A stretch of DNA of 64,000 nucleotides from Acidimicrobiia bacterium (lineage in GTDB: Bacteria; Actinomycetota; Acidimicrobiia; Spongiisociales; ZC4RG35), in contig JBIOVB010000016.1 in NCBI GenBank assembly GCA_044867525.1, positions 23,685 through 87,684 of the forward strand, read 5' to 3'. Made by a program: the position numbers and the translations under genes. Below the pieces are notes generated by a model. That model ran no database searches. It was not told the DNA's origin and saw nothing but the letters and a program-made list of their open reading frames with translations. This document shows positions 1-64,000 of this stretch, one piece after another. Positions within the stretch are counted from its first letter, which is position 1. The number at the start of each line of letters is the position of its first letter.

Positions 1-30
1 CGGTCGGTCTCACCCCGGCAGCCTGAGACG

Positions 31-36
31 TACGAT
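31..36 (+). promoter_or_regulatory. -10-like hexamer TACGAT, 6 nt upstream of the adnA GTG (leaderless geometry)
   Basis: TANNNT match, with the 6-nt spacer CGAGTC before GTG 43. Confidence 0.4.
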
Positions 37-42
37 CGAGTC

Positions 43-3003
43 GTGACTGGTGGCGAGATCCGGATAGACCCTGGATCCTGGGATATCTGGGTGGCAAGCC
101 CCGCCGGCCCACAGCTGATCGTGGCGGGGCCGGGGACCGGCAAGACCGAGTTCCTCGTGGGAAGGGTGGCGCACATCGTCAATGCCGGGCTCGCCCGTCG
201 AGACGAGGTTTCGTTCCTCACGTTCTCCCGCCGTTCGGCTGCCGATATCAAGCGTCGGGTCACCGAGGCCATCGGCGGCTCGGGTGCGCCCATCGACTCC
301 TCTACTTTCCACTCCCTGGCTCTCCGGTTGCTCGAGTCGGCCTCCGGAGTGCGGCCGGTGCCGCTCACGCCTCCGGAGCAGGTTCGAGTGGTCGCCGGGC
401 TGCTTGCCTCGGAGGACCCCGGAGCGTGGCCGGTCGCCTATCGCGGGATCCTGACAACCCGTGTCTTCGCCGGCGAGATCGCCGACTTCCTCACCCGTTG
501 CTCGGAGCGGCTCCTCTCCCCCGACGAGCTTGCCGAAAGAGCCGCCAGCCGCGCTGATTGGAAGGGGATCCCTGGCCTCTTCTCCCGGTATCGGCGGGCA
601 TTGGAGGAGCTGGCGAGGACCGACTACGGCACCCTCCTGGTGTCGGCCGTCGAGCTCCTGCGAACACCCGCCGGCTTCGAGCTCGCCGACGGGTTTCGCT
701 ATGTGGTCGTCGACGAATACCAGGACACCACCCCGGCACAAGCCGAGATGGCGCGGCTTCTCGCAGCGCCACATGGGAACCTCACTGTCGCCGGCGACCC
801 CTATCAGTCGATCTATTCGTTCCGCGGCGCTGAGCTGCGCAACATCGCCGCATTCACCGACGAGCACCCACAGGCGACCCGGATCATCCTCGACGGGAGC
901 ATGCGGGTGCCCCGGGAGATCCTGGAGTCGGCTCTTCGAGTTGTCTCCTCTGGCGAGCTGCCGGGCTCGGCCGGCCCGGTCCGGCCTGCCGCGCATCGGG
1001 GCCGGGTTGAGGCCTACACATTCGACCAGGAGACCTCCGAAGCCGACTGGATAGCTCGTGAGGTCGAGCAAATGATCAGTGTCGAGGGGGTGGGGCCCGC
1101 ATCGATCGCGGTGTTGGTTCGCTCCAAGCGCGAGCTGCTCAGGGAATTGGCCCGTGCCCTCGACCGGCGGGGCATTGCCCACGACCAACCAGACAGCCGC
1201 CTTGTCGATCATCCCGCGGTTCGCGTCTTCCACGACCTGGCAATCGTGGCCGGTCTCGGATCCGGAAGTCGCCCGACGACACCTGGCGAGATGGCGGACG
1301 TCGATCGGGCCGTGCGCCGCATCCTCCTCGGTCCGCTCTTCTCGGTTGGGTTGGGGAAGGAGCGAGACCTGTTGAGAGTGCGGAGGAGGACCAGGGCATC
1401 TTGGCCGGATGTGATCGGCGCCGGGCTCCCAGACGAGGCGAGCCTCGCCGGGCTGATCGGCGATCCATCATGGACCGACTCTGTTCCGGCAGTCGATGGG
1501 CTCTGGGAGGCATGGAGTCGACTCGACGCTTTCGAGCGGCTCGTTGCCGACCCCGCCAGGAGCGAATGGCGGAGCGCGATCACGTCCTTCGCCCAGGTGC
1601 TGGGGCGCCAGGCCGACCGCGACCGCACCGTGACCCTGCTCGGTTTCTTCGAAATGGCCGACGAGGAGGGATACGAAGTCGATCCCCTCATCCCGCACCG
1701 CCCGGACGCCCAGCAAGTCGCCTTGACCACCCTCCATCAATCCAAGGGCCTCGAGTTCGATGCGGTGTTCATTGCCAACGCGGTGGAAGGCGTCTTCCCC
1801 GATCTCCGGCGAAGCCGCCGCATGCTGCGACCGGAACTGTTGTCGCCAGAGCGGATTAGCGACGGGACCGCCCAACACCTGTTCCAGGTGCAGGAAGAGA
1901 TGCGGCTCGCCTACACCGCCATGACCAGGGCACGCCTGAGGGTGGTGTGGACGGCCACCAACGCAGGCGCCGATCAGGGGGAACACCGCCCATCTCGCTT
2001 CCTGGTGGCAGCCGCCGGCGCCGCCTCGATCTCCGAGATCGGGCCCCCGGTCGAGGTAGATCGGCCACCGGTGACCGTGATGGAGGCCGAAGTGGCGATG
2101 AGACGCGCAGCTCTCGACCCGACACGTCCATCGCCGGAGCGTCTCGCCGCCACCCGGGTTCTGGCCTCGCCTCCCGGTGACTGGTGGGAGCCATCGGCGT
2201 TTGCCGGGGTGCCCGCCCCCGGGCCGGATCGGCCCATCCTTGGGGCAAAGGTCACCCTGTCCCCCAGTCAGGCCGATATGTACTCGACCTGTCCCCGGAG
2301 ATACGCGCTCGAGCGGCGGCTCCGGCTGGGCGACGCCGACTCCCCGCACGCCCAATTCGGCACCCTGGTGCACTCCGCTTTGGAACGCGCCGAGAAGGAG
2401 GTGGTGGGAAGCGGGCAAGCCCATGCCGAGTTGGACGCAGTGCTCGAGCACCTGGAGACCGTGTGGTCCCAGGATGCCGACTTTGGTACGCCCGAACTGG
2501 ATGCCGCATGGCTTCGCCACGCCCGGGCCCTGGCAACGAGGCTATATGCGAGCTGGCCGAGCCCGGAGGGAGTCCCCATCGACCTCGAGATGAAGATCGA
2601 GGCGACCATCGACGACGTGCCGTGGACCGGGGTGATCGACCGGCTGGAGCGAACACCCGACGGGCTCAAGGTCGTGGACTACAAGACCTCGAAGCGCCCA
2701 CCGTCGTTCGCCGATGCCGCCGGATCGATCCAGCTCGCCTTCTATGCGACCGCCGTCGCCAGGAGCACGGGCGAGCCCGTCATCGCGGCCGAGATGTGGT
2801 TCCCCCGGGCCGAGTCGAAGTCGGTCACCACGCGTTCGCTGGACATGAGCAGCCTGGTGACACTCGAAGAGGAGATGGCTCGAGTGACATCGGCGATCAA
2901 AGAAGAGAAATGGGAGCCAACCATCGGTGAGGGCTGCAAGTACTGCAGCTTTCGGCTGTCGTGCCCCGCCTGGCCCGAGGGAAAAGGGGCCTACCTCCCA
3001 TGA
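43..3003 (+). CDS. adnA: AdnA-like helicase-nuclease subunit (UvrD/Rep motor plus C-terminal RecB-type nuclease with a 4-Cys motif)
   Basis: 986-aa ORF from GTG 43. It has UvrD-family motifs (GPGTGKTEF Walker A, VVDEYQDT, QSIYSFRGA). The C-terminal nuclease region has four Cys (YSTCPRRY ... CKYCSFRLSC), as in AddB/AdnA Fe-S nuclease domains. Its stop overlaps the next start (ATGA). Confidence 0.8.
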   Translation: MTGGEIRIDPGSWDIWVASPAGPQLIVAGPGTGKTEFLVGRVAHIVNAGLARRDEVSFLTFSRRSAADIKRRVTEAIGGSGAPIDSSTFHSLALRLLESASGVRPVPLTPPEQVRVVAGLLASEDPGAWPVAYRGILTTRVFAGEIADFLTRCSERLLSPDELAERAASRADWKGIPGLFSRYRRALEELARTDYGTLLVSAVELLRTPAGFELADGFRYVVVDEYQDTTPAQAEMARLLAAPHGNLTVAGDPYQSIYSFRGAELRNIAAFTDEHPQATRIILDGSMRVPREILESALRVVSSGELPGSAGPVRPAAHRGRVEAYTFDQETSEADWIAREVEQMISVEGVGPASIAVLVRSKRELLRELARALDRRGIAHDQPDSRLVDHPAVRVFHDLAIVAGLGSGSRPTTPGEMADVDRAVRRILLGPLFSVGLGKERDLLRVRRRTRASWPDVIGAGLPDEASLAGLIGDPSWTDSVPAVDGLWEAWSRLDAFERLVADPARSEWRSAITSFAQVLGRQADRDRTVTLLGFFEMADEEGYEVDPLIPHRPDAQQVALTTLHQSKGLEFDAVFIANAVEGVFPDLRRSRRMLRPELLSPERISDGTAQHLFQVQEEMRLAYTAMTRARLRVVWTATNAGADQGEHRPSRFLVAAAGAASISEIGPPVEVDRPPVTVMEAEVAMRRAALDPTRPSPERLAATRVLASPPGDWWEPSAFAGVPAPGPDRPILGAKVTLSPSQADMYSTCPRRYALERRLRLGDADSPHAQFGTLVHSALERAEKEVVGSGQAHAELDAVLEHLETVWSQDADFGTPELDAAWLRHARALATRLYASWPSPEGVPIDLEMKIEATIDDVPWTGVIDRLERTPDGLKVVDYKTSKRPPSFADAAGSIQLAFYATAVARSTGEPVIAAEMWFPRAESKSVTTRSLDMSSLVTLEEEMARVTSAIKEEKWEPTIGEGCKYCSFRLSCPAWPEGKGAYLP

Positions 3004-6000
3004 GCCTGGTACCGAGCCCCGAACAACAGGCGATCCTCGACCTGGGGCTGGGAAATATCCGAATCAGGGCCGGCGCAGGAACCGGCAAGACCACCACCGC
3101 GGCCATGATCATCTCCAACCTGATCGATCGACGCGGGGTCGAGCCCGAGCAGGTCCTGGGCATCACTTTCACCAATAAGGCCGCCGCCGAGCTCGCCGAC
3201 CGGGTGAGGTCGACGATCGAGGGACAGGTGGACGAGGGCCGCCAGGTCGAGGTGCACACCTATCACGGCTTTGCTGCCCAAATCCTGTCGGAGTTCGGTG
3301 CCCTGGCCGGGGTCGACACCGGTGTCAAGATCATCACCCCTACGTTCTCACGACAACTGCTCTCGGAGACCTTCGATCGCACCGACTACCAGGCGATCGA
3401 CATCACCAATCGGCAGAACCTCGACAAGATCAGGGCCCTCGGCGACCGATTGGGGGATCATCTCCTGGAGCCCCGGGATTTGCTCGCGCCTGACTTGCCG
3501 GACGACGACGTGTGGCTGAAACGCCAGGAGATGCTGGAGACTCTGAGGACATACGCAGCCGAGAAACGACGCCTTGGTGTCGTGGACTACAGCGACCTGG
3601 TCACGCTCTCCACCCGTGTGATGCGGGACAACCCGGGGCTGGCGTCGGAGGTCAGGGACCGCTACCGGGTAGTGCTCCTCGACGAGTACCAGGACACCAA
3701 TCCGGCGCAACGGGTGCTCCTGGCAACGGTTTTCGGAGATGGGTTCCCGGTGATTGCAGTCGGCGATGAGGACCAGACGATCTACGAGTGGAGGGGAGCG
3801 TCTTCCGAGAACTTCGAGCTGTTCTCCCACCATTTCCCGGCGCCCCCGGGGAAGAAGGTCATCGAACGAGGGCTCACCCTCAACCGGAGGTCGTCACAAG
3901 TCATCCTCGACGTGGCCAACGAGATCCGGCGCCGGGGCAACCCGGGCGCCCAGGAGCTGCGATCGGACGAACAGCAGCGCGTCGGAGAGGTGATCACCTA
4001 TTGGGCCGAGGACGCGATCGCCGAAGCCGACTGGATCGCGACCCAGTTGGAGGATCGACACGCCGATGGAATTCCATGGGCGGAGATGGCTGTCCTCTTC
4101 CGCAAGAACAAAGACTTCGCCGTCGTACTCGATGCCCTCTCCCGCCACGAGATCCCCGTCGAGGTGGCCAACCTTGGTGGTCTTCTCTCGGTGCCCGAAG
4201 TCGCAGAGCTCCGGGCTTGGATGACCATCATCGAGCGACCGGAGGACTCAGGGTCACTGGTTCAGGTGCTCTTTGGCAGCCGGTATCGACTCGGGCTCGC
4301 CGACATCGCCCCCCTAACCCGATGGGTGACAACCGCTGTCACCGACCTCGATGACGAAGAGGTGGCGCCGGTGAGTCTTCTCGAGGCCATTGAGAGCCTC
4401 GATCAGATCGACGGGATCAGGGCCGAGTCGAGGAAGGCGTTGACCCATTTCCTGACCACCTACCGGGAGGTGCTGGTGGAGAGTCAGGGAATGAGCCTGG
4501 TCGAGGTGTGCCGCCTCATCCTCGACCGTGCCCGCGCCTGGCAGGACATCGATGCCTTGCCTCCCACGGCCCGGCTGACAGCGAAGCTGAACCTGCACCG
4601 CCTGCTCGACCTCGCCGAGGACTGGAGCCCGCTCTCGGGTCGGCCGTCGCTGACCGCCTTCCTCGACTACCTAGACGTGATGGAGGACGAGCCTGCCGAG
4701 GAGCTCGACTCGGCGCACCTCTCGGGCGAGGACGCGGTGACCTTGGTCACCATCCATCGAGCCAAGGGGCTGGAGTGGGATGTCGTTGCCGTGCCCGCAG
4801 TGGTGGATCAGAACTTCCCCAGTCGGTCCCATCAATTCCCCGACCCTGTCCGGTTCCCCGAGCATCTCCCCGTCGGGCACCGCATCGACACCGCCTTTGC
4901 CGCCTTGCCCGACGACGAGAAAGCCCGGACCGCCTATCTCCGGCAGCGGCACGAGTTGCAGGAGTGGCGCACGGCCTACGTCGCTGCAACCCGGGCGCGA
5001 TCGACCCTGATGGTCACCGGCAGCTATTGGTACGGGCTCCCCGAGCCCACCATGTCTGCGAAGAAGCCGTCCGCTCTGTTCGAGCTAGTCGAACGACACC
5101 CTGCGACCCGGGTCGCCGGCCACGAAAGCGAGCCCCAGAGACCGGCCCTTCTCCGCTGGGCCGCAGAGGCGGTGACGCCCGACCCGCTCTTCGCCTCAGG
5201 GTGGGCCGAAGCCATGCGCTCGGCGATCGCCGACCCGACCACCCTCGATGCCGTGGCCAATTCCCTGGGCGTCCAGGCTCGTTATCAGGAGCTGGTGGAT
5301 TCGTTCACCGGCACCCTGTTCGAGGTCTTGGCCGGTGACCGGCAGTTCCCGCCTCCCGCCCCGGTGAAACAGGTGTCTGTCACCGGGCTGGTGACCTATG
5401 CCCAGTGCCCGAAGCGGTATTACTGGTCCGTAGTCGACGGACTGCCCCGGCGACGCAATCCGGCTGCGGTCGCCGGGACCGAGGTCCATCGCCGCATCGA
5501 GCTCCATCAAAGGGGTCAGGTCCCCTTCGAGGTCGTCGAAGCCGATTTCTACGATGTGCCCGACGAGGGTTCGGGACCCGGGGCCTTCAAGTCGTTCCTG
5601 GCGTCCCGGTTCGCAGAGCGAAACGCGACTCTGGTCGAGGCGCCTTTCGAGATCCAGATGGACAACGGCTATTTGGTGAGAGGCCGGATGGACGCGGTGT
5701 ACATCGACGACGGCGCCTGGGAGATAGTGGACTTCAAGAGCGGAAAGCCCGCCGACGAGATCGGCCGAATCGTCCAGTTGCAGGCCTATGCCATCGCAGC
5801 CACCGATGCCGACCTCGGGCACCCCAAGCCCTCCTCCCTCGACGTCACCTTCGCCTATCTCGGCGATGGCGTCGCCGAACAGAGGTTCCGCGCCGACGGT
5901 CCCTGGATGGAGGCAGCTCGGGCCGACATTGCCGGGCTCACCGCAGGGATCGAGGGTGAAGACTTCCAAGAGGTCCCCGGCACCTGGTGCAATTCCTGTG

Positions 6001-6047
6001 ATTTCCTCCGGTTCTGCGGGCCCGGCAAGGAATGGCTGGAGCAGTGA
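3000..6047 (+). CDS. adnB: AdnB-like helicase-nuclease subunit (UvrD/Rep motor plus RecB-type nuclease with a 4-Cys motif)
   Basis: Start moved from the track position 2961 to ATG 3000, which forms an ATGA overlap with the adnA stop. Motifs: GAGTGKTTT Walker A, LLDEYQDTNP, EDQTIYEWRGA. The C-terminus has YAQCPKRY ... WCNSCDFLRFC. Confidence 0.8.
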   Translation: MSLVPSPEQQAILDLGLGNIRIRAGAGTGKTTTAAMIISNLIDRRGVEPEQVLGITFTNKAAAELADRVRSTIEGQVDEGRQVEVHTYHGFAAQILSEFGALAGVDTGVKIITPTFSRQLLSETFDRTDYQAIDITNRQNLDKIRALGDRLGDHLLEPRDLLAPDLPDDDVWLKRQEMLETLRTYAAEKRRLGVVDYSDLVTLSTRVMRDNPGLASEVRDRYRVVLLDEYQDTNPAQRVLLATVFGDGFPVIAVGDEDQTIYEWRGASSENFELFSHHFPAPPGKKVIERGLTLNRRSSQVILDVANEIRRRGNPGAQELRSDEQQRVGEVITYWAEDAIAEADWIATQLEDRHADGIPWAEMAVLFRKNKDFAVVLDALSRHEIPVEVANLGGLLSVPEVAELRAWMTIIERPEDSGSLVQVLFGSRYRLGLADIAPLTRWVTTAVTDLDDEEVAPVSLLEAIESLDQIDGIRAESRKALTHFLTTYREVLVESQGMSLVEVCRLILDRARAWQDIDALPPTARLTAKLNLHRLLDLAEDWSPLSGRPSLTAFLDYLDVMEDEPAEELDSAHLSGEDAVTLVTIHRAKGLEWDVVAVPAVVDQNFPSRSHQFPDPVRFPEHLPVGHRIDTAFAALPDDEKARTAYLRQRHELQEWRTAYVAATRARSTLMVTGSYWYGLPEPTMSAKKPSALFELVERHPATRVAGHESEPQRPALLRWAAEAVTPDPLFASGWAEAMRSAIADPTTLDAVANSLGVQARYQELVDSFTGTLFEVLAGDRQFPPPAPVKQVSVTGLVTYAQCPKRYYWSVVDGLPRRRNPAAVAGTEVHRRIELHQRGQVPFEVVEADFYDVPDEGSGPGAFKSFLASRFAERNATLVEAPFEIQMDNGYLVRGRMDAVYIDDGAWEIVDFKSGKPADEIGRIVQLQAYAIAATDADLGHPKPSSLDVTFAYLGDGVAEQRFRADGPWMEAARADIAGLTAGIEGEDFQEVPGTWCNSCDFLRFCGPGKEWLEQ

Positions 6048-6643
6048 TCCTCCTCGCAGCCCTGGTCGGGTACGTCATCGGCAGCATGCCGACGGCGAAC
6101 GCACTCGCCGGGCTTTGGGGCATCGACCTCCGGGGCGGCGGGACCGGCAATCCCGGGGCCAACAACGCCCGCAGGCTGGGAGGGCCCGGGCTCGCTTTGC
6201 TGGTCCTCGTCGTCGAAGTGGCCAAAGGCTTCTTCGCCGTGGTGCTTGGTATGGCCCTAGCCGGTGACCCCGGAGCAGTCTTCGCCGGTCTGGGCGCCGC
6301 CGCGGGGAACGTCTACAACGTCTGGTATCGATTCCAGGGCGGCAAGGGCCTCAGCATCACCCTCGGCATCCTCATCGGCGCCTGGCCCGCGTTCGCCCCG
6401 GTCGCCCTGTTCGTGCTCGGGTTGTCCGCCGCGATCACCAGGTCGACCGGGATCGGCTCCCTGGTCACTCTGGCGGCGATCTTCGTCGGCTCCCTGCTGT
6501 GGGCGGGGACCGGCATCCAGGGCCCGTGGGGAGTGGCCGACCCGGACCTGCTGGTCATACTGGGGATCGGTCTGCCGGCGATCCTTTGGCGACCACACTG
6601 GAAGGACGCCCGGGCCCGCCTCAGGCGACCCGCCCCCCTCTGA
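6032..6643 (+). CDS. plsY: Acyl-phosphate:glycerol-3-phosphate acyltransferase PlsY
   Basis: 203-aa multi-pass hydrophobic protein. N-terminal LVGYVIGSMPTA, GTGNPGANN and FQGGKG blocks match the PlsY family. Confidence 0.85.
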   Translation: MAGAVILLAALVGYVIGSMPTANALAGLWGIDLRGGGTGNPGANNARRLGGPGLALLVLVVEVAKGFFAVVLGMALAGDPGAVFAGLGAAAGNVYNVWYRFQGGKGLSITLGILIGAWPAFAPVALFVLGLSAAITRSTGIGSLVTLAAIFVGSLLWAGTGIQGPWGVADPDLLVILGIGLPAILWRPHWKDARARLRRPAPL

Positions 6644-7094
6644 CATCGAGGACGAGCGTCATCGGACCCTGGTTGACCAGGGAGACGCCCATCATCGCCC
6701 CGAATCGGCCCGACTCCGCTCGAATCCCCCGCTCCTCGAATAACTGGACCAAGCGGTCGAACATCGGAGCGGCGAGATCCGCTGGCGCGGCTCCGGCCAA
6801 CGACGGGCGACGCCCCTTTCTCGCGTCGGCGAGGAGAGTGAACGGGCTGACCAGGAGCACCGAGCCCCCGATCTCGCGAAGCGACAGGTTCATCGCACCC
6901 GACCTGTCGGCGAACACCCGCAAGTCGCTGATCTTCTCGGCAGCTGCGGCCAGGTCGCGCTCGTCGTCTCCCGCCTCGATGCCGACCAGGAGCAGCAAGC
7001 CAGGGCCAATCTCGCCGACGACTTCGTCGCCAACCCTCACCGACGCCTTCGACACCCTCTGCAGGACGATCCGCACGGGGCCGGATTCTGACAT
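6621..7094 (-). CDS. dtd: D-aminoacyl-tRNA deacylase
   Basis: VRIVLQRVSKASVRV ... LLLVGI ... VSPFTL ... GAMM..SLVNQGPMT is the typical Dtd pattern. The start may instead be GTG 7076 (VRIVLQRV), matching usual Dtd N-termini. The 3' end overlaps plsY convergently by 23 nt. Confidence 0.85.
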   Translation of the reverse strand: MSESGPVRIVLQRVSKASVRVGDEVVGEIGPGLLLLVGIEAGDDERDLAAAAEKISDLRVFADRSGAMNLSLREIGGSVLLVSPFTLLADARKGRRPSLAGAAPADLAAPMFDRLVQLFEERGIRAESGRFGAMMGVSLVNQGPMTLVLDVRGGRVA

Positions 7095-7099
7095 CCAAA

Positions 7100-7105
7100 T
7101 AGAGT
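7100..7105 (+). promoter_or_regulatory. -10-like hexamer TAGAGT, 7 nt upstream of plsB ATG 7113
   Basis: TANNNT match in the dtd/plsB divergent gap. Confidence 0.4.
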
Positions 7106-7112
7106 GGCGGAC

Positions 7113-9392
7113 ATGACCTCGCGGCGCGAGTCCCCCGATGAGCTCCTGAGTGGCCCGCCAGGAGCAGCCGTGCTCTACCTGTTGGATGTGGCCAGCGAGT
7201 ACGAGGCCGCCATCCTCGAGAGATGGCTGAAGACGTCGGTCGGGCCGGAGGCGGACATGGTTCGCATCGCGTCCTCGAGACGTGGTTGGGGCGGCGACGT
7301 GGATGCGCTATCCGAGCGCCTCGCCTCAGGAAAGAACCGGTATTTGATCCCGGTCCGCGTGGTGTGGATGGCGCCACGGTCCAAGGACGGGAGGCGCTCG
7401 GTGAGTTGGGCCGATGTCTTGCAGCCTGGTGACCCTCGGGACCCGCGTGGCCTCCGCGCCCGGTGGATCCGCACTTTTCGCTCGGATCGGGTCCGCCTCA
7501 TCGCAGCCCGAGGAGCTTTTCTCGGAGACCTGAATTCGGATCACTTGTCCTCGGGTCAGGTCGACCCTCTGGCCAGCTTCATCACCCGCCGGGCTTGGAG
7601 TGTCCTCGACCAGGCCGAGCGCAAGCTCAGAGGCAATCGTTACAAGATCCCCCGGTTCGTGCCCGAGGCGATCCTCTCCCGACGCGAGTTCCTCGACACC
7701 GTGGATGAGATCTCGCTGGGCACGGGAATGACAATCGAACAGGGTCGCACAAAAGCCGAGCACTACCTGCGTGAGATCGCGGCGACCCATTCGCCGTACG
7801 CCATCGACGTGATCGCAAACGCGATCCACAAGCTCTACAGCCAGGGCTATGGCTCGATCCGGTACGCCCCCGAGCAGGTGCGCCGGATCGCCGATCTCGG
7901 CCAGGCCCATCCCGTCGTCTTCCTTCCGTCACATCGCTCGAATCTCGACCGGCTCTCTCTTCAGTTCATGCTCTGGGAGAACGACCTCCCGCCGAACCAC
8001 ACCGCGGGCGGCATCAACATGAACTTCTTCCCGGTCGGCCCTCTGATGCGACGCACCGGCGTCTTCTTCATCCGACGCTCGTTCAAGGGCAACCCGCTGT
8101 ACAAGGCCGTACTCAAGAGCTACCTCGATTACCTGATCGAGAAGCGGTTCCCCCTCGAGTGGTACATGGAGGGTGGCCGCTCCCGCTCGGGCAGGCTCGG
8201 TGTCCCCCGCCTCGGCCTGCTCAGTTATGTGATCGACGCGCTGCGGCGGGGCAAGACCGATGACATCCAGCTGATCCCGGTCTCCATCGCCTACGACCAG
8301 ATCCAGGACGTGCCCGACTATGCGCTGGAGGCGCAGGGCAAGGGAAAGCAGAGGGAGTCACTTGGTTGGATGTACCGGGCCGTGAAGTCTCTTCGCCGCC
8401 GCTACGGGGACATCCACATCCGTTTCGGCGAGCCGGTCTCGGCTGCCTCCCATCTCGGCTCCATCGCCGAGGACGACGAATCGTCGATCGGCCTCCAGAA
8501 GCTCGGGTTCGAGGTCATGTACCGGATCGGCCAAGTCACCCCGATCACACCCACGGCTCTGGTCACGGTTGTCTTGCTCGCTGCCCGGGGCAGCGCCAGA
8601 ACCGCCTCGCAGCTGGCAGAGGAATGCGCCCGCCTCACCGATTTCGTCTCCGCCCGGGCTCTCGCGACTACCGAGGCGCTGGACCTGTCCGACCCCGATC
8701 GTGTCACCACGGTGCTCGACTGGCTCGCGGAGCACGGAAACGTGTCGAGCCATGAGGCGGTCGGGAGGCGGGTGTTCTGGCTCGACGAGGAGCAAATGGT
8801 CCGCATCGCCTATTACCGGAACGTCGTCGTGCACTTCTTCGTACCCCGAGCCCTGGCCGAGATGGCGCTGACATCCCTCGCCGACGGCGGTCAGGTGTCG
8901 GGCGACGAGGTGGACGCCGAACTGCTCCGGCTCCGCGACCTCCTCAAGTTCGAGTTCTTCTTCCAGGAGAAGGAGTCGTTCCTAAGGGCGGTCTCCGACG
9001 ACATAGAGCTCGACGTCCCGCATTGGCGATCGTCTCTGCTCCCATCGGGCGCAGCCGGCATCGTCTCCAAATTGGGGCCGCCAATCGCCCACTGGGCTGT
9101 CCTCCCCTTCCTCGACGCATACCAGATCGTGGGCGACGAGCTGGAGGTGACCAGGGGCGCACTCAACGAAAAGGCGTTTCTCAAGGCATGCCTGGACAGG
9201 GCCCGGATGTATCGGATCGAAGGCCGCTTGATGAGCGGGGAGAGCGCCAGCCAGGTGATGTTCAAGTCGGCCCTGGCTCTCGCCGACAACCGCGGGCTCC
9301 TCTCCCAGGACCGGGGGGTGCTCGAAGCGCGGGTGGCGTTTGCCGCCGAAGTTCGCGAGGCGCGAGCCCTGGCGGCTGCCGGTCTCTCGTGA
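7113..9392 (+). CDS. plsB: Glycerol-3-phosphate acyltransferase, PlsB type
   Basis: Roughly 760 aa with the HX4D acyltransferase motif (PSHRSNLDRL) and FFIRRSFKG and EGGRSRSGR blocks, as in PlsB. The track start is GTG 7104. I prefer ATG 7113 because a TAGAGT hexamer ends 7 nt upstream of it. Confidence 0.8.
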   Translation: MTSRRESPDELLSGPPGAAVLYLLDVASEYEAAILERWLKTSVGPEADMVRIASSRRGWGGDVDALSERLASGKNRYLIPVRVVWMAPRSKDGRRSVSWADVLQPGDPRDPRGLRARWIRTFRSDRVRLIAARGAFLGDLNSDHLSSGQVDPLASFITRRAWSVLDQAERKLRGNRYKIPRFVPEAILSRREFLDTVDEISLGTGMTIEQGRTKAEHYLREIAATHSPYAIDVIANAIHKLYSQGYGSIRYAPEQVRRIADLGQAHPVVFLPSHRSNLDRLSLQFMLWENDLPPNHTAGGINMNFFPVGPLMRRTGVFFIRRSFKGNPLYKAVLKSYLDYLIEKRFPLEWYMEGGRSRSGRLGVPRLGLLSYVIDALRRGKTDDIQLIPVSIAYDQIQDVPDYALEAQGKGKQRESLGWMYRAVKSLRRRYGDIHIRFGEPVSAASHLGSIAEDDESSIGLQKLGFEVMYRIGQVTPITPTALVTVVLLAARGSARTASQLAEECARLTDFVSARALATTEALDLSDPDRVTTVLDWLAEHGNVSSHEAVGRRVFWLDEEQMVRIAYYRNVVVHFFVPRALAEMALTSLADGGQVSGDEVDAELLRLRDLLKFEFFFQEKESFLRAVSDDIELDVPHWRSSLLPSGAAGIVSKLGPPIAHWAVLPFLDAYQIVGDELEVTRGALNEKAFLKACLDRARMYRIEGRLMSGESASQVMFKSALALADNRGLLSQDRGVLEARVAFAAEVREARALAAAGLS

Positions 9393-9398
9393 GGGTCG

Positions 9399-9842
9399 CT
9401 ACGGCTTCTTGCCCCAGCGCGCCCGGGCGTCTTCGATCAGGTCACGGGAAGACTTGTGAGCGGGCACCGGGGGCACGGGGAACGAGGGCGAGGGGAGATC
9501 CTGGATCGGTTCCGGCTGCGGAGTGGCCGGCCGGGGTGCCGGGCTCGGGGCGGGCACTGGTGTCTTCTCCCCGGCCGGTTCCGGTGACGGGGACCTGGCG
9601 ACGTCGGGAAGGACCGGCGGGGTCGGGATCGAGGCGGCGGTGTCGCCGAGCTGTGATTCACCCTCGGCTGGGGTTCTTGATCGCTTGCGTAGTGCCCGTC
9701 CGAGAAAGATCAGGGCGACTGCGTAGAACCCAGATCCCGTCATGTTGAGCGGGAGGTCTTCGAGCACGCCGGCTCCGGAGAGAATGGCGAGCAGCAGCCA
9801 GAGATAGCCGACCGCCGACGCCAGCCGCCCGGCTACCGCCAT
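9399..9842 (-). CDS. Hypothetical small membrane protein with a proline-rich tail
   Basis: 147 aa with two predicted hydrophobic helices and then a P/S/E-rich, low-complexity C-terminal half. An AGGGAG Shine-Dalgarno-like box lies about 8 nt upstream of the ATG. It sits 38 nt downstream of the ABC-2 permease on the same strand. Confidence 0.5.
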   Translation of the reverse strand: MAVAGRLASAVGYLWLLLAILSGAGVLEDLPLNMTGSGFYAVALIFLGRALRKRSRTPAEGESQLGDTAASIPTPPVLPDVARSPSPEPAGEKTPVPAPSPAPRPATPQPEPIQDLPSPSFPVPPVPAHKSSRDLIEDARARWGKKP

Positions 9843-9880
9843 CCACGCTGCTCCCTGCCGATCACCTGCCTATTCAAACA

Positions 9881-11044
9881 TCAGGGCCTGGTGAGAACCA
9901 CCCGCAACCGCCAGGTGGCGAGGCCGATCAGCACCACGGCGAATGCGGCGAGGACGCCCAGCTCGGGCAGGATGTCGACGATCGTCCCCTCCCTGCGCAC
10001 GAGCTCGGCAAAGCCGTCGAGCGCCCAGGCGTGAGGAGTGATGTGGGCCACCTTCTGCATCGTGGGAGAGAAGAGCTCGATGGGGAACATGCATCCTCCG
10101 AGGGCAGCCAACCCGAGGCTGAGCATCACCCCGATTCCGGCTGCCTGAGCGTCGTTGCTGAAGGTGGCGCCCATCAGCATCCCGGCACCTGCCCCCACCG
10201 CCGAGAACAGGACGAGGATCGCGGCAGCCCCTATCGGGTCGCCCCAGTCGACCCGGAACATCAAGAAAGTGACAACGACGATGTAGAGGCCCTGGACCAT
10301 CGCCACTGCCCATCGCCCCGAACCTTCGCCAAGGATGATGGTCGAGGTCGAGGTCGGAGTAGAGAGCATGCGCCGGGAGATCCCGAGCTGACGGCTGAGA
10401 ATCAGCGCCGAGGAACCGGCGAGAGCGGTGAGGAAAGTGAAAAGGACCAATTGCGAGGAGGCCCCGAGGTCGAAGCGGCCCAGGGTCGACGGGAAGAGCG
10501 CCTCCCCGACCGCCATCGTGGACACGGTGACTCCCGGCGCTTGTCCCTCGAGGCTCGTCGCCGCCTCCAGGGCCGTCGCGAAGTCGGTGCCGGCCTTCTC
10601 CATGGCGAACTGGGCTGCGGTGACCGGGGCCATCACCCGGCCCACGGCGGAGCCGACTATCGCCTGGAGTTGGGTGCCGCCCCCGTCAGGCCTGGTGATC
10701 GACTCCACGGTCACCTGCCCACCCCCGGCCGCGACTTCGTCCATGCCTGCCGGCAGGAAGACACCCACGATCGCGGTCCCCCGCTCCACGGCGGTCGTCA
10801 GGTCGTCGTTGGCCTCGAAAGTCCGGACGTCGATTCCCTCGAGCGCCTCGATCTCGGCCACCAGGGCCTCCGAGAGTCGACCGTCATCGGCGGCGTGGAT
10901 CCCGACCACCGGCTCCACGCCTCCCCCGAACTGGGCGCCGATGAGGAGGATGAGGGCCAGCGGGAAGATGAAAACGAAGAAGATGTTCGAACGCTCACGG
11001 ACCATGCGTCGGACATTGGCAATCGCGATCGCCCAGACCTTCAT
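9881..11044 (-). CDS. ABC-2 type transporter permease
   Basis: 387 aa with an N-terminal TM helix, a soluble loop of about 150 aa, and then about five TM helices. This is ABC-2/NatB-like topology. It overlaps the upstream permease by 4 nt. Confidence 0.75.
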   Translation of the reverse strand: MKVWAIAIANVRRMVRERSNIFFVFIFPLALILLIGAQFGGGVEPVVGIHAADDGRLSEALVAEIEALEGIDVRTFEANDDLTTAVERGTAIVGVFLPAGMDEVAAGGGQVTVESITRPDGGGTQLQAIVGSAVGRVMAPVTAAQFAMEKAGTDFATALEAATSLEGQAPGVTVSTMAVGEALFPSTLGRFDLGASSQLVLFTFLTALAGSSALILSRQLGISRRMLSTPTSTSTIILGEGSGRWAVAMVQGLYIVVVTFLMFRVDWGDPIGAAAILVLFSAVGAGAGMLMGATFSNDAQAAGIGVMLSLGLAALGGCMFPIELFSPTMQKVAHITPHAWALDGFAELVRREGTIVDILPELGVLAAFAVVLIGLATWRLRVVLTRP

Positions 11045-12225
11045 GTCAGGACCTTCCGACGCAACGCGAACCAGGAGATGGTGCCCAACACCAGGGCAAA
11101 CGCGAAAAGAGCCGCGGCCGCCGGCAGAGCATCCGTCCAGGGGGCGCCCCCGGAGATGTCTGCCAGCCCACGCATGAACCAGGCGTGTGGCGTCAGGTAT
11201 GTGAGCCGGCTGAGCAGGTCGTCACCCTGGCCGATCGGGAAGAAGGTCCCACCCAGCATGCCGAGGATCACCGCGATGATCGCCCCCAGGTTGCCAGCAC
11301 CCTCGGGGGTCTTGGCGACGCTGGCGACGAGGCCCATGATCGCCACTGCGGCGAGGACCCCGCAGACCACGAGGATGATCACCCCGAGTGGGGGGCCCCA
11401 CTCCGCTCCCATGAGCAGGGTGGAGGCAATGATCAAAACCCCGACCGAGATCACACCCAGCCAGAACGAGAGAAGGCCCTTGGCGACGATGACACTCGCT
11501 CGGGGGATCGGGGCCGCCAAGAGGCGGGCCAGGGTGCCTTCCCGCTGCTCCTCGAGGAGGCCGACCACACCGAACTGGACCGTGAAAAAGAGGAAGAACA
11601 CCGCCATCCCCGCGGCGAAGTAGGTGGTGGCGTCGAGTTGGCGGGTCGCCGAGGTGACGTCGCTCATCACGTATGACGGTGGCCGTGCGGCCGCCTCCTC
11701 ACCCCAGCCCGCTGCCTCCGGTGGCGGAGTGCCCACCAGCGAGATCGAGGTGGCCACCGACAACTGGACCCCGGCCACACCGGAGCCGAACTGTTCTGCG
11801 ATCGAAGAGGCGATCTGGGTGAAGGTCTGAGCATCCACGTCGCCCACGACCTGGATCTCGAACGGTGCGGAGGCGAGCACCGCCTGCTCCATGCCGGGCG
11901 CGATCAGGTAGTAGGCCTGGACATCGCCGGCTTCGATCGCGGCGTCCGCCGAAGCCTGATCCTCGAACTCGGAGAGGGTGAGAAGATCCTCGGTCTCCAG
12001 CGACGTGAGGATGGACTCGAAAGAGGCCGAGATCTCGGTGTTGTCCTCATCGACTATCCCGTACTGCAGGTCGAGGTTGCCCTCCAGCCCGCCCCCAAAT
12101 ACGAAGTTGAAGATGAACGCAAGGACCAGGGGGGCCAGGATCCCGAGGATGAAGGCCGACCGGTCCCGGATCCTGAGTTTCAGGTCCTTGGAGGCAATCC
12201 TGGTAGCGGCGCCCGCCGTTCCCAC
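11041..12225 (-). CDS. ABC-2 type transporter permease
   Basis: 394 aa with the same topology as its neighbour (a paralogous pair). It overlaps the ATPase gene stop by 1 nt. Confidence 0.75.
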   Translation of the reverse strand: MGTAGAATRIASKDLKLRIRDRSAFILGILAPLVLAFIFNFVFGGGLEGNLDLQYGIVDEDNTEISASFESILTSLETEDLLTLSEFEDQASADAAIEAGDVQAYYLIAPGMEQAVLASAPFEIQVVGDVDAQTFTQIASSIAEQFGSGVAGVQLSVATSISLVGTPPPEAAGWGEEAAARPPSYVMSDVTSATRQLDATTYFAAGMAVFFLFFTVQFGVVGLLEEQREGTLARLLAAPIPRASVIVAKGLLSFWLGVISVGVLIIASTLLMGAEWGPPLGVIILVVCGVLAAVAIMGLVASVAKTPEGAGNLGAIIAVILGMLGGTFFPIGQGDDLLSRLTYLTPHAWFMRGLADISGGAPWTDALPAAAALFAFALVLGTISWFALRRKVLT

Positions 12226-13163
12226 TAGTCCCGCAATGCCTTCCCGGTCACGTGGAGGAAGACGGCCTCGAGATTGGGCTCGATCACCTCGACCGCAGCG
12301 ACCACAGCCCCCGCTGCGGCGACCCGGCCCAGCATCTCCGGGAGCAGGGTCGCTGCCTCATCGGCCAGGATCTCGACTCCATCCTCGGACTGGCTTGCTT
12401 CAGACACCCCGGTCACTTCGCGGGCGACCTCGACTGCCCGGGACAGGTCTCCCCCTGCAGTGATCTTGATCCGATCCTTGCCCCCGACCAGGGCAACCAG
12501 CTCCCGCCGGGTCCCCTCGGCCTTGATCACCCCCTCGTCGATGATCGCGACGCGGTCGCAGAGACGCTCTGCCTCCTCCATGTAGTGGGTGGTGTAGAGC
12601 ACCGCCATCCCCTCCGCGGAGAGGCTCTCGACCGATTCCAGGATCGAGTTGCGTGATTGGGGGTCGACACCGACGGTGGGCTCGTCGAGGATGAGCAGAC
12701 GGGGCCGGTGCAGGAGCCCGATCCCGATGTTGAGGCGGCGCTTCATCCCCCCGGAGAACTCCTTGGTCAGGTCGTCCTTTCGGTCGGTGAGCCCGATCAC
12801 CTCGAGCACTTCCGCCACCCTGCGGGACAAATCCTCACCGGAGAGCTCGTAAAGCCGGCCAAAGAAGGTGAGGTTCTCTGCTGCGGTCAGGTCGGGGTAG
12901 ATGGCGATTTCCTGGGGGACCAGGCCGATAGCCCCCTTCCCTGCCACCGAGTTTGGGGTGATCGGAGTCCCGCCGACGCTGACCTCGCCGGCGTCCGGGT
13001 GCAGGAGGCCCGCAATCATGGATATCGACGTGGTCTTCCCGGCGCCATTGGGCCCGAGCAGCCCGAACGTCTCGCCCTGGTCGATCGTGATCGCGACGCC
13101 GTCGACTGCAGTCAGATCTCCGAAACTCTTGACCAGTCCGGTCGCAGAAAGAACGGTCGCCAA
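12225..13163 (-). CDS. ABC transporter ATP-binding protein
   Basis: Walker A GPNGAGKTT, signature FSGGMKRRL, Walker B LLILDEP. Confidence 0.9.
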   Translation of the reverse strand: MATVLSATGLVKSFGDLTAVDGVAITIDQGETFGLLGPNGAGKTTSISMIAGLLHPDAGEVSVGGTPITPNSVAGKGAIGLVPQEIAIYPDLTAAENLTFFGRLYELSGEDLSRRVAEVLEVIGLTDRKDDLTKEFSGGMKRRLNIGIGLLHRPRLLILDEPTVGVDPQSRNSILESVESLSAEGMAVLYTTHYMEEAERLCDRVAIIDEGVIKAEGTRRELVALVGGKDRIKITAGGDLSRAVEVAREVTGVSEASQSEDGVEILADEAATLLPEMLGRVAAAGAVVAAVEVIEPNLEAVFLHVTGKALRD

Positions 13164-13179
13164 GCCAGCCCCATGTCGA

Positions 13180-14583
13180 TTAACGGGGCACCCTACCGGG
13201 ACCGATCGAGACGGCAGTCGCCTGAGCTGCCGTGGGCTCTGCGCAACAGAACCAGCTCTCGGTCAATCGGGGGGAACCACCGGTGAACGGGGGTAGCGGG
13301 CCCAGATCCGAATCGGAGGCCAGGCCTATCGCCTCCCGCATCGCGACCAAGGTTTCAGCGCTTTCGGCACCGCAATCGGACGCCTCGGCCGCGATCTGGT
13401 CCAGCTGCTTGTGGAGGACTGCCGTCGCCGGATCCTCGAACTCCCACAACCAGGAGAGGGACTGGGCGTCGTAGCGGATGAGGTGCGGGGCGACAGCGGG
13501 GTGGCCCTCGAGCAGGGATCCCTCTGGAAGCAGGAGCTTGATCGACAGCTGGACGGGATCGGTTACCGCCCAAAGCTGCTCTCGGTCGAGGAAGCGGACC
13601 AGGTCGGCGATGTCGCCGGGCCTTGTCCACGGCAGGAAGGGGAGCCAGGTCGGCCGGAGATGGATCCCCACGGCCCCGGCCACGGCGACTGCCTGTCGCA
13701 TGTCGGAAACCGTGTGCCCTTTGTCCAGGATGGCCAGCGTGCCATCGTCCACACTCTCGAAGGCGCTGGTGACGAATAGGACCCCGAGCGCGGCAACCTC
13801 GGTCCACAGGTGCCTGTGGGCGAGGATGTGCTCGACCTTGACCGTGACGTCGAACGTCACGCCTGGATGAGCCGCGTGCGCCTCTCTGAGGATGTCCAGC
13901 GAATACCGAGGCGCATTGAAGAAGTCGGGATCGGCGAAGGTGACGTGCTCGACACCGTCTGCGACCAGCGATGCGATGTCGGCGAGGACCGGCGCGGCAC
14001 CCACCACGCGAAGCCTTCCGTCATAGAGCACCGGAATCGGGCAATGCCGGCACCGGTGCCGGCACCCGTGTGTCGCTTCGACGGCCGCCGCCAGCCTGGC
14101 CTCACCTCCCCACTCCAGCCTCGCGTATTCCTCATGGGCTGGTAGCAGGTTGCGATCGGGCACCAGCGGGCTTGGTCGGTCCAGGCTCAGGACGGCTTCA
14201 GGCAATGGGTGCGCCCCTCCCATCAGGGCCCGGGCCCATGCGACGATGCCTCCCGAGTACTCCCCGGCGAACGCCGACGCTCCGAGGACCCGGACAGTCC
14301 AGTCGCTGCCGGTCGAGGCATACAGCCCGAAGAAGGCGATGGGGAGCCGGGGGTGCTCCTCTCTGACCCTGGCCGCCACGGTGGTCGCCAGCCGCATTGC
14401 GGTGTGCATTGGCACCGAGAAGGCGACGGCGTCCGCGGCCTCCAAGAGCTCTTCCTGCCAGGGCTCGACGGAGAGGTCGAGGGTGTCGACCGTGACCCCG
14501 GCCGCCTGCAGCGCCGCGGCCGCATTCGCGAGGTGAACCGGCTGATGGCCGAGCTCATATGTGGAGACCAGGAGCAGCCGCAC
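13180..14583 (-). CDS. B12-binding-domain radical SAM protein with a C-terminal CCAEP motif
   Basis: The N-terminus is a Rossmann-like B12-binding-type domain. The radical SAM cluster motif is CRHRCRHC (CX3CX2C). Near the C-terminus, WFCCAEPTAAQ is encoded by TGT TGC GCA GAG CCC at 13234-13248 (minus strand), which I verified in the DNA. Confidence 0.8.
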   Translation of the reverse strand: MRLLLVSTYELGHQPVHLANAAAALQAAGVTVDTLDLSVEPWQEELLEAADAVAFSVPMHTAMRLATTVAARVREEHPRLPIAFFGLYASTGSDWTVRVLGASAFAGEYSGGIVAWARALMGGAHPLPEAVLSLDRPSPLVPDRNLLPAHEEYARLEWGGEARLAAAVEATHGCRHRCRHCPIPVLYDGRLRVVGAAPVLADIASLVADGVEHVTFADPDFFNAPRYSLDILREAHAAHPGVTFDVTVKVEHILAHRHLWTEVAALGVLFVTSAFESVDDGTLAILDKGHTVSDMRQAVAVAGAVGIHLRPTWLPFLPWTRPGDIADLVRFLDREQLWAVTDPVQLSIKLLLPEGSLLEGHPAVAPHLIRYDAQSLSWLWEFEDPATAVLHKQLDQIAAEASDCGAESAETLVAMREAIGLASDSDLGPLPPFTGGSPRLTESWFCCAEPTAAQATAVSIGPGRVPR

Positions 14584-14589
14584 CCGCGG

Positions 14590-14595
14590 AGTCTA
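14590..14595 (-). promoter_or_regulatory. -10-like hexamer TAGACT, 6 nt upstream of the radical SAM GTG 14583
   Basis: The plus strand reads AGTCTA. TANNNT match on the minus strand. Confidence 0.4.
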
Positions 14596-14610
14596 AGAAG
14601 CCACCAGCTG

Positions 14611-14616
14611 TAGCCT
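14611..14616 (+). promoter_or_regulatory. -10-like hexamer TAGCCT, 8 nt upstream of the hydrolase ATG 14625
   Basis: TANNNT match in a 41-nt divergent gap. Confidence 0.4.
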
Positions 14617-14624
14617 CACCAGCC

Positions 14625-15509
14625 ATGGGTGACTACGTCAGCATCACCACCGGTCCGATCCACCAGGTCGATTTCGGCGGGGAGGGCCGGGTCATCCTGC
14701 TGGTCCACGGGCTAGGCGGGTCGACCACGAACTGGATGGCCGTTGCCGGGGCCCTGGCCCGTCACGGCCGCGTCCTGGCAATCGACCTCCCTGGTTTCGG
14801 GCTATCACCACCGGCCCGCGATTTCCGTCTCGAGACCCACCGCCAGGCCGTCGAGGCCTACATGGAGAGCCTGGACGGGCCCGTGACCCTTGTCGGCAAC
14901 TCGACCGGAGGCCTGCTCTCGGAGATGATCGCCTCACACCGCCCAGAGCTGGTGCGCCGCCTGGTCCTGGTGGCACCGGCAACTCCGCCTGTCTACCCCG
15001 ATCCCCGGCTCGACTGGTCGACGGCCGTCAGGCTCGCCATCCAGGCGACACCAATATTTGGCGAGGCCTGGGGTCGCCGATTCGTCCGCACTCATACCCC
15101 ACAGCAATTGGTCCGGATGAGCATGCAGATGATCACCCACAAGCCGGGACGGGTCCCGGTATCGGTCATCGAGGCGTCCGTGGACATGGCAAGGGTGCGA
15201 AAGGCCCTTCCTTGGACCGCCGAAGCCACAGCCCGCACCGCTTCCTCGATTGCCGCCGTGTACGCCAACCGGCCCCGTTTCGTCCGGATGGTGCGGGCGA
15301 TCACCGCCCCGACCCTGGTCGTACAAGGAGTCAGCGACCACATCGTCTCCCCGTCCGCGGTCGAGTGGCTGTGCCGGCTGCGTCCCGATTGGGATCTGGC
15401 CCAGATGCCGGACACCGGCCACACCCCACAGATGGATGCACCGCTTCGCTTCCTCTCCGAGGTCGAGCCCTGGTTAACAAAGACCGACGAAGCGGCGTCG
15501 GTTGCCTGA
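14625..15509 (+). CDS. Alpha/beta-fold hydrolase
   Basis: LLVHGLGGS oxyanion region and a GNSTGG nucleophile elbow (GXSXG). Start set at ATG 14625 (track start 14559), with a TAGCCT hexamer 8 nt upstream. Confidence 0.75.
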   Translation: MGDYVSITTGPIHQVDFGGEGRVILLVHGLGGSTTNWMAVAGALARHGRVLAIDLPGFGLSPPARDFRLETHRQAVEAYMESLDGPVTLVGNSTGGLLSEMIASHRPELVRRLVLVAPATPPVYPDPRLDWSTAVRLAIQATPIFGEAWGRRFVRTHTPQQLVRMSMQMITHKPGRVPVSVIEASVDMARVRKALPWTAEATARTASSIAAVYANRPRFVRMVRAITAPTLVVQGVSDHIVSPSAVEWLCRLRPDWDLAQMPDTGHTPQMDAPLRFLSEVEPWLTKTDEAASVA

Positions 15510-15537
15510 TCCCGAAGAGCGAAACCCCGGCTCTAAC

Positions 15538-15543
15538 TAGGCT
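15538..15543 (+). promoter_or_regulatory. -10-like hexamer TAGGCT, 6 nt upstream of the aceE ATG 15550
   Basis: TANNNT match. No Shine-Dalgarno sequence lies between it and the start. Confidence 0.4.
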
Positions 15544-15549
15544 TGCCTC

Positions 15550-18267
15550 ATGTCAGGTGATCTCGGGCGCACCCTCGGCGACGACTACATCCACCAGCTT
15601 CCCGACACGGATCCGACCGAGACCCAGGAGTGGCTGGACTCCTTCGATCAGGTCGTGGCAGCTGAGGGATCTGATCGGGCCCGATTCCTGATGGCGAAGC
15701 TGCTGGAACGGGCACACGAGACGAGTATCGGTGTCCCCGGAGCGGTGACCACCCCATACGTGAACACCATCCCGGCCGAGGAGCAGCCCGAATTCCCGGG
15801 CGACCCTGACATCGAGCGCAGGATCCGCCGTTTCATCCGCTGGAACGCCGCCGTAATGGTGATCAAGGCCAACCATCGGGAGAAGGGGATCGGGGGCCAC
15901 CTTTCGACATTCGCCTCGTCGGCCACTCTCTACGAAATCGGCTTCAACCACTTTTTCCGGGGTCGGAGCGCCCCCGGGGGCGGCGACCACGTCTACATGC
16001 AGGGTCATGCCGCCCCGGGCATCTATGCCCGGGCCTTCCTCGAGGGGCGCTTCGACGAGAAGCACCTCGACAACTTCCGCTTCGAGATCGGCGGCGATGG
16101 GCTCTCCTCGTATCCCCATCCCCGGCTGATGCCTGACTTCTGGGAGTTCCCCACGGTGTCGATGGGCTTGGGTCCGATCAATTCGATCTATCACGCGCGG
16201 TTCAACAAGTACCTGCACAACCGGGGCATGGACGACACCAGCCAGTCCCGGGTGTGGTGTTTCATCGGCGACGGGGAGGTAGACGAGCCGGAGACCCTGG
16301 GGGCGATCTCCCTAGCCAACAGGGAAGGCCTCAACAACCTGATCTGGGTGATCAATTGCAACCTGCAGCGGCTCGACGGCCCGGTCCGGGGGAACAGTCA
16401 GATCATCACCGAGCTCGAGGCGGTCTTCAGGGGCGCCGGATGGAACGTGATCAAGGTGATCTGGGGCTCGGGGTGGGACCGGCTCCTCGCCCAGGACGAC
16501 GACGGCGCCCTGATCGACGTGATGAGCAGCACGGTCGACGGGGAGTATCAGCGGTACAAGGCGGAGGACGGCGCCTATGTCAGAGAGCACTTCTTCGGCA
16601 AGGATCCCCGAACCAAGGCGATGGTCGAGGACATGACCGACGAGGAGATCTGGGACCTGCGCCGGGGAGGGCTCGACTATCGCAAGGTGTACGCGGCGTA
16701 CAAGGTTGCGACCGAGCTCGACAACGGCCGGCCCACCGTGATCCTGGCCAAGACCATCAAAGGATGGACTCTCGGCCCCGATGTCGAGGGGCGCAACGCC
16801 ACTCATCAGATCAAAGAGCTCACCAATCAACAGCTGATGACGTTGCGAGAGACTCTCCACCTCCAGGACGAGATCCCAGCCGACTCCTTGGAGGGCGAGG
16901 CAGAGCCCTCGTATTTCCGGCCGGGCCCGGGCACCCCCGAGCACGAGTACCTCCAGCAGAGGCGTCAGGAACTTGGAGGGGCCCTGCCCGCTCGCGTGGT
17001 CCCGGAGCACAGCCTGCAGCTTCCCGCAACCGAGGCCTACGCAGAGATCTATGCCGGGTCGGGGAAGGTCGAAGCCTCGACCACGACTGCCTTCACCCGC
17101 CTCCTCCGCAACCTGTCCCGAGTCGAGGGGTTCGGGGAGAGGATCGTGCCCATAGTCCCGGACGAGGCGCGCACCTTCGGCATGGACTCGCTTTTCCGTG
17201 AGCTCAAGATCTACGCCTCCCAGGGTCAGCTCTATGAGCCGGTGGACGCGTCGATGTTGCTCTCCTACGCCGAGAGCCAGGACGGCCAGATCCTGGAGGA
17301 GGGGATCACGGAGGCAGGGTCGATCGCCTCCTGGATCGCCGCCGCCACGTCGTACGCCACCCGTGGGGTCCCGATGGTCCCCTTTTTCATCTTCTACTCC
17401 ATGTTCGGCTTCCAGCGGGTGGGTGATCTGATCTGGTCGGCGGCGGACTCCAGGTCACGGGGGTTCCTGCTCGGGGCGACGGCAGGACGCACCACCCTCC
17501 AGGGCGAGGGGTTACAGCACCAGGATGGGCACAGCCTGGTGCTGGCGACCACCGTCCCTGTTTGCGAGGCGTACGACCCCGCCTTCGCCTACGAAGTGGG
17601 CACGATCGTGGAGCACGGCCTGCAGAGGATGTACGGGCGAGGAGAGGATGTCTTCTACTACCTCACCCTGTACAACGAGAACTACAGCCAGCCGCCGCGA
17701 GCTGACGGCGTCGCGGAAGGGATAATCGAAGGTCTCTATCGCTGGCAGGAAGCCCCGGACATCTCCGGGCCGCGTGCCGCGATCCTCTTCTCCGGGTCGG
17801 CGAACCTCGCCGCCCGGGAGGCGGCGAGTGAGCTCGCTGAGAACTACGGGGTGGCGGCCGAGCTGTGGTCGGCGACCTCCTACAAGAAGCTGCGCGAGGA
17901 GGCACTGTCGGTGGGGCGGTGGAACCGGCTGCATCCGAGGGAGACGCCAAGGGTGCCCCTCGTCACCAAGCGGTTGGCAACGACCGAGGGCCCGGTCGTG
18001 GCTGTGTCCGACTACATGCGGCTGGTCCCGGACCAGATCTCGCAGTGGGCGCCAAGTCGATTCGTGACTCTGGGCACCGACGGCTTCGGGAGATCCGACT
18101 CTCGCAAGGCACTACGCAAGTTCTTCGAGATCGACACCGGCAGCATCGTCGCCACCACTCTGTGGGCGCTCGCCACAGAGGGCTCGGTCCCGATGGATCG
18201 AGTGCTCGACGCCTTCGACCGCTACGGAATCGATCCCGAAGCTCCCGATCCCGCTCATTCGCATTGA
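15550..18267 (+). CDS. aceE: Pyruvate dehydrogenase E1 component, homodimeric type
   Basis: 905 aa and collinear with AceE-type E1. Recognisable blocks include the N-terminal DPTETQEWLDS, the GDGE thiamine-diphosphate region and GTDGFGRSD near the C-terminus. Confidence 0.9.
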   Translation: MSGDLGRTLGDDYIHQLPDTDPTETQEWLDSFDQVVAAEGSDRARFLMAKLLERAHETSIGVPGAVTTPYVNTIPAEEQPEFPGDPDIERRIRRFIRWNAAVMVIKANHREKGIGGHLSTFASSATLYEIGFNHFFRGRSAPGGGDHVYMQGHAAPGIYARAFLEGRFDEKHLDNFRFEIGGDGLSSYPHPRLMPDFWEFPTVSMGLGPINSIYHARFNKYLHNRGMDDTSQSRVWCFIGDGEVDEPETLGAISLANREGLNNLIWVINCNLQRLDGPVRGNSQIITELEAVFRGAGWNVIKVIWGSGWDRLLAQDDDGALIDVMSSTVDGEYQRYKAEDGAYVREHFFGKDPRTKAMVEDMTDEEIWDLRRGGLDYRKVYAAYKVATELDNGRPTVILAKTIKGWTLGPDVEGRNATHQIKELTNQQLMTLRETLHLQDEIPADSLEGEAEPSYFRPGPGTPEHEYLQQRRQELGGALPARVVPEHSLQLPATEAYAEIYAGSGKVEASTTTAFTRLLRNLSRVEGFGERIVPIVPDEARTFGMDSLFRELKIYASQGQLYEPVDASMLLSYAESQDGQILEEGITEAGSIASWIAAATSYATRGVPMVPFFIFYSMFGFQRVGDLIWSAADSRSRGFLLGATAGRTTLQGEGLQHQDGHSLVLATTVPVCEAYDPAFAYEVGTIVEHGLQRMYGRGEDVFYYLTLYNENYSQPPRADGVAEGIIEGLYRWQEAPDISGPRAAILFSGSANLAAREAASELAENYGVAAELWSATSYKKLREEALSVGRWNRLHPRETPRVPLVTKRLATTEGPVVAVSDYMRLVPDQISQWAPSRFVTLGTDGFGRSDSRKALRKFFEIDTGSIVATTLWALATEGSVPMDRVLDAFDRYGIDPEAPDPAHSH

Positions 18268-18659
18268 CGCCGGACGAGGCTCTCGTCTTGCCCAGCGCGA
18301 TTGGAGACGCGATCCGGGCTCACGCCGGCAATTGCCTCCCTGACGAGTGTTGTGGGCTCCTCGCCTTCGAGGAGGGCGCACTCTGCTTCGCCTACCCGCT
18401 CACCAATGCCGACCCTTCGCCGGTGAGCTTCACGGTCGACCCCGACGAGCACTACGGGGCGCTGCAACACGCCGAACGCCAGGGTTGGGAGATCGCCGGG
18501 GTCTTCCATTCCCACCCGGCCGGGGACCCGGTCCCATCGGCGACCGATGCAGCAATGGCCTGGGACCCCGACTGGATCCACCTGATCGTTGCCGGGGACG
18601 AGATCAACGCGTTTCGGATCCGGGACGGCCGGATCCAGCAGCGGCCCATCCGGCCGTGA
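18264..18659 (+). CDS. JAMM/MPN+ metalloprotease (Mov34/Mec+ family)
   Basis: Only the C-terminal 131 codons of track ORF 17865-18659 are plausible. They carry ECCGLL (catalytic Glu) and the JAMM zinc motif HSHPAGDPVPSATD. The proposed TTG start at 18264 overlaps the aceE stop (TTGA). Confidence 0.7.
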   Translation: MTPDEALVLPSAIGDAIRAHAGNCLPDECCGLLAFEEGALCFAYPLTNADPSPVSFTVDPDEHYGALQHAERQGWEIAGVFHSHPAGDPVPSATDAAMAWDPDWIHLIVAGDEINAFRIRDGRIQQRPIRP

Positions 18660-18721
18660 CCACCTCGAGTCGAGCCGAGACGCCCGGGTAACCTGCCGTC
18701 AAGTCTCAGGAGATTGGACAT

Positions 18722-19207
18722 TTGACCCGAATCGAGGAATCTTCACTGCCCGGCGTCGGGGTCAGGTACGAGTTCAACACAGAGGACGGCCGGCGCATCG
18801 GCGTGGTCCACCATCGGACCGGGCGGCGCGAGTTGTTTGTCTGTGAGCCTGACGACACCGACGCCGCGGTGGTCACCATGACCCTGACCGATGAGGACAG
18901 CCACGCCCTCTCCGAGGCCCTCGGCGGCTCCACGCTGGTCGCCAAGCTCAGCAACCTCCAGCAACAGGTCGAAGGTCTCAGCATCGACTGGCTGACGGTC
19001 GAGGAGAGCTCCCCGTTCGCCACAGGCACGATCGGCGATGCGCGGATCCGAACCCGATCGGGCGTCTCCGTGGTCGCTGTGATCAGGCGTGATGAGACCT
19101 TCCCCGCTCCCGGCCCCGAATTCGCCCTTCAGCCGGGAGACAAGCTGGTCGTAGTCGGTACACCGGAAGGCATAGAGAGCACACAAGAGATCCTGAGCAG
19201 CGGCTGA
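18722..19207 (+). CDS. Cation:proton antiporter regulatory subunit (KhtT/TrkA-C-like)
   Basis: 161 aa with the N-terminal PGVG..YEF motif and a C-terminal TrkA-C-like domain. It lies immediately upstream of a CPA2 antiporter, and an AGGAGA box precedes its TTG start. Confidence 0.7.
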   Translation: MTRIEESSLPGVGVRYEFNTEDGRRIGVVHHRTGRRELFVCEPDDTDAAVVTMTLTDEDSHALSEALGGSTLVAKLSNLQQQVEGLSIDWLTVEESSPFATGTIGDARIRTRSGVSVVAVIRRDETFPAPGPEFALQPGDKLVVVGTPEGIESTQEILSSG

Positions 19208-19210
19208 TCG

Positions 19211-20368
19211 ATGAGCGACAGCGCCCAATTGCTCCTGGAACTGGGCGCAATTGTCCTGGCCCTGGCGCTGATGGCACGGTTCGCGAGGCGGATCGGGATC
19301 ACCCCCATACCCCTCTACCTGCTCGCCGGGCTGGCGATTGGAGAGGGTGGCGTGGTTCCGGTGGTCACCTCGGAGGAGATCGTCGGGTTCGGTGCGGAGC
19401 TCGGTGTGATCTTCCTCCTCCTCCTGCTCGGTCTGGAGTATTCGGCGGGTGAGCTGGTCACCGGTCTGCGCTCGGTCGGTCGCGTCGGTCTCGCCGATCT
19501 GGCCCTCAACTTCACACCGGGGTTCCTGACCGGCATCGTCCTCGACCTAGGCCTTGTGGCATCGGTGTTCTTCGGGGCGGTGACCTACGTCTCCTCGACG
19601 GGGATCGTCGCCAAGCTCATCGAGGACCTGGGTTGGATAGGGAACCGGGAGACACCAACCGTCCTCTCCATCCTGGTCTTCGAGGATCTCGCCATGGCCC
19701 TGTTCCTCCCCATCCTCGGTGTCCTTGCCCTGGGAAGCGGGCCTGGAACCGCATTGGTGACCGTGGCGGTCGCGGTGGCTCTGGTGGTGGGGATCATCGC
19801 CGTGGCGGCGCGGGGGCAGGACCGTATCGGGTCAGTGTTGTTTCATGAGTCCGACGAGGTGAGCCTCCTCTCCCTGTTCGGCATCACCCTGCTCATCAGC
19901 GGGCTCGCCGAAGGGGTCAATGTGTCCGCTGCCGTCGGTGCTTTCCTGGTCGGGATCGGCGTATCCGGTGAGTCGGTGGATCGAGCTCGCGCCCTGCTCA
20001 CACCGCTCCGTGACCTCTTCGCTGCGATCTTCTTCGTCTTCTTCGGTCTACAGACCGATCCGGGCGACATCCCGGGCGTAGCGGTGGCCGCGGTCTCGGT
20101 CGCCATCGTGTCCGGGCTCACCAAGTTCGCCATCGGGTGGTGGGCAGCGCGGAGGGCCGGCATCGGGGTCAAGGGCCGGCGCAGGGCCGGGGCGCTTCTC
20201 ATCGCCAGAGGCGAGTTCTCGATCGTGATCGCCGGTCTGGCGGCCTCACTCGCGGGAGCCGGTGAGCTCACCGCACTGGCAGCCACCTATGTCCTGATCA
20301 TGGCGATCGCCGGCCCCATCGTCGCCAAGGTCGTCGACTCTGGCCGACGTCACGTCGTCGTCGCCTGA
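19211..20368 (+). CDS. Cation:proton antiporter (CPA2/Kef-type)
   Basis: 385-aa polytopic membrane protein. The N-terminus LLELGAIVLALALMARFARRIGITPIPLYLLAGLAIG is typical of Kef/KhtU-type antiporters. Confidence 0.8.
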   Translation: MSDSAQLLLELGAIVLALALMARFARRIGITPIPLYLLAGLAIGEGGVVPVVTSEEIVGFGAELGVIFLLLLLGLEYSAGELVTGLRSVGRVGLADLALNFTPGFLTGIVLDLGLVASVFFGAVTYVSSTGIVAKLIEDLGWIGNRETPTVLSILVFEDLAMALFLPILGVLALGSGPGTALVTVAVAVALVVGIIAVAARGQDRIGSVLFHESDEVSLLSLFGITLLISGLAEGVNVSAAVGAFLVGIGVSGESVDRARALLTPLRDLFAAIFFVFFGLQTDPGDIPGVAVAAVSVAIVSGLTKFAIGWWAARRAGIGVKGRRRAGALLIARGEFSIVIAGLAASLAGAGELTALAATYVLIMAIAGPIVAKVVDSGRRHVVVA

Positions 20369-20371
20369 TTC

Positions 20372-21403
20372 TCAGACTGCCGCCAGCCAGCCCATCGCAC
20401 CCCGCTCGGCGAGCCAGTGCTGATGCGGGTGGAACATGTAACGACCCAGGTGGGGAAGCGTGAATTCGACCATCGCACGCTGCGCCTGACCGAGCGTGAT
20501 GGTGTCATCCCTGAACACCGGATGCGCTCCCATTCCTGCGGGGTAGACGTCGAATGTCTCGGCGTGGAGGTGGAAGGAGGCAACCGGCTCGTGCTCGAGC
20601 ATGTTCACCAGATAGGCCCGGACCGGCTCCCCCACGGGCACCTTGATCGGGAAGGCGTCGTAGAAGCCGGCCACCCCGTTCCAGGCGACGATCCCGTTGC
20701 TCCCGATCTCCTCGTTGCCGAATCCGGAGAGCAACAGCGCCACCTCCAACGCCGGTCGCCGACCCTGGGGTGGATCGACGATGAGCATCCCGTACAACCC
20801 GCGGCCGATGTGCTCGCCGAACGGCGTGGTGTGGCAGTGGTAGGGATGCAGCCCTGCCGGTCCGGCCACCATCTCATAGGTGGCTTCGCCACCAGGAGCC
20901 ACCGGCTCCCAGCCGTCCTGTTCAGGGCGGTGAGCGCCGTGGAAATGGATGTTGTGGGCGTGACCAGTCCGGTTCTCGAAATGGACTCGCAGGGTGTCCC
21001 CCTCCGTTGCCCGAAGGATGGGGCCGGGAACAGTGCCGTTATAGGTCCAGGCCTCGAAGAACGTGCCCGCCCCGATCTCGAGGAGACGTTCCTCGGCAGA
21101 GATCTCGACCTCGCGCACCGTTCCTATCGGGAGCCCATCCGGCGGTGGCGGAAAGGTGTGGGCGTGGAGGGCCTCGGGTGCCAGGCCCGGTGGCGGGGTG
21201 TGGAGGTGGCCGTAGAGCGCGGGAGCTCCTCCTTCATGCATGCTGGAGCGCCCGATGGCCGCCGGGTTGTAGGCCTGATCTTCCCCCTCGGCCGCTGCGG
21301 CTCGATGCTGCACCGCGTGGCCCATGACCGAGCCGCCAAGGAGGAGAGCGCCCCCGAGCCCGGCCTTTTTCAGGAGCTCACGACGGGATACGAACTCAGG
21401 CAC
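20372..21403 (-). CDS. Tat-exported two-domain multicopper oxidase family protein
   Basis: Twin-arginine signal (SRRELLKKAGLGG). Four HXH-type copper motifs: HNIHFH, YHCH, HLH and HPHQH. A type-1 Cu-like C..H..M pattern (HCHTTPFGEHIGRGLYGM) sits in the first cupredoxin domain. The GTG start is 1 nt after the upstream stop. Confidence 0.75.
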   Translation of the reverse strand: MPEFVSRRELLKKAGLGGALLLGGSVMGHAVQHRAAAAEGEDQAYNPAAIGRSSMHEGGAPALYGHLHTPPPGLAPEALHAHTFPPPPDGLPIGTVREVEISAEERLLEIGAGTFFEAWTYNGTVPGPILRATEGDTLRVHFENRTGHAHNIHFHGAHRPEQDGWEPVAPGGEATYEMVAGPAGLHPYHCHTTPFGEHIGRGLYGMLIVDPPQGRRPALEVALLLSGFGNEEIGSNGIVAWNGVAGFYDAFPIKVPVGEPVRAYLVNMLEHEPVASFHLHAETFDVYPAGMGAHPVFRDDTITLGQAQRAMVEFTLPHLGRYMFHPHQHWLAERGAMGWLAAV

Positions 21404-21404
21404 G

Positions 21405-23054
21405 TCAGACGATGCCGCCTACGACCAAGCCCAGCCCGAGAAACAGGGCGTACACCGCCAAACCACCACCGATGAGAACCCAGCGCTGCCAGGCGGGGAT
21501 CGAGGTACGGGCGAACAGGTAGTAGGCGATGACTCCTAGGAACGGGATGACCAGGATGACGGCCATCCAGGCAATCACCCTGCCCCGGCCCAGGTCCTCG
21601 CGCTTGGTCAAGTCCCAGATCGCGATCACCACCCAGGAGGTGTAGAGGACCAGCGGCAGCACATAGGCATAGAGGCCGAAGAAGACCCCGGCTGCCGAGG
21701 CGAAGCTGACTCCCATCACATTGATTCCTTTCGTCTGGGTGACTTCCAAGCCGTCCGGCATCTCGGGCACTGCGATGGCCTCGATATCTGGTCGGGCATT
21801 CTCGAACACGTCGACTGCGGGGACCACCGGGGCGTCGGCGCCGCCGGGCATCGTTGGTTGCGGTCCTGGTTTGGGTACGGAGCCGATCGGGATCTCGGGC
21901 TGGAGCCCGACTCCGGACTCGAAGTAGCGCCCGAGTTGCGCGCTGGTGGACCCGAGCTCGAACAAGGCGGGCAACCTGAGCCCTTCACAGGGCTGCTTGA
22001 ACTCGAGCCCGGCGGGCAGCGAGGTCGTGTACTCGTTGTCCTCGAAGCAGTTACCCGAGCCCGACGGCCCCCCGAGTGTGATATCCGCAAGCCCGGAGCC
22101 CTCGACCACGTTGGACCTGACCTCATTTCCCTCAGACATCCAGAAGTTCTTGTCGAGGATGGGGAAGACCACGATTCCGCTCTGAGGATGATTGAAGACT
22201 CGGTTGTTGGTGACCAGCGCGTCGTTTCCGCCCGCGAGGAGAATCCCGTTCCCCTGTCCGGCCCATTCGAACGCCAACGCCGGGGCTTCGACATTTCCGT
22301 TGTCATGGACCAGGTTTCCGGCGATGGTCACGCCCTGGAAAGGCGGCAACAACTCGCCATCGAGCGTGTTGGGGACGATGCCGGCCACGTTGTGACGCCA
22401 CGTGGAGTCGACCAGGAAGAGGTCGTCGGAGGCATTCGTGCCCGAATAGCCGAGGCCGTTCCACTCGGCGATCGAGTCGGTGATCACTGCCTGACACGGC
22501 TTGCACTGACCGATGTAGAAGCCGGCATCGGGAGACCCCGACGCATAGGAGTGCTCGAAGAGGCCGTCGCTGGAGTCGAACGCGTAAATCCCGTACACCC
22601 CGTTGTCGACCGCGGTGACATACGAGCCCCGGTAGCCCCGCACCCCCGTGAAGAACAGGCCGTTGCCGGTCGCGTTGCGAACGGTCAGGTTCTCCACGGC
22701 GACGCCGTCGGCGAAGAACACCTTGACCCCGTTCTCCCGTTGCGACTCGCCGTCGATGATCACCTCGTTGCGGTCGACGCCGCGGATCACGAGGCCGGGC
22801 GTAGTCACCTCCACCTCTTCCCGGTAGATGCCGGCGTCGATCAGGACCAGGTCCCCGGCGTTTGCCGCGTCAACCGCGGCCTGGATCGTCGGGTAGTCCT
22901 GGGGCACGAGCCGGGTGTCGCCGCTTGCCTCCGCCGGGGCGTCGGTGGCCGGGTCGCCCACGCCCGACGGAGAGGGCTCCCCGACGGGAGGGCCGGCGCA
23001 TGCATTGAGCCCGAGTATCAGCCCACAAGCGACCAACCAACCCCGCGCCCTCAC
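21405..23054 (-). CDS. Lipoprotein with a NosD-like right-handed parallel beta-helix fused to a C-terminal PLDc_N-type membrane domain
   Basis: Start reset to GTG 23054 (GTGA overlap with the cupredoxin stop), which gives a lipobox signal (WLVACGLILGLNAC). Beta-helix repeats follow (TIQAAVDAANAGDLVLIDAGIYRE..., repeated N/G-rich rungs). The last roughly 100 aa are TM helices with WDLTKRE...WMAVILVIPFLGVIAYYLF, the hallmark of the PLDc_N domain. Confidence 0.7.
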   Translation of the reverse strand: MRARGWLVACGLILGLNACAGPPVGEPSPSGVGDPATDAPAEASGDTRLVPQDYPTIQAAVDAANAGDLVLIDAGIYREEVEVTTPGLVIRGVDRNEVIIDGESQRENGVKVFFADGVAVENLTVRNATGNGLFFTGVRGYRGSYVTAVDNGVYGIYAFDSSDGLFEHSYASGSPDAGFYIGQCKPCQAVITDSIAEWNGLGYSGTNASDDLFLVDSTWRHNVAGIVPNTLDGELLPPFQGVTIAGNLVHDNGNVEAPALAFEWAGQGNGILLAGGNDALVTNNRVFNHPQSGIVVFPILDKNFWMSEGNEVRSNVVEGSGLADITLGGPSGSGNCFEDNEYTTSLPAGLEFKQPCEGLRLPALFELGSTSAQLGRYFESGVGLQPEIPIGSVPKPGPQPTMPGGADAPVVPAVDVFENARPDIEAIAVPEMPDGLEVTQTKGINVMGVSFASAAGVFFGLYAYVLPLVLYTSWVVIAIWDLTKREDLGRGRVIAWMAVILVIPFLGVIAYYLFARTSIPAWQRWVLIGGGLAVYALFLGLGLVVGGIV

Positions 23055-23434
23055 CCGGAGGCTTCCCCCACGATGACCGTGCCCGCCATCCCATCGCCGT
23101 CGGCGTTCCCATGGAAGGTGCAGAAGAACGGGTACTCCCCGGGCGCCTCGAAGGCGATCTTGGCCTCGTCGCCCTCGAATTGCTCCAGGCTCCCGAAGAC
23201 GGGCTCGGTCGACCATGACTCATCGGCGGCCACCGCGTTGTGGGGATTGCGCCCGCCTCCGACGAAATTCACCGATCCCCCAACCGGGACGCGGATCTCG
23301 GTGTACTCGTAGCGATTGTCGAACATCCTCACCGTCACGTTGTCACCTTCGATCACCGCTGATTCCCCCCCACCGCTGCATGCCGCGACCGAGACAGCCA
23401 CGAGCAGGAGCAGACCCGCGAGCCGACCGATCAA
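23051..23434 (-). CDS. Cupredoxin (plastocyanin/amicyanin-like) lipoprotein
   Basis: Start set to TTG 23434 (TTGA overlap with the coxG stop), which gives a lipoprotein signal (LLLLVAVSVAAC). The type-1 Cu ligand pattern is PHNAV ... FFCTFHGNADGDGM. Confidence 0.75.
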   Translation of the reverse strand: MIGRLAGLLLLVAVSVAACSGGGESAVIEGDNVTVRMFDNRYEYTEIRVPVGGSVNFVGGGRNPHNAVAADESWSTEPVFGSLEQFEGDEAKIAFEAPGEYPFFCTFHGNADGDGMAGTVIVGEASG

Positions 23435-23988
23435 TGTGTGTCCTTGCTGAAGAGCCGCTTGAACCAGGCCCACAGCGAGGAGAAGAACAGCGAGATCCCA
23501 CGAACCTCGGCCGCCTTCACGGATTCGGCCTCGGCCTCGGTCGGGGCGGCGAGCTTGGCCTCGAGGCAGGAGACGAACTCGCCGATCAGCCGCTTCGACA
23601 TCTCATTGATGAGTCCGGTCCGCCCGAACTGGGCCGCCGGCCCGGACAGGGTGACATCGGCGTCGACCACCACCTTCGACCCGCTGCCTTCGGGTTTGAT
23701 GGTGTAGACCACCTTGACCTGGCCCCGGGACCCGCCCTTCCTGTCGACTCCTTTGCCGTCGATGGTGGCGCTCATCCCCGCCTGGTCGGGTATGACCACG
23801 CATTGGCCCTCGAAGGAAGCAGCCATCGGCCCCAGCTTCACCGAGAGGTTGCCCTCGTATGAGCCATCCTCATTCTGCCCGCTGAGGTTGGCCCCGGGCA
23901 GGCACTTGGCCACGGAGGGGACGTCCTGGAACAAGTCCCAGACGACGGTGGTCGGGCGCGCCACCACGAATTCCTGAGTGATGTTCAT
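23431..23988 (-). CDS. coxG: SRPBCC/CoxG-family protein
   Basis: The N-terminus MNITQEFVVARPTTVVWDLFQDVPSVAKCLPGA is the typical CoxG signature. The C-terminal tail is amphipathic and hydrophobic (ISLFFSSLWAWFKRLF). Confidence 0.75.
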   Translation of the reverse strand: MNITQEFVVARPTTVVWDLFQDVPSVAKCLPGANLSGQNEDGSYEGNLSVKLGPMAASFEGQCVVIPDQAGMSATIDGKGVDRKGGSRGQVKVVYTIKPEGSGSKVVVDADVTLSGPAAQFGRTGLINEMSKRLIGEFVSCLEAKLAAPTEAEAESVKAAEVRGISLFFSSLWAWFKRLFSKDTH

Positions 23989-23993
23989 GATCC

Positions 23994-24041
23994 TCCCGGG
24001 ATGTCTCCAGAGCCGGTGGGGAACGGTAGTGGATCCCGGGA
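23994..24041 (-). promoter_or_regulatory. Inverted repeat in the coxG leader (possible operator or RNA hairpin)
   Basis: TCCCGGGAT (23994-24002) and ATCCCGGGA (24033-24041) are perfect 9-nt reverse complements separated by 30 nt. They lie in the 62-nt gap between mog and coxG. Each arm contains a CCCGGG palindrome. Confidence 0.3.
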
Positions 24042-24050
24042 TTCTTCCGG

Positions 24051-24536
24051 TTACCGGTGCTCGGTATCCCCCGCGAGCAGGTCGAGGGCATGCGGGATCA
24101 CCTCGAGCACCGCCTCCAGGCTCTCCACCGCCCCCCGCGCCGAACCCGGCAGGTTGATCACCAGTGTCGATCCGATGGACCCGGCGACCCCCCGGGACAG
24201 CGCCGCCATCGGCGTCGACTCGAGACCACGGGCCATGATCAGATGTGTCAGGCCCGGGGCCTCTCGCTCGATGAGACCCACGGTGGCCTCCGGGGTCACA
24301 TCCCGCGGCCCGAGCCCGGTACCCCCCGTGGTCACGATGAGACGAGCCCGGGCCAGCGCGGCCCGGATCGCCGTGGAGATCGCCGGGATCTCGTCGGGGA
24401 CCACTGCCCTCTCGATTTCGAAGCCGGCCCCGATCAGCACGGCCTCGACAGCATCGCCGGAAAGATCCTGGCGGGTGCCTGAGCTCACCCCGTCGCTCAC
24501 TGTCAGGACCAACGCAGGCCGGCCGGTTAGCCCCAC
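24051..24536 (-). CDS. mog: Molybdenum cofactor biosynthesis protein, MogA/MoaB family
   Basis: 161 aa with TVSDG and TTGGTGLGPRD motifs and INLPGS. It overlaps the upstream membrane-protein gene by 10 nt. Confidence 0.85.
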   Translation of the reverse strand: MGLTGRPALVLTVSDGVSSGTRQDLSGDAVEAVLIGAGFEIERAVVPDEIPAISTAIRAALARARLIVTTGGTGLGPRDVTPEATVGLIEREAPGLTHLIMARGLESTPMAALSRGVAGSIGSTLVINLPGSARGAVESLEAVLEVIPHALDLLAGDTEHR

Positions 24537-25369
24537 TGGACGGGGTTCACCGAGACTCCGCCCCTGAGGACGAAGATCTCGAAGAGGAGGATCACCAGGA
24601 GGCTGGCCCCGAGACCCCAGGGTGCCGGGGTCTCACGGAAATCCTCGGGGCCCTGGACCGTGGTTGTGCCCGGAGCTGCTGCCACCGTTCCGAGGAAGAT
24701 GACCGCGGAGAGTGGCAATGCGGGGATCACCCCGCTCCCGGCGTCCGGGGCGAAGAACGGGATGGCGAGGAAGACCGAGATCGCCGCCGGCACGAGGGTG
24801 ATCCAAAGGGCGAAGGTGAAGCGCTTCCTGCTGTTGTTGATCAATTTGTGGTGTGGAGTGAATGCGAGAAAAGCCGACGCCGCAGAGAGCACAATGAGCA
24901 ACAGGCCGACCGCCCCCCCGGCGGCAATCACGTATTCCAGCCCGGCAGGGGCGTCGAGGGTGGCATAAGCCCGCGCCAGCTGTCCCTCGGGATCGAAGGG
25001 CAGGAACACTGCCTGCCCGAACGCCTGTGCCAGCACGTGGAGCAGCATCCAGAGCAGGGTGAGCTTGGCTGTTCCCTGGTCCCGGGCGGTCGGATAGGCG
25101 AAAAGGAGCATGAAACCGACGATCAGGCAGAGCAGGAATCCCCCAGCCCAGGCCAGACCCGACGCACCGGTCAATTCGACGCGGTTGTTGTAGATGACCG
25201 CGTTCCCACCCAGGATCAGGGCAAGGACGCCGTCGCCCAGGTCGTCGAGGAATTGGGCGATGACGATTCCGAGTGTCGAGCCGAGGACCGAAGCGACCAC
25301 CAACGTCGGACCGATCCGCTTGATCGCGTCCGTCGCCGATGACTGCTGGGTCGTAACCTCACTAGTCAC
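24527..25369 (-). CDS. Hypothetical polytopic membrane protein
   Basis: 280 aa with about seven hydrophobic segments. I recognise no family. Confidence 0.55.
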   Translation of the reverse strand: MTSEVTTQQSSATDAIKRIGPTLVVASVLGSTLGIVIAQFLDDLGDGVLALILGGNAVIYNNRVELTGASGLAWAGGFLLCLIVGFMLLFAYPTARDQGTAKLTLLWMLLHVLAQAFGQAVFLPFDPEGQLARAYATLDAPAGLEYVIAAGGAVGLLLIVLSAASAFLAFTPHHKLINNSRKRFTFALWITLVPAAISVFLAIPFFAPDAGSGVIPALPLSAVIFLGTVAAAPGTTTVQGPEDFRETPAPWGLGASLLVILLFEIFVLRGGVSVNPVQWG

Positions 25370-25441
25370 GGAGGGTGATGCTAAACGCCAGGTCGCCGCT
25401 GACTAGTGCTTCCGTGTCAGAACGGAAATCTTCCCCGTCAC

Positions 25442-25699
25442 TCAAGGCTTCCCTGCGACCAGGGTACCGATCGCCCAGAGCAGGAAGATGCCGATGGAGC
25501 CGAGCAGCACCGGGCCGGTGCGCCTCCAATTGAGGCCAGACCAGATTCCGACACCGATGACGATCATGACCATGGTCGCCGTCCACCAGGGTGGGGCGAG
25601 TCCGGCAACGGCGGCGCCGATCACCAGGATCATGACTACCAGCAGGAAGCCGGCGGCGACCAGGGCGTATAGAACCTGACGGGGCGAGGGCTCGGTCAC
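25442..25699 (-). CDS. Hypothetical small membrane protein
   Basis: Start reset to GTG 25699 (GTGA overlap with the mug stop). This gives 85 aa with three hydrophobic helices. Confidence 0.45.
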   Translation of the reverse strand: MTEPSPRQVLYALVAAGFLLVVMILVIGAAVAGLAPPWWTATMVMIVIGVGIWSGLNWRRTGPVLLGSIGIFLLWAIGTLVAGKP

Positions 25700-26265
25700 A
25701 ACACCAACACCCCCGAAGCCACACCGACCAGGCGAAACCACCCGGCAAGGGTTTCCGTCGTCTCATGGGCATTGAGGCCGGAAGGATTGGGCAGCACCCA
25801 CACGTCGGCACCGCCGATCCCGACTGCCTGAAGGCCGAGGACCGCATCCGGGCTCTGGAAGGCGCTGCGATAGGCCGTTACGCCGAGAACTGCCACCACC
25901 TGGGGCCGATGTTCCGCCACGGTCGAGTCCAGGCGGGCGGCACCCGCCCTCAACTCGCCGGGGCTCAGTTCGGAGGCCCTGGCAGTCGCCCTGGCCACGA
26001 GGTTGGTGATCCCGATGCCATGCTCGATCAGTCGCCTGCGATCGGCATCGGTCATCCCGGTCGCGAAGTCGAATTCGAGGTCGATGAGCCCCGACGCCCG
26101 GAGCGCCGGGTAGAACCGATTCGAGGGATGGCAGAAATGAGTCTGGGTTGCCGCAGTCCACAATCCGGGGTTGATTCCGACTATCAGCAAGCGAAGCCCC
26201 GGGCCCACCAGGTCGGGCACCGTTTCGCCGCGGAACGCCTCGAGTTGCTCCCTGGTCAATCCCAC
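25696..26265 (-). CDS. mug: G/U mismatch-specific DNA glycosylase
   Basis: LLIVGINPGLWTAA..HFCHPSNRFYPAL matches the Mug/TDG GINPG motif region. PNPSGLN lies near the C-terminus. Confidence 0.85.
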   Translation of the reverse strand: MGLTREQLEAFRGETVPDLVGPGLRLLIVGINPGLWTAATQTHFCHPSNRFYPALRASGLIDLEFDFATGMTDADRRRLIEHGIGITNLVARATARASELSPGELRAGAARLDSTVAEHRPQVVAVLGVTAYRSAFQSPDAVLGLQAVGIGGADVWVLPNPSGLNAHETTETLAGWFRLVGVASGVLVL

Positions 26266-26274
26266 CTTCCAAGA

Positions 26275-27195
26275 TCACCGCGCCGGGAGCCAAGGTGGGA
26301 GGGGGGCATCGATCCGGGCCAAAGTGGATGGCACGTCGCCGAACCAGTTCTCATCGTGTGCCTGCCACGCCCGCCAGGCCTCGGTGATCTCCTCCTTGGT
26401 CCGGGCGACGAAGTTCCACCACATCTCGATTGGCTCTCCCAGCGGCTCGCCGCCGAGGAGAAGGAATCGGGAGCCATGCCGGGAGATGACAGGCAGAGAG
26501 GGCCACCCTTGGGGAATGAGCGCCAGCCAGCCGGGCTCGACGATGTCCTCTCCGACGCGGACCGGGTGGTCGAGTGGCACGACGGCATATTCGAACTCGG
26601 GCTCTGTCGGTAGCTCGACACTCCCGGCCCCCATCGAGACATCGGCGCCGACCATTCGCCAGTCGACGGTGGCTTGGGATTCGACGTCGCCGAGAGCGCC
26701 CACCATCACGATCGCGTCGGCCCCGGAGAGCTCGGCGACCGGCAGCTCCGCCAGGTGTTGAAATCGGGAGGCCCCGTGCCGAGTTCCCTCCGGTTGTGCG
26801 AGCCACATCTGGGCTCCCTGGATCCTGGTTCTGGTGCCCAGCTCGGCATGGGCAATCCCCCTGCCCGCGGTCATCAGGTTGAGCTGACCGGGGCGGATCG
26901 GCTGCTCCGACCCCAGTGAATCGGTGTGCACCGCCTCACCCTCGAGCAACCAGGTGACAGTGGCCAGGCCGGTGTGGGGATGGGGCCCGATCTCGAGCGG
27001 GTGCGGGTCGTCGAAGTCAGGCGGCTGGATCAAGTCGACGAAGCACCACGGCCCGACGGTCCTCCTCCCCTTGGTGGGGAGCACCCGCTGAATTCCGACC
27101 CCGCCCACGGTGGTGGCCCGTCCCTCGATGACGACGATCCCGGCCAGTGGGCCCTGCGTACCTCCGACATCGGGAAGCTGGACCGGTCCACTCAT
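26275..27195 (-). CDS. Pirin family protein
   Basis: A cupin metal motif (GPHPHTGLATVTWLLEG) and a bicupin length of 306 aa. Confidence 0.85.
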   Translation of the reverse strand: MSGPVQLPDVGGTQGPLAGIVVIEGRATTVGGVGIQRVLPTKGRRTVGPWCFVDLIQPPDFDDPHPLEIGPHPHTGLATVTWLLEGEAVHTDSLGSEQPIRPGQLNLMTAGRGIAHAELGTRTRIQGAQMWLAQPEGTRHGASRFQHLAELPVAELSGADAIVMVGALGDVESQATVDWRMVGADVSMGAGSVELPTEPEFEYAVVPLDHPVRVGEDIVEPGWLALIPQGWPSLPVISRHGSRFLLLGGEPLGEPIEMWWNFVARTKEEITEAWRAWQAHDENWFGDVPSTLARIDAPLPPWLPAR

Positions 27196-27216
27196 TCGCC
27201 CTCCCCTGGGACGGGG

Positions 27217-27831
27217 CTACTTCTTCTTGCTTTCGATATATGGGTTCTCACCCGACGCGTGATCGGTGACATCCACCACTTGGGTCAGCTCGGGGATTTC
27301 GTCGAGCAAGGTCCGCTCGATGCCCTGGCGGAGAGTGACCTGAGCCAGGCCACAACCCTGACAGCCCCCGTAGAGGCGAAGATAGGCGATGGTCCCGTCG
27401 ATCGAAACCAGCTCGGCGCCGCCGCCATGGGCGGCGATCGCCGGATTCACCTGCTCGTTGAGCACCTGTTGGACACGGTCGACAAGAGGGCCGGTCAGGT
27501 CTCCATGTGAGCCCGAAATCTGTGGTGACGAAGGCGCATTGGGGTTGTTCATCGCCAGCCCCTCGTCGGTCAGATCCAGCGACGCCCCCTCCAGCTTCGG
27601 GATGTCCCTTTCGGGGAAGATCACCGCGAGGTCACCATGCCGCTCAACGACCCACTCGTCTTTCATGTCGGCCAGGGCGACGAACGCCAGCTCATACGTG
27701 AACTGCGGGCCGCGGAAACCGGTCACCTCGATGGAAAGGGCGAACTCGCCGTCCCCGGGCTCCTGGTTGCGCAATTGGACGATCATGTCCAGCGCGTCGG
27801 GAGCGATGCTGATCACGGTGGGCTGGGACAT
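27217..27831 (-). CDS. Fe-S cluster biogenesis protein, NfuA-like (HesB/IscA-like N-domain plus NifU C-terminal domain)
   Basis: Start set at ATG 27831. The C-terminal Nfu domain carries AIAAHGGGAELV and GGCQGCG (CXXC). A TACCAT hexamer lies 8 nt upstream. Confidence 0.8.
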   Translation of the reverse strand: MSQPTVISIAPDALDMIVQLRNQEPGDGEFALSIEVTGFRGPQFTYELAFVALADMKDEWVVERHGDLAVIFPERDIPKLEGASLDLTDEGLAMNNPNAPSSPQISGSHGDLTGPLVDRVQQVLNEQVNPAIAAHGGGAELVSIDGTIAYLRLYGGCQGCGLAQVTLRQGIERTLLDEIPELTQVVDVTDHASGENPYIESKKK

Positions 27832-27839
27832 ATGCCAGG

Positions 27840-27845
27840 ATGGTA
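27840..27845 (-). promoter_or_regulatory. -10-like hexamer TACCAT, 8 nt upstream of the nfuA-like ATG 27831
   Basis: The plus strand reads ATGGTA. Confidence 0.35.
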
Positions 27846-27865
27846 ATGGCCACCAAGAGAAAGCC

Positions 27866-29065
27866 TTGCCGACCGCCGTCGTTGTCCTCCCCAGCACCAC
27901 CTATCGGGCAGCCGACTTCGTGGAGGCAGCCAGAGGGCTCGGTGTGGACCTCGTCGTGGCCTCCGAGGAGCCGCCTCCGTTCGACATGGGAGACCGCTAT
28001 CTCCGGATCGATTGCGACGATCCCCAGAAGGCGGCGAGGACCATCCTGGACGCCGGCGACCGAGTCCCCATCGATGGAGTGATCGCCGCCGACGATGGTG
28101 GCGTCGAGGTCGCAGCCATCACCGGACGAGCCCTCGGCCTTCTATCCAACCCTCCCGAGGCCGCCGCCGCGACCCGTGACAAGGCGAGGCAGCGGCAACT
28201 GCTGGGCGCAGCCGAAGTCCCCCAACCCCGGTACACGGTGATCTCTCCCGGGACCGACCCATCGGACGCCGGCGAGATGGTTGGCTACCCGCTCGTCATC
28301 AAGCCTCTCGACCGGTCTGCGGGACAGGGGGTGATCCGGGTCGACACCCCCGACGAGCTCGCTGCGGCATGCCAACGAGTGCGGACCATTGCGGGGAACG
28401 GCGCAGATCTGATCGCCGAAGGATTCGCCCCCGGGCTCGAAGTGGCGGTGGAAGGGATCATGAGCGAGGGCCGGCTCAACGTGCTCGCGGTGTTCGACAA
28501 GCCCGAAGCCGCCGAGGGCCCCTTTTTCCCCGAAACCATCCTGGTCACCCCGTCGCGCCTCCCCGAACCGGTGCTGGCCGAATGTCACCGGGTCGCCAAG
28601 TTGGCCCTCGACGCCATCGGAATCGTCCATGGTCCCGTACACGTCGAGCTCAAGGCCGACGGCGACAAGGTGGTGGTGATCGAGGTCGCAGCGCGCTCCA
28701 TCGGAGGGCTGTGCTCCAAGAGCCTCAACTTCGGACTCATGGGCACCACCCTGGAGACGCTGATCCTGCGAAACGCCCTCGGCTTGGACAAGCCCGAACT
28801 GCGTCGGGAGGAGGCGGCCAGCGGGGTCCTCATGATCCCGATCCCCCTCGCAGGCGACTTCGTGGAGATCCGAAACCTGGACCTGGTGCGCGCTCTCCCC
28901 CATGTGACCGGGATCGACGTGACCGTCCACCCGGGGCGACGGGTGGAGCCTCCACCGGAGGGAGACCACTACCTCGGATTCGTCTACGCCCGCGCCTCTT
29001 CACCGGAAAACGTAGAGTCGGCCTTGCTGGAGGCACAACGCCTCCTGGAAGTGGTCATCGACTGA
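27866..29065 (+). CDS. ATP-grasp domain protein (carboxylate-amine ligase type)
   Basis: It has the ATP-grasp pattern (GYPLVIKPLDRSAGQGVIRV) and a pre-ATP-grasp N-domain. The upstream part of track ORF 27389-29065 is antisense to nfuA. The start is uncertain: TTG 27866 is chosen, and GTG 27818 is the alternative. Confidence 0.65.
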   Translation: MPTAVVVLPSTTYRAADFVEAARGLGVDLVVASEEPPPFDMGDRYLRIDCDDPQKAARTILDAGDRVPIDGVIAADDGGVEVAAITGRALGLLSNPPEAAAATRDKARQRQLLGAAEVPQPRYTVISPGTDPSDAGEMVGYPLVIKPLDRSAGQGVIRVDTPDELAAACQRVRTIAGNGADLIAEGFAPGLEVAVEGIMSEGRLNVLAVFDKPEAAEGPFFPETILVTPSRLPEPVLAECHRVAKLALDAIGIVHGPVHVELKADGDKVVVIEVAARSIGGLCSKSLNFGLMGTTLETLILRNALGLDKPELRREEAASGVLMIPIPLAGDFVEIRNLDLVRALPHVTGIDVTVHPGRRVEPPPEGDHYLGFVYARASSPENVESALLEAQRLLEVVID

Positions 29066-29137
29066 GATCGGGAAAGCCCAATGTCCCAGTGGTCAGAAAC
29101 CGGGCCCGCCAATCTCAACCTCAACTTGAGGGTTAGC

Positions 29138-29175
29138 TCTTACCCGCGTTCTTGCGCGTAAGACGATTTTGTCAT
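29138..29175 (+). terminator. Possible intrinsic terminator after the ATP-grasp gene
   Basis: An imperfect hairpin (TCTTACCCGCG ... CGCGTAAGA) is followed by the T-rich CGATTTTGTCATTTT. It sits in an unusually AT-rich 110-nt gap. Confidence 0.35.
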
Positions 29176-29179
29176 TTTG

Positions 29180-29806
29180 ATGGACACGATCCTCATCTTC
29201 GCCGCAGGGGACGGACTACCCCCCGAGCTGGGGCAGGATCTGCCCCTGGCGGACATGGTGGTCGCCGCTGATAGCGGCTACGAAGCAGCTGTCGCTCTCG
29301 GATTTCGTGTTGACGTCCTGGTGGGCGACTTGGACTCGATAGCCACCGATCCTCTCCCCGACCACGTGATCGTCGAACGCCACGACGCGAACAAGGACCA
29401 GACCGACCTCGACCTGGCATTGGAGCTGGCCTTGCGCGAGGATCCGGGACGGGTGGTGGTGGTGGGCGGGGCCGGCGGGCGCCACGACCACGAGCTCGCC
29501 GCCTTCCAGCTCATCTGTTCCCCCCGGTGGCGTGGCGTGGGCGAGCTGGACTGGATCTCGAGCCGAAGCCGCTGCCATGTTGTACGCCGCCACCGGGTCG
29601 TGCACGGTGACATTGGTGCCACGGTGACCCTGCTCGCGGTCGGAGGACCGGTAGGGGGCCTGACCACCAGGGGCCTCGAGTGGGAGCTCCACGAGGCGAC
29701 TTTGGAGCCAGGGTCAACCTGGGGGGTGAGCAACCTGATGAGGGGGCCGGTGGCCGACGTCTGGATCTCCTCGGGGTGCGTCCTCGTGGTCTTTCCCGAC
29801 GCCTGA
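29180..29806 (+). CDS. Thiamine pyrophosphokinase
   Basis: VAADSG ... LVGDLDS motif and a length of about 208 aa fit the TPK (ThiN) family. I prefer ATG 29180 over TTG 29177. Confidence 0.75.
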   Translation: MDTILIFAAGDGLPPELGQDLPLADMVVAADSGYEAAVALGFRVDVLVGDLDSIATDPLPDHVIVERHDANKDQTDLDLALELALREDPGRVVVVGGAGGRHDHELAAFQLICSPRWRGVGELDWISSRSRCHVVRRHRVVHGDIGATVTLLAVGGPVGGLTTRGLEWELHEATLEPGSTWGVSNLMRGPVADVWISSGCVLVVFPDA

Positions 29807-29811
29807 GCCGG

Positions 29812-30765
29812 TCAGTCCCCCGGAGCGAGGGGGGCCGGCATCGGGCGGCCGTCGAGGCCTGCCATCAGATTCTCGACCGCCAGGGATGCCATGCCGCGCC
29901 GCGCCGAGACCGAGGCGCTCCCGATGTGAGGGACCACCAGGCAGTTCGCCATCTCCAGCAGGGCATGGCCCGCAGGCAGAGGCTCGGGGTCGGTGACATC
30001 GAGCGCGGCGCCGGCGATCTGCGAGGCCCGGAGGGCTCCGGCCAGGGCATCGGTGTCCACCAGGCCGCCGCGGGCCACATTGACCAGGTACCCGGTTCGC
30101 TTCATCCTCTTCAACTCGTCCACGGAGATGAGGTTCCGTGTCTCCGGGGTCAGAGGCGCGGTGAGGAGCACGATGTCCGCCTCTTCGAGGAGCGTTGCCA
30201 GCGATACTCGGGTCGCTCCCGGTTCGGCCTTCTCCGACGGGGAAGCGTAGAGAACCCGCATGTCGAACCCAGCAGCGCGTCTAGCGATCGCAGACCCGAT
30301 GCGCCCCAGACCCACGATCCCCAGGGTCGAGCCATGGAGATCGCCACCCAGCATCGCCCACGGGTCCCAAACGCCCCACCGCCCGTCGCGCACCAGGTCC
30401 CTCCCTTCGGGGATTCGGCGAACGATCGCGGACATCAGGGCGAATGCAGTGTCGGCGACCGTCTCGGTGAGGACGTCTGGCGTGTGCCCGATGAGAATCC
30501 CTCGCTGCCCACACGCTGCAACGTCGATGTTGTCGACTCCGACCGCCATCTGGGAGATGACACGCAATGAGGGCCCGGCCTCGAGCAATTCCCGGTCGAT
30601 GCCGTCGACGAGCATCGAAAGCAAACCCTCACACCCGGCAACTCCCTCGAGTAGGGCCTCCCTGGGGGCAGGGCCTTCACCGTCCCAGAGCCCGACCTCT
30701 GCGAGAGTGCGCAGAGGCACCAGGATGTCCTCCGGTATGAGGTGGGACACGAAGACACGGGGCAC
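29812..30765 (-). CDS. D-isomer-specific 2-hydroxyacid dehydrogenase (glyoxylate/hydroxypyruvate reductase-like)
   Basis: Only the C-terminal 317 codons of track ORF 29812-31596 are plausible. They carry NAD-binding GIVGLGRIGSAIARR and catalytic-region VVPHIGSAS. The GTG 30765 start is supported by a TAGCCT hexamer 8 nt upstream. Confidence 0.8.
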   Translation of the reverse strand: MPRVFVSHLIPEDILVPLRTLAEVGLWDGEGPAPREALLEGVAGCEGLLSMLVDGIDRELLEAGPSLRVISQMAVGVDNIDVAACGQRGILIGHTPDVLTETVADTAFALMSAIVRRIPEGRDLVRDGRWGVWDPWAMLGGDLHGSTLGIVGLGRIGSAIARRAAGFDMRVLYASPSEKAEPGATRVSLATLLEEADIVLLTAPLTPETRNLISVDELKRMKRTGYLVNVARGGLVDTDALAGALRASQIAGAALDVTDPEPLPAGHALLEMANCLVVPHIGSASVSARRGMASLAVENLMAGLDGRPMPAPLAPGD

Positions 30766-30773
30766 GGATTCCG

Positions 30774-30779
30774 AGGCTA
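30774..30779 (-). promoter_or_regulatory. -10-like hexamer TAGCCT, 8 nt upstream of the 2-hydroxyacid dehydrogenase GTG 30765
   Basis: The plus strand reads AGGCTA. Confidence 0.4.
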
Positions 30780-30827
30780 GATGTCCGGCTCGACAACACC
30801 TGGAAAGGTGTCCCGCCGACCCGCCGA

Positions 30828-30833
30828 TAACAT
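30828..30833 (+). promoter_or_regulatory. -10-like hexamer TAACAT, 7 nt upstream of the L,D-transpeptidase ATG 30841
   Basis: TANNNT match. Confidence 0.4.
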
Positions 30834-30840
30834 TTCGGTG

Positions 30841-31638
30841 ATGCGACGGGTCCTCATCCCGATCTTCGCCCTTCTCGCACTTGTCGGATGCGGGGGCGGA
30901 GCTGCGCTCGAACTGACCGAGCCTCCAAGAGCCCTGCTCGACATCGGCGTCACGACATGGCCCGGGCCAACCGCACAGTCCATGGACACCGAGCAGCGCG
31001 AGGCCTTCGCCGGGTTGAGCACCGAGACGCTCCACCCTGACCAGACGCTGGTGGCGATGAGCGTCGGAGACACGGACCTGTTCCAGGCGCCGGGCGGCAC
31101 CACGCCCATGATGACCCTCCCCCACACCACCATCCTCGGGACCGTTTCGGTTTTCGAGGTGGTCGAGGGCCCGGTTGAGGGCTGGCTCCGGGTGAAGGTC
31201 CCGGTCCGGCCCAATGGGACCCAGGGCTGGGTCGAAGCGTCGGACGTGATGATGTACGTGGTCGACGGCCGGTTCGTGGTCGATCTCTCCGAGAGGACCC
31301 TCTCCTACTACGAAGACGGGAAGCTGGTCCTCACCACAGAGGCCGCAGTGGGGAGCCATCGCAACCCGACGCCGGAGGGTGACTTCTTCGTTACCGACAA
31401 CGTCACTCTCGCCCACCCCGGAAGCCCCTGGGGCCCCCACGCCTTCGGGATCTCCGCTCGATCGGACACGATCACGGAGTACAACGGGGGCGACGGGATC
31501 ATCGGGATCCACGGCACGAACCGGCCGGGCTCGATCGGCAACGCCGCCTCCCTGGGCTGCATCCGGGTGCCCAACCATGTGATCACCCAGCTCCACGAGA
31601 TGGTCCCGGTCGGGACCCCGGTCGAGATCAACGCCTGA
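30841..31638 (+). CDS. L,D-transpeptidase (YkuD domain) lipoprotein
   Basis: Start at ATG 30841 gives a lipobox signal (IFALLALVGCGG). The catalytic motif is GIHGTNRPGSIGNAASLGCIRV. Confidence 0.85.
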   Translation: MRRVLIPIFALLALVGCGGGAALELTEPPRALLDIGVTTWPGPTAQSMDTEQREAFAGLSTETLHPDQTLVAMSVGDTDLFQAPGGTTPMMTLPHTTILGTVSVFEVVEGPVEGWLRVKVPVRPNGTQGWVEASDVMMYVVDGRFVVDLSERTLSYYEDGKLVLTTEAAVGSHRNPTPEGDFFVTDNVTLAHPGSPWGPHAFGISARSDTITEYNGGDGIIGIHGTNRPGSIGNAASLGCIRVPNHVITQLHEMVPVGTPVEINA

Positions 31639-31641
31639 GCG

Positions 31642-32502
31642 TCAGGCGCCGTGGCCGGAAATCGTCCCGCTCAGCACTGTGGCCGCACGCTCCTCGACAG
31701 CGGCCTCGACGACCAGGCCCTCGTCCTGGACCCAGGTCCGCGTGACCACGGTCTCCCCGGGAAAGACCACGCCGGAGAAGCGAGCTCGATACCGGGTGAG
31801 CGCCCCCACCTGGCCGCCAAGGGAATGGTCCACCACCGCCTTGCCCACGATGCCGTAGGTGCACAGGCCGTGGAGGATCGGCCGCTCATACCCGGCGAAC
31901 GCCGCAAAACCAGGGTCGGTGTGCAGGGGGTTGCGGTCGCCGGACGCAACTCGATAGAGGAGCGCCTGTTGCGGGAGCGTGGGTGACCTGACCACCTGGT
32001 CGGGATCGCGGTCCGGGATGTCGGTCGTGGTCGGAGGCCCGGGTTCGCCTCCGAAACCACCCTCGCCGCGGAGGAAGACCGAGGGCCGGTTGGTGAAGAG
32101 CAATTCGCCGTCCTTCTCCAGCCGGGACTCGATCTCCATGACCACAAGGGCACCCTTTCCCTTGTCGAACACGTGCGTGACCCGACCCTCTTGGACCACG
32201 GAGCCAGACGACGGGATCGGGCGATGGAGCTCGAGCTCCTGCTCGCCATGGAGCACCGACGCCAGCTCGAATTCGAGCCCGTCCACGGTGCCCAAGCTCA
32301 TCATGAGCCCGAACGCAGGGATGGTGGCAAAGGTAGGGAGGACACGAAGGTCCGCGTCATAGGTGTAGCTCAGCTCCCGAGCGTCGGTCGGGGGGACACC
32401 GGCGCCGATGGCGAGCTGATAGAGGACTACGTCGTCCTCGTCCCAGCTGTAGGTCGAGCCGGGCAGTGCCGCACCGACAGCGCGGGATGCGTCGATCGGC
32501 AT
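31642..32502 (-). CDS. MaoC-like (R)-specific enoyl-CoA hydratase, double hot-dog
   Basis: Start at ATG 32502 (TGATG, a 1-nt overlap with the SDR stop). The protein has the hot-dog hydratase region (GDRNPLHTDP). Confidence 0.8.
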   Translation of the reverse strand: MPIDASRAVGAALPGSTYSWDEDDVVLYQLAIGAGVPPTDARELSYTYDADLRVLPTFATIPAFGLMMSLGTVDGLEFELASVLHGEQELELHRPIPSSGSVVQEGRVTHVFDKGKGALVVMEIESRLEKDGELLFTNRPSVFLRGEGGFGGEPGPPTTTDIPDRDPDQVVRSPTLPQQALLYRVASGDRNPLHTDPGFAAFAGYERPILHGLCTYGIVGKAVVDHSLGGQVGALTRYRARFSGVVFPGETVVTRTWVQDEGLVVEAAVEERAATVLSGTISGHGA

Positions 32503-33410
32503 CAGCCGGCGAGCATTTGCCCGAGCAGCATGATCTCGTCGTTGTTGCTCAGGGGTGTCGTGAACTCGGAGATGTCCCGGACTTTCTCGATATGCGTTGC
32601 GATCTCCTCGACCTCGGGCACCACCCCCTGGCCGGCGAGCCACCCGGGATTGGTGCCGAGGAATATCCGCGCGTACCGGCCCCCACCGGCAGTGAAAACC
32701 TCATGGGTGAGCTGGTTGGCCTCTGAGCAGAGATACACGACGAGAGGCATCACCTGCTTCGGATCGACGAGCTCGGCGAACGGGCCGAGAAGCTCTTCGG
32801 TCATCCGGGTCCGGGCGATCGGGGCAACGGCATTGGATCTGATGTCGTACTTCATTCCTTCGATCGCAAGCACGTTGGAAAGCCCCACGATCCCTGCCTT
32901 GGCCGCCCCGTAGTTGGCCTGGCCGAAGTTCCCGAAAAGGCCCGAGGCGGAGGTGGTGTGCACGAACCGCCCGTAGCCCTGGGTCTTCATGACGACGAAA
33001 GCGGGCTGGGAGACATGGAAGGCCCCCCTGAGATGCACGTCGATGACCGCGTCGACCTCGTCGAGGGTCATGTTGGCGAATGACCGGTCGCGGAGGATCC
33101 CCGCGTTGTTGATCACGACATCCACCGTCCCGAAGGCATCGAGCGCGGCCCCCACGATCGCAGCACCCCCTTCCCGACTGGACACCGAGTCGTAGTTGGC
33201 AACCGCCTCGCCACCCGCGCTTCGGATCTCGTCGACAACGGCATCGGCCGCGCTGCTCGAGGCCCCGGTCCCGTCGACTGCGCCACCCAGATCGTTGACC
33301 ACCACTCTCGCCCCACGCCGGCCGAGCTCCAGTGAGTACTCCCGGCCCAGCCCGCCGCCGCCCCCGGTCACGATCGCAACTCTCCCGTCGAATGTGATCG
33401 GCTCGGTCAT
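32502..33410 (-). CDS. SDR-family oxidoreductase (multifunctional-enzyme-2-type 3-hydroxyacyl-CoA dehydrogenase-like)
   Basis: VTGGGGGLGR cofactor motif, NNAG, and the catalytic Y..K (ANYGAAK). It is paired with the MaoC hydratase, like a split MFE-2. Confidence 0.8.
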   Translation of the reverse strand: MTEPITFDGRVAIVTGGGGGLGREYSLELGRRGARVVVNDLGGAVDGTGASSSAADAVVDEIRSAGGEAVANYDSVSSREGGAAIVGAALDAFGTVDVVINNAGILRDRSFANMTLDEVDAVIDVHLRGAFHVSQPAFVVMKTQGYGRFVHTTSASGLFGNFGQANYGAAKAGIVGLSNVLAIEGMKYDIRSNAVAPIARTRMTEELLGPFAELVDPKQVMPLVVYLCSEANQLTHEVFTAGGGRYARIFLGTNPGWLAGQGVVPEVEEIATHIEKVRDISEFTTPLSNNDEIMLLGQMLAG

Positions 33411-33420
33411 CGCGCTCCCT

Positions 33421-33489
33421 TCACAGGCCTAGGGACCGGCCGATGATCTCTCGCATGACCTCGGTGGTCCCCCGGTAGATCGTCTGCAC
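33421..33489 (-). pseudogene. Fossil 3' end of an acyl-CoA dehydrogenase gene
   Basis: The minus strand reads GTG CAG ACG ATC TAC CGG GGG ACC ACC GAG GTC ATG CGA GAG ATC ATC GGC CGG TCC CTA GGC CTG TGA, which translates to VQTIYRGTTEVMREIIGRSLGL*. This is the characteristic ACAD C-terminal motif. It lies in the 80-nt gap between fadD and the SDR gene, and no upstream ACAD body is present. Confidence 0.6.
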
Positions 33490-33490
33490 C

Positions 33491-35332
33491 TCAGACGCCG
33501 ACGTACAGCGCTTCGATCTCCTCGGCGTACTTCTCAACCACCACCCGGCGCTTGAGCTTGAGCGACGGGGTCACCTCACCGGAGTCGGGGGTCCACTCGT
33601 CGCCCACGATGACGAACTTCTTGATCTGCTCAACGGAGGAGACCGACGCATTCGCCTCGCGCACGGCCCTTTCGATCTCCGCGTTCACCTCTGGCAGACG
33701 GGAAAACGAGGCGAGGTCCGAGTACTCCAGCCCATGGGCTGCCGCCCATTCCGGCGCCTCCTCATGGTCGAGGGCGATCACCACGCTCAGGAACTTGCGA
33801 CCGTCGCCGATCATGCAGGCCTTGGAGATGATCGGGTTGTTCCCGAGCAAGGTCTCCAGCTTGGCGGGGGCGATGTTCTTGCCCGCCGCGGTGATGATGA
33901 TCTCCTTCTTCCGGCCCACGATCCAGAGGAAACCGTCCTCGTCGATCTGGCCCAGGTCCCCCGAGTACAGCCAACCATCGGAGTCGAAGGACTCCTCGGT
34001 TGCCTCCGGGAGCTTGTAATAGCCCTGGGTGATGACGCCGCCTCTCATCAGGACCTCGCCGTCCTCGGCGAGGACCACCTCGACCCCTGGAAGGGCGCGC
34101 CCCACCGAGCCCGTCTTGTTGGCCCCGGGGAGGTTGGTGGTCGCCGGCCCCGTGGTCTCGGACATCCCGTAGAGCTCGAACAGCGGGATCCCGATCGTAT
34201 GGAAGAACGTGATCAGCTCCGGGTGAATGGGAGCGGCGGCAGTGATCGCCAACTCCACGGAGTCCATGCCCAGGCCTTCGCGCACCTTGGAAAGGGCGAT
34301 CGAGTCGAGCAGGCCTGCCAGCATCGGGCCCGAGGATCCCTTGGCCTCAGCCTCCACCCGCTTCCGGTTCGCGGCCAAAGCGCTGTCGAGAATCCTCTTC
34401 TTGATCCCGTGAGCCTCCTCGAAGCGAGCGCCGAGGCGGGCCGAGAACTTCTCATACACCCGGGGCACTCCGAAGAAGATCGTGGGACGCGCCGCCTGGA
34501 TGTACTCGAGGACACCGGCCATGTTGGGGCAGAACCAGACCTGACCGGCCATGTAGGTGCACAGGTAGTGGGTGGCCAAGCGCTCCGCGATGTGGGCCAG
34601 CGGAAGATAGGAGACCATGCGGGGGCCGAGGTCGATGTTCGCGGCCCGGCGCAGGCATTCTGCGGTCCACACCACGTTCCGGTGACTGATCATCACCCCT
34701 TTCGGGGTACCCGTGGTGCCCGACGTGTAGATCAGGGTGGCCAACGAGTCGGGAGTGATCGCGGCGGCCGCCCTGGTGACCGACTCCGTATCCTCGGCAA
34801 GGCGCCGCTTGCCCCTGGCAAGTAGCTCGTCCCAGCTCAGCACCCAATCGGCGGTGTCGTAGTTCTCGGCTCCCGACATCAGCACGACGTAACGCAGGTT
34901 GGGGAGCTCGGATCGGATCTCCTCCCATCGCTTCATGAAATCGAGGTCCTCGAGAACCGCAACGGTGGCGGAGCAGTTCTCGGCGATGTACTGGATCTGG
35001 CCGGCGACCAGTGTCGAGTAGATCGTGACTGCGGTGGCACCGGTGTGGATCGCCGCATAGTCGGCGATCACGTGCTGGGGGCGGTTGCCGGCCATGATCG
35101 CCACGAATTGCCCGTCGCCCACTCCCAGCGACTGGAAGCCGGCAGCGGCATCGTGCACTGCAGTTCGGTATTCAGACCAGGTGAGATGCGCCCAGTCGCC
35201 GTTGTCCTTCCAGTGGACCGCCGGTTGGTCGCCGTAGCGCTCGGCATTGCGGTTGAAGTAGTCGACGATCGTCTTGCCGTCGACCTCGGCATCGATCGCC
35301 GTGCGCTCTGCCAGGACAGCTTCTTCCGTCAT
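33491..35332 (-). CDS. fadD: Long-chain fatty acid-CoA ligase (AMP-forming)
   Basis: AMP-binding motif IYTSGTTGTPKGV, plus GYYK and SGDLG blocks. Start at ATG 35332, preceded by GGAGGA. Confidence 0.85.
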   Translation of the reverse strand: MTEEAVLAERTAIDAEVDGKTIVDYFNRNAERYGDQPAVHWKDNGDWAHLTWSEYRTAVHDAAAGFQSLGVGDGQFVAIMAGNRPQHVIADYAAIHTGATAVTIYSTLVAGQIQYIAENCSATVAVLEDLDFMKRWEEIRSELPNLRYVVLMSGAENYDTADWVLSWDELLARGKRRLAEDTESVTRAAAAITPDSLATLIYTSGTTGTPKGVMISHRNVVWTAECLRRAANIDLGPRMVSYLPLAHIAERLATHYLCTYMAGQVWFCPNMAGVLEYIQAARPTIFFGVPRVYEKFSARLGARFEEAHGIKKRILDSALAANRKRVEAEAKGSSGPMLAGLLDSIALSKVREGLGMDSVELAITAAAPIHPELITFFHTIGIPLFELYGMSETTGPATTNLPGANKTGSVGRALPGVEVVLAEDGEVLMRGGVITQGYYKLPEATEESFDSDGWLYSGDLGQIDEDGFLWIVGRKKEIIITAAGKNIAPAKLETLLGNNPIISKACMIGDGRKFLSVVIALDHEEAPEWAAAHGLEYSDLASFSRLPEVNAEIERAVREANASVSSVEQIKKFVIVGDEWTPDSGEVTPSLKLKRRVVVEKYAEEIEALYVGV

Positions 35333-35401
35333 CGAATCCTCCGGTCGGGGAAATAGTCCGTGGCTGCCGAGCATACCGGTGAGATGACGGCTAGAGCCCG
35401 G

Positions 35402-37123
35402 TCAACCCCCGGTGACGATCACGTCCGCCCGGCTCACCAGCACCGGGACATATGTGAAGTCGGGAGCAACCGTGAAGGCGCCTTCGAGAACCGCGCTTGC
35501 GACCAATGATGCGGTGAAATGGTCCCCGCCCGGCTCCAGCACGTTCAGTGTCTCCGGCCCCTGATCGACCCCGAAAACGATGTCGGGCTTGCCCGACCAG
35601 GTCGAGATGTTCCAGAACGGGCCGCTGGACGATGGGTTGTCCCTGGGCCCGGTGATGACCTCGTTCCAGGCGAAGAAAGAGGGCTTCTGATAGAGGGGGA
35701 TCGAGGCGACGTCGCCCAGATACAGGGAGTCGGCCTGGTTGTAGAGGGCGGCTCTGGCGTCTTCGTCCACCTCGGTCTCGGTCTGCTGGATCAGATCCTC
35801 GATCTCGTCGTTGCAGTACCTGTTGACGTTGATGTCCCCGAAACCACTGGGTGCCGCACCCTCGCAGTAATAGACCGTGTTCCGCCCCGATGGATCCGCT
35901 GCGCCGAACCAGGCGAAATTGAGGATCTGCCACACAGAGGAGTCCCCGTATATGAACTCGTTGGCGAAAACCCGGGTTGCCGGGCCGAAATCGGCGACGA
36001 CTTCGATCCCAACCTCGAGCAGGTCTTCCTGAGCCAGGTCGAACAGTGCCTCCCGCCCTTCGATGCCAGCAGTGGTGGCCCAGCGGAAGGACAGCCGCTG
36101 GCCGTCGCACACGTATATCCCATCCTCCCCCTCCACACACCCGTTGGCCGCCAGAAGCTCCCTCGCGGCCGCCGGGTCGTAGGTGAACTGCCCGAAATGG
36201 TCCTCGTAGTAGGGGGTCTCGGTGAGCCACACGGTGTTCCCGAGCGCAGTCGCCTCTTCGATCATCGGCCGAACCACCTCATCGAGGACTTCCTCTCGGT
36301 CGATCGCCCGGGCGAACGCCTCTCGGATGAACTTCTTGGACAGCAGCGGGTCGTCGTGGTTGAAGTCGATGTGCTCCCAGATCCGGCCCGGCCCGATCTC
36401 CGAGGTGACGTCGCCCATCGATGTGACCTCGTCGACCAATGACTCATTCGGTTCCGGGTAGAACATGTCGATTTCCTCATCCCGAAGGGCGTCCACCAGG
36501 GTCTCCGAGTCGCCAAGGAAATCGATGCGCACATTTTGGACGTCGCCCAACGGGGCTCCCGATGCCGGGTCGCTGGTCGCCCAGTAGTTCGGGTTGCGGG
36601 TGAGCGAAATGCTTTCCTCCGCGACGTACTCCGAGAATTGGAACGGCCCCGAGCCGAGCGTGATGGCCTCGTCCCAGGCCTCGTTGAACGGCTGATCGCC
36701 CAAGACGTGGGCCGGGAGCACGACGCTGAAGAGGTTCCTCCATGGGGCGTAGACCTCGGAGAAGATGGCGAGGAATGTCTTGTCATCCACCAACTCGTAG
36801 CCGGTGATGAGGCTGTAGCCCGATCGGCTCGCAATCTCCAGATCCTGGTCCTTGAGAGTCTCGAGGGTGAAGGCAAAATCGGACGCGGTGACCGGAGAGC
36901 CATCGGCCCACGCCGCGGCCGGCCGGATGTGATAGCGGACACAGAAGGCGTCAGGGCACTCGGGCGGCGGGGCAGCCGTGGTGGTCGCGGTCTCGACACT
37001 GGTCGTGGGGGCAGTGGTCGTCGTGGTGACTTCGGCCTCGCCGTTGCAGGCAGCAACCACGATGCCGATCACGAGCAAAAGGCGCGCTCGTGAGGCGAGT
37101 GCGCTACTGCGCGAGTCTCGCAA
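35402..37123 (-). CDS. ABC transporter substrate-binding lipoprotein (family 5, peptide/nickel type)
   Basis: Large SBP_bac_5-like body. Start reset to TTG 37123, with GGAGGG 7 nt upstream, which gives a lipoprotein signal (RARLLLVIGIVVAAC). No cognate permease or ATPase genes are adjacent. Confidence 0.7.
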   Translation of the reverse strand: MRDSRSSALASRARLLLVIGIVVAACNGEAEVTTTTTAPTTSVETATTTAAPPPECPDAFCVRYHIRPAAAWADGSPVTASDFAFTLETLKDQDLEIASRSGYSLITGYELVDDKTFLAIFSEVYAPWRNLFSVVLPAHVLGDQPFNEAWDEAITLGSGPFQFSEYVAEESISLTRNPNYWATSDPASGAPLGDVQNVRIDFLGDSETLVDALRDEEIDMFYPEPNESLVDEVTSMGDVTSEIGPGRIWEHIDFNHDDPLLSKKFIREAFARAIDREEVLDEVVRPMIEEATALGNTVWLTETPYYEDHFGQFTYDPAAARELLAANGCVEGEDGIYVCDGQRLSFRWATTAGIEGREALFDLAQEDLLEVGIEVVADFGPATRVFANEFIYGDSSVWQILNFAWFGAADPSGRNTVYYCEGAAPSGFGDINVNRYCNDEIEDLIQQTETEVDEDARAALYNQADSLYLGDVASIPLYQKPSFFAWNEVITGPRDNPSSSGPFWNISTWSGKPDIVFGVDQGPETLNVLEPGGDHFTASLVASAVLEGAFTVAPDFTYVPVLVSRADVIVTGG

Positions 37124-37274
37124 CTGTCGTCCCTCCGTCGTGTTGGCCTGTCGATCCCGGGGCCAAAGCCCCTCCCCGAGGATGCTCCATCCTGCTGTGG
37201 GCAGGTGGAAGCAGGTCGTGGGTGGGTAAAGGTAAAGCGGCGCCGTCACAACGCCAAGAATCCACCATGTGCGC

Positions 37275-38366
37275 TCAGTTGTCGGGAGCCGGCTCCGGCA
37301 CTTCGGAGATCACGTCGTGACGGTGCGTCGACGACTCCGAGATCAGGGCCTGGATGATCCCCGCCGTGGGCAAAGCGAGGACGATGCCGATCCCTCCGAG
37401 AAGGGCCCCGCCAATGAGGATGGCCGCGATCGAGATCGCGGGGTGGATCTCCATGGTCCTCTTGGTGATGCGGGGGGCGATGAGGTAGTTCTCAACCTGT
37501 TGGTAGAGGACGAAGTAGACGACCACCCATATCGCAGTGGTCGGGCCCTCGGCTGAGAGCGCCACGACTGCGGGGAGGATGGCGGCGAGGTAGGTGCCGA
37601 TGACGGGGATGAACTGACTGAGCACCCCCACCCAGATCCCAAGAGACACCGCGAACGGGACGCCGAGAAACGAGAGGACAACGGTGGAGAGGAAGGCGCT
37701 GAGAATGGCCAGTATCAGCCTCGAGTAGATGTAGCCACCCATCTTCTCGACCGCGACATCCCAGACGTGCAGAGCCTCTCGCTGACGATCGGGGGGCATG
37801 AATGACAGGACGGTGTGCTGCAGCTTGGGGAGCTCGGCAACTATGTAGAAGGTGAAGATGCCGACCGTGGTGGCAAAGATCAGGAAGTTGAAAACACCGG
37901 TGGTTACTCCGATCAGGCCTCCGACGAGTGTCCCGGCGAAATTGCCGAGAGCGTCACGGACGGACTCTCCCTCCTCGGCGACCTGGAGATCGGAGAGCTG
38001 GACGCCAAATGTGTCCTCGATGAACTGCGCCAGAGTTGTGACGTACCCGGGTGCGGCGTCGACCAATTGGTCGATCTGGCGGACGAAGAGCGGCACCAGA
38101 GCGATGAAGAAGACCACGACCAGAGCTAATGCGGCGAGGAAGACGACGCCGGTGGCCGCACCCCGTCGCCAGCCCCGTTTCTCGAGATAGTGCACCGGGG
38201 GCTCGATCGCCACCGCGACGAATATCGAGACGAACACCATGAACAGGATGTTGCTGAGGCGGTAGATCAGCCACAGCGCCGCGGCGGTGACCACGAGGAC
38301 GCCGGCGATGACAAGAGTCCTTCTTCGAAACTGCTTGCTGTCGGCCTTATCCGCTGCCGTGGGCAT
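37275..38366 (-). CDS. AI-2E family transporter (PerM/UPF0118)
   Basis: 363-aa polytopic protein with the typical AI-2E arrangement. A TACTCT hexamer lies 8 nt upstream of the ATG. Confidence 0.75.
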   Translation of the reverse strand: MPTAADKADSKQFRRRTLVIAGVLVVTAAALWLIYRLSNILFMVFVSIFVAVAIEPPVHYLEKRGWRRGAATGVVFLAALALVVVFFIALVPLFVRQIDQLVDAAPGYVTTLAQFIEDTFGVQLSDLQVAEEGESVRDALGNFAGTLVGGLIGVTTGVFNFLIFATTVGIFTFYIVAELPKLQHTVLSFMPPDRQREALHVWDVAVEKMGGYIYSRLILAILSAFLSTVVLSFLGVPFAVSLGIWVGVLSQFIPVIGTYLAAILPAVVALSAEGPTTAIWVVVYFVLYQQVENYLIAPRITKRTMEIHPAISIAAILIGGALLGGIGIVLALPTAGIIQALISESSTHRHDVISEVPEPAPDN

Positions 38367-38374
38367 CGTCGGGG

Positions 38375-38380
38375 AGAGTA
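38375..38380 (-). promoter_or_regulatory. -10-like hexamer TACTCT, 8 nt upstream of the AI-2E transporter ATG 38366
   Basis: The plus strand reads AGAGTA. Confidence 0.4.
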
Positions 38381-38437
38381 GGCGGCGACGGGAACGGTAC
38401 GGGGAAACTCCTAGCCTCCGCCTGTGGAACTTCGATC

Positions 38438-40378
38438 ATGACCGAGTCCTACGAGGTCGTATGGCGGCCGGGTCCGGAGCGGGCCGCCGCCACCCACACC
38501 AGCGCGTTCATGGCCACCCACGGGATCGACGATTTCGAGGCGCTCCGGCGACGATCCGTCGCCGACCCCGACTGGTTCTGGTCCGAGGTTGTCGGGTTCC
38601 TCGGACTGCCATTCGATCGCCCCTGGAGGGCGGTCAGCGACACCTCGCGAGGCGAGCAATGGACCACCTGGTTCACCGGCTCGATGTTCAACCTGAGCCG
38701 AGCCTGTGTCGACCGGTGGGCGGATGCCGATCCCACCCGCATCGCCGTTCGCTCAGAACGGGAGGACGGGACGACCAACGAGCTCACATTCGGTGAGCTG
38801 CTCGCCGAGGTGGCCGCCTTCGCGGGAGGGCTCGCTTCGCTCGGGGTGGGCCCTGGTGATCCGGTGGCCCTCTTCCTCCCGATGTCGTGGCAGGCCGTGG
38901 TGGCCTTTCTGGCGACAGCCCGACTCGGAGGGATCGTCGTCCCCATCTTCTCGGGGTTCGGCGCAGAGGCTGTGGCCGGAAGGTTGATCGACCCCAAGCC
39001 GAAGGTCGTCGTCTGCGCCAACGGCTTTCAACGTCGGGGCCAAATGGTCGGTATGAAGAGAGTTGCAGACCAGGCGATCGAGTTGGCGGGAGGCATCGAG
39101 AAGGTGGTCGTTGCCGACTACGCCGGCCCTGCTCCTGTCATGATCCAGGGACGGGACATCTCGTGGTCTGAGATGGTGGCCACGGCCGCGCCGGCCGCTC
39201 CGGCGGCTACCGGGGCCGAGGACCCGTTTCTCATCGCCTACACCTCGGGAACCACCGGCACGCCAAAGGGGGCGGTCCACGTCCATGCCGGCTTCACCAC
39301 CCAGGTCGCCGCCGAGGGGGCATTCCAATTCGACATCCATCGAGAGGATGTCGTGATGTGGGCCACTGACATCGGCTGGATCATGGGACCGTGGGTGATC
39401 ATCGCTGCGCTTGCAAACGGCGCCGCTGTCGCCACCTTCGACGGTGCTCCGGACCATCCTGGGCCGGACCGCCTGTGGCAGGTCACCGCGGACCTCGGAG
39501 TCAGCGTCCTCGGGATCTCCCCCACCCTGATCCGCTCCCTGAAACGGCACGGGGCAGGAGAAGCTGGCAAGCACGACCTATCCCGGCTCAAGACCTTCGG
39601 CTCGACCGGAGAGCCCTGGAACCCCGACCCTTGGTGGTGGCTGTTCGACGAGATCGGTGGGTGTGAGCGACCCATCATCAACATCTCGGGCGGCACCGAG
39701 ATCGGGGCCTGCCTGTTGTCGGTGAACCTGCTGCAGGGCATGAAGCCGACCTCCGTGGGGGGCCCGGCGCTGGGTGTCGGCACCGACATCGTCGACAGCC
39801 ATGGCAACTCGGTGCGGGGTGAGGTCGGCGAGCTCGCGGTGCACGGCTCCTGGCCGGGTCGGACCCGGGGCTTCTGGAATGACCCCGAGCGCTACCTCGC
39901 CACCTATTGGGAGAGGTTCGAGGGCCTCTGGGTGCACGGCGACTGGGCATCTGTGGACGAGGACGGGTTCTGGTACCTCCACGGGCGCTCGGACGACACG
40001 CTCAACATCGCCGGGAAACGGATAGGCCCGGCCGAGATCGAGTCCCTGGCAGTTGCCTTGCCGGAGGTGGCGATGGCGGCCGCGGTCGGGGTGCCAGATG
40101 AGGTGAAAGGGGAGGCGATCGTTCTCTACCTGGTGGCGGCTCCGGGGTCCAACCCCGACGACGCCATCACTGCCCGGGTGGAGGCGGCGGTAGTGGCCGG
40201 CCTCGGAAAGAGCTTTCGCCCGAAGACGGTCGAATGGGTCGGGGACCTCCCTCGCACCCGCTCGGCCAAGATCATGCGGCGGGTGGTGAAGGCGCTCGCT
40301 CTCGGGGAGGAGGCGGGGGACCTGTCCAGTTTGGAGAATCCGGAGAGTCTGAAAGAGATCACCCTGCTGAGACGATGA
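38438..40378 (+). CDS. Acetyl-CoA synthetase-like AMP-forming acyl-CoA synthetase
   Basis: ACAS_N-like N-terminus (DPDWFWSEV...WF.GS.FN). AMP-binding motif AYTSGTTGTPKGA. The C-terminus carries PRTRSAKIMRR. Confidence 0.8.
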   Translation: MTESYEVVWRPGPERAAATHTSAFMATHGIDDFEALRRRSVADPDWFWSEVVGFLGLPFDRPWRAVSDTSRGEQWTTWFTGSMFNLSRACVDRWADADPTRIAVRSEREDGTTNELTFGELLAEVAAFAGGLASLGVGPGDPVALFLPMSWQAVVAFLATARLGGIVVPIFSGFGAEAVAGRLIDPKPKVVVCANGFQRRGQMVGMKRVADQAIELAGGIEKVVVADYAGPAPVMIQGRDISWSEMVATAAPAAPAATGAEDPFLIAYTSGTTGTPKGAVHVHAGFTTQVAAEGAFQFDIHREDVVMWATDIGWIMGPWVIIAALANGAAVATFDGAPDHPGPDRLWQVTADLGVSVLGISPTLIRSLKRHGAGEAGKHDLSRLKTFGSTGEPWNPDPWWWLFDEIGGCERPIINISGGTEIGACLLSVNLLQGMKPTSVGGPALGVGTDIVDSHGNSVRGEVGELAVHGSWPGRTRGFWNDPERYLATYWERFEGLWVHGDWASVDEDGFWYLHGRSDDTLNIAGKRIGPAEIESLAVALPEVAMAAAVGVPDEVKGEAIVLYLVAAPGSNPDDAITARVEAAVVAGLGKSFRPKTVEWVGDLPRTRSAKIMRRVVKALALGEEAGDLSSLENPESLKEITLLRR

Positions 40379-40970
40379 CGAACGGTGGTGCGGGGTCGTA
40401 TTGGATCGCCTTTTGCACCTCCCGCGCTCGCTCCTGGGTGACCAGCCGGCCTACGAGGTAGAGGGCCATGTCGATCCCTGCCGACACGCCGGCCGCGGTG
40501 ATCACCTCACCGGAGTCCACGAACCGATCATCTGGCCTGATCTCGATGGTGGGATCGAGCTCACGGAGCGCATCCAACCGGGACCAGTATGTGGTGGCCG
40601 GGCGGTTGCGGAGGATTCCCGCATCGGCCAGCACCAATGACCCGGTGCAGACCGAGGTGATGAGAGTCCCGCGCTCCGCGAGCTCCCGGAGCCAATTGGC
40701 AATGTGCTGGTCCCCGATCTGACGCCTCGTGCCGAAACCTCCCGGGTAGACGATCACATCGAGCTCCCCGGCTTCGGCAACCGGGAACTGGGTCTTGATC
40801 TCCATTCCCTTGGCACAGGTGACAATCTCGCCATCGAGGGAGATCGTGAAGACCTCTGCACCGTCTTCGGGCCAGCTGAGCTGCCACATCCGGAGCACTT
40901 CCCAGGGACCAACGAGGTCGAGCTCCTCCATTCCATCGAAGCACACCAGGCCGATCCGGATCGTGGTCAT
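40359..40970 (-). CDS. DJ-1/PfpI family protein
   Basis: Nucleophile elbow (SVCTGSLVLADAG) and 203 aa. The 3' end overlaps the acs-like gene convergently by 20 nt. Confidence 0.8.
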   Translation of the reverse strand: MTTIRIGLVCFDGMEELDLVGPWEVLRMWQLSWPEDGAEVFTISLDGEIVTCAKGMEIKTQFPVAEAGELDVIVYPGGFGTRRQIGDQHIANWLRELAERGTLITSVCTGSLVLADAGILRNRPATTYWSRLDALRELDPTIEIRPDDRFVDSGEVITAAGVSAGIDMALYLVGRLVTQERAREVQKAIQYDPAPPFVIVSAG

Positions 40971-40976
40971 CCTTTG

Positions 40977-40982
40977 AAGCTA
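40977..40982 (-). promoter_or_regulatory. -10-like hexamer TAGCTT, 6 nt upstream of the DJ-1/PfpI ATG 40970
   Basis: The plus strand reads AAGCTA. Confidence 0.4.
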
Positions 40983-41019
40983 CCAGTGACCACCTCACCA
41001 GCCTGCTGATATAGAGCGG

Positions 41020-41793
41020 ATGATCGGTGTGTTCGATTCCGGGCTCGGCGGGCTTGGCGTCCTCGCCCATGTCCGCAGGGAGCTCCCGGATGCCGACCTC
41101 CTCTACCTTGCCGACCAGGCGCGAGCTCCCTACGGAATACGGTCTCTCGAAGAGGTGGCCGTCATCTCGGAGCAAGTGACAGAGTGGCTCCTGGAACAGG
41201 GTGCGACCACGATCGTGTTTGCCTGCAACACGGCCTCCGCGGCCGCCCTCAATCGGGTGCGCGCATCCCATCCCGAGGTCCCGTGCGTGGGGATGGAGCC
41301 GGCGGTCAAGCCGGCGGCCCTGGTCACGAAGTCCGGGGTCATCGGAGTGTTGGCGACCGCGGCGACATTTCAGGGTGAGCTGTTTGCCTCAGTGGTTTCC
41401 CGGCACGCAGCCGGATTGGAGGTCCTCACCGCGGCATGCCCACGATGGGTCGAGCTGGTGGAGGCCGGAATCCTCGCCGGCGACGAGGCCGAAACAGCTG
41501 TGAGCGCATGCCTGGAGCCCGTCCTCTCCGGTGGCGCCGATGTCCTTGTACTCGGCTGCACCCACTTCCCATTCCTCCAGGAGGTCATCGGGGCGGTCGC
41601 CGGGCCCGAGGTGACGATCGTCGACCCTGCGCCAGCAGTCGCCCAGCAAGTCGTGCGAGTCCATCGCGCCCGATCCGGCCGGCGCGCCCTCCGCCTTGCC
41701 ACCTCGGGGTCCCCCAGGCTCCTGGAGCAATTGGCACGGGAGCTGGCCGGGATCGAGGCCACCGAACCGGCCCTAGCCTGGTCTCCTCCATGA
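41020..41793 (+). CDS. murI: Glutamate racemase
   Basis: IGVFDSGLGGL, ACNTAS and GCTHFP motifs. Confidence 0.9.
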   Translation: MIGVFDSGLGGLGVLAHVRRELPDADLLYLADQARAPYGIRSLEEVAVISEQVTEWLLEQGATTIVFACNTASAAALNRVRASHPEVPCVGMEPAVKPAALVTKSGVIGVLATAATFQGELFASVVSRHAAGLEVLTAACPRWVELVEAGILAGDEAETAVSACLEPVLSGGADVLVLGCTHFPFLQEVIGAVAGPEVTIVDPAPAVAQQVVRVHRARSGRRALRLATSGSPRLLEQLARELAGIEATEPALAWSPP

Positions 41794-42911
41794 GCGGACC
41801 CATCACTGGCCTCGAGACATTGGTGCCTTGGCGCTCCAGGCCCGATGTTGCCTGGGTCAGGGAGGGGTTTGCCCTCTATGGCTGGGGTGAAGCTGTGCGA
41901 TTCGACCCGGGCACGGGGACCGAGCGCTTCGAGCGGGCTCGGGAGGCAGTGGGCGAAGCGCCCGGTGGGATCGGGCTCGCAACCTTCACCTTTGACCAGG
42001 AAGAACCGGGATCTGTGGTCATCGTCCCTTCGACATTGGTCGAGGTGACCGAAAGCGGGATCCGGCTGCTGTTCGGTGATCCAGAGCTGATCCCCATTGC
42101 CGACGACATACCTTCCATGCCGGCGGGCCGGGTCGTCCGGGAAGACTGGGATATGTGGGCCGCGATCGTGGCGTCGGCAATGAGCGCGGTCTCTCGTGGC
42201 GAGGTGGAGAAGGTGGTCATCTCCAGGACCGTCGACCTGGCATTCGAATCTGCAGTGCCAATCGAGGAGTTGGCGGCTCGCCTCGCCCGAGCCCAGGGCG
42301 GATCGCACACCTTCATGATCGACGGGTTGGTCGGATCGAGCCCTGAGCTCCTCGTATCCAAGCACGGGGCAACGGTGCGGTCGCTGTCGCTGGCGGGCTC
42401 GGCCGATTGGCTCAGCCCCATGGCTTCCACCAGGCTCGAATCACCGAAGATGGCCGTCGAGCACGGGCTGGCCGCAGATTCGGTCGAGGAGGCCCTAGTG
42501 CCCTTCTGTGTCACCCTGACCCGGGAGCCGACCACCGTGAAGTCTTATGCCGACATCGCCCATCTCGCCACCGCATTCGCCGGTGAGGTGCTGGCTGGCA
42601 TCCAGGTCACAGATCTCGTCGCCGCCCTTCACCCCACGGCTGCGGTGGCAGGGACGCCGACGAAGGCTGCGGTCGAGCTGATCAGGGAGATCGAGCCGCA
42701 AGGGAGGGGCCGCTATGCCGGACCGGTCGGCTGGCTGGACGCTGGTGGCGACGGTGAGTTCGCCATTGCCCTGCGATGCGGGACGGTCTCGGGAAAGAAC
42801 CTGGTGCTTCACACCGGGGTCGGGCTCGTCGAAGGGTCGGACCCAGCCGCCGAGTTCGAGGAGACCCGGATCAAGCTCAGGCCGATGCTGAGGGCGCTCG
42901 GTATCAGCTGA
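41790..42911 (+). CDS. menF: Isochorismate synthase
   Basis: Start at ATG 41790 (ATGA overlap with the murI stop; the upstream part of the track ORF is a frame artefact). It has the chorismate-binding C-terminal motif GRGRYAGPVGW ... AIALRC ... GVGLV.GSDP. Confidence 0.8.
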   Translation: MSGPITGLETLVPWRSRPDVAWVREGFALYGWGEAVRFDPGTGTERFERAREAVGEAPGGIGLATFTFDQEEPGSVVIVPSTLVEVTESGIRLLFGDPELIPIADDIPSMPAGRVVREDWDMWAAIVASAMSAVSRGEVEKVVISRTVDLAFESAVPIEELAARLARAQGGSHTFMIDGLVGSSPELLVSKHGATVRSLSLAGSADWLSPMASTRLESPKMAVEHGLAADSVEEALVPFCVTLTREPTTVKSYADIAHLATAFAGEVLAGIQVTDLVAALHPTAAVAGTPTKAAVELIREIEPQGRGRYAGPVGWLDAGGDGEFAIALRCGTVSGKNLVLHTGVGLVEGSDPAAEFEETRIKLRPMLRALGIS

Positions 42912-44598
42912 GCTCGGAGAGCACGGCCCGAGCCATTTCATCGAGGCTGCGTCGCAGTTTGAGGTCCCGCTCTCGATCGACCGCCACCACGAGCGCGTGA
43001 GCGCCGCCGTGGTCGAGGCGGGCATCTATTTCGGATGCGAGGTCGGCAATCGGGCCGGCGGTGGAAGCCTGCAAGCCGCGATCTCCGGCGAGACGGACCA
43101 GGTCGAGGCCGTGAGGGGCGACGAAGAGCCGCTCGAAATCGGGGGCGTGCACCGCCTGTGGCAACAGGTCGAAGAGCCCACCCCCGTCGTTGTCTACCAC
43201 CACGAAGACCACGTTTCCCAGGCGATCAGATATCAGGCCGTTGCCGTCGTGGAGCATCGAGAGGTCACCGGCGAGGACCACGGTCCGGGGCAGAACAGAC
43301 GCCACCCCGAGCCCGGTCGACACCAGGCCATCGATCCCCGACGCCCCCCGATTGGCGAAGATCGGCCCCGGGTGCACGGTGTGGGCATCCACGTCGCGAA
43401 TCGGCATCGAGGATGCAGCAACCAGGGCCTCCCATTTCGACCCGGAGAGGGCACGAGCCACTCCCGGCCCGCTTGGATCCTCCCCGACACCTACCTCCTC
43501 GTCTAGTGCGGAGCGCATCGCCCGCTCGGCTGCGAACCATCGCTGTCTCCAGTCGTGATCGGCGCTCACCTGCCCCGAGAGGCCGGCGAGCGTGGCAGAC
43601 GGATCGGCTTGGACCATGCGGGCGCCGTCCCGGCGTGGGTCCTGCCATGAGCCCCAACGGTCGATGGAAACCTGCGGGCAATCAATGGCAGTCAGGTCTC
43701 GGAGGCGGTCGCTGGGGCCGATCCTGCCCACGGCAACCACCATCCCCGGCCGCAACTCTTCGGGTACGCCGGAAACGAGGAGATGGTGGTAAGTGGTGAT
43801 GACCTCCTGGGCCCTGAGCCCGGCCTGGGCGGTCGCCAGCACCGGCCAGCCGAGGCGCGCCGTGGCGGTGACCAGCTCCTCTCGGTCGTATTCGCCCTCA
43901 CCTGCGATCACCAGCCCATTTGGGTTGGACGGAGCGTCCAGATGGGCGCCGGCAAGTGGGGCAGAGGCGTGTTCCTGCCACGGGCGGCCATCGGCCCGGC
44001 CCTCGATCGGATGCGGGTAGACCTCGCCGCTCGACCTTCCGTCGTCCGTCACCGGGACGGTCGGCTCCCGAAAGGCCACATTGAGGTGGACCGGCCCCGG
44101 AAGGTGGCCGTGTCCGAGTGCCCTCGCCGCCGCCTGGGAGATCGTGCTCCGCCAGTATCGATCGCCATCGAGGCCGGCTTCGGCAGGGCCGATATTGCAG
44201 GACCAGCGAACCCTGCCTCCGAAGATCCCATCCTGGTCGATCGTCTGATTTGCTCCGACATGTAGCGCTTCAGGGGGCCGGTCCGCCGAGATCACGATGA
44301 GCGGCACCGCCGAGAGGTCCGCTTCGATCACCGCGGGAAGGTGGTTGGCGACTGCGGTGCCCGAGGTGGAGACGACGACGGCGGGCTTGCGGGTGGCCAT
44401 GGCCCTGCCCAGCGCCCAGAAAGCAGCCGATCTCTCATCCAGCACCACCCGGGTCTCCACAGCCGGATGCTCGTGGAAGGCGATCGACAGGGCGGCCGAA
44501 CGCGAGCCGGGGGAAACTGCTGCAAACCTCAGCCCGTGGCGGGTCAACTCGTCGACCAGAGCGCGCGCCAGGGCTGTGCTCGCGTTTGGTTGGCTCAA
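42904..44598 (-). CDS. menD: SEPHCHC synthase (2-succinyl-5-enolpyruvyl-6-hydroxy-3-cyclohexene-1-carboxylate synthase)
   Basis: 564-aa ThDP enzyme with the typical MenD N-terminus (LARALVDELTRHGLRFAAVSPGSRS) and a GDLS..HD ThDP motif. Confidence 0.85.
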   Translation of the reverse strand: MSQPNASTALARALVDELTRHGLRFAAVSPGSRSAALSIAFHEHPAVETRVVLDERSAAFWALGRAMATRKPAVVVSTSGTAVANHLPAVIEADLSAVPLIVISADRPPEALHVGANQTIDQDGIFGGRVRWSCNIGPAEAGLDGDRYWRSTISQAAARALGHGHLPGPVHLNVAFREPTVPVTDDGRSSGEVYPHPIEGRADGRPWQEHASAPLAGAHLDAPSNPNGLVIAGEGEYDREELVTATARLGWPVLATAQAGLRAQEVITTYHHLLVSGVPEELRPGMVVAVGRIGPSDRLRDLTAIDCPQVSIDRWGSWQDPRRDGARMVQADPSATLAGLSGQVSADHDWRQRWFAAERAMRSALDEEVGVGEDPSGPGVARALSGSKWEALVAASSMPIRDVDAHTVHPGPIFANRGASGIDGLVSTGLGVASVLPRTVVLAGDLSMLHDGNGLISDRLGNVVFVVVDNDGGGLFDLLPQAVHAPDFERLFVAPHGLDLVRLAGDRGLQASTAGPIADLASEIDARLDHGGAHALVVAVDRERDLKLRRSLDEMARAVLSELS

Positions 44599-45554
44599 GT
44601 CAACACCTCTGCCGCCGACCTGACCTTACGCAGCATCTCGGCGGCCTGATCCCGGTCCGGGCGCCAACGCGCCAGGAGATCGGGATCAGGCTCGGGTCGC
44701 CTGACTTCGAGCATGCCGTCCAGGGAGACCAGGGGATCCAGGGTGGGATCTCCCTCGATCAGGGCAACCGTGCCCAAGCCGCAGGCGTAGGGCAACTCCG
44801 GGAGCAGTGACGCCACCAGCAGCCCGCAATAGATGCCAACCGAGGTCTCGAGCGCCGAGGACACCACGACCGGGATGCCCGCCCTGGCCGCGATGTCCAG
44901 AGCGCGGTTGACCCCGCCAAGTGGCTGGACCTTGAGTACGAGGACGTCGGCGGCACCGATCTCGGCAACTTCGAGCGGGTCCGGTCGGAGCCGCACCAAC
45001 TCGTCTGCAGCCAGTCTGACCCCGGTGCGACGCTTGAGCTCGACCATTTCCTCCAGGCTGGCCACCGGCTGCTCCGCGTATTCGAGGTCGAACCTGGAGA
45101 GTGAGATGAGGCGTTCCGTTGCCGTATCCAGGTCCCAGGCCGCATTGACGTCGATGCGAATCTTGCCTTCGGGGCCGAGGGCGTCCCGCACCGCTCCCAG
45201 CCGAGCTTCGTCCTCCGAGGCCGGCTGGCCGGCCTCCCCCACCTTGACCTTGGCAGTCGAGGCCCCGGACTCCAGGACCAAGCCGGTTGCCACGTCCGGC
45301 GAAACCGCCGGAACGGTGACGTTGACCGGAATTCGCTCCCGGCCCGGCTCGGGCAGGGCGCCGCAAGCCGCTTCCAGGGCGGCTGCGAGCCATCGCGTGG
45401 TCACCTCGGGTGGATAGTCGGGAAAAGGCGAGAACTCCCCCCAGCCCTCCGGCCCCCGGATGAGAACCCCTTCCCTGTGATCGACTCGCCGGAAGCGATG
45501 CCGCATCGGGATGCGGAACGGGTGCAGCTCGAGCGCTTCGAGGAGGGCGCTCAT
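44595..45554 (-). CDS. menC: o-Succinylbenzoate synthase (enolase superfamily)
   Basis: Start at ATG 45554 (ATGA overlap with the cytochrome c stop). The sequence LHPFRIPMRHRFR...KVKVG...DVNAAW...EQP is the MenC pattern. Coordinates follow the ORF track. Confidence 0.8.
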   Translation of the reverse strand: MSALLEALELHPFRIPMRHRFRRVDHREGVLIRGPEGWGEFSPFPDYPPEVTTRWLAAALEAACGALPEPGRERIPVNVTVPAVSPDVATGLVLESGASTAKVKVGEAGQPASEDEARLGAVRDALGPEGKIRIDVNAAWDLDTATERLISLSRFDLEYAEQPVASLEEMVELKRRTGVRLAADELVRLRPDPLEVAEIGAADVLVLKVQPLGGVNRALDIAARAGIPVVVSSALETSVGIYCGLLVASLLPELPYACGLGTVALIEGDPTLDPLVSLDGMLEVRRPEPDPDLLARWRPDRDQAAEMLRKVRSAAEVLT

Positions 45555-45856
45555 CCGCGCTGGGCCTCTCGCAGGAAGTCGATGAGACGATCCACTTGAT
45601 CGCCGGTGAGGGTCGTCGCGAACGAGGGCATCCGACCTCGGCCCTGGGTGATGGTGGCGACCAGGAAGTCGTCGGGCTGCTCTGCCGCATTCGTCCCCGG
45701 CCCCAGAGCAGGCCCCAGCCCTCCCTCCATCGCCGCCCCGTGGCAGTTGGCGCACACCTGGAGGTAGATCTCCTCACCAGTTGCGTCCTGCGGAGGCCGA
45801 CCCACGCATGACGGGAGCATCGCAAGTATCAGCATTGCGATCAGCGGACGCCTCAT
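45551..45856 (-). CDS. Small class I c-type cytochrome (lipoprotein-type signal)
   Basis: 101 aa with signal IAMLILAMLPSC, haem motif CANCH and a distal Met region (GRMPSF). Confidence 0.8.
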   Translation of the reverse strand: MRRPLIAMLILAMLPSCVGRPPQDATGEEIYLQVCANCHGAAMEGGLGPALGPGTNAAEQPDDFLVATITQGRGRMPSFATTLTGDQVDRLIDFLREAQRG

Positions 45857-45863
45857 GGGGCGG

Positions 45864-45869
45864 ATGCTA
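45864..45869 (-). promoter_or_regulatory. -10-like hexamer TAGCAT, 7 nt upstream of the cytochrome c ATG 45856
   Basis: The plus strand reads ATGCTA. Coordinates are anchored on the ORF track and may be off by 1 nt. Confidence 0.35.
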
Positions 45870-45889
45870 TGGGCCGGCGTCGATGCGAC

Positions 45890-46933
45890 TCAATCCGGAC
45901 CGCCGGACTCGAGCCTCTCGACGATGTCGCGGACCTGCTGCGACCTGTCACGGGGAACCACCAGCACTGCGTCGTCGGTTTCGATGACCACCACGTCGTC
46001 GAGACCGAGCACTGCGACCAGGCGTGACGTCGCCCGAACATAGGAGCCGGTGACCTCCGCGATCAGCACATCACCGGCAATCGCATTGCCGTCAGGATCA
46101 TGAGGCGTGACCTCCCAGACCGCCTGCCACGAGCCGACGTCACTCCAGCCGATATCGACAGGGACGACCACGGCTCTTTCGGTGCGCTCGATGACGGCGT
46201 GGTCGATGGAGATCGAGGGGGCTTCGACGAAGTCCGGGCCCAGCTCCACACGAGAACCCGGGTCGGGGGGCAGCGCCCGACCGACCGACGCCACGAGATC
46301 GGGCTCGACCGTTTCGCACTCCTCGAGGATGACACGCGCCGAGAACACGAACATCCCCGAGTTCCAGAGATGTCGCCCGTCGCTCAGGTACTCCTCTGCG
46401 AGCGCAGGCACCGGCTTTTCCTTGAACCGGGCCACCTGGAAGCCATCGCCGACCGCGTCTCCGATCTCGATGTACCCGTAGCCGGTCTCGGGACGGCTCG
46501 GTTGCACCCCGAAAAGGACGATCGACCCCGCTCGGGCAATCTCAACCGCAGATCCAACTGCAGTACGGAAGCCGTCTCGGTCGGTGATGACATGATCGGC
46601 GGGCAGCACCACCAGGATGTCGTCCGGATCGGCGACCAGGGCCGCGGCGATCACAGCAGGTGCTGTGTTTCGCCCCGAGGGCTCCACGAGGATGGAACGG
46701 ACCCCGACCCCCGTCGTGTCGACCGCGTGCGTCACCGCATCGAGGTGCTCGATCCCGGTGGCGATCAGCGCCGGAGCCACGCCCTCGAGACTTGCCGCAC
46801 GCGTGAGCGTGGCCTCGAACAGGGTGTGCCCCAGAAGATCGAGGAACTGTTTGGGATTGTCGCGAGTCGACAGGGGCCAAAGCCGGGTGCCGGAGCCCCC
46901 GGAGAGAATCACTGGCCGAACTGGGGATGACAC
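45890..46933 (-). CDS. manC: Mannose-1-phosphate guanylyltransferase
   Basis: The nucleotidyltransferase motif is ILSGGSGTRLWPLS. The GTG 46933 start is supported by a TACCCT hexamer 6 nt upstream. Confidence 0.8.
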   Translation of the reverse strand: MSSPVRPVILSGGSGTRLWPLSTRDNPKQFLDLLGHTLFEATLTRAASLEGVAPALIATGIEHLDAVTHAVDTTGVGVRSILVEPSGRNTAPAVIAAALVADPDDILVVLPADHVITDRDGFRTAVGSAVEIARAGSIVLFGVQPSRPETGYGYIEIGDAVGDGFQVARFKEKPVPALAEEYLSDGRHLWNSGMFVFSARVILEECETVEPDLVASVGRALPPDPGSRVELGPDFVEAPSISIDHAVIERTERAVVVPVDIGWSDVGSWQAVWEVTPHDPDGNAIAGDVLIAEVTGSYVRATSRLVAVLGLDDVVVIETDDAVLVVPRDRSQQVRDIVERLESGGPD

Positions 46934-46939
46934 CGGGCG

Positions 46940-46945
46940 AGGGTA
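46940..46945 (-). promoter_or_regulatory. -10-like hexamer TACCCT, 6 nt upstream of the manC GTG 46933
   Basis: The plus strand reads AGGGTA. Confidence 0.4.
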
Positions 46946-47001
46946 CCCGGCTCCGCTGGCGCTCTTCGGCCGTCTCGGCGTCGCTAATTTGCCGGCAGCC
47001 G

Positions 47002-47907
47002 ATGAGCGCAATCAGGGCCAGTGGCCTCACCAAGTCGTACGGGCCGGTTGAGGCCCTACTTGGCTTCGACCTCGAAGTGGAGACCGGCGAGGTGCTGGCG
47101 TTGCTCGGCCCCAACGGAGCGGGTAAGACCACGGCGGTCGAAATCCTCGAGGGCTACCGACGTCCTGACAGGGGAACCGTCGAAGTGCTCGGCGAGGATC
47201 CGATGAAAGCCGGCGTCGCGCTCAAGCAGCGGATCGGGATCGTCCTTCAGGAAGCGGGGCTCGAAGACGAGCTGACAGTTCGCGAGTCGATCGATGCCCT
47301 TCGGCCCGCCTACCAGAGCCCAAGAGACACCGACGAGCTGATTGCGACCGTCGGGTTGGTCGAGAAGGCCGACGAGCGCGTCAAACGGCTGTCCGGCGGC
47401 CAGAAGAGGCGCCTCGATCTTGCCCTCGCCCTCACCGGCAACCCGGAGCTCCTGTTCCTCGACGAGCCGACGACAGGCTTCGATCCCGCGGCGCGACGAG
47501 ATGCGTGGGCACTCGTCAAGAGCATGGCCGACGCCGGGACAACCGTCCTCCTCACGACCCACTATCTGGAGGAGGCTCAGGTCTTGGCGGACAGAGTGAT
47601 CGTGATCAGGTCGGGGAAGGTGGTAGCCGAAGGCCCGCCCGACAGTCTTGGGAATCGGATGACTGCGGCAGCCACCATCCGATTCAGACTCCCGGATCCG
47701 AACGATGCGGCAAAGCTCGGCGTCGAGCCCGGGCCCGATGGCCTGGTGATTGTGATGAGCGAGGCTCCCACCAGGGATCTCAACCGAATTACCGGAGCCG
47801 CGCTCGATGCGGGGATCGAACTCGATGCCCTGCAGGTCCTGCGACCCTCACTCGAGGACGCCTACTTGGAGTTGATCGGAAACCATGAAGCTGACACCTC
47901 GCGTTGA
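47002..47907 (+). CDS. ABC transporter ATP-binding protein (DrrA-like, ABC-2 system)
   Basis: Walker A GPNGAGKTT, signature LSGGQKRRL, Walker B LLFLDEP. Start at ATG 47002. Confidence 0.9.
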   Translation: MSAIRASGLTKSYGPVEALLGFDLEVETGEVLALLGPNGAGKTTAVEILEGYRRPDRGTVEVLGEDPMKAGVALKQRIGIVLQEAGLEDELTVRESIDALRPAYQSPRDTDELIATVGLVEKADERVKRLSGGQKRRLDLALALTGNPELLFLDEPTTGFDPAARRDAWALVKSMADAGTTVLLTTHYLEEAQVLADRVIVIRSGKVVAEGPPDSLGNRMTAAATIRFRLPDPNDAAKLGVEPGPDGLVIVMSEAPTRDLNRITGAALDAGIELDALQVLRPSLEDAYLELIGNHEADTSR

Positions 47908-48292
47908 AGAGCGCCTGGGCGCGACCCATCTGATCTGGCTGACCACGGTGACGCCCGAAGGGGAGCCCCAGCCCTCGCTGGTCTGGTTCTGGTGGGATGG
48001 GACTGACTTCCTGATCTACTCACAGCCGGAACGGCCCAAACTGAGGAACATCGCCAACAACCCGTCGGTAGCCCTGAATCTCGATGCGATGGGCCGGGGG
48101 CGGGAAGAAGTGACAGTCATCCAGGGCACGGCGCTGATCGATTCCGGGGCGCCCTCCGTGGCACAGCACCCCGAGTACCTGGCCCGATACCGACGCCTGA
48201 TCGAAGAGGACCTCGCGATGACGGTCGAAGAATTCAGCGCCAGCTATTCGGTCCCGATCCGGGTCACGCCGGCCTCGACCCGGGTCTGGTGA
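47885..48292 (+). CDS. PPOX-fold (pyridoxamine 5'-phosphate oxidase family) protein, probably F420-dependent
   Basis: 135 aa. THLIWLTTVTPEGEPQPSLVWFWWDG is typical of the actinobacterial PPOX class of probable F420 enzymes. It overlaps the ATPase gene by 23 nt and the permease gene by 4 nt (GTGA). Confidence 0.7.
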   Translation: MKLTPRVEERLGATHLIWLTTVTPEGEPQPSLVWFWWDGTDFLIYSQPERPKLRNIANNPSVALNLDAMGRGREEVTVIQGTALIDSGAPSVAQHPEYLARYRRLIEEDLAMTVEEFSASYSVPIRVTPASTRVW

Positions 48293-49092
48293 TCGGGGTG
48301 GCGATACCGGCTTCGTTGCTGCGGTCGGAGACCGGGGTCCAAACCAAGATCTTCTTCAGGACGCCGATCGCCGCGTTCTTCACCCTCGCGTTCCCGCTCT
48401 TCTTCCTGGTCCTGATCAATCTCCTGAACTCGGGAGCAACGATCGAGTCGATGGGTGGCATCTCGGTGGCCCAGTTCACCACTCCCGGGATCGCAGTATT
48501 CGGGATGGTCACCGCGACTTTCACCAACCTGGCCATCAACACCGCCAATGCCAGAGACACCGGCGTGTTGAAGCGGGTGCTCTCGACACCTATCCCGATG
48601 CCCGCCCATCTCGCAGGGAGACTGCTCTCGGCGGTTCTGATCGGCCTGCTCTCGGTGGTGATCATGCTGGCGATCGGAGTGCTCGCCTTTGCTGTGGAGA
48701 TGCCGTGGGGGGATCTCCCTCTGATCGTCTTCCTCATGGCCCTCGGGGCTGCCACCTTTTCCGCGTTGGGCCTGGCGGTGGCCGGTCTGACACCCAACGC
48801 CCGATCGGCGCCGGCGATCGCCAACGCGTTCATACTCCCGCTGGCGTTCATCTCCGGGATCTTCTTCCCGATGGAAAATGCACCAGAATGGTTGGAGACC
48901 GTTGCCCGGCTGTTCCCCCTCCAACCCTTCGCCAGCGCGATGGTCGACATCTTCAACCCGACCCTGGATCCTCCATTTCCCTGGCAGGCGATCCTGACCA
49001 TGGGGATATGGCTCGCGGTCGGGGTCGTTGTCGCGATCCGGTCGTTCTCGTGGGAGCCCCGGGCCGGCGGGGGGCTTCGCAGCTCGGACTGA
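48289..49092 (+). CDS. ABC-2 type transporter permease
   Basis: 267 aa with six hydrophobic helices, DrrB-like. Confidence 0.8.
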   Translation: MIGVAIPASLLRSETGVQTKIFFRTPIAAFFTLAFPLFFLVLINLLNSGATIESMGGISVAQFTTPGIAVFGMVTATFTNLAINTANARDTGVLKRVLSTPIPMPAHLAGRLLSAVLIGLLSVVIMLAIGVLAFAVEMPWGDLPLIVFLMALGAATFSALGLAVAGLTPNARSAPAIANAFILPLAFISGIFFPMENAPEWLETVARLFPLQPFASAMVDIFNPTLDPPFPWQAILTMGIWLAVGVVVAIRSFSWEPRAGGGLRSSD

Positions 49093-49093
49093 G

Positions 49094-50266
49094 TCAGTCG
49101 GCTTCGGTGTCGTTGACACCGATCGAGATGTACCCGCACTCGTTGCAGATGTGACGGATGATCCCTATGCCTCCGGGAGCCTCGACGAACTCGTGGGAGT
49201 GGGCGCCCTTGTTCCGCACGAAGGCGGCGCGCACCGCCCCGAGAAGGCCCGACTTGTCGGCCGCTGCTGCGGTAGTGGCCGCCAGGGCAGGCTCTCTTGG
49301 CTCGAGCGTGGTCGTGGGTGCGGCGACGGTGTCGACCTGCTCGAAAGCACCGAGGTCGACCACCAATCGGCGGGGTGGCTCCACATCGGGCCCTGGGACC
49401 GGGACGGGATCGGGCTCCTCGGCGGCGGGTGGCTCGGGCTCCGACGACTCCGGGACCGCCTCGACCTCGGCGACGGTCTTTTGCTCCACGTCGGCCGCAG
49501 GCTCCAGCTCGATGTCGGCCGCAGGCTCCGGCACCGTATCGGCCGCAGGCTCCGGTTCCGCGTCGGTCACAGGCATCGGCTCGGGCTCGGGTTGGAACGC
49601 CTCAGCAGGATCGACCTCGGACATCGATTCTTCGGGGATGCGGCGAGAGACCAGGCCCGGGCCGGGACGAAGTGGCGCGGTCCCCGGCGTGACTTCGCGC
49701 GCGACCGACTCCGTGACGTCTCCGGGAACTTCGACCACGGGCTCGGGCTCGGCAATTGGGTCGGGCACGGCGACAGGCTGGTATGAGGGAGCGACCCTGC
49801 TCTCCGGATATGGGGTGAAGCGAATGGGTCGCTCGACGACTCCTGAGTCCTCGACTCCTTCAGGGGCTTCGTCGACCGACGCGGCATAGACCTCGAGATT
49901 GGCCAGCATCGCGTCTCGCAGTTCGGGGATTCGCGAGGGCCGCGTCCCGCGGCGAGACCGGCCAACCGCAACCATGCGCCGGGGAATGGTCATCGCCTTG
50001 TAACGGGCCCATGCCTCGGCCATGTGATCGACGCCTTTGTAGGCAAAGTCGACCGGCTCGTCGGCGATGAAGGTGATCTCCTCGCCGTCGAGTGACACCG
50101 AAAAGGCAGAGGAAACCAGACGTGAGGCATGCACGTCGAAAAGCGACCATCTACCAAGGGATTCGCCGTCGAGGAGCACCTCAGCCTGGCCATCTTCCAC
50201 CATGAAGATGGCGGGCACGCCGGGGTGATCGACTTCAGGAACCCTGACCTGTCCGGTGAATCTCAC
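49094..50266 (-). CDS. Hypothetical protein: globular N-domain, acidic Pro/Glu-rich repeat linker, C-terminal His/Cys knuckle
   Basis: 390-aa ORF with GC-rich third codon positions. The central region contains AEPEPAAD/TVPEPAAD/IELEPAAD repeats. The C-terminus has HSHEF...HICNECGY. I recognise no family, and the start is uncertain. Confidence 0.5.
   Translation of the reverse strand: MRFTGQVRVPEVDHPGVPAIFMVEDGQAEVLLDGESLGRWSLFDVHASRLVSSAFSVSLDGEEITFIADEPVDFAYKGVDHMAEAWARYKAMTIPRRMVAVGRSRRGTRPSRIPELRDAMLANLEVYAASVDEAPEGVEDSGVVERPIRFTPYPESRVAPSYQPVAVPDPIAEPEPVVEVPGDVTESVAREVTPGTAPLRPGPGLVSRRIPEESMSEVDPAEAFQPEPEPMPVTDAEPEPAADTVPEPAADIELEPAADVEQKTVAEVEAVPESSEPEPPAAEEPDPVPVPGPDVEPPRRLVVDLGAFEQVDTVAAPTTTLEPREPALAATTAAAADKSGLLGAVRAAFVRNKGAHSHEFVEAPGGIGIIRHICNECGYISIGVNDTEAD
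49490..49561 (-). repeat. Three tandem 24-nt in-frame coding repeats
   Basis: The units are GTCGGCCGCAGGCTCCAGCTCGAT, GTCGGCCGCAGGCTCCGGCACCGT and ATCGGCCGCAGGCTCCGGTTCCGC. They are contiguous and encode an 8-aa (x)xEPAAD unit on the minus strand. Confidence 0.8.
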
Positions 50267-50350
50267 CGTGTCACCGTCTTTTTCTCGCCCCAGCCGACGC
50301 CCGTGCAGCGTTTCACGATCCCATCATGCCCGGGAAAGTCAAGGGGAGAT

Positions 50351-53182
50351 TCACTCGTACGCCTCGAGCGGCGGGCAACTGCACATGAGATTTCTGTCTC
50401 CGCCGGGACCGTCGACCCGGCCCACCGGGGGCCAGTATTTCTCGCGTCCGGAGCCCGGGGCGGGAAAACCCGCGATCGAGCGGCCGTAGGGATGACCCCA
50501 GCCGTCGGCAGCAATGGCCTCTGCCGTGTGAGGTGCGTTCACCAAGGGGTTGTCGTCCCGGGACCACTCCCCGCTCTCCACCTTCCCTATCTCCTCGGCG
50601 ATCGAGATCATCGCATCGCAGAACCTGTCCAATTCGGCCAGGCTCTCGGACTCGGTTGGCTCGATCATGAGTGTCCCGACGACCGGGAACGAGAGCGTTG
50701 GAGCGTGGAATCCGTAGTCGGCCAGGCGCTTGGCGACGTCCTCTGCGTCGATCCCGGCGCTCCTGCCCATGGGTCGGACGTCGACGATGCACTCGTGGGC
50801 AACCCGGCCGTTCGATCCGCTGTAGAGCACAGGGAAGTATGGGTCGAGACGACGGGCCACGTAGTTCGCCGAGAGGATGGCGACCATCGATGCCTGGCGA
50901 AGCCCCTCGTCGCCCATCAACCGAATGAACGCGTAGGGGATGGGGAGGATCCCGGCGGATCCGTACGGCGCTCCCGAGACCGGGCCGATCCCATCGGACG
51001 GCCCCGCCCCCGCGTCCAGCGGGTGGTTGGGGAGGAAGGGTGCGAGATGGGACCGCGCGCCCACCGGGCCGACTCCTGGCCCGCCTCCGCCATGAGGGAT
51101 GGTGAAGGTCTTGTGGAGATTGAGATGCCCGATGTCGGCCCCGAGATCCCCGGGCCTCGCCAAGCCCACCATCGCATTGAGGTTGGCCCCGTCCACGTAG
51201 ACCTGCCCTCCGTGCTCGTGAACCAGCGAGGTGATGTCGAGGATGCCCTCCTCGAACACTCCGTGTGTCGACGGGTAGGTGATCATCAGGGCCGCGAGGT
51301 GATCGCCGTGCAACGCCAGCTTGGCCTCGACATCAGCCATGTCGACGTTGCCCTCGGGATCGGTGCCTACCACCACCACCTTCATCCCTGCCATGACAGC
51401 AGAGGCTGCGTTTGTCCCATGTGCAGAGGCCGGGATCAGGCAGACATCCCGCTGCCCCTCGCCACGATCCTGGTGATAGGCGCGGATCGACAGCAGCCCG
51501 GCCAGCTCTCCTTGGGAGCCTGCGTTTGGCTGAAGGGAGACGACGTCGTACCCGGTCAACGCACAGAGCTGGGCCTGGAGCCGGTCGACCAGCTCCCGAT
51601 AGCCGGCCGCCTGTTCCGCCGGGGCATATGGGTGGATCCTGCTGAACTCTGGCCAGGTGATCGGGATCATCTCAGTGGTGGCATTGAGCTTCATCGTGCA
51701 CGAGCCGAGGGGGATCATCGACCGGTCCAAGGCCAGGTCACGGTCGGCGAGCCGCCTCAGATAGCGGAGCATCTCGTGCTCCGAGTGGTAACTGCTGAAC
51801 ACCGGGTGGGTCAGGAACTCCGACTGCCTGCTCGCCCAGGGAGGGATGCCGGTACGCCCTGAGTCATCGCCGCTGTTGCCGACACCGAACGCAGCGAGGA
51901 CCGATGCCAGGACCTCTGGTGTCGTGGTCTCGTCCAGAGCCACTCTCACCCTGCCATCGTCGATCCGGCCCAGGTTCACGCCCGCGGCCAGTGCGGCAGC
52001 CAGGACTGAGCCCGCCCCTTCCGGCGTGAGCACGGTGAGCGTGTCGAACCACGAGTCGTTCTCCAACTCGCGACCCGACCGTCGCAGGCTCGACGCCAAC
52101 CTCGAAGTGAGCTCATGGGTCTCGATGGCGATGGCCCGGAGGCCGTCCGGGCCATGCCAGCAGGCATAGAGCCCGGCAATGACCGCCAGGAGCACCTGGG
52201 CGGTGCAGACATTCGAGGTCGCCTTCTCCCGGCGAATGTGCTGTTCACGGGTCTGGAGCGCCAAGCGGTAGGCGGTCTTGCCCGCCCGGTCGGTGGAGAC
52301 CCCGACGAGACGACCCGGCAGGGCGCGGACCATGCTCTCGCGGGTGACGATGAACCCGGCGTGAGGCCCCCCGTAGCCGAGCGGGACCCCGAAACGCTGG
52401 GCAGAGCCGACCGCGATGTCCGCCCCCCACTCGCCCGGTGGGGTGAGCAGTGTGAGGGCCAGCAGGTCAGTGGCCACGGCGACCAGCGCCCCATCGTCAT
52501 GCAGATCAGCGACCAACTGTCGGTGGTCGCCCACGTCACCCGACGACCCCGGATACTGGATCAGGGCACCGAACGCCGCGCCGGGCTCGATTCCCTCGGA
52601 CAGCATCCTGACCTCGATGCCCACCGCCTTTGCCCTGGTGCGCACCACTTCGATCGTGGGCACATGGCAGTCATCGTGGACGTAGAACACCTCGCGCCCT
52701 GACTTGCCGAGGCGGCGACACATCGCCATTGCCTCGGCGGCAGCCGTTGCCTCGTCGAGCAGGGATGCGTTGGCCACGTCGAGGCCCGTCAGGTCCGCCA
52801 CCATCGTCTGGAAGTTGAGGAGGGCCTCGAGCCGACCCTGCGATATCTCGGGCTGGTACGGGGTGTACGCCGTATACCAGGCCGGGCTCTCCAGCACGTT
52901 GCGCTGGATCACGGGAGGGGTGATCGTGTCGTGGTAGCCGACGCCGATCAAAGACGGGATCACCACGTTGCGCGACGCTATAGCCCGAAGCTCGGCCACA
53001 AGCTCGCCCTCGGAGATCGCGTCCGGGAGCTCGATTCCGGATCCGGCCCGGATGGCGGAAGGAATCGTCTCGGCCACCAGGGCCTCGAGGGATGGGGCGC
53101 CGACAGTGGCCAGCATCTTTTCGATGTCGTCGGGGCTGGGCCCGATGTGACGGTCGGCGAATCGCTCTCTGGGGTTGGGCAT
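50351..53182 (-). CDS. gcvP: Glycine dehydrogenase (decarboxylating), single-chain P protein
   Basis: 943 aa. The N-terminus [17 protein letters not shown] and the PLP region HLNLHKTF are classic GcvP. Confidence 0.95.
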
Positions 53183-53238
53183 CAGTCTCCTCAGGCTGTC
53201 AGCCCTCCCCCGCTGTCGTCACCTCCAGCGGCGCCTCG

Positions 53239-53320
53239 ACCGAATGGTCCACGTGCCTGAGAGTTTCCGGGGAGGAGTTGCCCCTTCGGCGCCCCGCAGC
53301 CCGGGGCTCTCCCATTCGGT
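53239..53320 (-). promoter_or_regulatory. Glycine riboswitch aptamer in the gcvP leader
   Basis: The minus-strand RNA reads ACCGAAUGGGAGAGCCCCGGGCUGCGGGGCGCCGAAGGGGCAACUCCUCCCCGGAAACUCUCAGGCACGUGGACCAUUCGGU. The P1 helix pairs ACCGAAUGG with CCAUUCGGU. The conserved GGAGAG, GCCGAAGGGGCAA and CUCAGGCA..GGAC blocks are present. GAGGAG and the gcvP AUG lie about 50 nt downstream. Confidence 0.85.
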
Positions 53321-53382
53321 GTCGAAGGCAGAGGTAATGATACGACGAACTTCGCTCCTCGCTGGAGATGTCTCATAGGGGG

Positions 53383-53466
53383 AGCCTCGCCGTTACTTTG
53401 CCGTCCGGCCCGGTCGGCATCCGACCGGCGCCAACCCCAACAACCGGGGCCTCAGTCGGGCGAGCC
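53383..53466 (-). other. Structured upstream leader element (possible degenerate or 'ghost' glycine aptamer)
   Basis: A closing helix (GCUCGCC with GGCGAG(G)C) encloses two hairpins. These are CCCC-GGUUGUU-GGGG and CCGGUCGG-AUG-CCGACCGG, followed by GGACGGCAAAGUAAC. The element lacks the GGAGAG and GAAGGGGCAA cores. Confidence 0.3.
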
Positions 53467-53520
53467 ACCCCAATGCGCCTGCTGATCAAGGCTCCGGCGT
53501 CCCTCTTCGGGAGGGACCAC

Positions 53521-53552
53521 GAGGGGCTCCGGTACCCCCACCGGAGCCCCTC
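53521..53552 (-). terminator. Strong GC hairpin 11 nt downstream of the ychF stop
   Basis: The perfect 12-bp stem pairs GAGGGGCTCCGG with CCGGAGCCCCTC around an 8-nt loop. The T-run (CTTTTT) is on the plus-strand side, not the ychF side. A second hairpin (GTCCCTC/GAGGGAC) lies at 53499-53517. Confidence 0.5.
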
Positions 53553-53563
53553 CTTTTTCGGGA

Positions 53564-54640
53564 TCACACGTTGAAGCGAAACTCGACCACGTCATCGGGG
53601 CGCATCACATAGGACTTGCCTTCGGTACGGACAAGTCCTCGTGCCCTTGCCTCGACCCACGAGCCGCTTGCCTCGAGCAGGGGATAGTCGATCACCTCCG
53701 CAGCGATGAACCCGCGCTGGAAGTCGGTGTGGATCACCCCGGCCGCCTCGGGCGCGGTCGCTCCGCTGCGAACGGTCCACGCCCGGGCTTCCTTGTCCCC
53801 GACCGTGAGGAAGCTCTGCAGGCCGAGTACCCGATATGCGGAATCGATCACTGCATGGAGCCCGGGCTCGGACTGGCCGACGGACTCGAGCAGCTCGACG
53901 CGATCATCGCCCCCGAGTTCGTTGAGATCAGCCTCGAGCTGGGCGTCGAGGAAGAGAGACTCGGCGGGGGCGACCAACTCCCCCAACGACACCCGCCGGT
54001 CCACATCCGCCAAGAGTGCGATATCCGAGTTGAACACGTAGATCACCGGCTTCGCGGTGAGCAGGTGGAGGTCGGCAAAATCCTCCGGCCGGACATCGCC
54101 TTGCCTGCTCGCCATCCTCCCCGATGCGACGATCTCCCGAAGCAGGCGCAGCTGCTCCACGCGTTGCCCGAGACTGCGATCGACGTTGGCCTCTTTCTCC
54201 ATGCGAGGAAGCCTCCTGTCGATGGTCTCCAGATCCGCCAGCGCCAACTCGGTCTCGATGATCTCGATGTCGCCGGCCGGGTCGGGCCCTGACCCGACAT
54301 GCGCGACGTTCTCGGACTCGAACGCGCGCACGACGTGGCATATGGCGTTGACATCCCTGATGTTGGCGAGGAAGCGGTTGCCGAGGCCTTCCCCCTCGCT
54401 GGCGCCCCGAACCAAGCCCGCAATGTCCACGAAGGTGACGGACGCGGGGATGGTCCGCTTCGAGCCGAAGATCGCCGCCAGTCGGGCGATACGGGGATCG
54501 GGTATCGGCACCACCCCCGTGTTGGGCTCGATCGTGGCGAACGGATAGTTGGCGGCGAGTACGCCGGCGTCCGTCAGTGCGTTGAACAAGGTGGACTTGC
54601 CGACATTGGGAAGTCCCACGATCCCGATCGAGAGACTCAT
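53564..54640 (-). CDS. ychF: Ribosome-binding ATPase YchF
   Basis: G1 motif IGIVGLPNVGKSTLFNALT, and the C-terminal TGS/YchF domain ends VVEFRFNV. Confidence 0.95.
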   Translation of the reverse strand: MSLSIGIVGLPNVGKSTLFNALTDAGVLAANYPFATIEPNTGVVPIPDPRIARLAAIFGSKRTIPASVTFVDIAGLVRGASEGEGLGNRFLANIRDVNAICHVVRAFESENVAHVGSGPDPAGDIEIIETELALADLETIDRRLPRMEKEANVDRSLGQRVEQLRLLREIVASGRMASRQGDVRPEDFADLHLLTAKPVIYVFNSDIALLADVDRRVSLGELVAPAESLFLDAQLEADLNELGGDDRVELLESVGQSEPGLHAVIDSAYRVLGLQSFLTVGDKEARAWTVRSGATAPEAAGVIHTDFQRGFIAAEVIDYPLLEASGSWVEARARGLVRTEGKSYVMRPDDVVEFRFNV

Positions 54641-54649
54641 GGCCGATGC

Positions 54650-54655
54650 AGGTTA
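54650..54655 (-). promoter_or_regulatory. -10-like hexamer TAACCT, 9 nt upstream of the ychF ATG 54640
   Basis: The plus strand reads AGGTTA. Confidence 0.35.
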
Positions 54656-54678
54656 GGGAGGGCCGCCGGGCAACTGGC

Positions 54679-54684
54679 TAGCGT
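54679..54684 (+). promoter_or_regulatory. -10-like hexamer TAGCGT, 6 nt upstream of the gpsA ATG 54691
   Basis: TANNNT match in a 50-nt divergent gap. Confidence 0.4.
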
Positions 54685-54690
54685 GCCCTG

Positions 54691-55689
54691 ATGGAGCGAA
54701 TCGCGGTGATCGGCGCCGGTTCCTGGGGCACCACCATCGCTTGCCTGGCTGGCACCTCCGTATCCACCCGGCTCTGGGCGAGGCGCCCCGAGCTCGCCGC
54801 CGAGATCAACGAGACCCGCCAGAGCACTCGGTATCTCCCCGGCCTCGCGATCCCGGACCTGGTCACCGCCACCGCGGACCTCGGGGAGGCCACGGAGGGG
54901 GCCTCTGCCCTGGTGATGGCGGTGCCCTCCCACGGATTCCGGGAGGTGTACACCTCCGCGGCGGCTTCGGTGGGCGACGACGTTCCGGTCCTGTCGCTCA
55001 CCAAGGGCATCGAGCAGGACACCCTGGCCACGATGACCCAGGTCGTGTCCGACGCCTCACCGGACAAGGACCGTTCCAGGATCGGGGTCCTCACCGGCCC
55101 CAACCTGGCGAGCGAGGTCGCCGCCGGGCAGCCCACGGCAGCGGTCATCGCCATGTCCGACCTGGAAACGGCCCGTCGGCTCCAGGAGGTCTTCATGGGC
55201 CCGACCTTCCGGGTGTACACGCATGACGACGTTGTGGGCTGCGAGCTGGGTGGTGCCCTGAAGAACGTGATGGCCATCGCGGCTGGGATGTCGGACGGGC
55301 TGGGGTTCGGCGACAACACCAGAGCCACACTGATCACCAGAGCGCTCTCGGAGCTGACCAGGCTCGGCGTGTCATTGGGCGGCCGACCGGCGACATTTGC
55401 CGGCCTCGCCGGAATGGGGGATTTGATCGCCACCTGCATCTCGACTGTGAGCCGCAACCACCAGGTGGGGGTGGGCCTTGCCGCCGGCAAGTCACTGGAG
55501 CAGGTGGTCACCGAGATGCAAATGGTCGCCGAGGGTGTCAAGACCACTCGCGCCGTTCTCGACTTGGCACACAGAAGCGGGATCGAGATGCCGATTGCCA
55601 ACCACGTCGGCCACGTCCTCTACGACGGGCTGGACCCCAAGGAGGCAGTGCTCCGGTTGATGGGCAGGGTTGCCAAGCCGGAAGACTGA
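54691..55689 (+). CDS. gpsA: NAD(P)H-dependent glycerol-3-phosphate dehydrogenase
   Basis: IAVIGAGSWGTT, LKNV.AIA.G and MVAEG motifs. Confidence 0.9.
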   Translation: MERIAVIGAGSWGTTIACLAGTSVSTRLWARRPELAAEINETRQSTRYLPGLAIPDLVTATADLGEATEGASALVMAVPSHGFREVYTSAAASVGDDVPVLSLTKGIEQDTLATMTQVVSDASPDKDRSRIGVLTGPNLASEVAAGQPTAAVIAMSDLETARRLQEVFMGPTFRVYTHDDVVGCELGGALKNVMAIAAGMSDGLGFGDNTRATLITRALSELTRLGVSLGGRPATFAGLAGMGDLIATCISTVSRNHQVGVGLAAGKSLEQVVTEMQMVAEGVKTTRAVLDLAHRSGIEMPIANHVGHVLYDGLDPKEAVLRLMGRVAKPED

Positions 55690-55760
55690 GCAGCTGGCGG
55701 GTGTTGTGCAACCAGAACACCGCCGGGGGTGTTCTCACCCACAGGAACATTGAGGGAGAC

Positions 55761-56708
55761 GTGTCGAACCGAATTCTGACCACCGCCCACGGAACCAACC
55801 GGGAGGCATTCAGCGGCCGTGATTGGGGCCTGTTTCTGGCTCTCTCCGCCATCTGGGGGTCCTCGTTTCTTCTGATGGCGATCGGCCTCGACGCCTTCCA
55901 TCCCGGTCTCGTCACTTGGCTCCGGGTCGGATTCGGCTCGGCTGCGGTCGCCGCCCTTCCCCAGGCACGCCGGTCACACATACCTCGCCCCGAGCGCCCG
56001 AAGATCTTCACCCTCGGGTTGATCTGGATGGCAATTCCCTTTGTCATTTTCCCTATCGCCCAGCAATGGATCGACTCGGCAGTGGCCGGGATGCTCAACG
56101 GGGCAACACCGATCTTCACCGCCATCGTGGCCTCGGTGCTGTTGTGGCAGTTGCCGGGCCGGCTCCAGGCGATAGGCCTCTTCGTCGGGTTCGCCGGCAT
56201 CGTGGCAATCGCCCTCCCCTCGGCAGGTGAAGCGCCGACCGCTGCTTTCGGAGTCGTGCTCGTGATCCTGGCCACGGTTTGCTACGCCTTCGCCACCAAC
56301 ATCGTCGCCCCGCTCCAACAGAGGTACGGGTCCCTTCCGGTCCTGGCCAGAGTGCAGTGGACCGCACTGGCGCTGGTCACCCCGTACGGGATCTACGGGC
56401 TCACCCAGTCGACTTTCGCCTGGCCGTCGCTGGTTGCCATGCTGGCCGTGGGGGTGCTCGGCACCGGTCTGGCGATGGTGATGATGGGGTCGCTGGTGGG
56501 GAGTGTGGGCCCGACGCGCGCCACCTTCATCACCTACCTGATACCGGTCGTCGCCCTCGTGCTCGGCGTGGTGTTCCGCGACGAGGTGGTGTCTCCAATC
56601 GCCATCTTCGGCATCGGCCTGGTCATAGGCGGGGCCTTGCTCGCCTCACGACGGGAGACCGACTCCGAGCGCATGGCGAGCCTCCTCGTGGAGGGCGAGA
56701 CCGGTTGA
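55761..56708 (+). CDS. DMT-superfamily (EamA-type) transporter
   Basis: Ten hydrophobic helices in two EamA-like halves. GTG 55761, preceded by GAGGGAG, is preferred over the track start 55701. Confidence 0.7.
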   Translation: MSNRILTTAHGTNREAFSGRDWGLFLALSAIWGSSFLLMAIGLDAFHPGLVTWLRVGFGSAAVAALPQARRSHIPRPERPKIFTLGLIWMAIPFVIFPIAQQWIDSAVAGMLNGATPIFTAIVASVLLWQLPGRLQAIGLFVGFAGIVAIALPSAGEAPTAAFGVVLVILATVCYAFATNIVAPLQQRYGSLPVLARVQWTALALVTPYGIYGLTQSTFAWPSLVAMLAVGVLGTGLAMVMMGSLVGSVGPTRATFITYLIPVVALVLGVVFRDEVVSPIAIFGIGLVIGGALLASRRETDSERMASLLVEGETG

Positions 56709-56709
56709 G

Positions 56710-57612
56710 TCAGGCTGCGGCCGAGCGCAGCGCCCGGATCACCAGGTCGCGGTCGCCGAGGCGGCGCCTCAGCTCGCGCTCCAGGCCCCCTATCGGATAG
56801 AGGTTCTGCGGGGCCCGGGGATCCTTGTGGCGCGCCGAGGCATAGCGAGGGAGACTCGCCGACACCACGTGGGCAACACGCGCGGCATCGGCCACGGTCA
56901 TGTCCGCCTTCACCTCGCAACGGACGAGCCCGCCCGCCGGCCCAGAGCCATTGGCCAGCCTCAGATACCACGAGAACCGGCTCCATGAGGTCGTCGTGAG
57001 GAAGAGCGGAGTCCGATGACCCACGGGCAGCGTCCCCAGGGTGGCACGGAGATCATCGGGGAGATACTGCACGTGCTGGGTCTTCACGTAGCCCACGGCT
57101 CCCTCGACGTGCCTGCTGTGCGACAGCGGCCCATCGACCACGATCAGGGCGGCATCTGCATGATCGGAGGCGATCTCACCCTCGAGATCGCCCATTCTCT
57201 CCTGAATCCCGAGCCAGAGCTCCTCTGGGGTCGATCCCTTGGTGCTCATCACCTCGTAGCGGCCCACCTTGGTGTCGACCTCATCGGCCGGGACACCGGT
57301 GAAGATCCCCCTTCTCACCCTCGCTGCCACCACCGTGGCACCGCCGTTGCAGCGCACCGCCCCCGCGGCGAAGGTGGCCGCCAGGCCGAACCCGGGAAAG
57401 AGGTCATCCCGATCGATCCAGAGGTTGGCATCGACCCGGCGCACACCATCGACGAAGAGAATGTCGCTCGCCGGCTCGCACTCGGGGAGCAGCGGCCGCC
57501 AATTCTCCGGTGTGACCTCGACCGAGGGGTCGACCTTGTCGGTGGAGTCTGCAAGGTCGGCGTCCGAAGGCGATCCGTAGTCGGGATCCCAGGCTTCGAC
57601 GGTGAATCTCAT
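56710..57612 (-). CDS. NurA-like nuclease (putative)
   Basis: 300 aa. ILFVDGVRR near the N-terminus and LIVVDGPLSH mid-protein resemble the conserved acidic DG motifs of NurA. The gene has a 4-nt overlap with the rad50/sbcC stop and occupies the last position of a herA-mre11-rad50 cassette. Confidence 0.5.
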   Translation of the reverse strand: MRFTVEAWDPDYGSPSDADLADSTDKVDPSVEVTPENWRPLLPECEPASDILFVDGVRRVDANLWIDRDDLFPGFGLAATFAAGAVRCNGGATVVAARVRRGIFTGVPADEVDTKVGRYEVMSTKGSTPEELWLGIQERMGDLEGEIASDHADAALIVVDGPLSHSRHVEGAVGYVKTQHVQYLPDDLRATLGTLPVGHRTPLFLTTTSWSRFSWYLRLANGSGPAGGLVRCEVKADMTVADAARVAHVVSASLPRYASARHKDPRAPQNLYPIGGLERELRRRLGDRDLVIRALRSAAA

Positions 57613-59939
57613 ACGGCCACCTTCTCGATCGACGATGTCTCCGGCCCCTTGATGACTTCGAATCGGACTGGTATCCGCTCCGCCAGCTCTTGAACGTGAG
57701 TAACCAGGCCGACGGTCCGGCCCTGACCGGCGAGCTCGTCGAGCACCGAGGCCACGACGTCGATCGACTCCTGGTCGAGTGAGCCAAATCCCTCATCCAA
57801 CAACACCGACTCGAGCCGTGAAGAAGTCCCGGTCAGCTCGGCGAGCTGCTCCGCCATGGACAACGACAGAGACAGCGCCACCAGGAAGGTCTCCCCGCCC
57901 GAGAGCCCGCGCGTGGTCCTGGTCAGGTCGGCGTTGCGATGATCGACGACCTCGAACTGGCTGCGGGTAGCAATCAGGGAATAAGCGCCTCCGGTCAGCT
58001 CGTGAAGCAGCTTGTTGGCCCCGTCCACCAGGGTCTCCATTGCTTCTTCGAGAAGCCAGGCCTCGAAATTGCTGGACCTCAGGTGGTTCCCGAGAGAAGA
58101 GGCGACACGCGTCAGGCCCCGCTCCGCCTCGATCTGGCCACCCAACTCGTCGGCTTCGGCAATCGACTTCTCCAGCTCTTGGATCTCGGCTCGGCGCCGC
58201 TCCTCTGCAAGGGCCAGGTTGGCCTCGGGCGACCCGTTCGGTTCGACACCGAGGCCTTCGAGCCACCCCCGTGTCTCGTCGAGGGCCCGCGCGGCCTCCT
58301 TCTCGGCGCCCGCAACCTGCTGATCGAGCCGGTGGAGGTCGGCCTTGCGATCATCGACGCGTCCCTCTCGCCAGCCCACGAACGAGAGCCAGGCCGCGAC
58401 CGGGTCTTCCCCGGGTATCGGCGGCTTCTCGCCGGCCACGAGATCGCGAGCTGCCAGAAGGGTCTCGAAGAGCCCGGCCGCCCGCCGCGAGAGCTCGTCC
58501 ACTCTGGCCTTTGCCTCGTCGGCTTGATGCTGCGCTTCTGCGATCCTGAGCTCGGTCTCTGCTCTGGCTTCGAGCAGTTTCAGTAGCGAAGCGATCGACG
58601 ACGCCAGCTCTTCCGAGGGCGGCGCCCCCGCGAGCAACCCTTCGAGATCCGCTGCCTGCTGGTCCATCTGCTTGGCAACGCCCTCCGCCTCTTTGAGGCC
58701 ATCCCGGGCATCGGCGACCAGGGAATCGAGTTCGGCGACCTCTCCGACCAGACGTTCCATCGATTGACCGGGCCCGCCACTCGGGCTCGGGATTTCCTCG
58801 ATCGCCGCAAGGCACACCGGGCACACCTCCCCAACGACCAGGCCCTGGCGGACCGTGTGGGCCGCATGCTCCAACCTGAGGGAGCTCAGCTCTGCGACTT
58901 TCCGGTCCCGGGAGGCTGTCGTCACGGCCATGTGATCGCTCAGCGCCTTTAGGTCGAGAGCAGCTCGATCGACACGGAGTGAGTCCAGCCGATCGCGATT
59001 TGCGGCCCATCCCTCGAGCTTCGAAAGGGGAGTGAAGCCCTTGATTGCCGCATCAGCCGCATCGAGCTCGGCAACGAAGCCGGCCAGGAGTTGGGTCACT
59101 ACCTCGAGGCCTTCCTTCGCGTCGAGTCGGTCTTTCTCGATCGTGCCCAGATCCTCCGGTGCCGCTATCGACTCCAGGAGGCTCAGCGCATCGCCGGCTC
59201 CGGCGCGGGCCGCGCTCGCATCGAGGACGGACGCCTGGAGACTCTGCAGCTTCTCAACCCGCGAAGGCAGCTCCTCACGCGCCACGAGGATCGCCTCCAA
59301 ACCGGCCCGGGCCGCCTCGAGCTGCTCGGGGGTGGGCACCTCCAACTTGGCCAGGCTCTCCTCCATGGCCTGGGCCCGCCCCTCCGAGGTCTTGGCCCTG
59401 GCGTTTGCCAGCTGCATCACCTTCTCGAACAGCCCGACCTCGAGCAGCGCGCGAAGCAGCGCCTGGCGCTCTCTTGGCTTATCGGTGAGGAAGTCGGCGA
59501 AAGCCCCCTGCGGCAGGACTACCGCCTTGGTGAACTGGTCATATGTGAGGCCGAGGAGCTCGGTCACCCGGTCGGTGACCTCGTCGGAGCCTCGGGCCAG
59601 CACTTCGCCGCCTTTCCGCTCCAGGCTCGCCTCCGTGGTCGTGGCCCCTGAGCCTCTGCGCTCCACGAGGCGTGCGGCCACGAAACGCTCCTCTTCGACC
59701 GTGAAATCGAAGGAAACCCGGGCCCGATCGGCGCGGGCAGAGATGACAGGTGCCACGGAGCGGCGATCGTCGAGCCGGGGAATCGTGCCGTAGAGGGCGA
59801 AGACCATACCGTCGATCACGCTCGACTTGCCGGCGCCCGTTGGCCCGGACAAGACGAACAGGTCTGCTTCGGTGAAGTCGACCTCGGTGCGCTGCCGGTA
59901 GGCGAGGAACCCCTCCATCACCAGGAACTGCGGCCTCAC
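57609..59939 (-). CDS. sbcC: SbcC/Rad50-family SMC-like ATPase
   Basis: Walker A LSGPTGAGKSS, a long coiled coil with a CPVC zinc hook, signature LSGGETFLVALSL, Walker B VLLDEGFGSLD. Confidence 0.9.
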   Translation of the reverse strand: MRPQFLVMEGFLAYRQRTEVDFTEADLFVLSGPTGAGKSSVIDGMVFALYGTIPRLDDRRSVAPVISARADRARVSFDFTVEEERFVAARLVERRGSGATTTEASLERKGGEVLARGSDEVTDRVTELLGLTYDQFTKAVVLPQGAFADFLTDKPRERQALLRALLEVGLFEKVMQLANARAKTSEGRAQAMEESLAKLEVPTPEQLEAARAGLEAILVAREELPSRVEKLQSLQASVLDASAARAGAGDALSLLESIAAPEDLGTIEKDRLDAKEGLEVVTQLLAGFVAELDAADAAIKGFTPLSKLEGWAANRDRLDSLRVDRAALDLKALSDHMAVTTASRDRKVAELSSLRLEHAAHTVRQGLVVGEVCPVCLAAIEEIPSPSGGPGQSMERLVGEVAELDSLVADARDGLKEAEGVAKQMDQQAADLEGLLAGAPPSEELASSIASLLKLLEARAETELRIAEAQHQADEAKARVDELSRRAAGLFETLLAARDLVAGEKPPIPGEDPVAAWLSFVGWREGRVDDRKADLHRLDQQVAGAEKEAARALDETRGWLEGLGVEPNGSPEANLALAEERRRAEIQELEKSIAEADELGGQIEAERGLTRVASSLGNHLRSSNFEAWLLEEAMETLVDGANKLLHELTGGAYSLIATRSQFEVVDHRNADLTRTTRGLSGGETFLVALSLSLSMAEQLAELTGTSSRLESVLLDEGFGSLDQESIDVVASVLDELAGQGRTVGLVTHVQELAERIPVRFEVIKGPETSSIEKVAV

Positions 59940-61066
59940 GTTTGTATCGCCTCCTGTTCGAGCTCGCGAAACAGGTCGAGCACCGCCGGGTCATCCACGC
60001 CTTTGGCGGACAGGTAGGTGGCGAACAGGTCGACCGGGGATCGTCCCGCCCGGCTCACCCTCTCCCGGCGCTCCACTTCGTCTGAGCGTTCGATCACCAC
60101 GTCGACGGCGCCGGGGATCGCGGCACGAACTTCGTCGTTGAGCCCGGAGCGGGCCTTCTCGTCGAGGATGACCTTGACATAGGCGTCGGTGACGTCTCCC
60201 GCCATGGCTATCACCTGCTCCAACGTGCCGGTCAACTGCACGAGCCTGGTCCCGCTGACAATGGGGATCTCCTCGACCTTTGCCGGCTTGCCCGCCTCGG
60301 CTTCCACGAGGAGCACTCCTTTCCGGTCGCCGACCTCGCCAAAGTCGAGCGGCATCGGCGACCCGCTGTACCAGACCGGGGCCGGAGCAGCCACCTTCTG
60401 CTGCCTGTGGAGATGGCCGAGCGCCACATAGCTCAAGTGCCCCGGGAAAGCCTGCGGGGGGATGTCGTAACCCATGATGTGGGAGTCCCGTTCGCCCCCA
60501 CCCGTTGTCGCCCCATAGACGAAGGCGTGGCCGATCACGACGTTGACGGTGTCGACGCCCATGTCCCCGGTGAGCGCCTCGATCACCTTTCTCATCCGGT
60601 GCTCGTAGGTCTGCACGTGTTGATCGGGATCGAGTCCCATGATCTGCTCCGCCTTGATGATCCCTCGTTGCGATACGAAGGGCAGAAATGCCGCCCGAAG
60701 GCCGAGTTCTTGGAGGTGGGCCACCCCACCATCACCTGGTGGCAAGGGCCGGGACACGACCCGGATCCGTCCCAGGTCGAGCAGGGGTTTGATGGCATCG
60801 AGACGGGCCGCGTTGTCATGGTTGCCGCCGACCACCAGCACAGGGCCGACTTCGGCCAGGTCGAGCAGGGCCCGATAGACCACGGCCTCATCCTCCGGCG
60901 ATGGAGAGGAGACGTCGAACAGATCACCTGCAACCAGGGTGGCGTCCACGAGTCGATCGCGGGCTATACCGGCGATCTCAACCAGCACCGCACGGTGCTC
61001 CTCCACGCGGGATCGCCCCCGGATCCTCCTCCCCACGTGCCAATCGGACGTATGGAGCAGCCTCAT
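59936..61066 (-). CDS. sbcD: SbcD/Mre11-family nuclease
   Basis: Phosphoesterase motifs MRLLHTSDWHVG, GDLFD, GNHD and GHLH. It has a 4-nt overlap with sbcC. Confidence 0.9.
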   Translation of the reverse strand: MRLLHTSDWHVGRRIRGRSRVEEHRAVLVEIAGIARDRLVDATLVAGDLFDVSSPSPEDEAVVYRALLDLAEVGPVLVVGGNHDNAARLDAIKPLLDLGRIRVVSRPLPPGDGGVAHLQELGLRAAFLPFVSQRGIIKAEQIMGLDPDQHVQTYEHRMRKVIEALTGDMGVDTVNVVIGHAFVYGATTGGGERDSHIMGYDIPPQAFPGHLSYVALGHLHRQQKVAAPAPVWYSGSPMPLDFGEVGDRKGVLLVEAEAGKPAKVEEIPIVSGTRLVQLTGTLEQVIAMAGDVTDAYVKVILDEKARSGLNDEVRAAIPGAVDVVIERSDEVERRERVSRAGRSPVDLFATYLSAKGVDDPAVLDLFRELEQEAIQT

Positions 61067-61128
61067 CGGAGCCAGAGCTCTTTCATTCCTCCGATCGTAG
61101 GACCGGGGTGGGACAGATCCTGGTAGTC

Positions 61129-62802
61129 CTAGAGGTCCTGGAAGGGGTCCTCCGGCGAGTCGGCCCGGGCGGGAAGCGCCCCGGCCTCAGAAGCTCGAGT
61201 GGCCCAGGCGGGAAATGGGAACTCGAGGACCAAGGGCACAGGGAGCTCCGGCTGGGCGAGGAGCATCGTGCCCGGTTTGAGGATGGTTGCCCGCTGGCGT
61301 TGCGCAGCAGGAAGGAAGCCGTACTCCTCGCGTGACGCCTCGGCAGAGTCCAGTCGACCCACGACCCTGATCGATGAGTTGGCGATGATGCGCCGCTCCA
61401 CTTCGGAAGCGGTCTGCTGCGCGCCGATCAGGATCACCCCCAACGACCGGCCCCGCTCCGCCACGTCGAGGAGCACCTCCTTGATCGGGCTGAATCCCTC
61501 CCTGGGGGCGTACTTGTTCAACTCGTCGAGGACCAGGAACAGCAGCTCTTCGGACTGCCCGGCATTCTCCTTGTCCTCGAAGGCTCGCCTCACCGTCACC
61601 CCGACCACGAACCGCTTCGCACGATCGTTCAGGTTGTGGAGGTCGACCACTGTCACCTGGTGGCCCTGGACATCGATGTTGTGCCGCGCCGGATTGGCGA
61701 TGTCCCCCCGGATCAGGCGCTCGACGTGGCGCACGGATCCCTGAAGGCGGCGGACGAATGCGTTGACCGTGCCCTGCCCGATGTGAGGCCCGGCCCATTC
61801 GAAGTTCGAGTCATCCTGTTGCACCTTCCTCGTAACCAGGTCGACCAGCTCGCGAAAGGTGCGCACCGTTTCGCCCTCGATCCTCACCGAGCCTCCATCG
61901 GCATCCTCGGCATGCCTCAGCTGGGCCATGACGTTGTAGACGACCATCGTGTACTGAGCCCGCTCGTCCTCGGCGTCGGCGAAGAGGAACACCATCAGGT
62001 CCTCGTGGCAGAACTCGGCGAGCGTCCAGAAGAACGATGTGATGTCGGGACGGGAGCTGACCTCGGCCACGGCCTTTTCGGATCCGACCCGGGGCGGGGC
62101 GAACAGCCCCACAGAGTCGAACGGCCCGGCGGGTAGGCCGAGATCCTTGTATCGGCGCCGGGCATCGTCGTCGAGGCTGCGATTGGGGCGGTCGATGTGG
62201 AGCAGGTCCTCGCCCTTGACGTTGAAGATCAGCGCCTTGGTGTTGACCGCCGCCGCAGCCAGGACGCCGGAGGTGAACAGCGAATGGAGTAGGAAGGTGG
62301 CGTAGCTGGTCTTGGTGGCCACACCCGACACTCCAGAGATGTTGACGTGGGCACCACGTTGTCCGTTGAGGAACTCGAAATTGGCAAAGAGCGGCTCTCC
62401 GTTGCGGGACGCACCAACCGGGAACTTGCGATCCATGCGGTCGAAGAACAGGGCCTGCTCCCGCTCCTCGCCCTGAGCTCTCCGCACCGGTTGCCCGGGC
62501 CGCGGGGGCACGAAGATCTCCGGCTCCACCCGTGTCGCGGTGACCTGCGCCGCCTCGACGACCTCGGCGGGCAGCACCCCGTCCTCGATGAGGAACACGT
62601 CGGAGTCGAATCGAGCTCCCTCGTGGCGCGCCCTCACCTGGCTCACCGTCCCGAAGATCTTCACCAGCTCACCGGATGGGAGCACTCGCTCCAACGCGAC
62701 CACGTCGTCGAGCTCCAGGTATTCACCGTCGGCGACGCCCACCCAGAACTCGAGCGGCGTGGCGTCGACGGTCCCGATCACCCGACCGACCATCTCCTCC
62801 AT
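61129..62802 (-). CDS. HerA-like (FtsK-HerA superfamily, DUF87-type) ATPase
   Basis: Start reset to ATG 62802; the upstream 125 codons of the track ORF are Arg/Gly-rich. The protein has an N-terminal HAS-barrel-like region (GRVIGTVDATPLEFWV), a P-loop-like GVSGVATKTS, a Walker B LLFLVLDELNKYAP, and GAQQTASEV. Confidence 0.7.
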   Translation of the reverse strand: MEEMVGRVIGTVDATPLEFWVGVADGEYLELDDVVALERVLPSGELVKIFGTVSQVRARHEGARFDSDVFLIEDGVLPAEVVEAAQVTATRVEPEIFVPPRPGQPVRRAQGEEREQALFFDRMDRKFPVGASRNGEPLFANFEFLNGQRGAHVNISGVSGVATKTSYATFLLHSLFTSGVLAAAAVNTKALIFNVKGEDLLHIDRPNRSLDDDARRRYKDLGLPAGPFDSVGLFAPPRVGSEKAVAEVSSRPDITSFFWTLAEFCHEDLMVFLFADAEDERAQYTMVVYNVMAQLRHAEDADGGSVRIEGETVRTFRELVDLVTRKVQQDDSNFEWAGPHIGQGTVNAFVRRLQGSVRHVERLIRGDIANPARHNIDVQGHQVTVVDLHNLNDRAKRFVVGVTVRRAFEDKENAGQSEELLFLVLDELNKYAPREGFSPIKEVLLDVAERGRSLGVILIGAQQTASEVERRIIANSSIRVVGRLDSAEASREEYGFLPAAQRQRATILKPGTMLLAQPELPVPLVLEFPFPAWATRASEAGALPARADSPEDPFQDL

Positions 62803-62808
62803 GTGCCG

Positions 62809-62814
62809 AGAGTA
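62809..62814 (-). promoter_or_regulatory. -10-like hexamer TACTCT, 6 nt upstream of the herA-like ATG 62802
   Basis: The plus strand reads AGAGTA. Confidence 0.4.
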
Positions 62815-62843
62815 GACCTCGCCGGCGACAGGAAACGGTCTCG

Positions 62844-62849
62844 TAGGGT
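62844..62849 (+). promoter_or_regulatory. -10-like hexamer TAGGGT, 7 nt upstream of the mannosylglycerate-synthase-like GTG 62857
   Basis: TANNNT match in the 54-nt divergent gap shared with the herA-like gene. Confidence 0.4.
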
Positions 62850-62856
62850 GACCGCG

Positions 62857-64000
62857 GTGAGCCTGGTGGTGTTCCCTTTCAAGGACGAGGATCCGGCAAC
62901 GGTCGGCGCCAACCTGAAGACCGCAGCGGCCCACCATGGAGTCACCGAGGTTTGGGCCGTGGCCGCGACCGACAGCTCCCAAGCCGCCCGGGTGACGGCA
63001 ATCACCGAGGAGATCGCTGCCGGGTCGGGCAAGGCAGTTCGCGTGCTGGCCCAGGAGAGAATCGGCCGCTTCCGGCCCGGCAAGGGTGACGCCATGAACA
63101 CGGCCATCTCCGCCGCCGCCAAACAGGGTTGGGAGCGGGCGCATTTCTTCGATTCCGACATAACCAACTTCGACCACTCATGGATCGATGGGGCCGAGGC
63201 CGCGGCCGACCAGGGATATGGCGTCGTGAGGCACCGATTCCCACGTGCCGCCACAGATGCGATGATCACCTGGATGGTGACCAGGCCCAGCCTGGCCCTT
63301 CTCTTTCCCGGCACATTCCTGCCACGCCTCGATCAGCCCTTGGGAGGCGAGCTGCTCCTCACCGGCCCCGCCCTCGAACTCCTCGTTCGCTCCGATCTGG
63401 TGCGGGATCGCTCGGACTGGGGGATCGACACCGTCATCACATACGCAACCGCCGTCATGGGGCTCGGCCTCTACGAGCATCACGTCGCCGACGGGAAGAG
63501 GCACAGCCTCTACGGCTCGCTGGAGGAGTTGCGGCCGATGCTCATCGAGTGCCTGGCGGCGGCGGTCTCCTTGCGCGGACTGCCCGGGCCCGATGCCGGG
63601 GCACGTCACGGCAGCGATCCCACTCAGCCGGTCCCGCCCGACCTGCTCACGACCGTTGCCTACGACTTCGAGGAGACCACGCTCATCCTCTCCACGCCGC
63701 TCTCGGGAGGAGAGACGGAGCTGATGGCAAGGATGCCCGACGCGGGACGCATCCAGCGCCTGGCCGACCCGGTCCGCCCGTTGCCCGAGCTCATGGACGC
63801 CTCGACCTGGCTCGACACGTTGCGCTTCCTCCACGATGGCTTCGAGATCGGCGAGTCGGCTTGGGAGGCGCTGGCATTCCGGCTGTGGCTGCACCGTGTG
63901 GTCTCCTACACCATGGAATGGGTGCCCAAGGGCTACCAGGCCGCGATCGGGCACCTGGAGGACACGATCCGTGACTACGAGGCCGCCGCAGACCACCATT
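62857..64000 (+). CDS. Mannosylglycerate synthase-like glycosyltransferase (GT78-type), 3' end outside the window
   Basis: This frame is not in the ORF track because it has no stop in the window. The plus frame from GTG 62857 is open for 381 codons. It reads VSLVVFPFKDEDP...RPGKGDAMNTA...HFFDSDITNF...VRHRFPRAATDAMITWMVTRP...QPLGGELLL...RSDWGIDT...LYGSLEELRPMLIEC. From memory this is collinear with Rhodothermus marinus mannosylglycerate synthase. Confidence 0.7.
   Translation, partial: MSLVVFPFKDEDPATVGANLKTAAAHHGVTEVWAVAATDSSQAARVTAITEEIAAGSGKAVRVLAQERIGRFRPGKGDAMNTAISAAAKQGWERAHFFDSDITNFDHSWIDGAEAAADQGYGVVRHRFPRAATDAMITWMVTRPSLALLFPGTFLPRLDQPLGGELLLTGPALELLVRSDLVRDRSDWGIDTVITYATAVMGLGLYEHHVADGKRHSLYGSLEELRPMLIECLAAAVSLRGLPGPDAGARHGSDPTQPVPPDLLTTVAYDFEETTLILSTPLSGGETELMARMPDAGRIQRLADPVRPLPELMDASTWLDTLRFLHDGFEIGESAWEALAFRLWLHRVVSYTMEWVPKGYQAAIGHLEDTIRDYEAAADHH

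Follow-up and report, generated by a model that had tools for sequence, protein, structure and literature searches.

A conserved cell-surface copper module of cupredoxin, membrane-anchored β-helix protein and small multicopper oxidase in Acidimicrobiia and other lineages

Results and Discussion

A three-gene copper module on the minus strand

A cupredoxin, a membrane-anchored β-helix protein and a small two-domain multicopper oxidase (MCO) make up a widely conserved, unstudied cell-surface copper module, found here in a 64,000-nucleotide stretch of an Acidimicrobiia contig (the window). We see about an even chance that this is a two-protein extracytoplasmic copper redox module, encoded by three genes here, whose tethered cupredoxin is the dedicated redox partner of the oxidase. 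The first-pass annotation did not recognise a described pathway and, likewise, full-text literature searches found no paper describing a cupredoxin/β-helix/MCO module. The features of the region are as follows.

20372..21403, minus strand: Tat-exported two-domain MCO of type C, 343 aa (Pfam, TAT model, invariant copper ligands)
21405..23054, minus strand: β-helix protein with lipoprotein signal and C-terminal membrane anchor, 549 aa, partner of the MCO (Pfam, AF2, synteny)
22035..22916, minus strand: right-handed parallel β-helix domain of that protein, residues ~47-340 (AF2 secondary structure, fold search)
21411..21695, minus strand: three predicted transmembrane helices of that protein including the PLDc_N motif, residues ~454-548 (AF2 model, Pfam)
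23051..23434, minus strand: type-1 (blue) cupredoxin with lipoprotein signal, 127 aa, TTG start (Pfam Copper-bind, Cupredoxin_1)
23431..23988, minus strand: CoxG-like SRPBCC protein, 185 aa, lineage-specific upstream neighbour (Pfam COXG)
24051..24536, minus strand: MoaB/MogA-type molybdenum-cofactor biosynthesis protein (NCBIfam molyb_syn domain, synteny)
24527..25369, minus strand: polytopic membrane protein, 280 aa (no family match; synteny upstream of MoaB)

The minus-strand sequence bears out the earlier description of four genes, from CoxG to the MCO, chained by two overlaps and a 1-nt gap. The CoxG stop TGA (23433-23431) and the cupredoxin TTG at 23434 share bases as TTGA, the β-helix GTG at 23054 shares bases with the cupredoxin stop as GTGA, and the β-helix stop TGA (21407-21405) is separated by a single base, C (21404), from the MCO GTG at 21403. 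In an independent public annotation of an identical contig (L093), CoxG, cupredoxin and β-helix protein have the same lengths and identical 4-nt overlaps; there the MCO starts 26 codons later (317 aa vs 343 aa). The 343-aa start is better supported, since it includes the twin-arginine motif SRRELLK and homologues of 340-343 aa align over 100%. The signals were also as first described, namely the lipoboxes VAAC (cupredoxin) and LNAC (β-helix protein), read from sequence, the MCO Tat signal (TIGR01409, 18.5 bits vs a cutoff of 16.7) and the hydrophobic tail of CoxG. Operons often show start/stop overlaps, and these alone are weak evidence; it is the comparative locus data that indicate a gene linkage beyond chance.

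Conservation of the module

Loci were compared across 80 species-level genomes, each encoding a relative of the β-helix protein. Of 75 testable loci, 72 have a homologous cupredoxin immediately upstream of the β-helix; in 40 the two are fused in-frame, which is the usual arrangement. The MCO follows directly downstream in 57/70 loci; the 13/70 without an adjacent MCO speak against the cupredoxin being an oxidase partner. Module loci span Acidimicrobiia, Nitriliruptoria, Chloroflexota and Leptospira fluminis. Thus, of the four-gene arrangement whose co-occurrence the first-pass annotation proposed to check, the cupredoxin, β-helix protein and MCO recur, while CoxG does not (2/39 distant loci).

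The MCOs linked to a β-helix protein form one clade, with 56-90% identity to the window MCO. A sister clade (42-47% identity) is instead linked to ZIP permeases, the ZIP gene lying directly downstream in all five of the loci examined and a DtxR/MntR-type regulator being adjacent in 4/5.

The cupredoxin matches Pfam Copper-bind (5e-8) and also Cupredoxin_1, and its T1 ligands H65, C105, H108 and M116 are kept in 47/49 homologues (96%). Among the best 150 representatives of β-helix clusters (50% identity), 30 carry an N-terminal cupredoxin. In fusions the cupredoxin joins the β-helix and never the MCO, so its redox partner could be the β-helix domain or something bound there. An AF2 model of one natural cupredoxin-β-helix fusion has a low-confidence cupredoxin part.

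The oxidase

Pfam finds Cu-oxidase_3 and Cu-oxidase_2 domains in the MCO (about 1e-21). In a PDB sequence search the two-domain MCOs 3gdc (6.5e-64) and 7rab score best and NirK comes next; the Nitrosomonas europaea blue copper oxidase 3g5w is matched at E 2.9e-20. Across 86 homologues residues H150, H153, H155, H189, C190, H191, H198, H278, H280, H325 and H327 are invariant and M206 is present in 71%. The T1 site is complete, and four HxH/HCH motifs supply eight trinuclear-cluster His; as the protein contains a single Cys, the sole T1 site sits in domain 1. Judged by these sequence signatures, it is an O2-reducing type-C two-domain MCO and not a NirK, and a homotrimer is expected. A CopA model scores 60 bits against a cutoff of 479. 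We found no conservation of the His-rich N-terminal tail among homologues, which counts against a metal ion as substrate.

Some automatic annotations of homologues, including certain JGI entries labelled 'nitrite reductase (NO-forming)', would make the oxidase a copper nitrite reductase with the cupredoxin as donor, and NirK structures do rank next behind the two-domain MCOs in the PDB search. We regard this as highly improbable, given that the NirK equivalog model scores 87.6 bits against a cutoff of 296 and that eight invariant His in four HxH/HCH motifs are the signature of an O2-reducing trinuclear cluster. Moreover, the MCO motif HNIHFH, read unaligned beside the NirK motif HNxDFH, presumably places His153 at the position of the NirK catalytic Asp.

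CoxG belongs with a molybdenum-cofactor block

CoxG (Pfam COXG, 1.6e-16) has no signal peptide and its C-terminus, GISLFFSSLWAWFKRLF, is hydrophobic/amphipathic. It lies upstream of the cupredoxin in 28/29 close Acidimicrobiia loci (β-helix identity of at least 60%) and in 2/39 distant ones (<60%), and its company is MoaB (molyb_syn, 105 bits vs a cutoff of 85), sometimes XdhC/CoxI, and the membrane protein; we therefore place it outside the conserved unit. In some relatives XdhC lies between MoaB and CoxG, and the order membrane protein-MoCF_biosynth-XdhC-CoxG is found in L001, L002 and close Acidimicrobiia loci. The gene for the 280-aa membrane protein, which had no Pfam or NCBIfam match, shares its last 10 nt with the start of MoaB. 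It is kept upstream of MoaB in close relatives, a 326-nt gap precedes the window copy, and it is likely the first gene of the co-directional array. MoaB, lying upstream, is probably on the same transcript and goes with CoxG. All three are probably co-transcribed with the module in this Acidimicrobiia lineage, yet constitute a molybdenum-cofactor block and not part of the copper module.

It is quite unlikely, in our estimation, that CoxG, MoaB and the membrane protein are true functional components in Acidimicrobiia, making a four- or six-gene unit in which CoxG could be, for example, a cytoplasmic protein, anchored to the membrane by its tail, that binds a ligand or quinone and either feeds the copper module or regulates it. 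The near-constant presence of CoxG in close loci favours such a unit, as do the retention of its 4-nt overlap with the cupredoxin in close relatives and the transcription signals of the region, where we found no promoter-like site and one terminator-like hairpin (inside the CoxG gene), fewer than in shuffled sequence. However, 37/39 distant loci keep the cupredoxin-β-helix-MCO module with no CoxG upstream, CoxG is without a signal peptide whilst the cupredoxin, β-helix protein and MCO are exported, its companions are molybdenum-cofactor genes, and long co-directional overlapping arrays are normal in high-GC actinobacterial genomes.

The β-helix protein: anchor, maturation factor or glycan-binding module

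The β-helix protein matches Pfam Beta_helix (3.7e-14) and NosD (2.9e-6; 27.3 bits vs a cutoff of 23.6), with PLDc_N at its C-terminus. The AF2 model of the 549-aa protein (pLDDT 84, pTM 0.82) ends in helices 454-483, 490-514 and 521-548, the PLDc_N match covering 475-516. A homologous 3-TM tail occurs in 73/80 genome-scan loci, as well as in L001 and L002, and an additional copy of it in L049, L056, L064 and L077. Four Cys of the β-helix (C184-x-x-C187 and C336/C356) are conserved in bacterial members and absent from haloarchaeal homologues (47-55% identity), which suggests that they form structural disulfides.

The first-pass annotation had proposed a NosD-type maturation or scaffold factor. 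As a NosD-like protein, the β-helix/TM protein would load the apo-oxidase after its Tat export, and perhaps the cupredoxin as well, with Cu(I) on the extracytoplasmic side of the membrane. Tat-exported copper enzymes such as CueO and NosZ acquire their metal outside the cytoplasm, which suits this role, as do the marginal Pfam NosD match, the β-helix set on a membrane module (in the AF2 model loosely like NosD on NosY), the CxxC invariant among bacterial members and a Sco-like gene directly downstream in L. fluminis. Nevertheless, the protein reaches 39 bits on the NosD family model, whose cutoff is 300; NosD is not among the matches in a profile search of PDB sequences, and in the fold search it is placed 39th, after alginate epimerases, lyases and tailspikes. 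The homologue alignment holds no conserved Met able to match the His-Met-Met copper motif of NosD, no ABC-transporter (nosF/Y) or NosL-like neighbour recurs across the compared loci, the loss of the Cys in haloarchaea makes structural disulfides the likelier reading, and the rationale for fusing an electron carrier to a chaperone is not obvious. We consider a maturation role unlikely. The "NosD-like" label reflects no more than a generic fold resemblance, and what the domain resembles is the generic carbohydrate-type β-helix.

That resemblance raises the prospect of a carbohydrate-binding or -active module on cell-wall or extracellular polysaccharide, where oxidative chemistry on the polysaccharide would have its electrons provided or withdrawn by the MCO and the fused cupredoxin. 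The top fold matches are mannuronan C5-epimerases, alginate/pectate lyases, glucanases and tailspikes, a profile search shows similarity to the pectinesterase N-cap, the motif YASGxPDxGxYxG is kept even in distant stand-alone homologues, and the fusion partner of the cupredoxin is the β-helix instead of the MCO. Such fold matches (TM-scores 0.3-0.55, rmsd 7-10 Å) are, however, generic for any β-helix; no catalytic motif of those enzyme families is recognisable in the domain and no carbohydrate-metabolism genes recur in module neighbourhoods. A glycan-directed function is in our view decidedly unlikely.

A Pfam scan of the window's 20 large ORFs found no nosZ, coxL or other molybdoenzyme genes, in agreement with the earlier statement that no nos or cox structural genes lie nearby. 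The self-contained extracytoplasmic copper oxidase system then proposed, including a cupredoxin of its own, stands, whereas the NosD-type maturation factor and CoxG membership do not.

A working model

We favour a redox module in which the tethered cupredoxin is most likely the dedicated partner of the oxidase. Its first component would be membrane-tethered, comprising signal and lipobox, type-1 cupredoxin, right-handed β-helix, Pro-rich linker and 3-TM PLDc_N anchor; in the lineage of the window this is split into two genes (cupredoxin; β-helix/anchor) coupled by the GTGA overlap. The second is the Tat-exported type-C two-domain MCO with its T1 site and full trinuclear cluster. As a one-electron partner, the cupredoxin would bind close to the T1 copper of domain 1, in the manner of pseudoazurin or azurin on the homologous NirK, and the oxidase would reduce O2 to water. 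The β-helix/TM part may keep the carrier, and probably the otherwise soluble oxidase too, at the membrane surface, and may also bind the electron source. The ultimate substrate would most likely be a metal ion in its reduced state, whether Cu(I), Fe(II) or Mn(II), which we favour by analogy, because the sister MCO clade is always paired with a ZIP permease (5/5 loci) and mostly with a DtxR/MntR regulator as well (4/5).

A plain anchor or dock has no obvious need for a highly conserved 300-residue β-helix or for extra PLDc_N copies, an observation that sits against simple tethering.

Comparison with known systems

NosD, within NosDFY-NosL, is likewise a right-handed β-helix held outside the cytoplasm on a membrane module and encoded beside a Tat-exported copper enzyme; unlike it, the window protein has no His-Met-Met motif, ABC partner, NosL or NosZ. 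Fet3p-Ftr1p of yeast, PcoA/PcoC/PcoD and CopA/CopC/CopD similarly have an MCO that acts at the cell surface together with a membrane protein and a small protein of cupredoxin fold. However, the small protein of the window carries a complete redox T1 site where CopC-type proteins have a Cu-binding site, and the membrane part consists of only three PLDc_N-type helices, which are not known to function in transport.

Closer in sequence are the MCO-ZIP permease pairs of actinobacteria, Deinococcus, Bacillales and rhizobial plasmids, whose Tat-exported MCOs form the sister clade and whose MCO gene overlaps or abuts that of the membrane protein, as in the window. In those pairs the MCO goes with a ZIP transporter and a DtxR/MntR regulator, whereas here its partner is the cupredoxin-β-helix-PLDc_N protein, with neither a ZIP gene nor a metal regulator beside the module. 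For the archaeal MCO1-ZIP pairs of ammonia oxidisers a role in copper uptake has been proposed but is untested (PMC7785015).

The type-C two-domain MCOs (3gdc, from Arthrobacter sp., and 3g5w) share with the window MCO the two-cupredoxin-domain architecture, a T1 site in domain 1 only and the complete set of cluster His; the clade described here is separate from these, its MCO genes being coupled to that of a cupredoxin/β-helix membrane protein. Lastly, NirK, which is served by pseudoazurin or azurin or by fused cupredoxin or cytochrome domains, has a T2 nitrite site in place of the O2-reducing trinuclear cluster, and its carriers are free or enzyme-fused, whilst the carrier here sits with, and in relatives is fused to, the β-helix membrane protein. 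Its trimeric two-domain scaffold, with the T1 site in domain 1, is nonetheless homologous, and its use of a dedicated small blue copper protein as one-electron partner provides our working model for the module.

Gene organisation of the cassette

The first-pass annotation described four minus-strand genes at 20372-23988 as a chained copper oxidase cassette. The genes are:

23431-23988, minus: CoxG-like SRPBCC protein
23051-23434, minus: type-1 cupredoxin
21405-23054, minus: right-handed β-helix protein, 549-aa, with a C-terminal PLDc_N membrane domain
20372-21403, minus: two-domain multicopper oxidase (MCO), 343-aa

Read on the minus strand, the sequence fully bears out the claimed junctions: start/stop overlaps of TTGA and GTGA, and one gap of 1 nt. 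The lipoboxes, Tat signal and hydrophobic CoxG tail can be seen straight from the translations. High third-position GC and clear family matches indicate that all four are real genes. The limits of the CoxG, cupredoxin and β-helix genes are the same in the public gene calls on L093, a contig identical to that of the window. The public MCO call (L093 5811-6764) is 26 codons short, which removes the twin-arginine signal. We prefer the earlier, longer start, giving the 343-aa form, because the twin-arginine motif is present and the length fits that of homologues.

The cassette forms part of an array of six co-directional genes (25369 to 20372) that overlap or are separated by short gaps, the widest being the 62 nt from MoaB to CoxG; a 326-nt gap lies 5′ of the first gene. 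A promoter scan of 20000-26500 found no promoter-like site, and a terminator scan of the same interval found one hairpin, within the CoxG gene, fewer than in shuffled sequence. The MoaB-CoxG spacer folds no better than its shuffles (z -1.06), and an Rfam scan gave no riboswitch or other match near the cassette. It is likely that the six genes are co-transcribed. Co-transcription in a genome of this kind is not, however, evidence for shared function. Beyond the array, 3 nt separate the MCO stop codon (20372-20374) from that of a convergent CPA2 cation/proton antiporter gene (20366-20368), leaving no intergenic room for a terminator.

Elsewhere in the window, a glycine riboswitch aptamer (53235-53324, minus, 67.8 bits) precedes the gene for the glycine cleavage P-protein (50351-53218). 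A Prok-JAB/MPN+ metalloprotease gene (18270-18659, plus; motif HSHPAGDPVPSATD) directly follows a pyruvate dehydrogenase E1 gene (15550-18267, plus). In the related locus L001 the syntenic JAB gene adjoins a ThiF-rhodanese gene of a sulfur-carrier system, which the window lacks. Long opposite-strand ORFs overlap at 61129-63177 (minus) and 62293-63999 (plus), both with coding-like GC3; the 682-aa minus-strand ORF had no Pfam match at 1e-5.

Conservation of the module across genomes

Relatives of the β-helix protein are numerous, amounting to 7272 cluster representatives (50% identity) at E<=1e-3 and 361 at 1e-30. Its near relatives are almost exclusively from Acidimicrobiia. A scan of species-representative genomes with a 12-sequence β-helix alignment returned at least 557 candidate stretches encoding a relative, and the window proteins were mapped onto the best 80 of these. 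The best 80 are drawn from Acidimicrobiia, Nitriliruptoria, Caldilineaceae, Chloroflexia, Limnocylindria, a Gemmatimonadaceae MAG and the cultured Leptospira fluminis; most are Acidimicrobiia and Nitriliruptoria of soils, sediments and soda lakes, with Chloroflexota and the cultured Leptospira also represented.

A homologous cupredoxin is encoded directly upstream of the β-helix gene in 72 of the 75 loci with enough flank, and in 40 of the 75 it is fused in-frame to the β-helix. Moreover, 30 of the 150 best β-helix cluster representatives carry an N-terminal cupredoxin of this type. In 57/70 loci the next gene downstream, on the same strand, encodes an MCO. The co-occurrence expected of a functional cassette is thus found for cupredoxin and MCO around the β-helix gene. 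It does not extend to CoxG, so that only three members of the proposed four-gene unit stand: CoxG is upstream in 28/29 loci whose β-helix protein is at least 60% identical to that of the window, but in 2/39 below 60%. Given the cupredoxin and MCO linkage, the fusions and the lineage-bound CoxG, the conserved unit is therefore a cupredoxin::β-helix::membrane anchor protein plus an MCO. In the window lineage the first of these proteins is split into two genes with a 4-nt overlap. Carrier and oxidase are tightly co-inherited, with separate co-evolving clades.

Several MAGs titled 'uncultured Acidobacteriota' (L006, L013, L017, L020, L021 and L038) contain loci 75-89% identical to the window cassette and share its Acidimicrobiia-type synteny; the titles look taxonomically mislabelled. 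In the L. fluminis locus (L077), the gene for a 104-aa stand-alone PLDc_N protein (7610-7924) separates the MCO gene from that of the cupredoxin-β-helix fusion, and a Sco-like CxxxC protein (9004-9624) is encoded directly downstream of the module. The Sco-like gene follows the module in Leptospira only.

A full-text literature search found no description of this gene arrangement, in line with the earlier remark that it is not recognised as a described pathway. Every part of the module comes from a known superfamily; the new element is the pairing of an MCO with a cupredoxin/β-helix partner of its own that is tethered to the membrane.

CoxG as part of an adjacent molybdenum-cofactor block

The CoxG protein carries a clear COXG/SRPBCC domain (PF06240, 60.7 bits vs a cutoff of 22.2). 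The first-pass annotation had found neither nosZ nor coxL in the window, and this held for the 20 large ORFs scanned against Pfam, among which there was no CoxL/aldehyde-oxidase family member or other molybdoenzyme across the 64 kb (coxM and coxS are below the size scanned). No cox structural genes were seen in the gene calls within ±8 kb of the related Acidimicrobiia loci L001 and L002.

In the close lineage the upstream order is an unclassified membrane protein, MoaB/MogA, sometimes XdhC/CoxI, and then CoxG. We conclude that CoxG is a member of the neighbouring molybdenum-cofactor block and not of the copper module. An XdhC/CoxI gene sits between MoaB and CoxG in several related Acidimicrobiia loci (L001 5855-6916, L002 6365-7417). 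The same interval in the window is a 62-nt spacer (23989-24050), and the loci closest to the window also lack XdhC; XdhC was therefore lost in, or never gained by, the window sub-lineage. At the head of the array lies a gene for a 280-aa polytopic membrane protein (24527-25369, minus) that matched neither Pfam nor NCBIfam. The end of this gene shares 10 nt with the start of MoaB, and close relatives keep the gene upstream of MoaB.

The oxidase and the cupredoxin

The MCO matches Cu-oxidase_3 and Cu-oxidase_2 in Pfam (1.8e-21 and 1e-20), giving the two cupredoxin domains expected within the roughly 300-350 residues of a type C two-domain MCO. Its nearest solved relatives are the two-domain MCOs 3gdc (6.5e-64, full-length) and 7rab (5e-56), followed by copper nitrite reductases. 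Across 86 family members the T1 ligands H150, C190 and H198 are invariant and the axial M206 occurs in 71%. The eight histidines of the trinuclear cluster, in four HxH/HCH motifs (H153/H155, H189/H191, H278/H280 and H325/H327), are likewise invariant. C190 is the sole Cys of the protein, and the single T1 site is therefore in domain 1, which is the NirK-like "type C" arrangement of two-domain MCOs. A twin-arginine signal was found at residues 5-33 (TIGR01409, 18.5 bits vs 16.7; motif SRRELLK). The protein is thus a predicted exported four-copper oxidase. Structures of type C two-domain MCOs have been solved, but to our knowledge these enzymes lack an established physiological role.

Other assignments were considered. 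The CopA/PcoA copper-resistance oxidase model scored 60.3 bits against a cutoff of 479 (TIGR01480). A His-rich N-terminal tail, considered as a metal-capture region, is not conserved, and some members have no His there. Some homologues are annotated as "nitrite reductase", and copper nitrite reductases are indeed among the structural relatives. However, the NirK model (TIGR02376) scored 87.6 bits vs a cutoff of 296.3, covering domain 1 alone, and the catalytic Asp of the NirK motif HNxDFH corresponds to His153 in the window MCO, as read without an alignment. With a His at this position and a sub-cutoff score, the "nitrite reductase" labels are therefore wrong and a NirK function is essentially excluded. 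From its sequence, the window MCO is predicted to be an O2-reducing oxidase.

The cupredoxin matches Pfam Copper-bind at 33.7 bits vs a cutoff of 21.2 and shows the type-1 pattern His...Cys-x2-His-xn-Met on a cupredoxin fold. The T1 set, His65, Cys105, His108 and Met116, is present in 47 of 49 homologues. Scores do not reach the equivalog cutoffs of plastocyanin, amicyanin or halocyanin, placing the protein in none of those named subfamilies. Judged by its ligands, it is a redox-active blue copper protein, a T1 electron carrier that is predicted to be membrane-tethered. When a naturally fused cupredoxin-β-helix protein (P0103) was modelled with AF2, its cupredoxin part reached a pLDDT of about 45-60, because only five sequences covered that part.

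The β-helix protein is not NosD

The AF2 model of the β-helix protein (pLDDT 84, pTM 0.82) comprises a lipoprotein signal, a β-helix at about residues 47-340, a capping helix, a proline-rich linker and three transmembrane helices (454-548) that include the PLDc_N motif. The membrane tail was matched in 73 of the 80 scanned loci, and an extra PLDc_N copy in four, Leptospira among them. The β-helix is right-handed and parallel, and every match in the fold search is to a β-helix protein. NosD (7osf_A) ranked 39, with E 5e-4 and an rmsd of 5.3 Å over 323 columns; the matches ahead of it include alginate epimerases and lyases, glucanases and tailspikes of phages. The right-handed β-helix fold is common to many unrelated families.

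The first-pass annotation read this protein as a NosD-like maturation or scaffold factor. Although the Pfam NosD domain gave a marginal match (27.3 vs a cutoff of 23.6), the family model TIGR04247 scored 39 bits against a cutoff of 300, aligning to positions 1-119 of 377 alone, and a family-profile search of PDB sequences did not recover NosD even at E<=1. Canonical NosD has a His-Met-Met Cu(I)-binding motif (PMC13452462). Among 49 members of the β-helix family the helix region contains no conserved Met (M306 occurs in 31%), while His168 and H250 are found in 86% and 76%; this comparison is of family conservation and not a residue-level alignment to canonical NosD. The expected partners do not accompany the gene either: NosZ was not matched in the 20 large window ORFs (NosL is too small for that scan), and neither an ABC transporter, NosL nor NosZ recurs as a neighbour in the 80 loci, where the recurrent neighbours scanned are unrelated housekeeping genes. 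Family model, profile search, fold rank, motif and partners all argue against the earlier reading, and we conclude that the protein is not NosD.

An ABC-2 type transporter (9881-13262, minus), made up of two ABC2_membrane_3 permeases and an ATPase, is encoded about 7 kb from the cassette. It could be taken for nosFY because NosY/NosF is of the ABC-2 type. Unrelated genes lie in between, and the transporter was not seen when gene neighbours were mapped in the distant loci that retain the module.

The β-helix protein has two Cys pairs, C184/C187, which forms an invariant CxxC, and C336/C356. The CxxC was considered as a Cu(I) or redox site, but haloarchaeal homologues of 47-55% identity, which have twin-arginine-type N-termini and neither cupredoxin nor anchor, lack all four Cys; these residues are therefore more likely structural disulfides. 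The contexts of stand-alone homologues (Haladaptatus, Natrinema, Streptomyces and Hymenobacter) gave no functional clue, nor did other β-helix fusions, which comprise duplicated helices and PD40 propellers. In proteobacteria the related TIGR03805 β-helix family presumably has a dihaem cytochrome c as its partner, which would parallel the cupredoxin fusion.

A proposed role and its alternatives

We propose that the cupredoxin serves as a dedicated one-electron partner of the MCO. By analogy with pseudoazurin and the homologous NirK, its docking site would be the T1 copper of domain 1, and O2 would finally accept the electrons. The β-helix/anchor protein would hold carrier and oxidase at the membrane surface. 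Such retention would matter in monoderm Actinomycetota and Chloroflexota, whose cells would lose a soluble exported enzyme without it. The best guess for the electron source is a reduced metal ion, by analogy with a sister clade of MCOs paired with ZIP-family metal transporter genes. We give this overall picture, a tethered cupredoxin feeding an MCO with the β-helix/anchor keeping both at the membrane, an even chance of being correct.

The cupredoxin fusion partner is always the β-helix and never the MCO, the β-helix is highly conserved and the PLDc_N unit can be duplicated, which would allow the β-helix/PLDc_N protein a more active part. It is doubtful, but conceivable, that this protein is more than an anchor and represents a new component for redox chemistry or metal handling outside the cytoplasm. 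On one view, the β-helix could bind or oxidise a substrate, the fused cupredoxin carry the electrons and the dedicated MCO act as terminal oxidase, making up a three-part 'β-helix oxidase'. In another, the PLDc_N helices could form a metal conduit working with the MCO, as Ftr1 does with Fet3. Either version, if true, would be the first function for the very common PLDc_N membrane module and for a β-helix family of hundreds of bacterial species. Copper delivery by the β-helix protein in the manner of NosD would fit its place beside a copper enzyme and its marginal Pfam score, but is unlikely in view of the failed family model and absent partners. A genuine contribution of CoxG in Acidimicrobiia would fit its near-constant presence in close relatives; its absence from most of the more distant loci and its molybdenum-cofactor neighbours make this quite unlikely. 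A glycan-directed function is suggested by the epimerases, lyases and glucanases among the fold matches and is very unlikely, the fold being so widely shared.

Returning to the tethered carrier-oxidase pair, one MCO clade thereby gains a fixed, genetically encoded partner, a blue-copper carrier joined to a membrane-anchored β-helix. This turns an "orphan oxidase" into a testable electron-transfer pair, in a module that is widespread and has a cultured carrier. Moreover, three annotation errors are corrected: "NosD" for any β-helix beside a copper enzyme, "nitrite reductase" for MCOs of this kind, and CoxG read as a link to CO dehydrogenase.

Comparison with known systems

CopC is a copper binder; the window cupredoxin instead has the full redox T1 ligand set. 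The MCOs linked to a β-helix gene group in a single clade, with 56-90% identity to the window MCO, and the ZIP-linked sister clade shares 42-47% identity with the latter protein. Members of this sister clade come from plasmids of Rhodococcus, Arthrobacter, Deinococcus, Peribacillus and Sinorhizobium, often within metal-resistance islands. A ZIP-family metal transporter gene follows the MCO in all five sister loci examined (L005, L086, L087, L088 and L089), overlapping or abutting it in four and lying 15 nt off in Peribacillus, and a DtxR/MntR-type regulator is beside the MCO in 4/5. We found no study of the plasmid-type MCO-ZIP module in the literature, the archaeal MCO1-ZIP case aside. A comparable linkage of MCO and ZIP genes is on record for ammonia-oxidising archaea, where a role in copper uptake was suggested without test (PMC7785015). 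Taken together, the comparison suggests a general rule whereby this oxidase family always acts with an adjacent membrane protein, and by analogy their joint role is probably metal handling at the cell surface.

Follow-up and report, generated by a model that had tools for sequence, protein, structure and literature searches.

Background

[quoted passage not shown] Most of the evidence that Mre11-Rad50 and HerA-NurA are functionally linked comes from hyperthermophilic archaea, which are difficult to study genetically and cannot do without these genes, and recent structural work doubts the resection role. HerA-NurA of T. kodakarensis was found in 2026 to degrade both strands; its role in resection was questioned and destruction of foreign DNA was suggested (PMC12977600).

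Among bacteria, a characterised pair is NurA-HerA of D. radiodurans (PDB 7F6D), a hexameric translocase feeding a dimeric RNase H-fold nuclease. Mutagenesis showed residues K175, D487/E488, R495 and R552 of this HerA (drHerA) and W8, D53, K201 and R309 of its NurA (drNurA) to be essential (PMC9960219). The genes are described as a two-gene nurA-herA unit in Deinococcus (PMC9960219) and in Thermus (NurA-HepA; PMC5448004). The latter paper remarks in one sentence that SbcD and SbcC lie downstream of hepA in Oceanithermus profundus, and its authors infer an architecture and function akin to the archaeal double-strand-break repair system. In E. coli, SbcCD (PDB 6S6V) is encoded by a two-gene sbcDC operon. 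In mycobacteria, the in vivo consensus of the damage regulator PafBC is tGTCgg(N10)tA(N3)T (PMC8635444), and the regulon includes AdnAB (PMC8223512); herA, nurA and cassette sbcDC have not been described as members.

Bacterial NurA-HerA is known already; what is new here is the breadth of a four-gene bacterial unit and its PafBC-type promoters. No functional study of such a unit was found in the literature searched, as the original prediction had stated, although the Oceanithermus remark (PMC5448004) is an earlier notice of a bacterial herA-sbcDC arrangement.

A four-gene locus in the order herA-sbcD-sbcC-nurA

Four minus-strand genes fill positions 56710-62802 of the window (the whole 64,000-nucleotide stretch of DNA analysed). 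The genes, and the other features discussed below, are as follows.

62809..62830, minus strand: PafBC/RecA-NDp-type promoter motif before herA, TGTCGCCGGCGAGGTCTACTCT
61129-62802, minus strand: herA, 557 aa from MEEMVGR, FtsK/HerA-type ATPase
61094..61115, minus strand: PafBC/RecA-NDp-type promoter motif in the herA-sbcD spacer, TGTCCCACCCCGGTCCTACGAT
61063..61086, minus strand: 7-codon mini-ORF MKELWLR-stop, from direct reading of the sequence
59936-61066, minus strand: sbcD, 376 aa, Mre11-family phosphoesterase nuclease
57609-59939, minus strand: sbcC, 776 aa, Rad50/SMC-family ABC ATPase with a CPVC zinc hook
56710-57612, minus strand: nurA-like gene, 300 aa
43-3003 and 2961-6047: AdnAB subunit genes, each with a UvrD motor and a PD-(D/E)XK nuclease domain

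The spacer between herA and sbcD is 62 nt. The stop of sbcD and the GTG of sbcC share 4 nt (GTGA), and the stop of sbcC and the ATG of nurA share 4 nt (ATGA), so that nurA is predicted to be translationally coupled to sbcC. A longer herA ORF, reaching 63177, was excluded because a divergent plus-strand gene starts at ~62851. The coordinates, the gap and both overlaps given by the original prediction were all re-derived from the sequence, and the motifs it quoted (LVLDELNKY, MRLLHTSDWHVG, GNHD, GPTGAGKSS, CPVC, LSGGETF, ILFVDGVRR and LIVVDGPLSH) were each found in the translations.

The four families and their order are common to the window and the archaeal operon, matching herA-mre11-rad50-nurA as written for Saccharolobus (PMC10470591). 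The archaeal operon is one transcription unit, whereas two units with damage-type promoters are predicted here; the archaeal proteins are very distant from the bacterial-type ones of the window, whose host is a GC-rich member of the Acidimicrobiia. Compared with the two-gene unit of Deinococcus (PMC9960219) and Thermus (PMC5448004), herA comes first and sbcD and sbcC intervene. As in O. profundus (PMC5448004), a bacterial HerA homologue has SbcD and SbcC directly downstream; in the window nurA is last.

HerA and NurA of the bacterial type

In a phmmer search, the 557-aa protein matched D. radiodurans HerA (7f6d_B) over its full length (E=5.4e-145), the alignment spanning residues 3-547 in two blocks. 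A HAS-barrel was matched weakly by Pfam at residues 5-60. With positions counted by hand on the alignment, the Walker A residues K164/T165 paired with K175/T176 of drHerA, the Walker B residues D426/E427 with D487/E488, and the translocation residues R434 and R491 with R495 and R552. K164, T165, D426 and E427 were invariant in 30 family members; the whole family comprised 530 clusters (50% identity) at E<=1e-30. Archaeal HerA structures gave no match at E<=1. By homology, the protein is a HerA of the bacterial type (drHerA clade), predicted to be a hexameric dsDNA translocase.

The 300-aa protein, likened to NurA from two motifs, matched D. radiodurans NurA (7f6d_H, E=2.1e-20) and T. maritima TM1739 (1zup, E=3.2e-8) by phmmer. 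A profile of 25 cassette NurAs reached 2.8e-49 to drNurA (positions 33-303) and 1.2e-18 to 1zup, and found no archaeal NurA structure at E<=1. The Pfam NurA family (PF09376) matched the window protein at 21.2 bits, barely over the cutoff of 21, and 15 of the 25 homologues. Residues W8, D55, E144, D160, K177 and R266 were invariant in these 25 proteins, and W8, D55, K177 and R266 aligned with the essential W8, D53, K201 and R309 of drNurA. An AF2 model of low confidence (mean pLDDT 55.7, pTM 0.58) had 7f6d_G as its best Foldseek match (E=1.9e-10, TM 0.56); in the ranking for this rough model, drNurA (7f6d_G) and TM1739 (1zup) came before Piwi and RNase H folds. The protein is a bacterial-type NurA, predicted to be an RNase H-fold 5'-3' nuclease. 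In annotation, NurA and HerA can take the place of the labels “hypothetical protein” and “ATP-binding protein” on these genes.

Both proteins are of the Deinococcus/Thermotoga type as judged by homology, and all residues essential in D. radiodurans are kept, suggesting by analogy that the pair would work by a like mechanism.

SbcD and SbcC of the bacterial type

SbcD carried the Pfam domains Metallophos and SbcD_C and the phosphoesterase motifs DWH, GDLFD, GNHD, GH and GHLH. Its score with the NCBIfam model TIGR00619 sbcD was 158.9 bits (cutoff 77.65), while no archaeal Mre11 model gave more than 44 bits, and its match to E. coli SbcD (6s6v_A, E=6.8e-35) was far better than that to P. furiosus Mre11 (1.2e-9).

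In SbcC, residues 6-197 matched Pfam AAA_23 and residues 667-734 matched SbcC_Walker_B, and the protein contained Walker A (GPTGAGKSS), a zinc hook (CPVC), the signature LSGGETF and Walker B (LLDEGF). TIGR00618 sbcC gave 231.7 bits, against at most 73 bits for archaeal Rad50 models; full-length sbcC models stayed below their cutoffs, which fits the shorter length of this SbcC (776 aa, compared with 1048 aa for the E. coli chain). The match to E. coli SbcC (6s6v_C) was E=1.3e-41. E. coli SbcCD is thus the nearest solved relative of both proteins, with phosphoesterase and ABC ATPase motifs and a CxxC zinc hook in common, but in the window the two genes are set between herA and nurA. On these scores the pair is of the bacterial SbcCD type, nearer to E. 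coli SbcCD than to archaeal Mre11/Rad50, and the family assignments made earlier from motifs are borne out by Pfam, NCBIfam and the nearest solved structures. Orthology of the four window proteins to archaeal Mre11, Rad50, HerA and NurA was rejected, as bacterial models and structures scored far higher for SbcD and SbcC, and archaeal HerA and NurA structures went undetected at E<=1.

Distribution of the cassette

Among related loci with at least 5.5 kb of sequence downstream of herA, 60 of 61 had herA-sbcD-sbcC-nurA on one strand, more than chance would give. The cassette is not an oddity of this genome: it was found in Acidimicrobiia, Nitriliruptorales, Micromonospora, Bacteroidota, Gemmatimonadota, Chloroflexota and Gammaproteobacteria. 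In loci with enough downstream DNA, the median junctions were ~2 nt (sbcD-sbcC) and ~6 nt (sbcC-nurA). Ten loci had 1.4-4.4 kb inserted at the herA-sbcD junction. In nearly all loci, including those with such insertions, nurA was coupled to sbcC and not to herA. A cyanobacterial (Sphaerospermopsis) plasmid had the alternative order nurA-herA-sbcD-sbcC; with the Oceanithermus hepA-SbcD-SbcC arrangement, this indicates that linkage is kept despite rearrangement. Pairwise identities of the four proteins were correlated (r=0.80-0.92), pointing to a common history.

The flanks of the Acidimicrobiia loci were syntenic: a gene for mannosylglycerate synthase lay on the upstream side, and EamA, gpsA, ychF and gcvP followed downstream. 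HerA of these loci was 72-89% identical to the window HerA, and HerA of loci in different phyla 62-68% identical, the latter suggesting horizontal spread. Relatives of the cassette were carried by 6 of 72,556 plasmids and by none of the viral contigs searched.

PafBC-type promoter motifs

Both promoter motifs of the cassette have the exact spacing of the PafBC consensus and lie at the two predicted transcription starts. As in the mycobacterial regulon, the motif is bipartite, with an invariant GTC triplet and a -10 hexamer, and lies directly before the genes. After GTC the two window motifs read CC or GC, and the PafBC-type sites here CC, GC or AC, whereas the mycobacterial consensus has a weakly conserved gg. 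TGTC-N12-TANNNT occurred three times in the 64 kb (0.87 expected), the herA motif being one of them. In 35 of 77 related loci, GTC-N12-TANNNT was present no more than 100 nt from the herA start, the background rate being 0.048 per kb on each strand; enrichment at the corresponding sites in relatives was ~100-fold. The motif upstream of sbcD was kept in 16 of the 32 related loci with a spacer of at least 35 nt, and was also present where unrelated genes were inserted between herA and sbcD. In one related locus (L004), this site read a perfect TGTCGG-N10-TACGAT.

Neither the Micromonospora loci nor the Streptomyces plasmid copy had the motif upstream of herA; the predicted regulation is therefore lineage-specific. 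A scan of window ORFs, 10 further ones included, turned up no pafBC and no WYL-domain gene.

The -10-like TACTCT ends 6 nt upstream of the herA ATG, and a leaderless herA mRNA is therefore predicted. In the spacer, the start of the mini-ORF is 7 nt past the -10-like hexamer; at its other end, the TGA shares bases with the ATG of sbcD. Mini-ORFs of equal length but different sequence, with the ATGA or GTGA overlap kept, were seen in loci L001-L004. The mini-ORF probably lets ribosomes enter without a leader and is probably coupled in translation to sbcD. Transcription of both cassette units would then be leaderless.

The same motif type precedes adnAB, as read on a contig encoding an identical AdnA. 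Both AdnAB subunits, placed earlier at 43-6047, have motor and nuclease domains, and the best solved match of AdnB was M. smegmatis AdnAB chain B (E=1e-71). The window organism thus differs from Deinococcus-Thermus bacteria, which lack RecBCD/AddAB (PMC9960219), and resembles mycobacteria, in which AdnAB is a member of the PafBC regulon. From these promoter motifs, the cassette is apparently switched on by DNA damage in this organism, leading to the hypothesis that it belongs with AdnAB to an actinobacterial DNA-damage regulon.

A predicted role in double-strand-break processing

The cassette is probably a chromosomal module, built of four bacterial-type proteins, that responds to DNA damage and processes double-strand breaks. 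SbcCD, the bacterial counterpart of Mre11-Rad50, would recognise and clip broken, hairpin-capped or protein-blocked DNA ends. The HerA hexamer would next thread the duplex and drive it into the NurA dimer, which would part the strands and degrade the 5' strand or both, giving a substrate for RecA-dependent repair. This division of labour is extrapolated from archaeal work (PMC8708640) and from D. radiodurans biochemistry (PMC9960219). Two units are envisaged, herA alone and a translationally coupled sbcD-sbcC-nurA, each from a PafBC/RecA-NDp-type promoter. Because adnAB is preceded by the same type of motif, the cassette would give the cell, in addition to AdnAB, a second machine for end processing under shared regulation. 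The resection module alongside AdnAB that had been proposed originally is still the best reading, but the archaeal-style, horizontally acquired origin attached to it is unsupported.

Against a repair role, loss of nurA or herA in D. radiodurans and T. thermophilus gave only modest sensitivity or even raised resistance to UV and mitomycin C (PMC9960219); a repair phenotype is therefore not guaranteed. Since AdnAB is present, the cassette is also unlikely to be essential as in Sulfolobus.

More tentatively, and with rather less confidence than we place in the repair role, HerA, SbcD, SbcC and NurA may be one physically coupled machine, passed as a block between members of at least six phyla and wired to PafBC beside AdnAB in Acidimicrobiia and some other Actinomycetota. 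The four-part arrangement over several bacterial phyla, in which NurA is tied in translation to SbcC and not to HerA, is independent comparative evidence for conserved functional coupling. If the four do form one machine, cultured Micromonospora, together with the Streptomyces plasmid, would offer a mesophilic bacterial model in which the genes are possibly non-essential. Such a model could decide whether HerA-NurA joins Mre11-Rad50 in resection or destroys DNA instead, the question reopened for archaea in 2026.

Alternative explanations

The cassette could instead serve defence, SbcCD and HerA-NurA degrading unprotected ends of foreign linear DNA (phage or plasmid) in the manner of RecBCD or HerA-based anti-phage systems. 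HerA ATPases pair with effectors in the SIR2-HerA and DUF4297-HerA systems, and the antiviral role suggested for T. kodakarensis HerA-NurA (PMC12977600) and the horizontal spread noted above point the same way. The Streptomyces plasmid copy adjoins TIGR02680, TIGR02678 and DUF2397 genes and an ImmA/IrrE peptidase gene. These neighbours are Wadjet-like. PADLOC gave weak matches of HerA to mad8 (3e-10) and HerA models (1e-6), and of SbcC to mad3 (6e-25) and LmuB (2e-22), but these were confined to generic ATPase cores and were tiny beside the match to drHerA, and NurA and SbcD had none. Membership in SIR2-HerA, DUF4297-HerA, Lamassu or MADS was rejected, the matches being partial and to the ATPase core only, with no SIR2, DUF4297 or LmuA-type effector gene found in the cassette. 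The Acidimicrobiia locus, in its syntenic housekeeping context, is unlike a variable defence island, and the viral contigs searched held no relative. The conserved PafBC-type motifs before herA, sbcD and adnAB favour damage-induced break processing over phage defence, and the defence alternative raised at the outset, having found little support, is considered unlikely.

Alternatively, herA and sbcD-sbcC-nurA might be mere neighbours, with SbcCD cleaving hairpins and palindromes as usual and HerA-NurA acting apart. Two distinct promoter motifs, the insertions tolerated at the herA-sbcD junction, and the stand-alone nurA-herA pair of Deinococcus/Thermus (described in Thermus as lacking an adjoining sbcCD; PMC5448004) would agree with this. 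However, in nearly all loci nurA lies apart from herA and shares an overlap with sbcC; that the gene for an obligate partner of HerA is coupled to sbcC suggests that SbcCD and HerA-NurA are functionally linked. The rearranged plasmid locus still has the full set of four genes in one place, the four proteins have correlated distance matrices, and the binding of HerA by archaeal Mre11 (PMC2288612) is a physical precedent. Independent action of neighbours is thus considered unlikely.

Transfer of the operon as a block from archaea is very improbable: the gene order is that written for Saccharolobus (PMC10470591) and bacterial herA-nurA has been called probably archaeal in origin (PMC12977600, PMC5448004), but SbcD and SbcC are closest to E. 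coli SbcCD, HerA and NurA are of the bacterial type, with archaeal structures undetected at E<=1 and less than 20% identity between bacterial and archaeal NurA-HerA (PMC9960219), GC is uniform over the window (0.63-0.68), and the cassette is widely and stably kept in bacteria.

Organisation of the herA-sbcD-sbcC-nurA cassette

Four co-directional minus-strand genes had been predicted at 56710–62802. ORFs were found at exactly these coordinates, and every peptide motif quoted in the original prediction was present in their translations. The genes and their divergent neighbour were as follows.

56710–57612, minus strand, nurA-like, ORF of 300 aa
57609–59939, minus strand, sbcC, ORF of 776 aa
59936–61066, minus strand, sbcD, ORF of 376 aa
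61129–62802, minus strand, herA-like, ORF of 557 aa
62851–64000 and continuing past the window end, plus strand, mannosylglycerate synthase (Pfam MGS_GT, 6.9e-85, and MGS_C)

Overlaps of 4 nt joined sbcD to sbcC (GTGA) and sbcC to nurA (ATGA), and the herA-sbcD gap was 62 nt. A longer herA ORF, to 63177, was rejected, the extension being antisense to the divergent gene starting near 62851; as this gene encodes mannosylglycerate synthase, the start giving 557 aa is correct. Mannosylglycerate synthase, a compatible-solute enzyme, remained the neighbour of herA in several Acidimicrobiia relatives. The cassette lay among housekeeping genes (ychF, gpsA, an EamA transporter and gcvP), and GC content was uniform throughout the window (0.63–0.68).

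Identification of HerA and NurA

Pfam and NCBIfam were nearly silent on the HerA-like protein, giving a weak HAS-barrel match only, and its identity was settled by a search of PDB sequences, in which it aligned end to end with Deinococcus radiodurans HerA (drHerA, 7F6D; E=5.4e-145). The 557-aa ATPase was a genuine HerA and not an unrelated DUF87/FtsK protein. By hand-counting in the alignment, its K164/T165, D426/E427, R434 and R491 stood opposite drHerA K175/T176, D487/E488, R495 and R552, which are required for ATPase activity and translocation (PMC9960219).

The assignment of the 300-aa protein as NurA, originally made from two motifs, held in Pfam, sequence and profile searches. It passed the Pfam NurA model narrowly (21.2 bits, gathering score 21) and matched D. 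radiodurans NurA (drNurA) at 2e-20 and T. maritima TM1739 at 3e-8. A profile built from 25 NurAs of related cassettes, 15 of which matched Pfam NurA individually, found drNurA at 2.8e-49 over nearly its full length and TM1739 at 1.2e-18. Residues W8, D55, E144, D160, K177 and R266 were invariant in the alignment of these 25; W8, D55, K177 and R266 correspond to drNurA W8, D53, K201 and R309, mutation of each of which impairs or abolishes nuclease action (PMC9960219). The closest homologues were from Acidimicrobiia MAGs, some of them named “DNA double-strand break repair nuclease NurA” by NCBI. An AlphaFold2 model, made from a shallow, low-diversity alignment of 13 sequences, was poor (pLDDT 55.7); with it, Foldseek placed drNurA (E=1.9e-10, TM 0.56) and TM1739 first, followed by Piwi and RNase H folds. 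The assignment relies on the profiles, and the model is weak support only.

Distribution and conservation of the cassette

The cassette is real, was correctly identified and is not exotic: it belongs to a widespread bacterial form of a known system. The HerA family was of modest size (530 clusters at 50% identity, E<=1e-30). Searching a HerA alignment against one genome per species confirmed 580 loci, and the best 80 of these, with HerA at least 62% identical to that of the window, were analysed. Most of the 80 were from Acidimicrobiia; the others came from Nitriliruptorales, a dozen Micromonospora (cultured, RefSeq), Saprospiraceae, Cyclobacteriaceae, Gemmatimonadota/Longimicrobiales, Dehalococcoidia, Acidobacteriota and Gammaproteobacteria. 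Several of the surveyed loci were in chromosome-level assemblies, and the Bacteroidota loci had a GC content of 42–49% and were therefore not mis-binned actinobacterial contigs.

The four window proteins served as first queries against six-frame ORFs of all loci, and HMMs made from their matches as second queries. The order herA, sbcD, sbcC, nurA on one strand was found in 60 of the 61 loci having at least 5.5 kb past herA, with median junctions of ~2 nt (sbcD-sbcC), ~6 nt (sbcC-nurA) and 64 nt (herA-sbcD). Unrelated genes (0.3–4.4 kb) were inserted between herA and sbcD in ten loci; a conserved fifth gene among them was rejected, the inserts being mutually unrelated. Flanking genes in the Acidimicrobiia loci were identical in kind to those of the window, and the cassette locus is a stable chromosomal feature in this class. 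HerA was remarkably well conserved (58% identity or more throughout the loci), SbcC evolved fastest of the four (mean pairwise identity 38%, minimum 30%), and the pairwise-identity matrices of the four proteins correlated at r=0.80–0.92.

One Acidimicrobiia locus (L015:7895–17880) carried herA without sbcD, sbcC or nurA within 10 kb. Together with three further Acidimicrobiia loci (L008, L012 and L060), it had herA and the promoter motif described below, and none of the other three genes in the 2–10 kb of downstream DNA available; the partners may be located elsewhere or have been lost.

Predicted PafBC-type promoters

A sigma-70 promoter scan gave no sites in window 56–64 kb. When the herA-sbcD spacers of close relatives were aligned by eye, a conserved block, TGTCnnn...TACGATCG, was seen. 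This block fits the mycobacterial in vivo PafBC (RecA-NDp) consensus tGTCgg(N10)tA(N3)T, whose GTC triplet is recognised by PafB and whose tA(N3)T part serves as the -10 element (PMC8635444). Three matches to TGTC-N12-TANNNT were observed in the window, where 0.87 were expected, and two of the three were on the cassette strand at both expected transcription starts. The matches, and a mini-ORF lying behind one of them, were as follows.

62830–62809, minus strand, PafBC-type motif 1, ending 6 nt ahead of the herA ATG
61115–61094, minus strand, PafBC-type motif 2, ending 7 nt ahead of the 7-codon mini-ORF
61063–61086, minus strand, mini-ORF MKELWLR* of 7 codons, starting 7 nt past the -10-like hexamer, its TGA overlapping the sbcD ATG
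30774–30795, minus strand, third match, preceding the D-2-hydroxyacid dehydrogenase-like part of a long minus-strand frame

Since motif 1 ends only 6 nt ahead of the herA ATG, a leaderless herA mRNA is implied. Its position makes the mini-ORF a candidate leaderless entry point for ribosomes, coupled to sbcD. The third match could be due to chance, given the expected number, or could mark a further regulon member.

Of 77 surveyed loci, 35 had GTC-N12-TANNNT no more than 100 nt from the herA start; of the 32 whose spacer measured 35 nt or more, 16 had it upstream of sbcD. Against a background of 0.048 per kb per strand, the enrichment was roughly 100-fold. The sbcD motif was retained in loci with foreign genes inserted after herA, which fits a cassette read as two putative transcription units. 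Neither the Micromonospora loci nor the Streptomyces plasmid had the motif, and no pafBC was found among the 20 window ORFs scanned.

Four related loci (L001–L004) had mini-ORFs of equal length and other sequence, and in two more (L005 and L010) the promoter was immediately ahead of sbcD. In a Microthrixaceae MAG (L022:9900–10000), a ~20-nt tandem repeat, CAACACGCCCCCGGG..., replaced the promoter motif upstream of herA.

A PafBC-type motif upstream of adnAB

The AdnAB machine noted at 43–6047 was borne out: both genes encode a UvrD motor and a PD-(D/E)XK nuclease domain, and among solved structures the second was matched best by M. smegmatis AdnAB chain B (1e-71). DNA just upstream of the window was supplied by a public contig (L083) whose AdnA is identical to that of the window, with the following features.

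L083:273–295, PafBC-type motif TGTCACACCCGGTGCTTAGCGT, 7 nt ahead of a small leaderless ORF preceding adnA
L083:303–446, the leaderless ORF, 47 codons, no Pfam match, preceding adnA
L083:463, equal to window 43, adnA GTG start

The mycobacterial PafBC regulon includes AdnAB and RecBCD, and its motif reaches other Actinobacteria (PMC8223512). A second TACGAT hexamer lay 6 nt ahead of the adnA GTG.

Possible function of the cassette

The archaeal four-gene operon is the textbook case of this system. In bacteria, D. radiodurans NurA-HerA has already been characterised in structure and biochemistry; any link with SbcCD in this species “remained to be uncovered” (PMC4663267). For Oceanithermus profundus, SbcD and SbcC had been noted downstream of the HerA homologue (PMC5448004). 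In the literature searched, no bacterial four-gene cassette had been studied functionally; older remarks on bacterial herA-sbcCD linkage may exist. New here are how widely and how rigidly the cassette is kept, the bacterial rather than archaeal type of its parts, and its predicted PafBC-type control from two promoters.

The best-supported reading, on the strength of archaeal work and D. radiodurans biochemistry (PMC9960219), is that the cassette is probably a damage-induced break-processing module. SbcCD would open or clean DNA ends, HerA6-NurA2 would then translocate, unwind and degrade to leave a substrate for RecA, and the module would work in parallel with AdnAB. Two findings call for caution with this reading: knockouts of nurA or herA in Deinococcus and Thermus had mild or even inverse phenotypes (PMC9960219), and T. 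kodakarensis HerA-NurA was reported in 2026 to degrade both strands, with an antiviral role proposed for it (PMC12977600).

A defence module, as the original prediction also proposed, is unlikely. Cross-phylum spread would suit defence, as would PADLOC matches, but these were weak and generic, to ATPases only, and membership in known defence systems was rejected. The same cassette was also present on a 451-kb linear Streptomyces plasmid, beside genes that we take to be Wadjet-like (TIGR02680, TIGR02678 and DUF2397). Against defence stand the stable housekeeping setting, the fact that no known defence effector is present, the damage-type promoters common to the cassette and adnAB, and the absence of HerA relatives from viral contigs (HerA alignment against 2.9 million contigs). 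Only 6 of 72,556 plasmid records had a relative, the Streptomyces plasmid and one from Sphaerospermopsis among them.

The Streptomyces sp. BB1-1-1 copy (L081:1–8319, plasmid NZ_CP134205.1), whose HerA and NurA are labelled “ATP-binding protein” and “hypothetical protein” by PGAP, also had an ImmA/IrrE metallopeptidase gene in its divergent flank and was followed by a “helicase associated domain” gene, a setting unlike the chromosomal one.

That herA and sbcD-sbcC-nurA are merely adjacent and uncoupled is quite improbable. In almost every locus nurA was translationally tied to sbcC, and not to herA, although its product is HerA's obligate partner; this tie of HerA's partner to SbcC makes the strongest comparative case for a predicted functional coupling. 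On a Sphaerospermopsis plasmid the order was nurA-herA-sbcD-sbcC, and the four genes staying together when rearranged also argues for coupling.

Bacterial type of the cassette proteins

Of the archaeal-style module proposed originally, possibly acquired horizontally, the archaeal gene order stood and import from archaea did not: all four proteins are, by sequence, of bacterial type, and a recent archaeal import is highly improbable. HerA, and NurA even as a profile, had no match to archaeal HerA or NurA structures at E<=1, which agrees with the <20% identity between bacterial and archaeal NurA-HerA pairs (PMC9960219). SbcD scored 158.9 bits on the bacterial sbcD model (cutoff 77.65), whereas no archaeal Mre11 model gave it more than 44 bits; its nearest structures were, in order, E. 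coli SbcD (7e-35), T. maritima Mre11 (3e-16) and P. furiosus Mre11 (1e-9). SbcC followed the same pattern, its nearest structures being E. coli SbcC (1e-41), Thermotoga and archaeal Rad50, in that order; the protein was short (776 aa versus 1048 aa) and retained Walker A, the CPVC hook, the LSGGE signature and Walker B.

Follow-up and report, generated by a model that had tools for sequence, protein, structure and literature searches.

The gene at the 3' end of the window

The window (the whole stretch of 64,000 nucleotides analysed here) ends within a gene for a mannosylglycerate synthase (MGS) of glycosyltransferase family GT78. The coding sequence lies on the plus strand (62857..64000) and comprises codons 1-381 of 384, the final three codons and the stop extending ~11 nt past the window end. 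From 62857 onward it reads GTG AGC CTG GTG GTG TTC CCT TTC AAG..., and translation bears out the original prediction that this plus-strand frame stays open to the window end, yielding 381 residues without a stop. As that prediction also said, the list of open reading frames without open ends holds just two shadow ORFs here, 63129-63974 (+) and 63178-63999 (-). The real frame is present in the open-ended ORF listing, as 62347..63999 (+) and open at its 3' side; it is absent from the other list because that listing drops frames running off the window end.

The strong GC3 bias ascribed to this frame is also found, GC at the three codon positions being 68/49/84% inside the ORF, a strong coding signature. 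In the same frame 5' of 62857, GC is highest at position 1, as expected if the minus-strand herA, and not the MGS frame, codes there. The GTG at 62857 is aligned with Met1 of the Rhodothermus marinus enzyme and with the start sites of most orthologues. The protein database contains the complete product of this very gene, 384 amino acids long and ending ...DHHWPI; the window is hence short of only three codons and the stop. The unlisted frame is confirmed as a real, intact gene for mannosylglycerate synthase. It is the single GT78 match in the window, within which no second copy was found.

Family assignment and fold

The product is formed by the two domains typical of the family. The GT-A catalytic domain (Pfam MGS_GT, PF21969; residues 2-237; 62860..63567, +) is recognised with an E-value of 6.8e-85 and 284.8 bits, and the helical C-terminal domain (MGS_C, PF21967; residues 266-370; 63652..63966, +) with an E-value of 3.9e-16 and 59.7 bits, the cut-off being 27 in both cases. 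The Pfam search of the product returned no domain besides these two, and the NCBIfam search no match. A phmmer search against PDB sequences matched only the R. marinus mannosylglycerate synthase (E 1.4e-87), with residues 2-371 aligned on residues 2-371 at 43% identity. The collinearity originally proposed thus holds over nearly the whole protein, and the R. marinus motifs quoted with it are all found in the PDB sequence.

The AlphaFold2 model of the product, calculated with 33 homologues, has a pLDDT of 95.2 and a pTM of 0.92, and exhibits helices at 271-377 in its C-terminal part. The eight best Foldseek matches are all chains of R. marinus MGS (2bo4/2y4j), superimposed with TM-scores of 0.93-0.95 and rmsd values of 1.4-1.5 Å over 378-383 columns. 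The next family is that of mycobacterial GpgS (GT81), with TM-scores of 0.48-0.50, and the MpgS enzymes of GT55 and GT81 reach 0.46-0.48. Both Pfam domains, collinearity, fold and functional residues (see below) agree with the predicted GT78 assignment, and the similarity to GT78 enzymes is highly significant; membership of the product in this family is essentially certain. The family is a known one and the assignment is routine, as standard pipelines (Pfam, JGI) can already name the gene.

The MpgS (GT55; GT81 in Rubrobacter) and GpgS (GT81) proteins are, like MGS, retaining GT-A enzymes making glycosyl-(phospho)glycerates, and they share with MGS the DXD motif and the carboxylate-binding Thr (PMC2581804). 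They differ in using 3-phosphoglycerate, in needing a phosphatase and in the lack of the MGS_C domain. Their likeness to the window protein is limited to the GT-A core. Membership of the window protein in the GT55/GT81 MpgS/GpgS families was considered and rejected, as there is no Pfam match and the TM-scores are only 0.46-0.50, at 15-26% identity.

Functional residues

Residues were compared in an alignment of 129 family members, comprising 119 close hits and 10 distant representatives. The window protein retains E11, Q66, K76, D99/D101, R130, T133, D134, T138, L162, W188, D191, H216, Y219 and M228, each of which is likewise conserved in 118-119 of the 119 close hits. The DXD motif (D99-S100-D101, R. 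marinus D100-A101-D102; 63151..63159, +) harbors D101, a predicted metal ligand; the second predicted ligand, by alignment with R. marinus His217, is His216 (63502..63504, +). This metal site is invariant, being present in 119/119 hits and 10/10 representatives. The acceptor loop, aligned with that holding the glycerate carboxylate in R. marinus, reads R130-A-A-T-D-A-M-I-T138 (R. marinus R131...I138, T139; 63244..63270, +). It includes I137, the equivalent of R. marinus Ile138, also conserved in the window protein, and R130, whose R. marinus counterpart Arg131 we take to be a ligand of the acceptor carboxylate; this position is invariant in the alignment.

In the R. marinus enzyme, donor binding involves Glu11 at the ribose and Gln66 at the guanine (PMC2581804, citing Flint 2005). 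Lys76, Asp100 and Asp192 form a network, the metal is bound by Asp102 and His217, and the carboxylate of glycerate is held by Thr139 and the amide of Ile138 (PMC2581804). The carbonyl of Leu163 is located at the β-face of the donor, Trp189 and Met229 are part of the sugar pocket, and Tyr220 is named as well (PMC2581804). Two differences are observed. The DXD motif reads DSD in the window protein, as compared to DAD in R. marinus and in 117 of the 119 hits. Besides, Arg218, the R. marinus residue adjoining the metal-binding His, is replaced by Ser here, and by Ala, Thr or Ser throughout the clade.

Intactness and selection

Soil-metagenome contigs from four runs (two studies) span 62600-64000 with no indel and 5-12 substitutions. 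Inside the ORF, 19 strain variants are observed, 10 synonymous and 9 non-synonymous. The dN/dS values against orthologues at 88, 88 and 73% identity are 0.13, 0.14 and 0.17, respectively, and the gene is under purifying selection.

That the frame might be a decaying, non-functional remnant or an assembly artefact has next to no probability. It could be argued from the stop codon falling outside the window, and from one orthologue, in a Microflora-Danica MAG (L041 6001-7148), that runs for just 269 amino acids to a stop, by real disruption or by a long-read indel error. Against this stand the full product of 384 amino acids on record, the intact state of every catalytic residue, the four other assemblies and the dN/dS values of 0.13-0.17. 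The original prediction had named a frameshift or stop upon re-sequencing as one point of failure; the four metagenome assemblies exhibit no frameshift. On the indel-free assemblies and the dN/dS values, the pseudogene reading was rejected.

The divergent herA cassette and the shared intergenic region

Upstream of the MGS gene, four genes on the minus strand form a cassette (56710-62802): herA (61129-62802), sbcD (59936-61066), sbcC (57609-59939) and a last, NurA-like gene (56710-57612). The HerA protein (554-557 amino acids) is not recognised by Pfam; it matches a bacterial HerA in the PDB (7f6d, E 5e-145). To note, the herA start is probably the ATG at 62802 (557 amino acids), with a TACTCT located 6 nt upstream, the gene callers having used in relatives the in-frame ATG at 62793 (554 amino acids).

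Neighbouring genes in 77 orthologous loci were scored by tblastn together with called genes. In 75 of the 77, MGS is divergent to the herA-sbcD-sbcC-nurA cassette, with a median herA-MGS gap of 66 nt, and the arrangement is also found in a lineage at 49% MGS identity. A compact divergent control region of ~54-75 nt between the two genes is kept in 75/77 species. Conservation extends to a wider block that spans nurA to a GSDH gene, so the herA/MGS adjacency may be mere inherited synteny.

In the window, the intergenic region common to herA and MGS is 54 nt long (62803..62856) and exhibits conserved GTAGAC and GACAGG blocks. The first, GAGAGTAGAC (window 62803-62840), provides on the minus strand the -10-like TACTCT, 6 nt before the herA ATG at 62802. 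The second, GACAG(G/AT), within the same interval (62803-62840), reads TGTC on the minus strand. Both are conserved in most of the 77 loci. The minus-strand layout, TGTCG-N11-TACTCT, presumably resembles a RecA-NDp promoter of the PafBC type.

On the MGS side, a TAGGGT hexamer (62844-62849, +) is located exactly 7 nt 5' of the GTG, as originally predicted, and could serve as a -10 element for a leaderless transcript. A TANNNT hexamer precedes the aligned start by 6-8 nt (by 10 nt in one case) in 47 of the 77 orthologous loci, its inner letters varying (TAGGGT, TATGGT, TAGGCT, TATCCT, TAATCT, TAGTCT). This placement is the geometry of leaderless actinobacterial transcripts, which makes the hexamer a putative promoter element. 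A search for RNA runs containing the gene found none. A scan for E. coli-type promoters and terminators found nothing, as expected since this is actinobacterial DNA at 66% GC. Only 11 nt separate the MGS hexamer from the GACAGG block, and the putative promoters of herA and MGS may interfere with each other or be co-regulated. Pursued further, this arrangement could point to a single desiccation-survival module, in which solute synthesis would be co-regulated with double-strand-break repair and a coupled YdcZ-type protein would handle the solute or a precursor; we consider such a module unlikely.

Downstream gene and sugar-nucleotide neighbours

Relatives at 73-88% identity provided the context 3' of MGS. 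On the two closest contigs, a plus-strand gene for a YdcZ-family DMT protein of 144 amino acids (PF04657, E 2.9e-22; L001 11143-11577 and L002 11152-11586) overlaps the MGS stop by ATGA. Among the 50 loci having a YdcZ gene, it is within ~100 nt of MGS in 22, and ~25 more loci have a convergent 1.25-kb MFS gene between the two. In the host of the window, the YdcZ gene is presumably located just past the window end, and its product may transport the solute or a precursor.

None of the genes adjoining MGS in this clade is a sugar-nucleotide or D-glycerate-forming gene. The two genes put forward as sources of donor and acceptor do exist in the window: manC (45890-46933, -) possesses the NTP_transferase and ManC β-helix domains (TIGR01479, 364 bits), and the D-2-hydroxyacid dehydrogenase (29812-30765, -) has glyoxylate reductase and GhrB as its best NCBIfam matches, below their cut-offs. 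These genes are 16 and 32 kb from MGS, and their link to it is one of metabolic plausibility, not of clustering.

Two other GT78 lineages do have a gene of this kind next to MGS. The GT78 gene of a second Acidimicrobiia clade is divergent to, and adjoins, an orthologous manC (L087 2679-4953; L088 3700-5974). Its protein is 397 amino acids long, 39% identical to that of the window, and named just 'glycosyltransferase' by NCBI. The neighbourhood of these two loci (menC, cytochrome c, DinB, manC ... gcvP) is that found around the window manC, the ManC proteins being 47% identical; the GT78 gene sits there between the menaquinone genes and gcvP, where the window has an ABC-2 transporter cassette instead. 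In another lineage, at 40% identity (L083 6001-7936), a gene for a 266-residue NTP_transferase follows MGS by 11 nt, and the pair looks like a two-gene unit of sugar-nucleotide enzyme and transferase. The manC and NTP_transferase neighbours in these two lineages support GDP-mannose as the donor. To note, a glycine riboswitch aptamer (Rfam RF00504, 67.8 bits; 53235-53324, -) is located upstream of the window gcvP (50351-53182, -).

Proposed reaction and physiological role

The product is very probably a one-step MGS that would convert GDP-mannose and D-glycerate into the compatible solute α-mannosylglycerate. As the identity to the only structurally characterised member is 43%, we infer the product, and with it donor, acceptor and physiological role, by analogy with R. 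marinus MGS (PDB 2bo4-2bo8, 2y4j-2y4m). The two proteins are alike in length, in their two-domain organisation, in sequence over 370 residues and in fold, as well as in the DXD and His metal site, Gln66/Glu11, the mannose pocket and the Thr139 acceptor site. They differ in their hosts, a marine thermophile for R. marinus MGS and a mesophilic soil actinobacterial lineage here, in the DAD/DSD motif and the Arg218/Ser position, and in gene context, the window gene being divergent from herA and coupled to a ydcZ-like gene. The window protein also belongs to a separate, well-supported clade.

Transcription would probably yield a leaderless mRNA from the TAGGGT -10 element, and in the closest relatives translation of MGS would be coupled to that of the small YdcZ-type membrane protein. 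By the R. marinus analogy, the enzyme would be a cytoplasmic, metal-dependent, retaining GT-A glycosyltransferase with GDP-mannose as its donor. Gln66 would recognise the guanine of this donor and Glu11 its ribose, and the diphosphate would be held via a divalent metal on Asp101 (of DSD) and His216. The mannose would occupy the pocket built by Lys76-Asp99-Asp191, Leu162, Trp188 and Met228, and the carboxylate of glycerate would be held by Thr138, the amide of Ile137 and Arg130. Mannose would then be transferred to the 2-OH of free D-glycerate with retention of configuration, in one step and without a phosphorylated intermediate. The mannosylglycerate formed would most likely be a compatible solute against osmotic or drying stress in this uncultured soil Acidimicrobiia bacterium.

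The main rival to this assignment is a true GT78 enzyme with shifted donor or acceptor preference, the product of which would be glucosylglycerate, mannosyl-lactate or another glycosyl-hydroxyacid. R. marinus MGS is promiscuous in vitro for both donor and acceptor, a complex of it with lactate is found in the PDB (2y4j), the tree places the clade of the window protein well apart from that of R. marinus and Closterium, and the clade-wide Ser, Ala or Thr in place of Arg218 is next to a metal ligand. Conversely, all the residues named for guanine, mannose pocket and carboxylate are conserved, the GT78 genes of two other lineages adjoin ManC-type or NTP-transferase genes, and we know of no GT78 member described with another natural product. 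A different product appears improbable, with perhaps a slim chance of being correct. Smaller still is the likelihood that mannosylglycerate is made by this enzyme mainly as a primer or intermediate of a larger glycoconjugate, and not as a free compatible solute. The translational coupling to a membrane protein gene in the closest relatives could be read in this way, and an actinobacterial precedent exists in the mycobacteria, where glucosylglycerate primes the methylglucose lipopolysaccharide (GpgS/MGLP, PMC2581804). Against it, no further glycosyltransferase, methyltransferase or acyltransferase gene is found alongside MGS in the 77 loci, whose conserved neighbours are DNA-repair and transporter genes. 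The free compatible solute made in one step from GDP-mannose and D-glycerate is the reading we retain.

Distribution and phylogeny

Thermophiles and red algae, along with a small number of other organisms, are the main known sources of mannosylglycerate, and to our knowledge very few of these have a characterised one-step GT78 route. The original prediction that this route is known from very few bacteria stands as far as characterised enzymes are concerned, as well as for CAZy in 2012, when GT78 had two entries only (PMC3342304). It does not stand for sequence data: with each GTDB species represented by one genome, relatives are encoded in at least 147 species-level genomes, and the best 80 of these 147 are almost all MAGs of Acidimicrobiia or Actinomycetota. 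A word-indexed search, in which 8,000 candidates were scored, gave at least 726 proteins at E ≤ 0.001, the best 120 of which all possess both MGS domains. Many orthologues in Acidimicrobiia MAGs are automatically named 'mannosylglycerate synthase' (JGI) or 'mannosylglycerate synthase domain-containing protein' (NCBI). The family is a narrow one nonetheless, with 106 matches at E ≤ 0.001 and 23 at E ≤ 1e-30 out of 1.84 billion 50%-identity representatives. Neither a description of MGS in Acidimicrobiia nor an assayed member of this Acidimicrobiia GT78 clade turned up in full-text literature searches.

In the maximum-likelihood tree, the Acidimicrobiia clade that contains the window protein is well supported (99/95), R. 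marinus and Closterium form a neighbouring group (88/86), and the second Acidimicrobiia GT78 clade is present as a deeper one. Eukaryotic members are not limited to Closterium: the matches among the 50%-identity clusters include charophyte (Closterium) and Chromera sequences, and GT78 has been reported in Selaginella, Physcomitrella and Coleochaete (PMC3342304). These plant and algal homologues (Selaginella, Physcomitrella, red algae, charophytes) share their family with the window protein, and differ from it in grouping with R. marinus or on other branches, outside its clade.

The wide spread of the MGS gene in mesophilic soil Acidimicrobiia is the point of interest here, a modest one. From the 147 or more species-level genomes that encode it, mannosylglycerate is predicted to be in common use as a stress solute in an abundant lineage of mesophilic soil bacteria, of relevance to the survival of such bacteria during drying, and the clade may offer new mesophilic enzymes for the biotechnological production of mannosylglycerate. 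To note, many MAGs, among them those of Microflora-Danica loci (L003, L008, L011, L013 and others), are titled 'uncultured Acidobacteriota bacterium', and match the Acidimicrobiia MAGs in both MGS gene and synteny; the titles of these bins look like mislabelled taxonomy.
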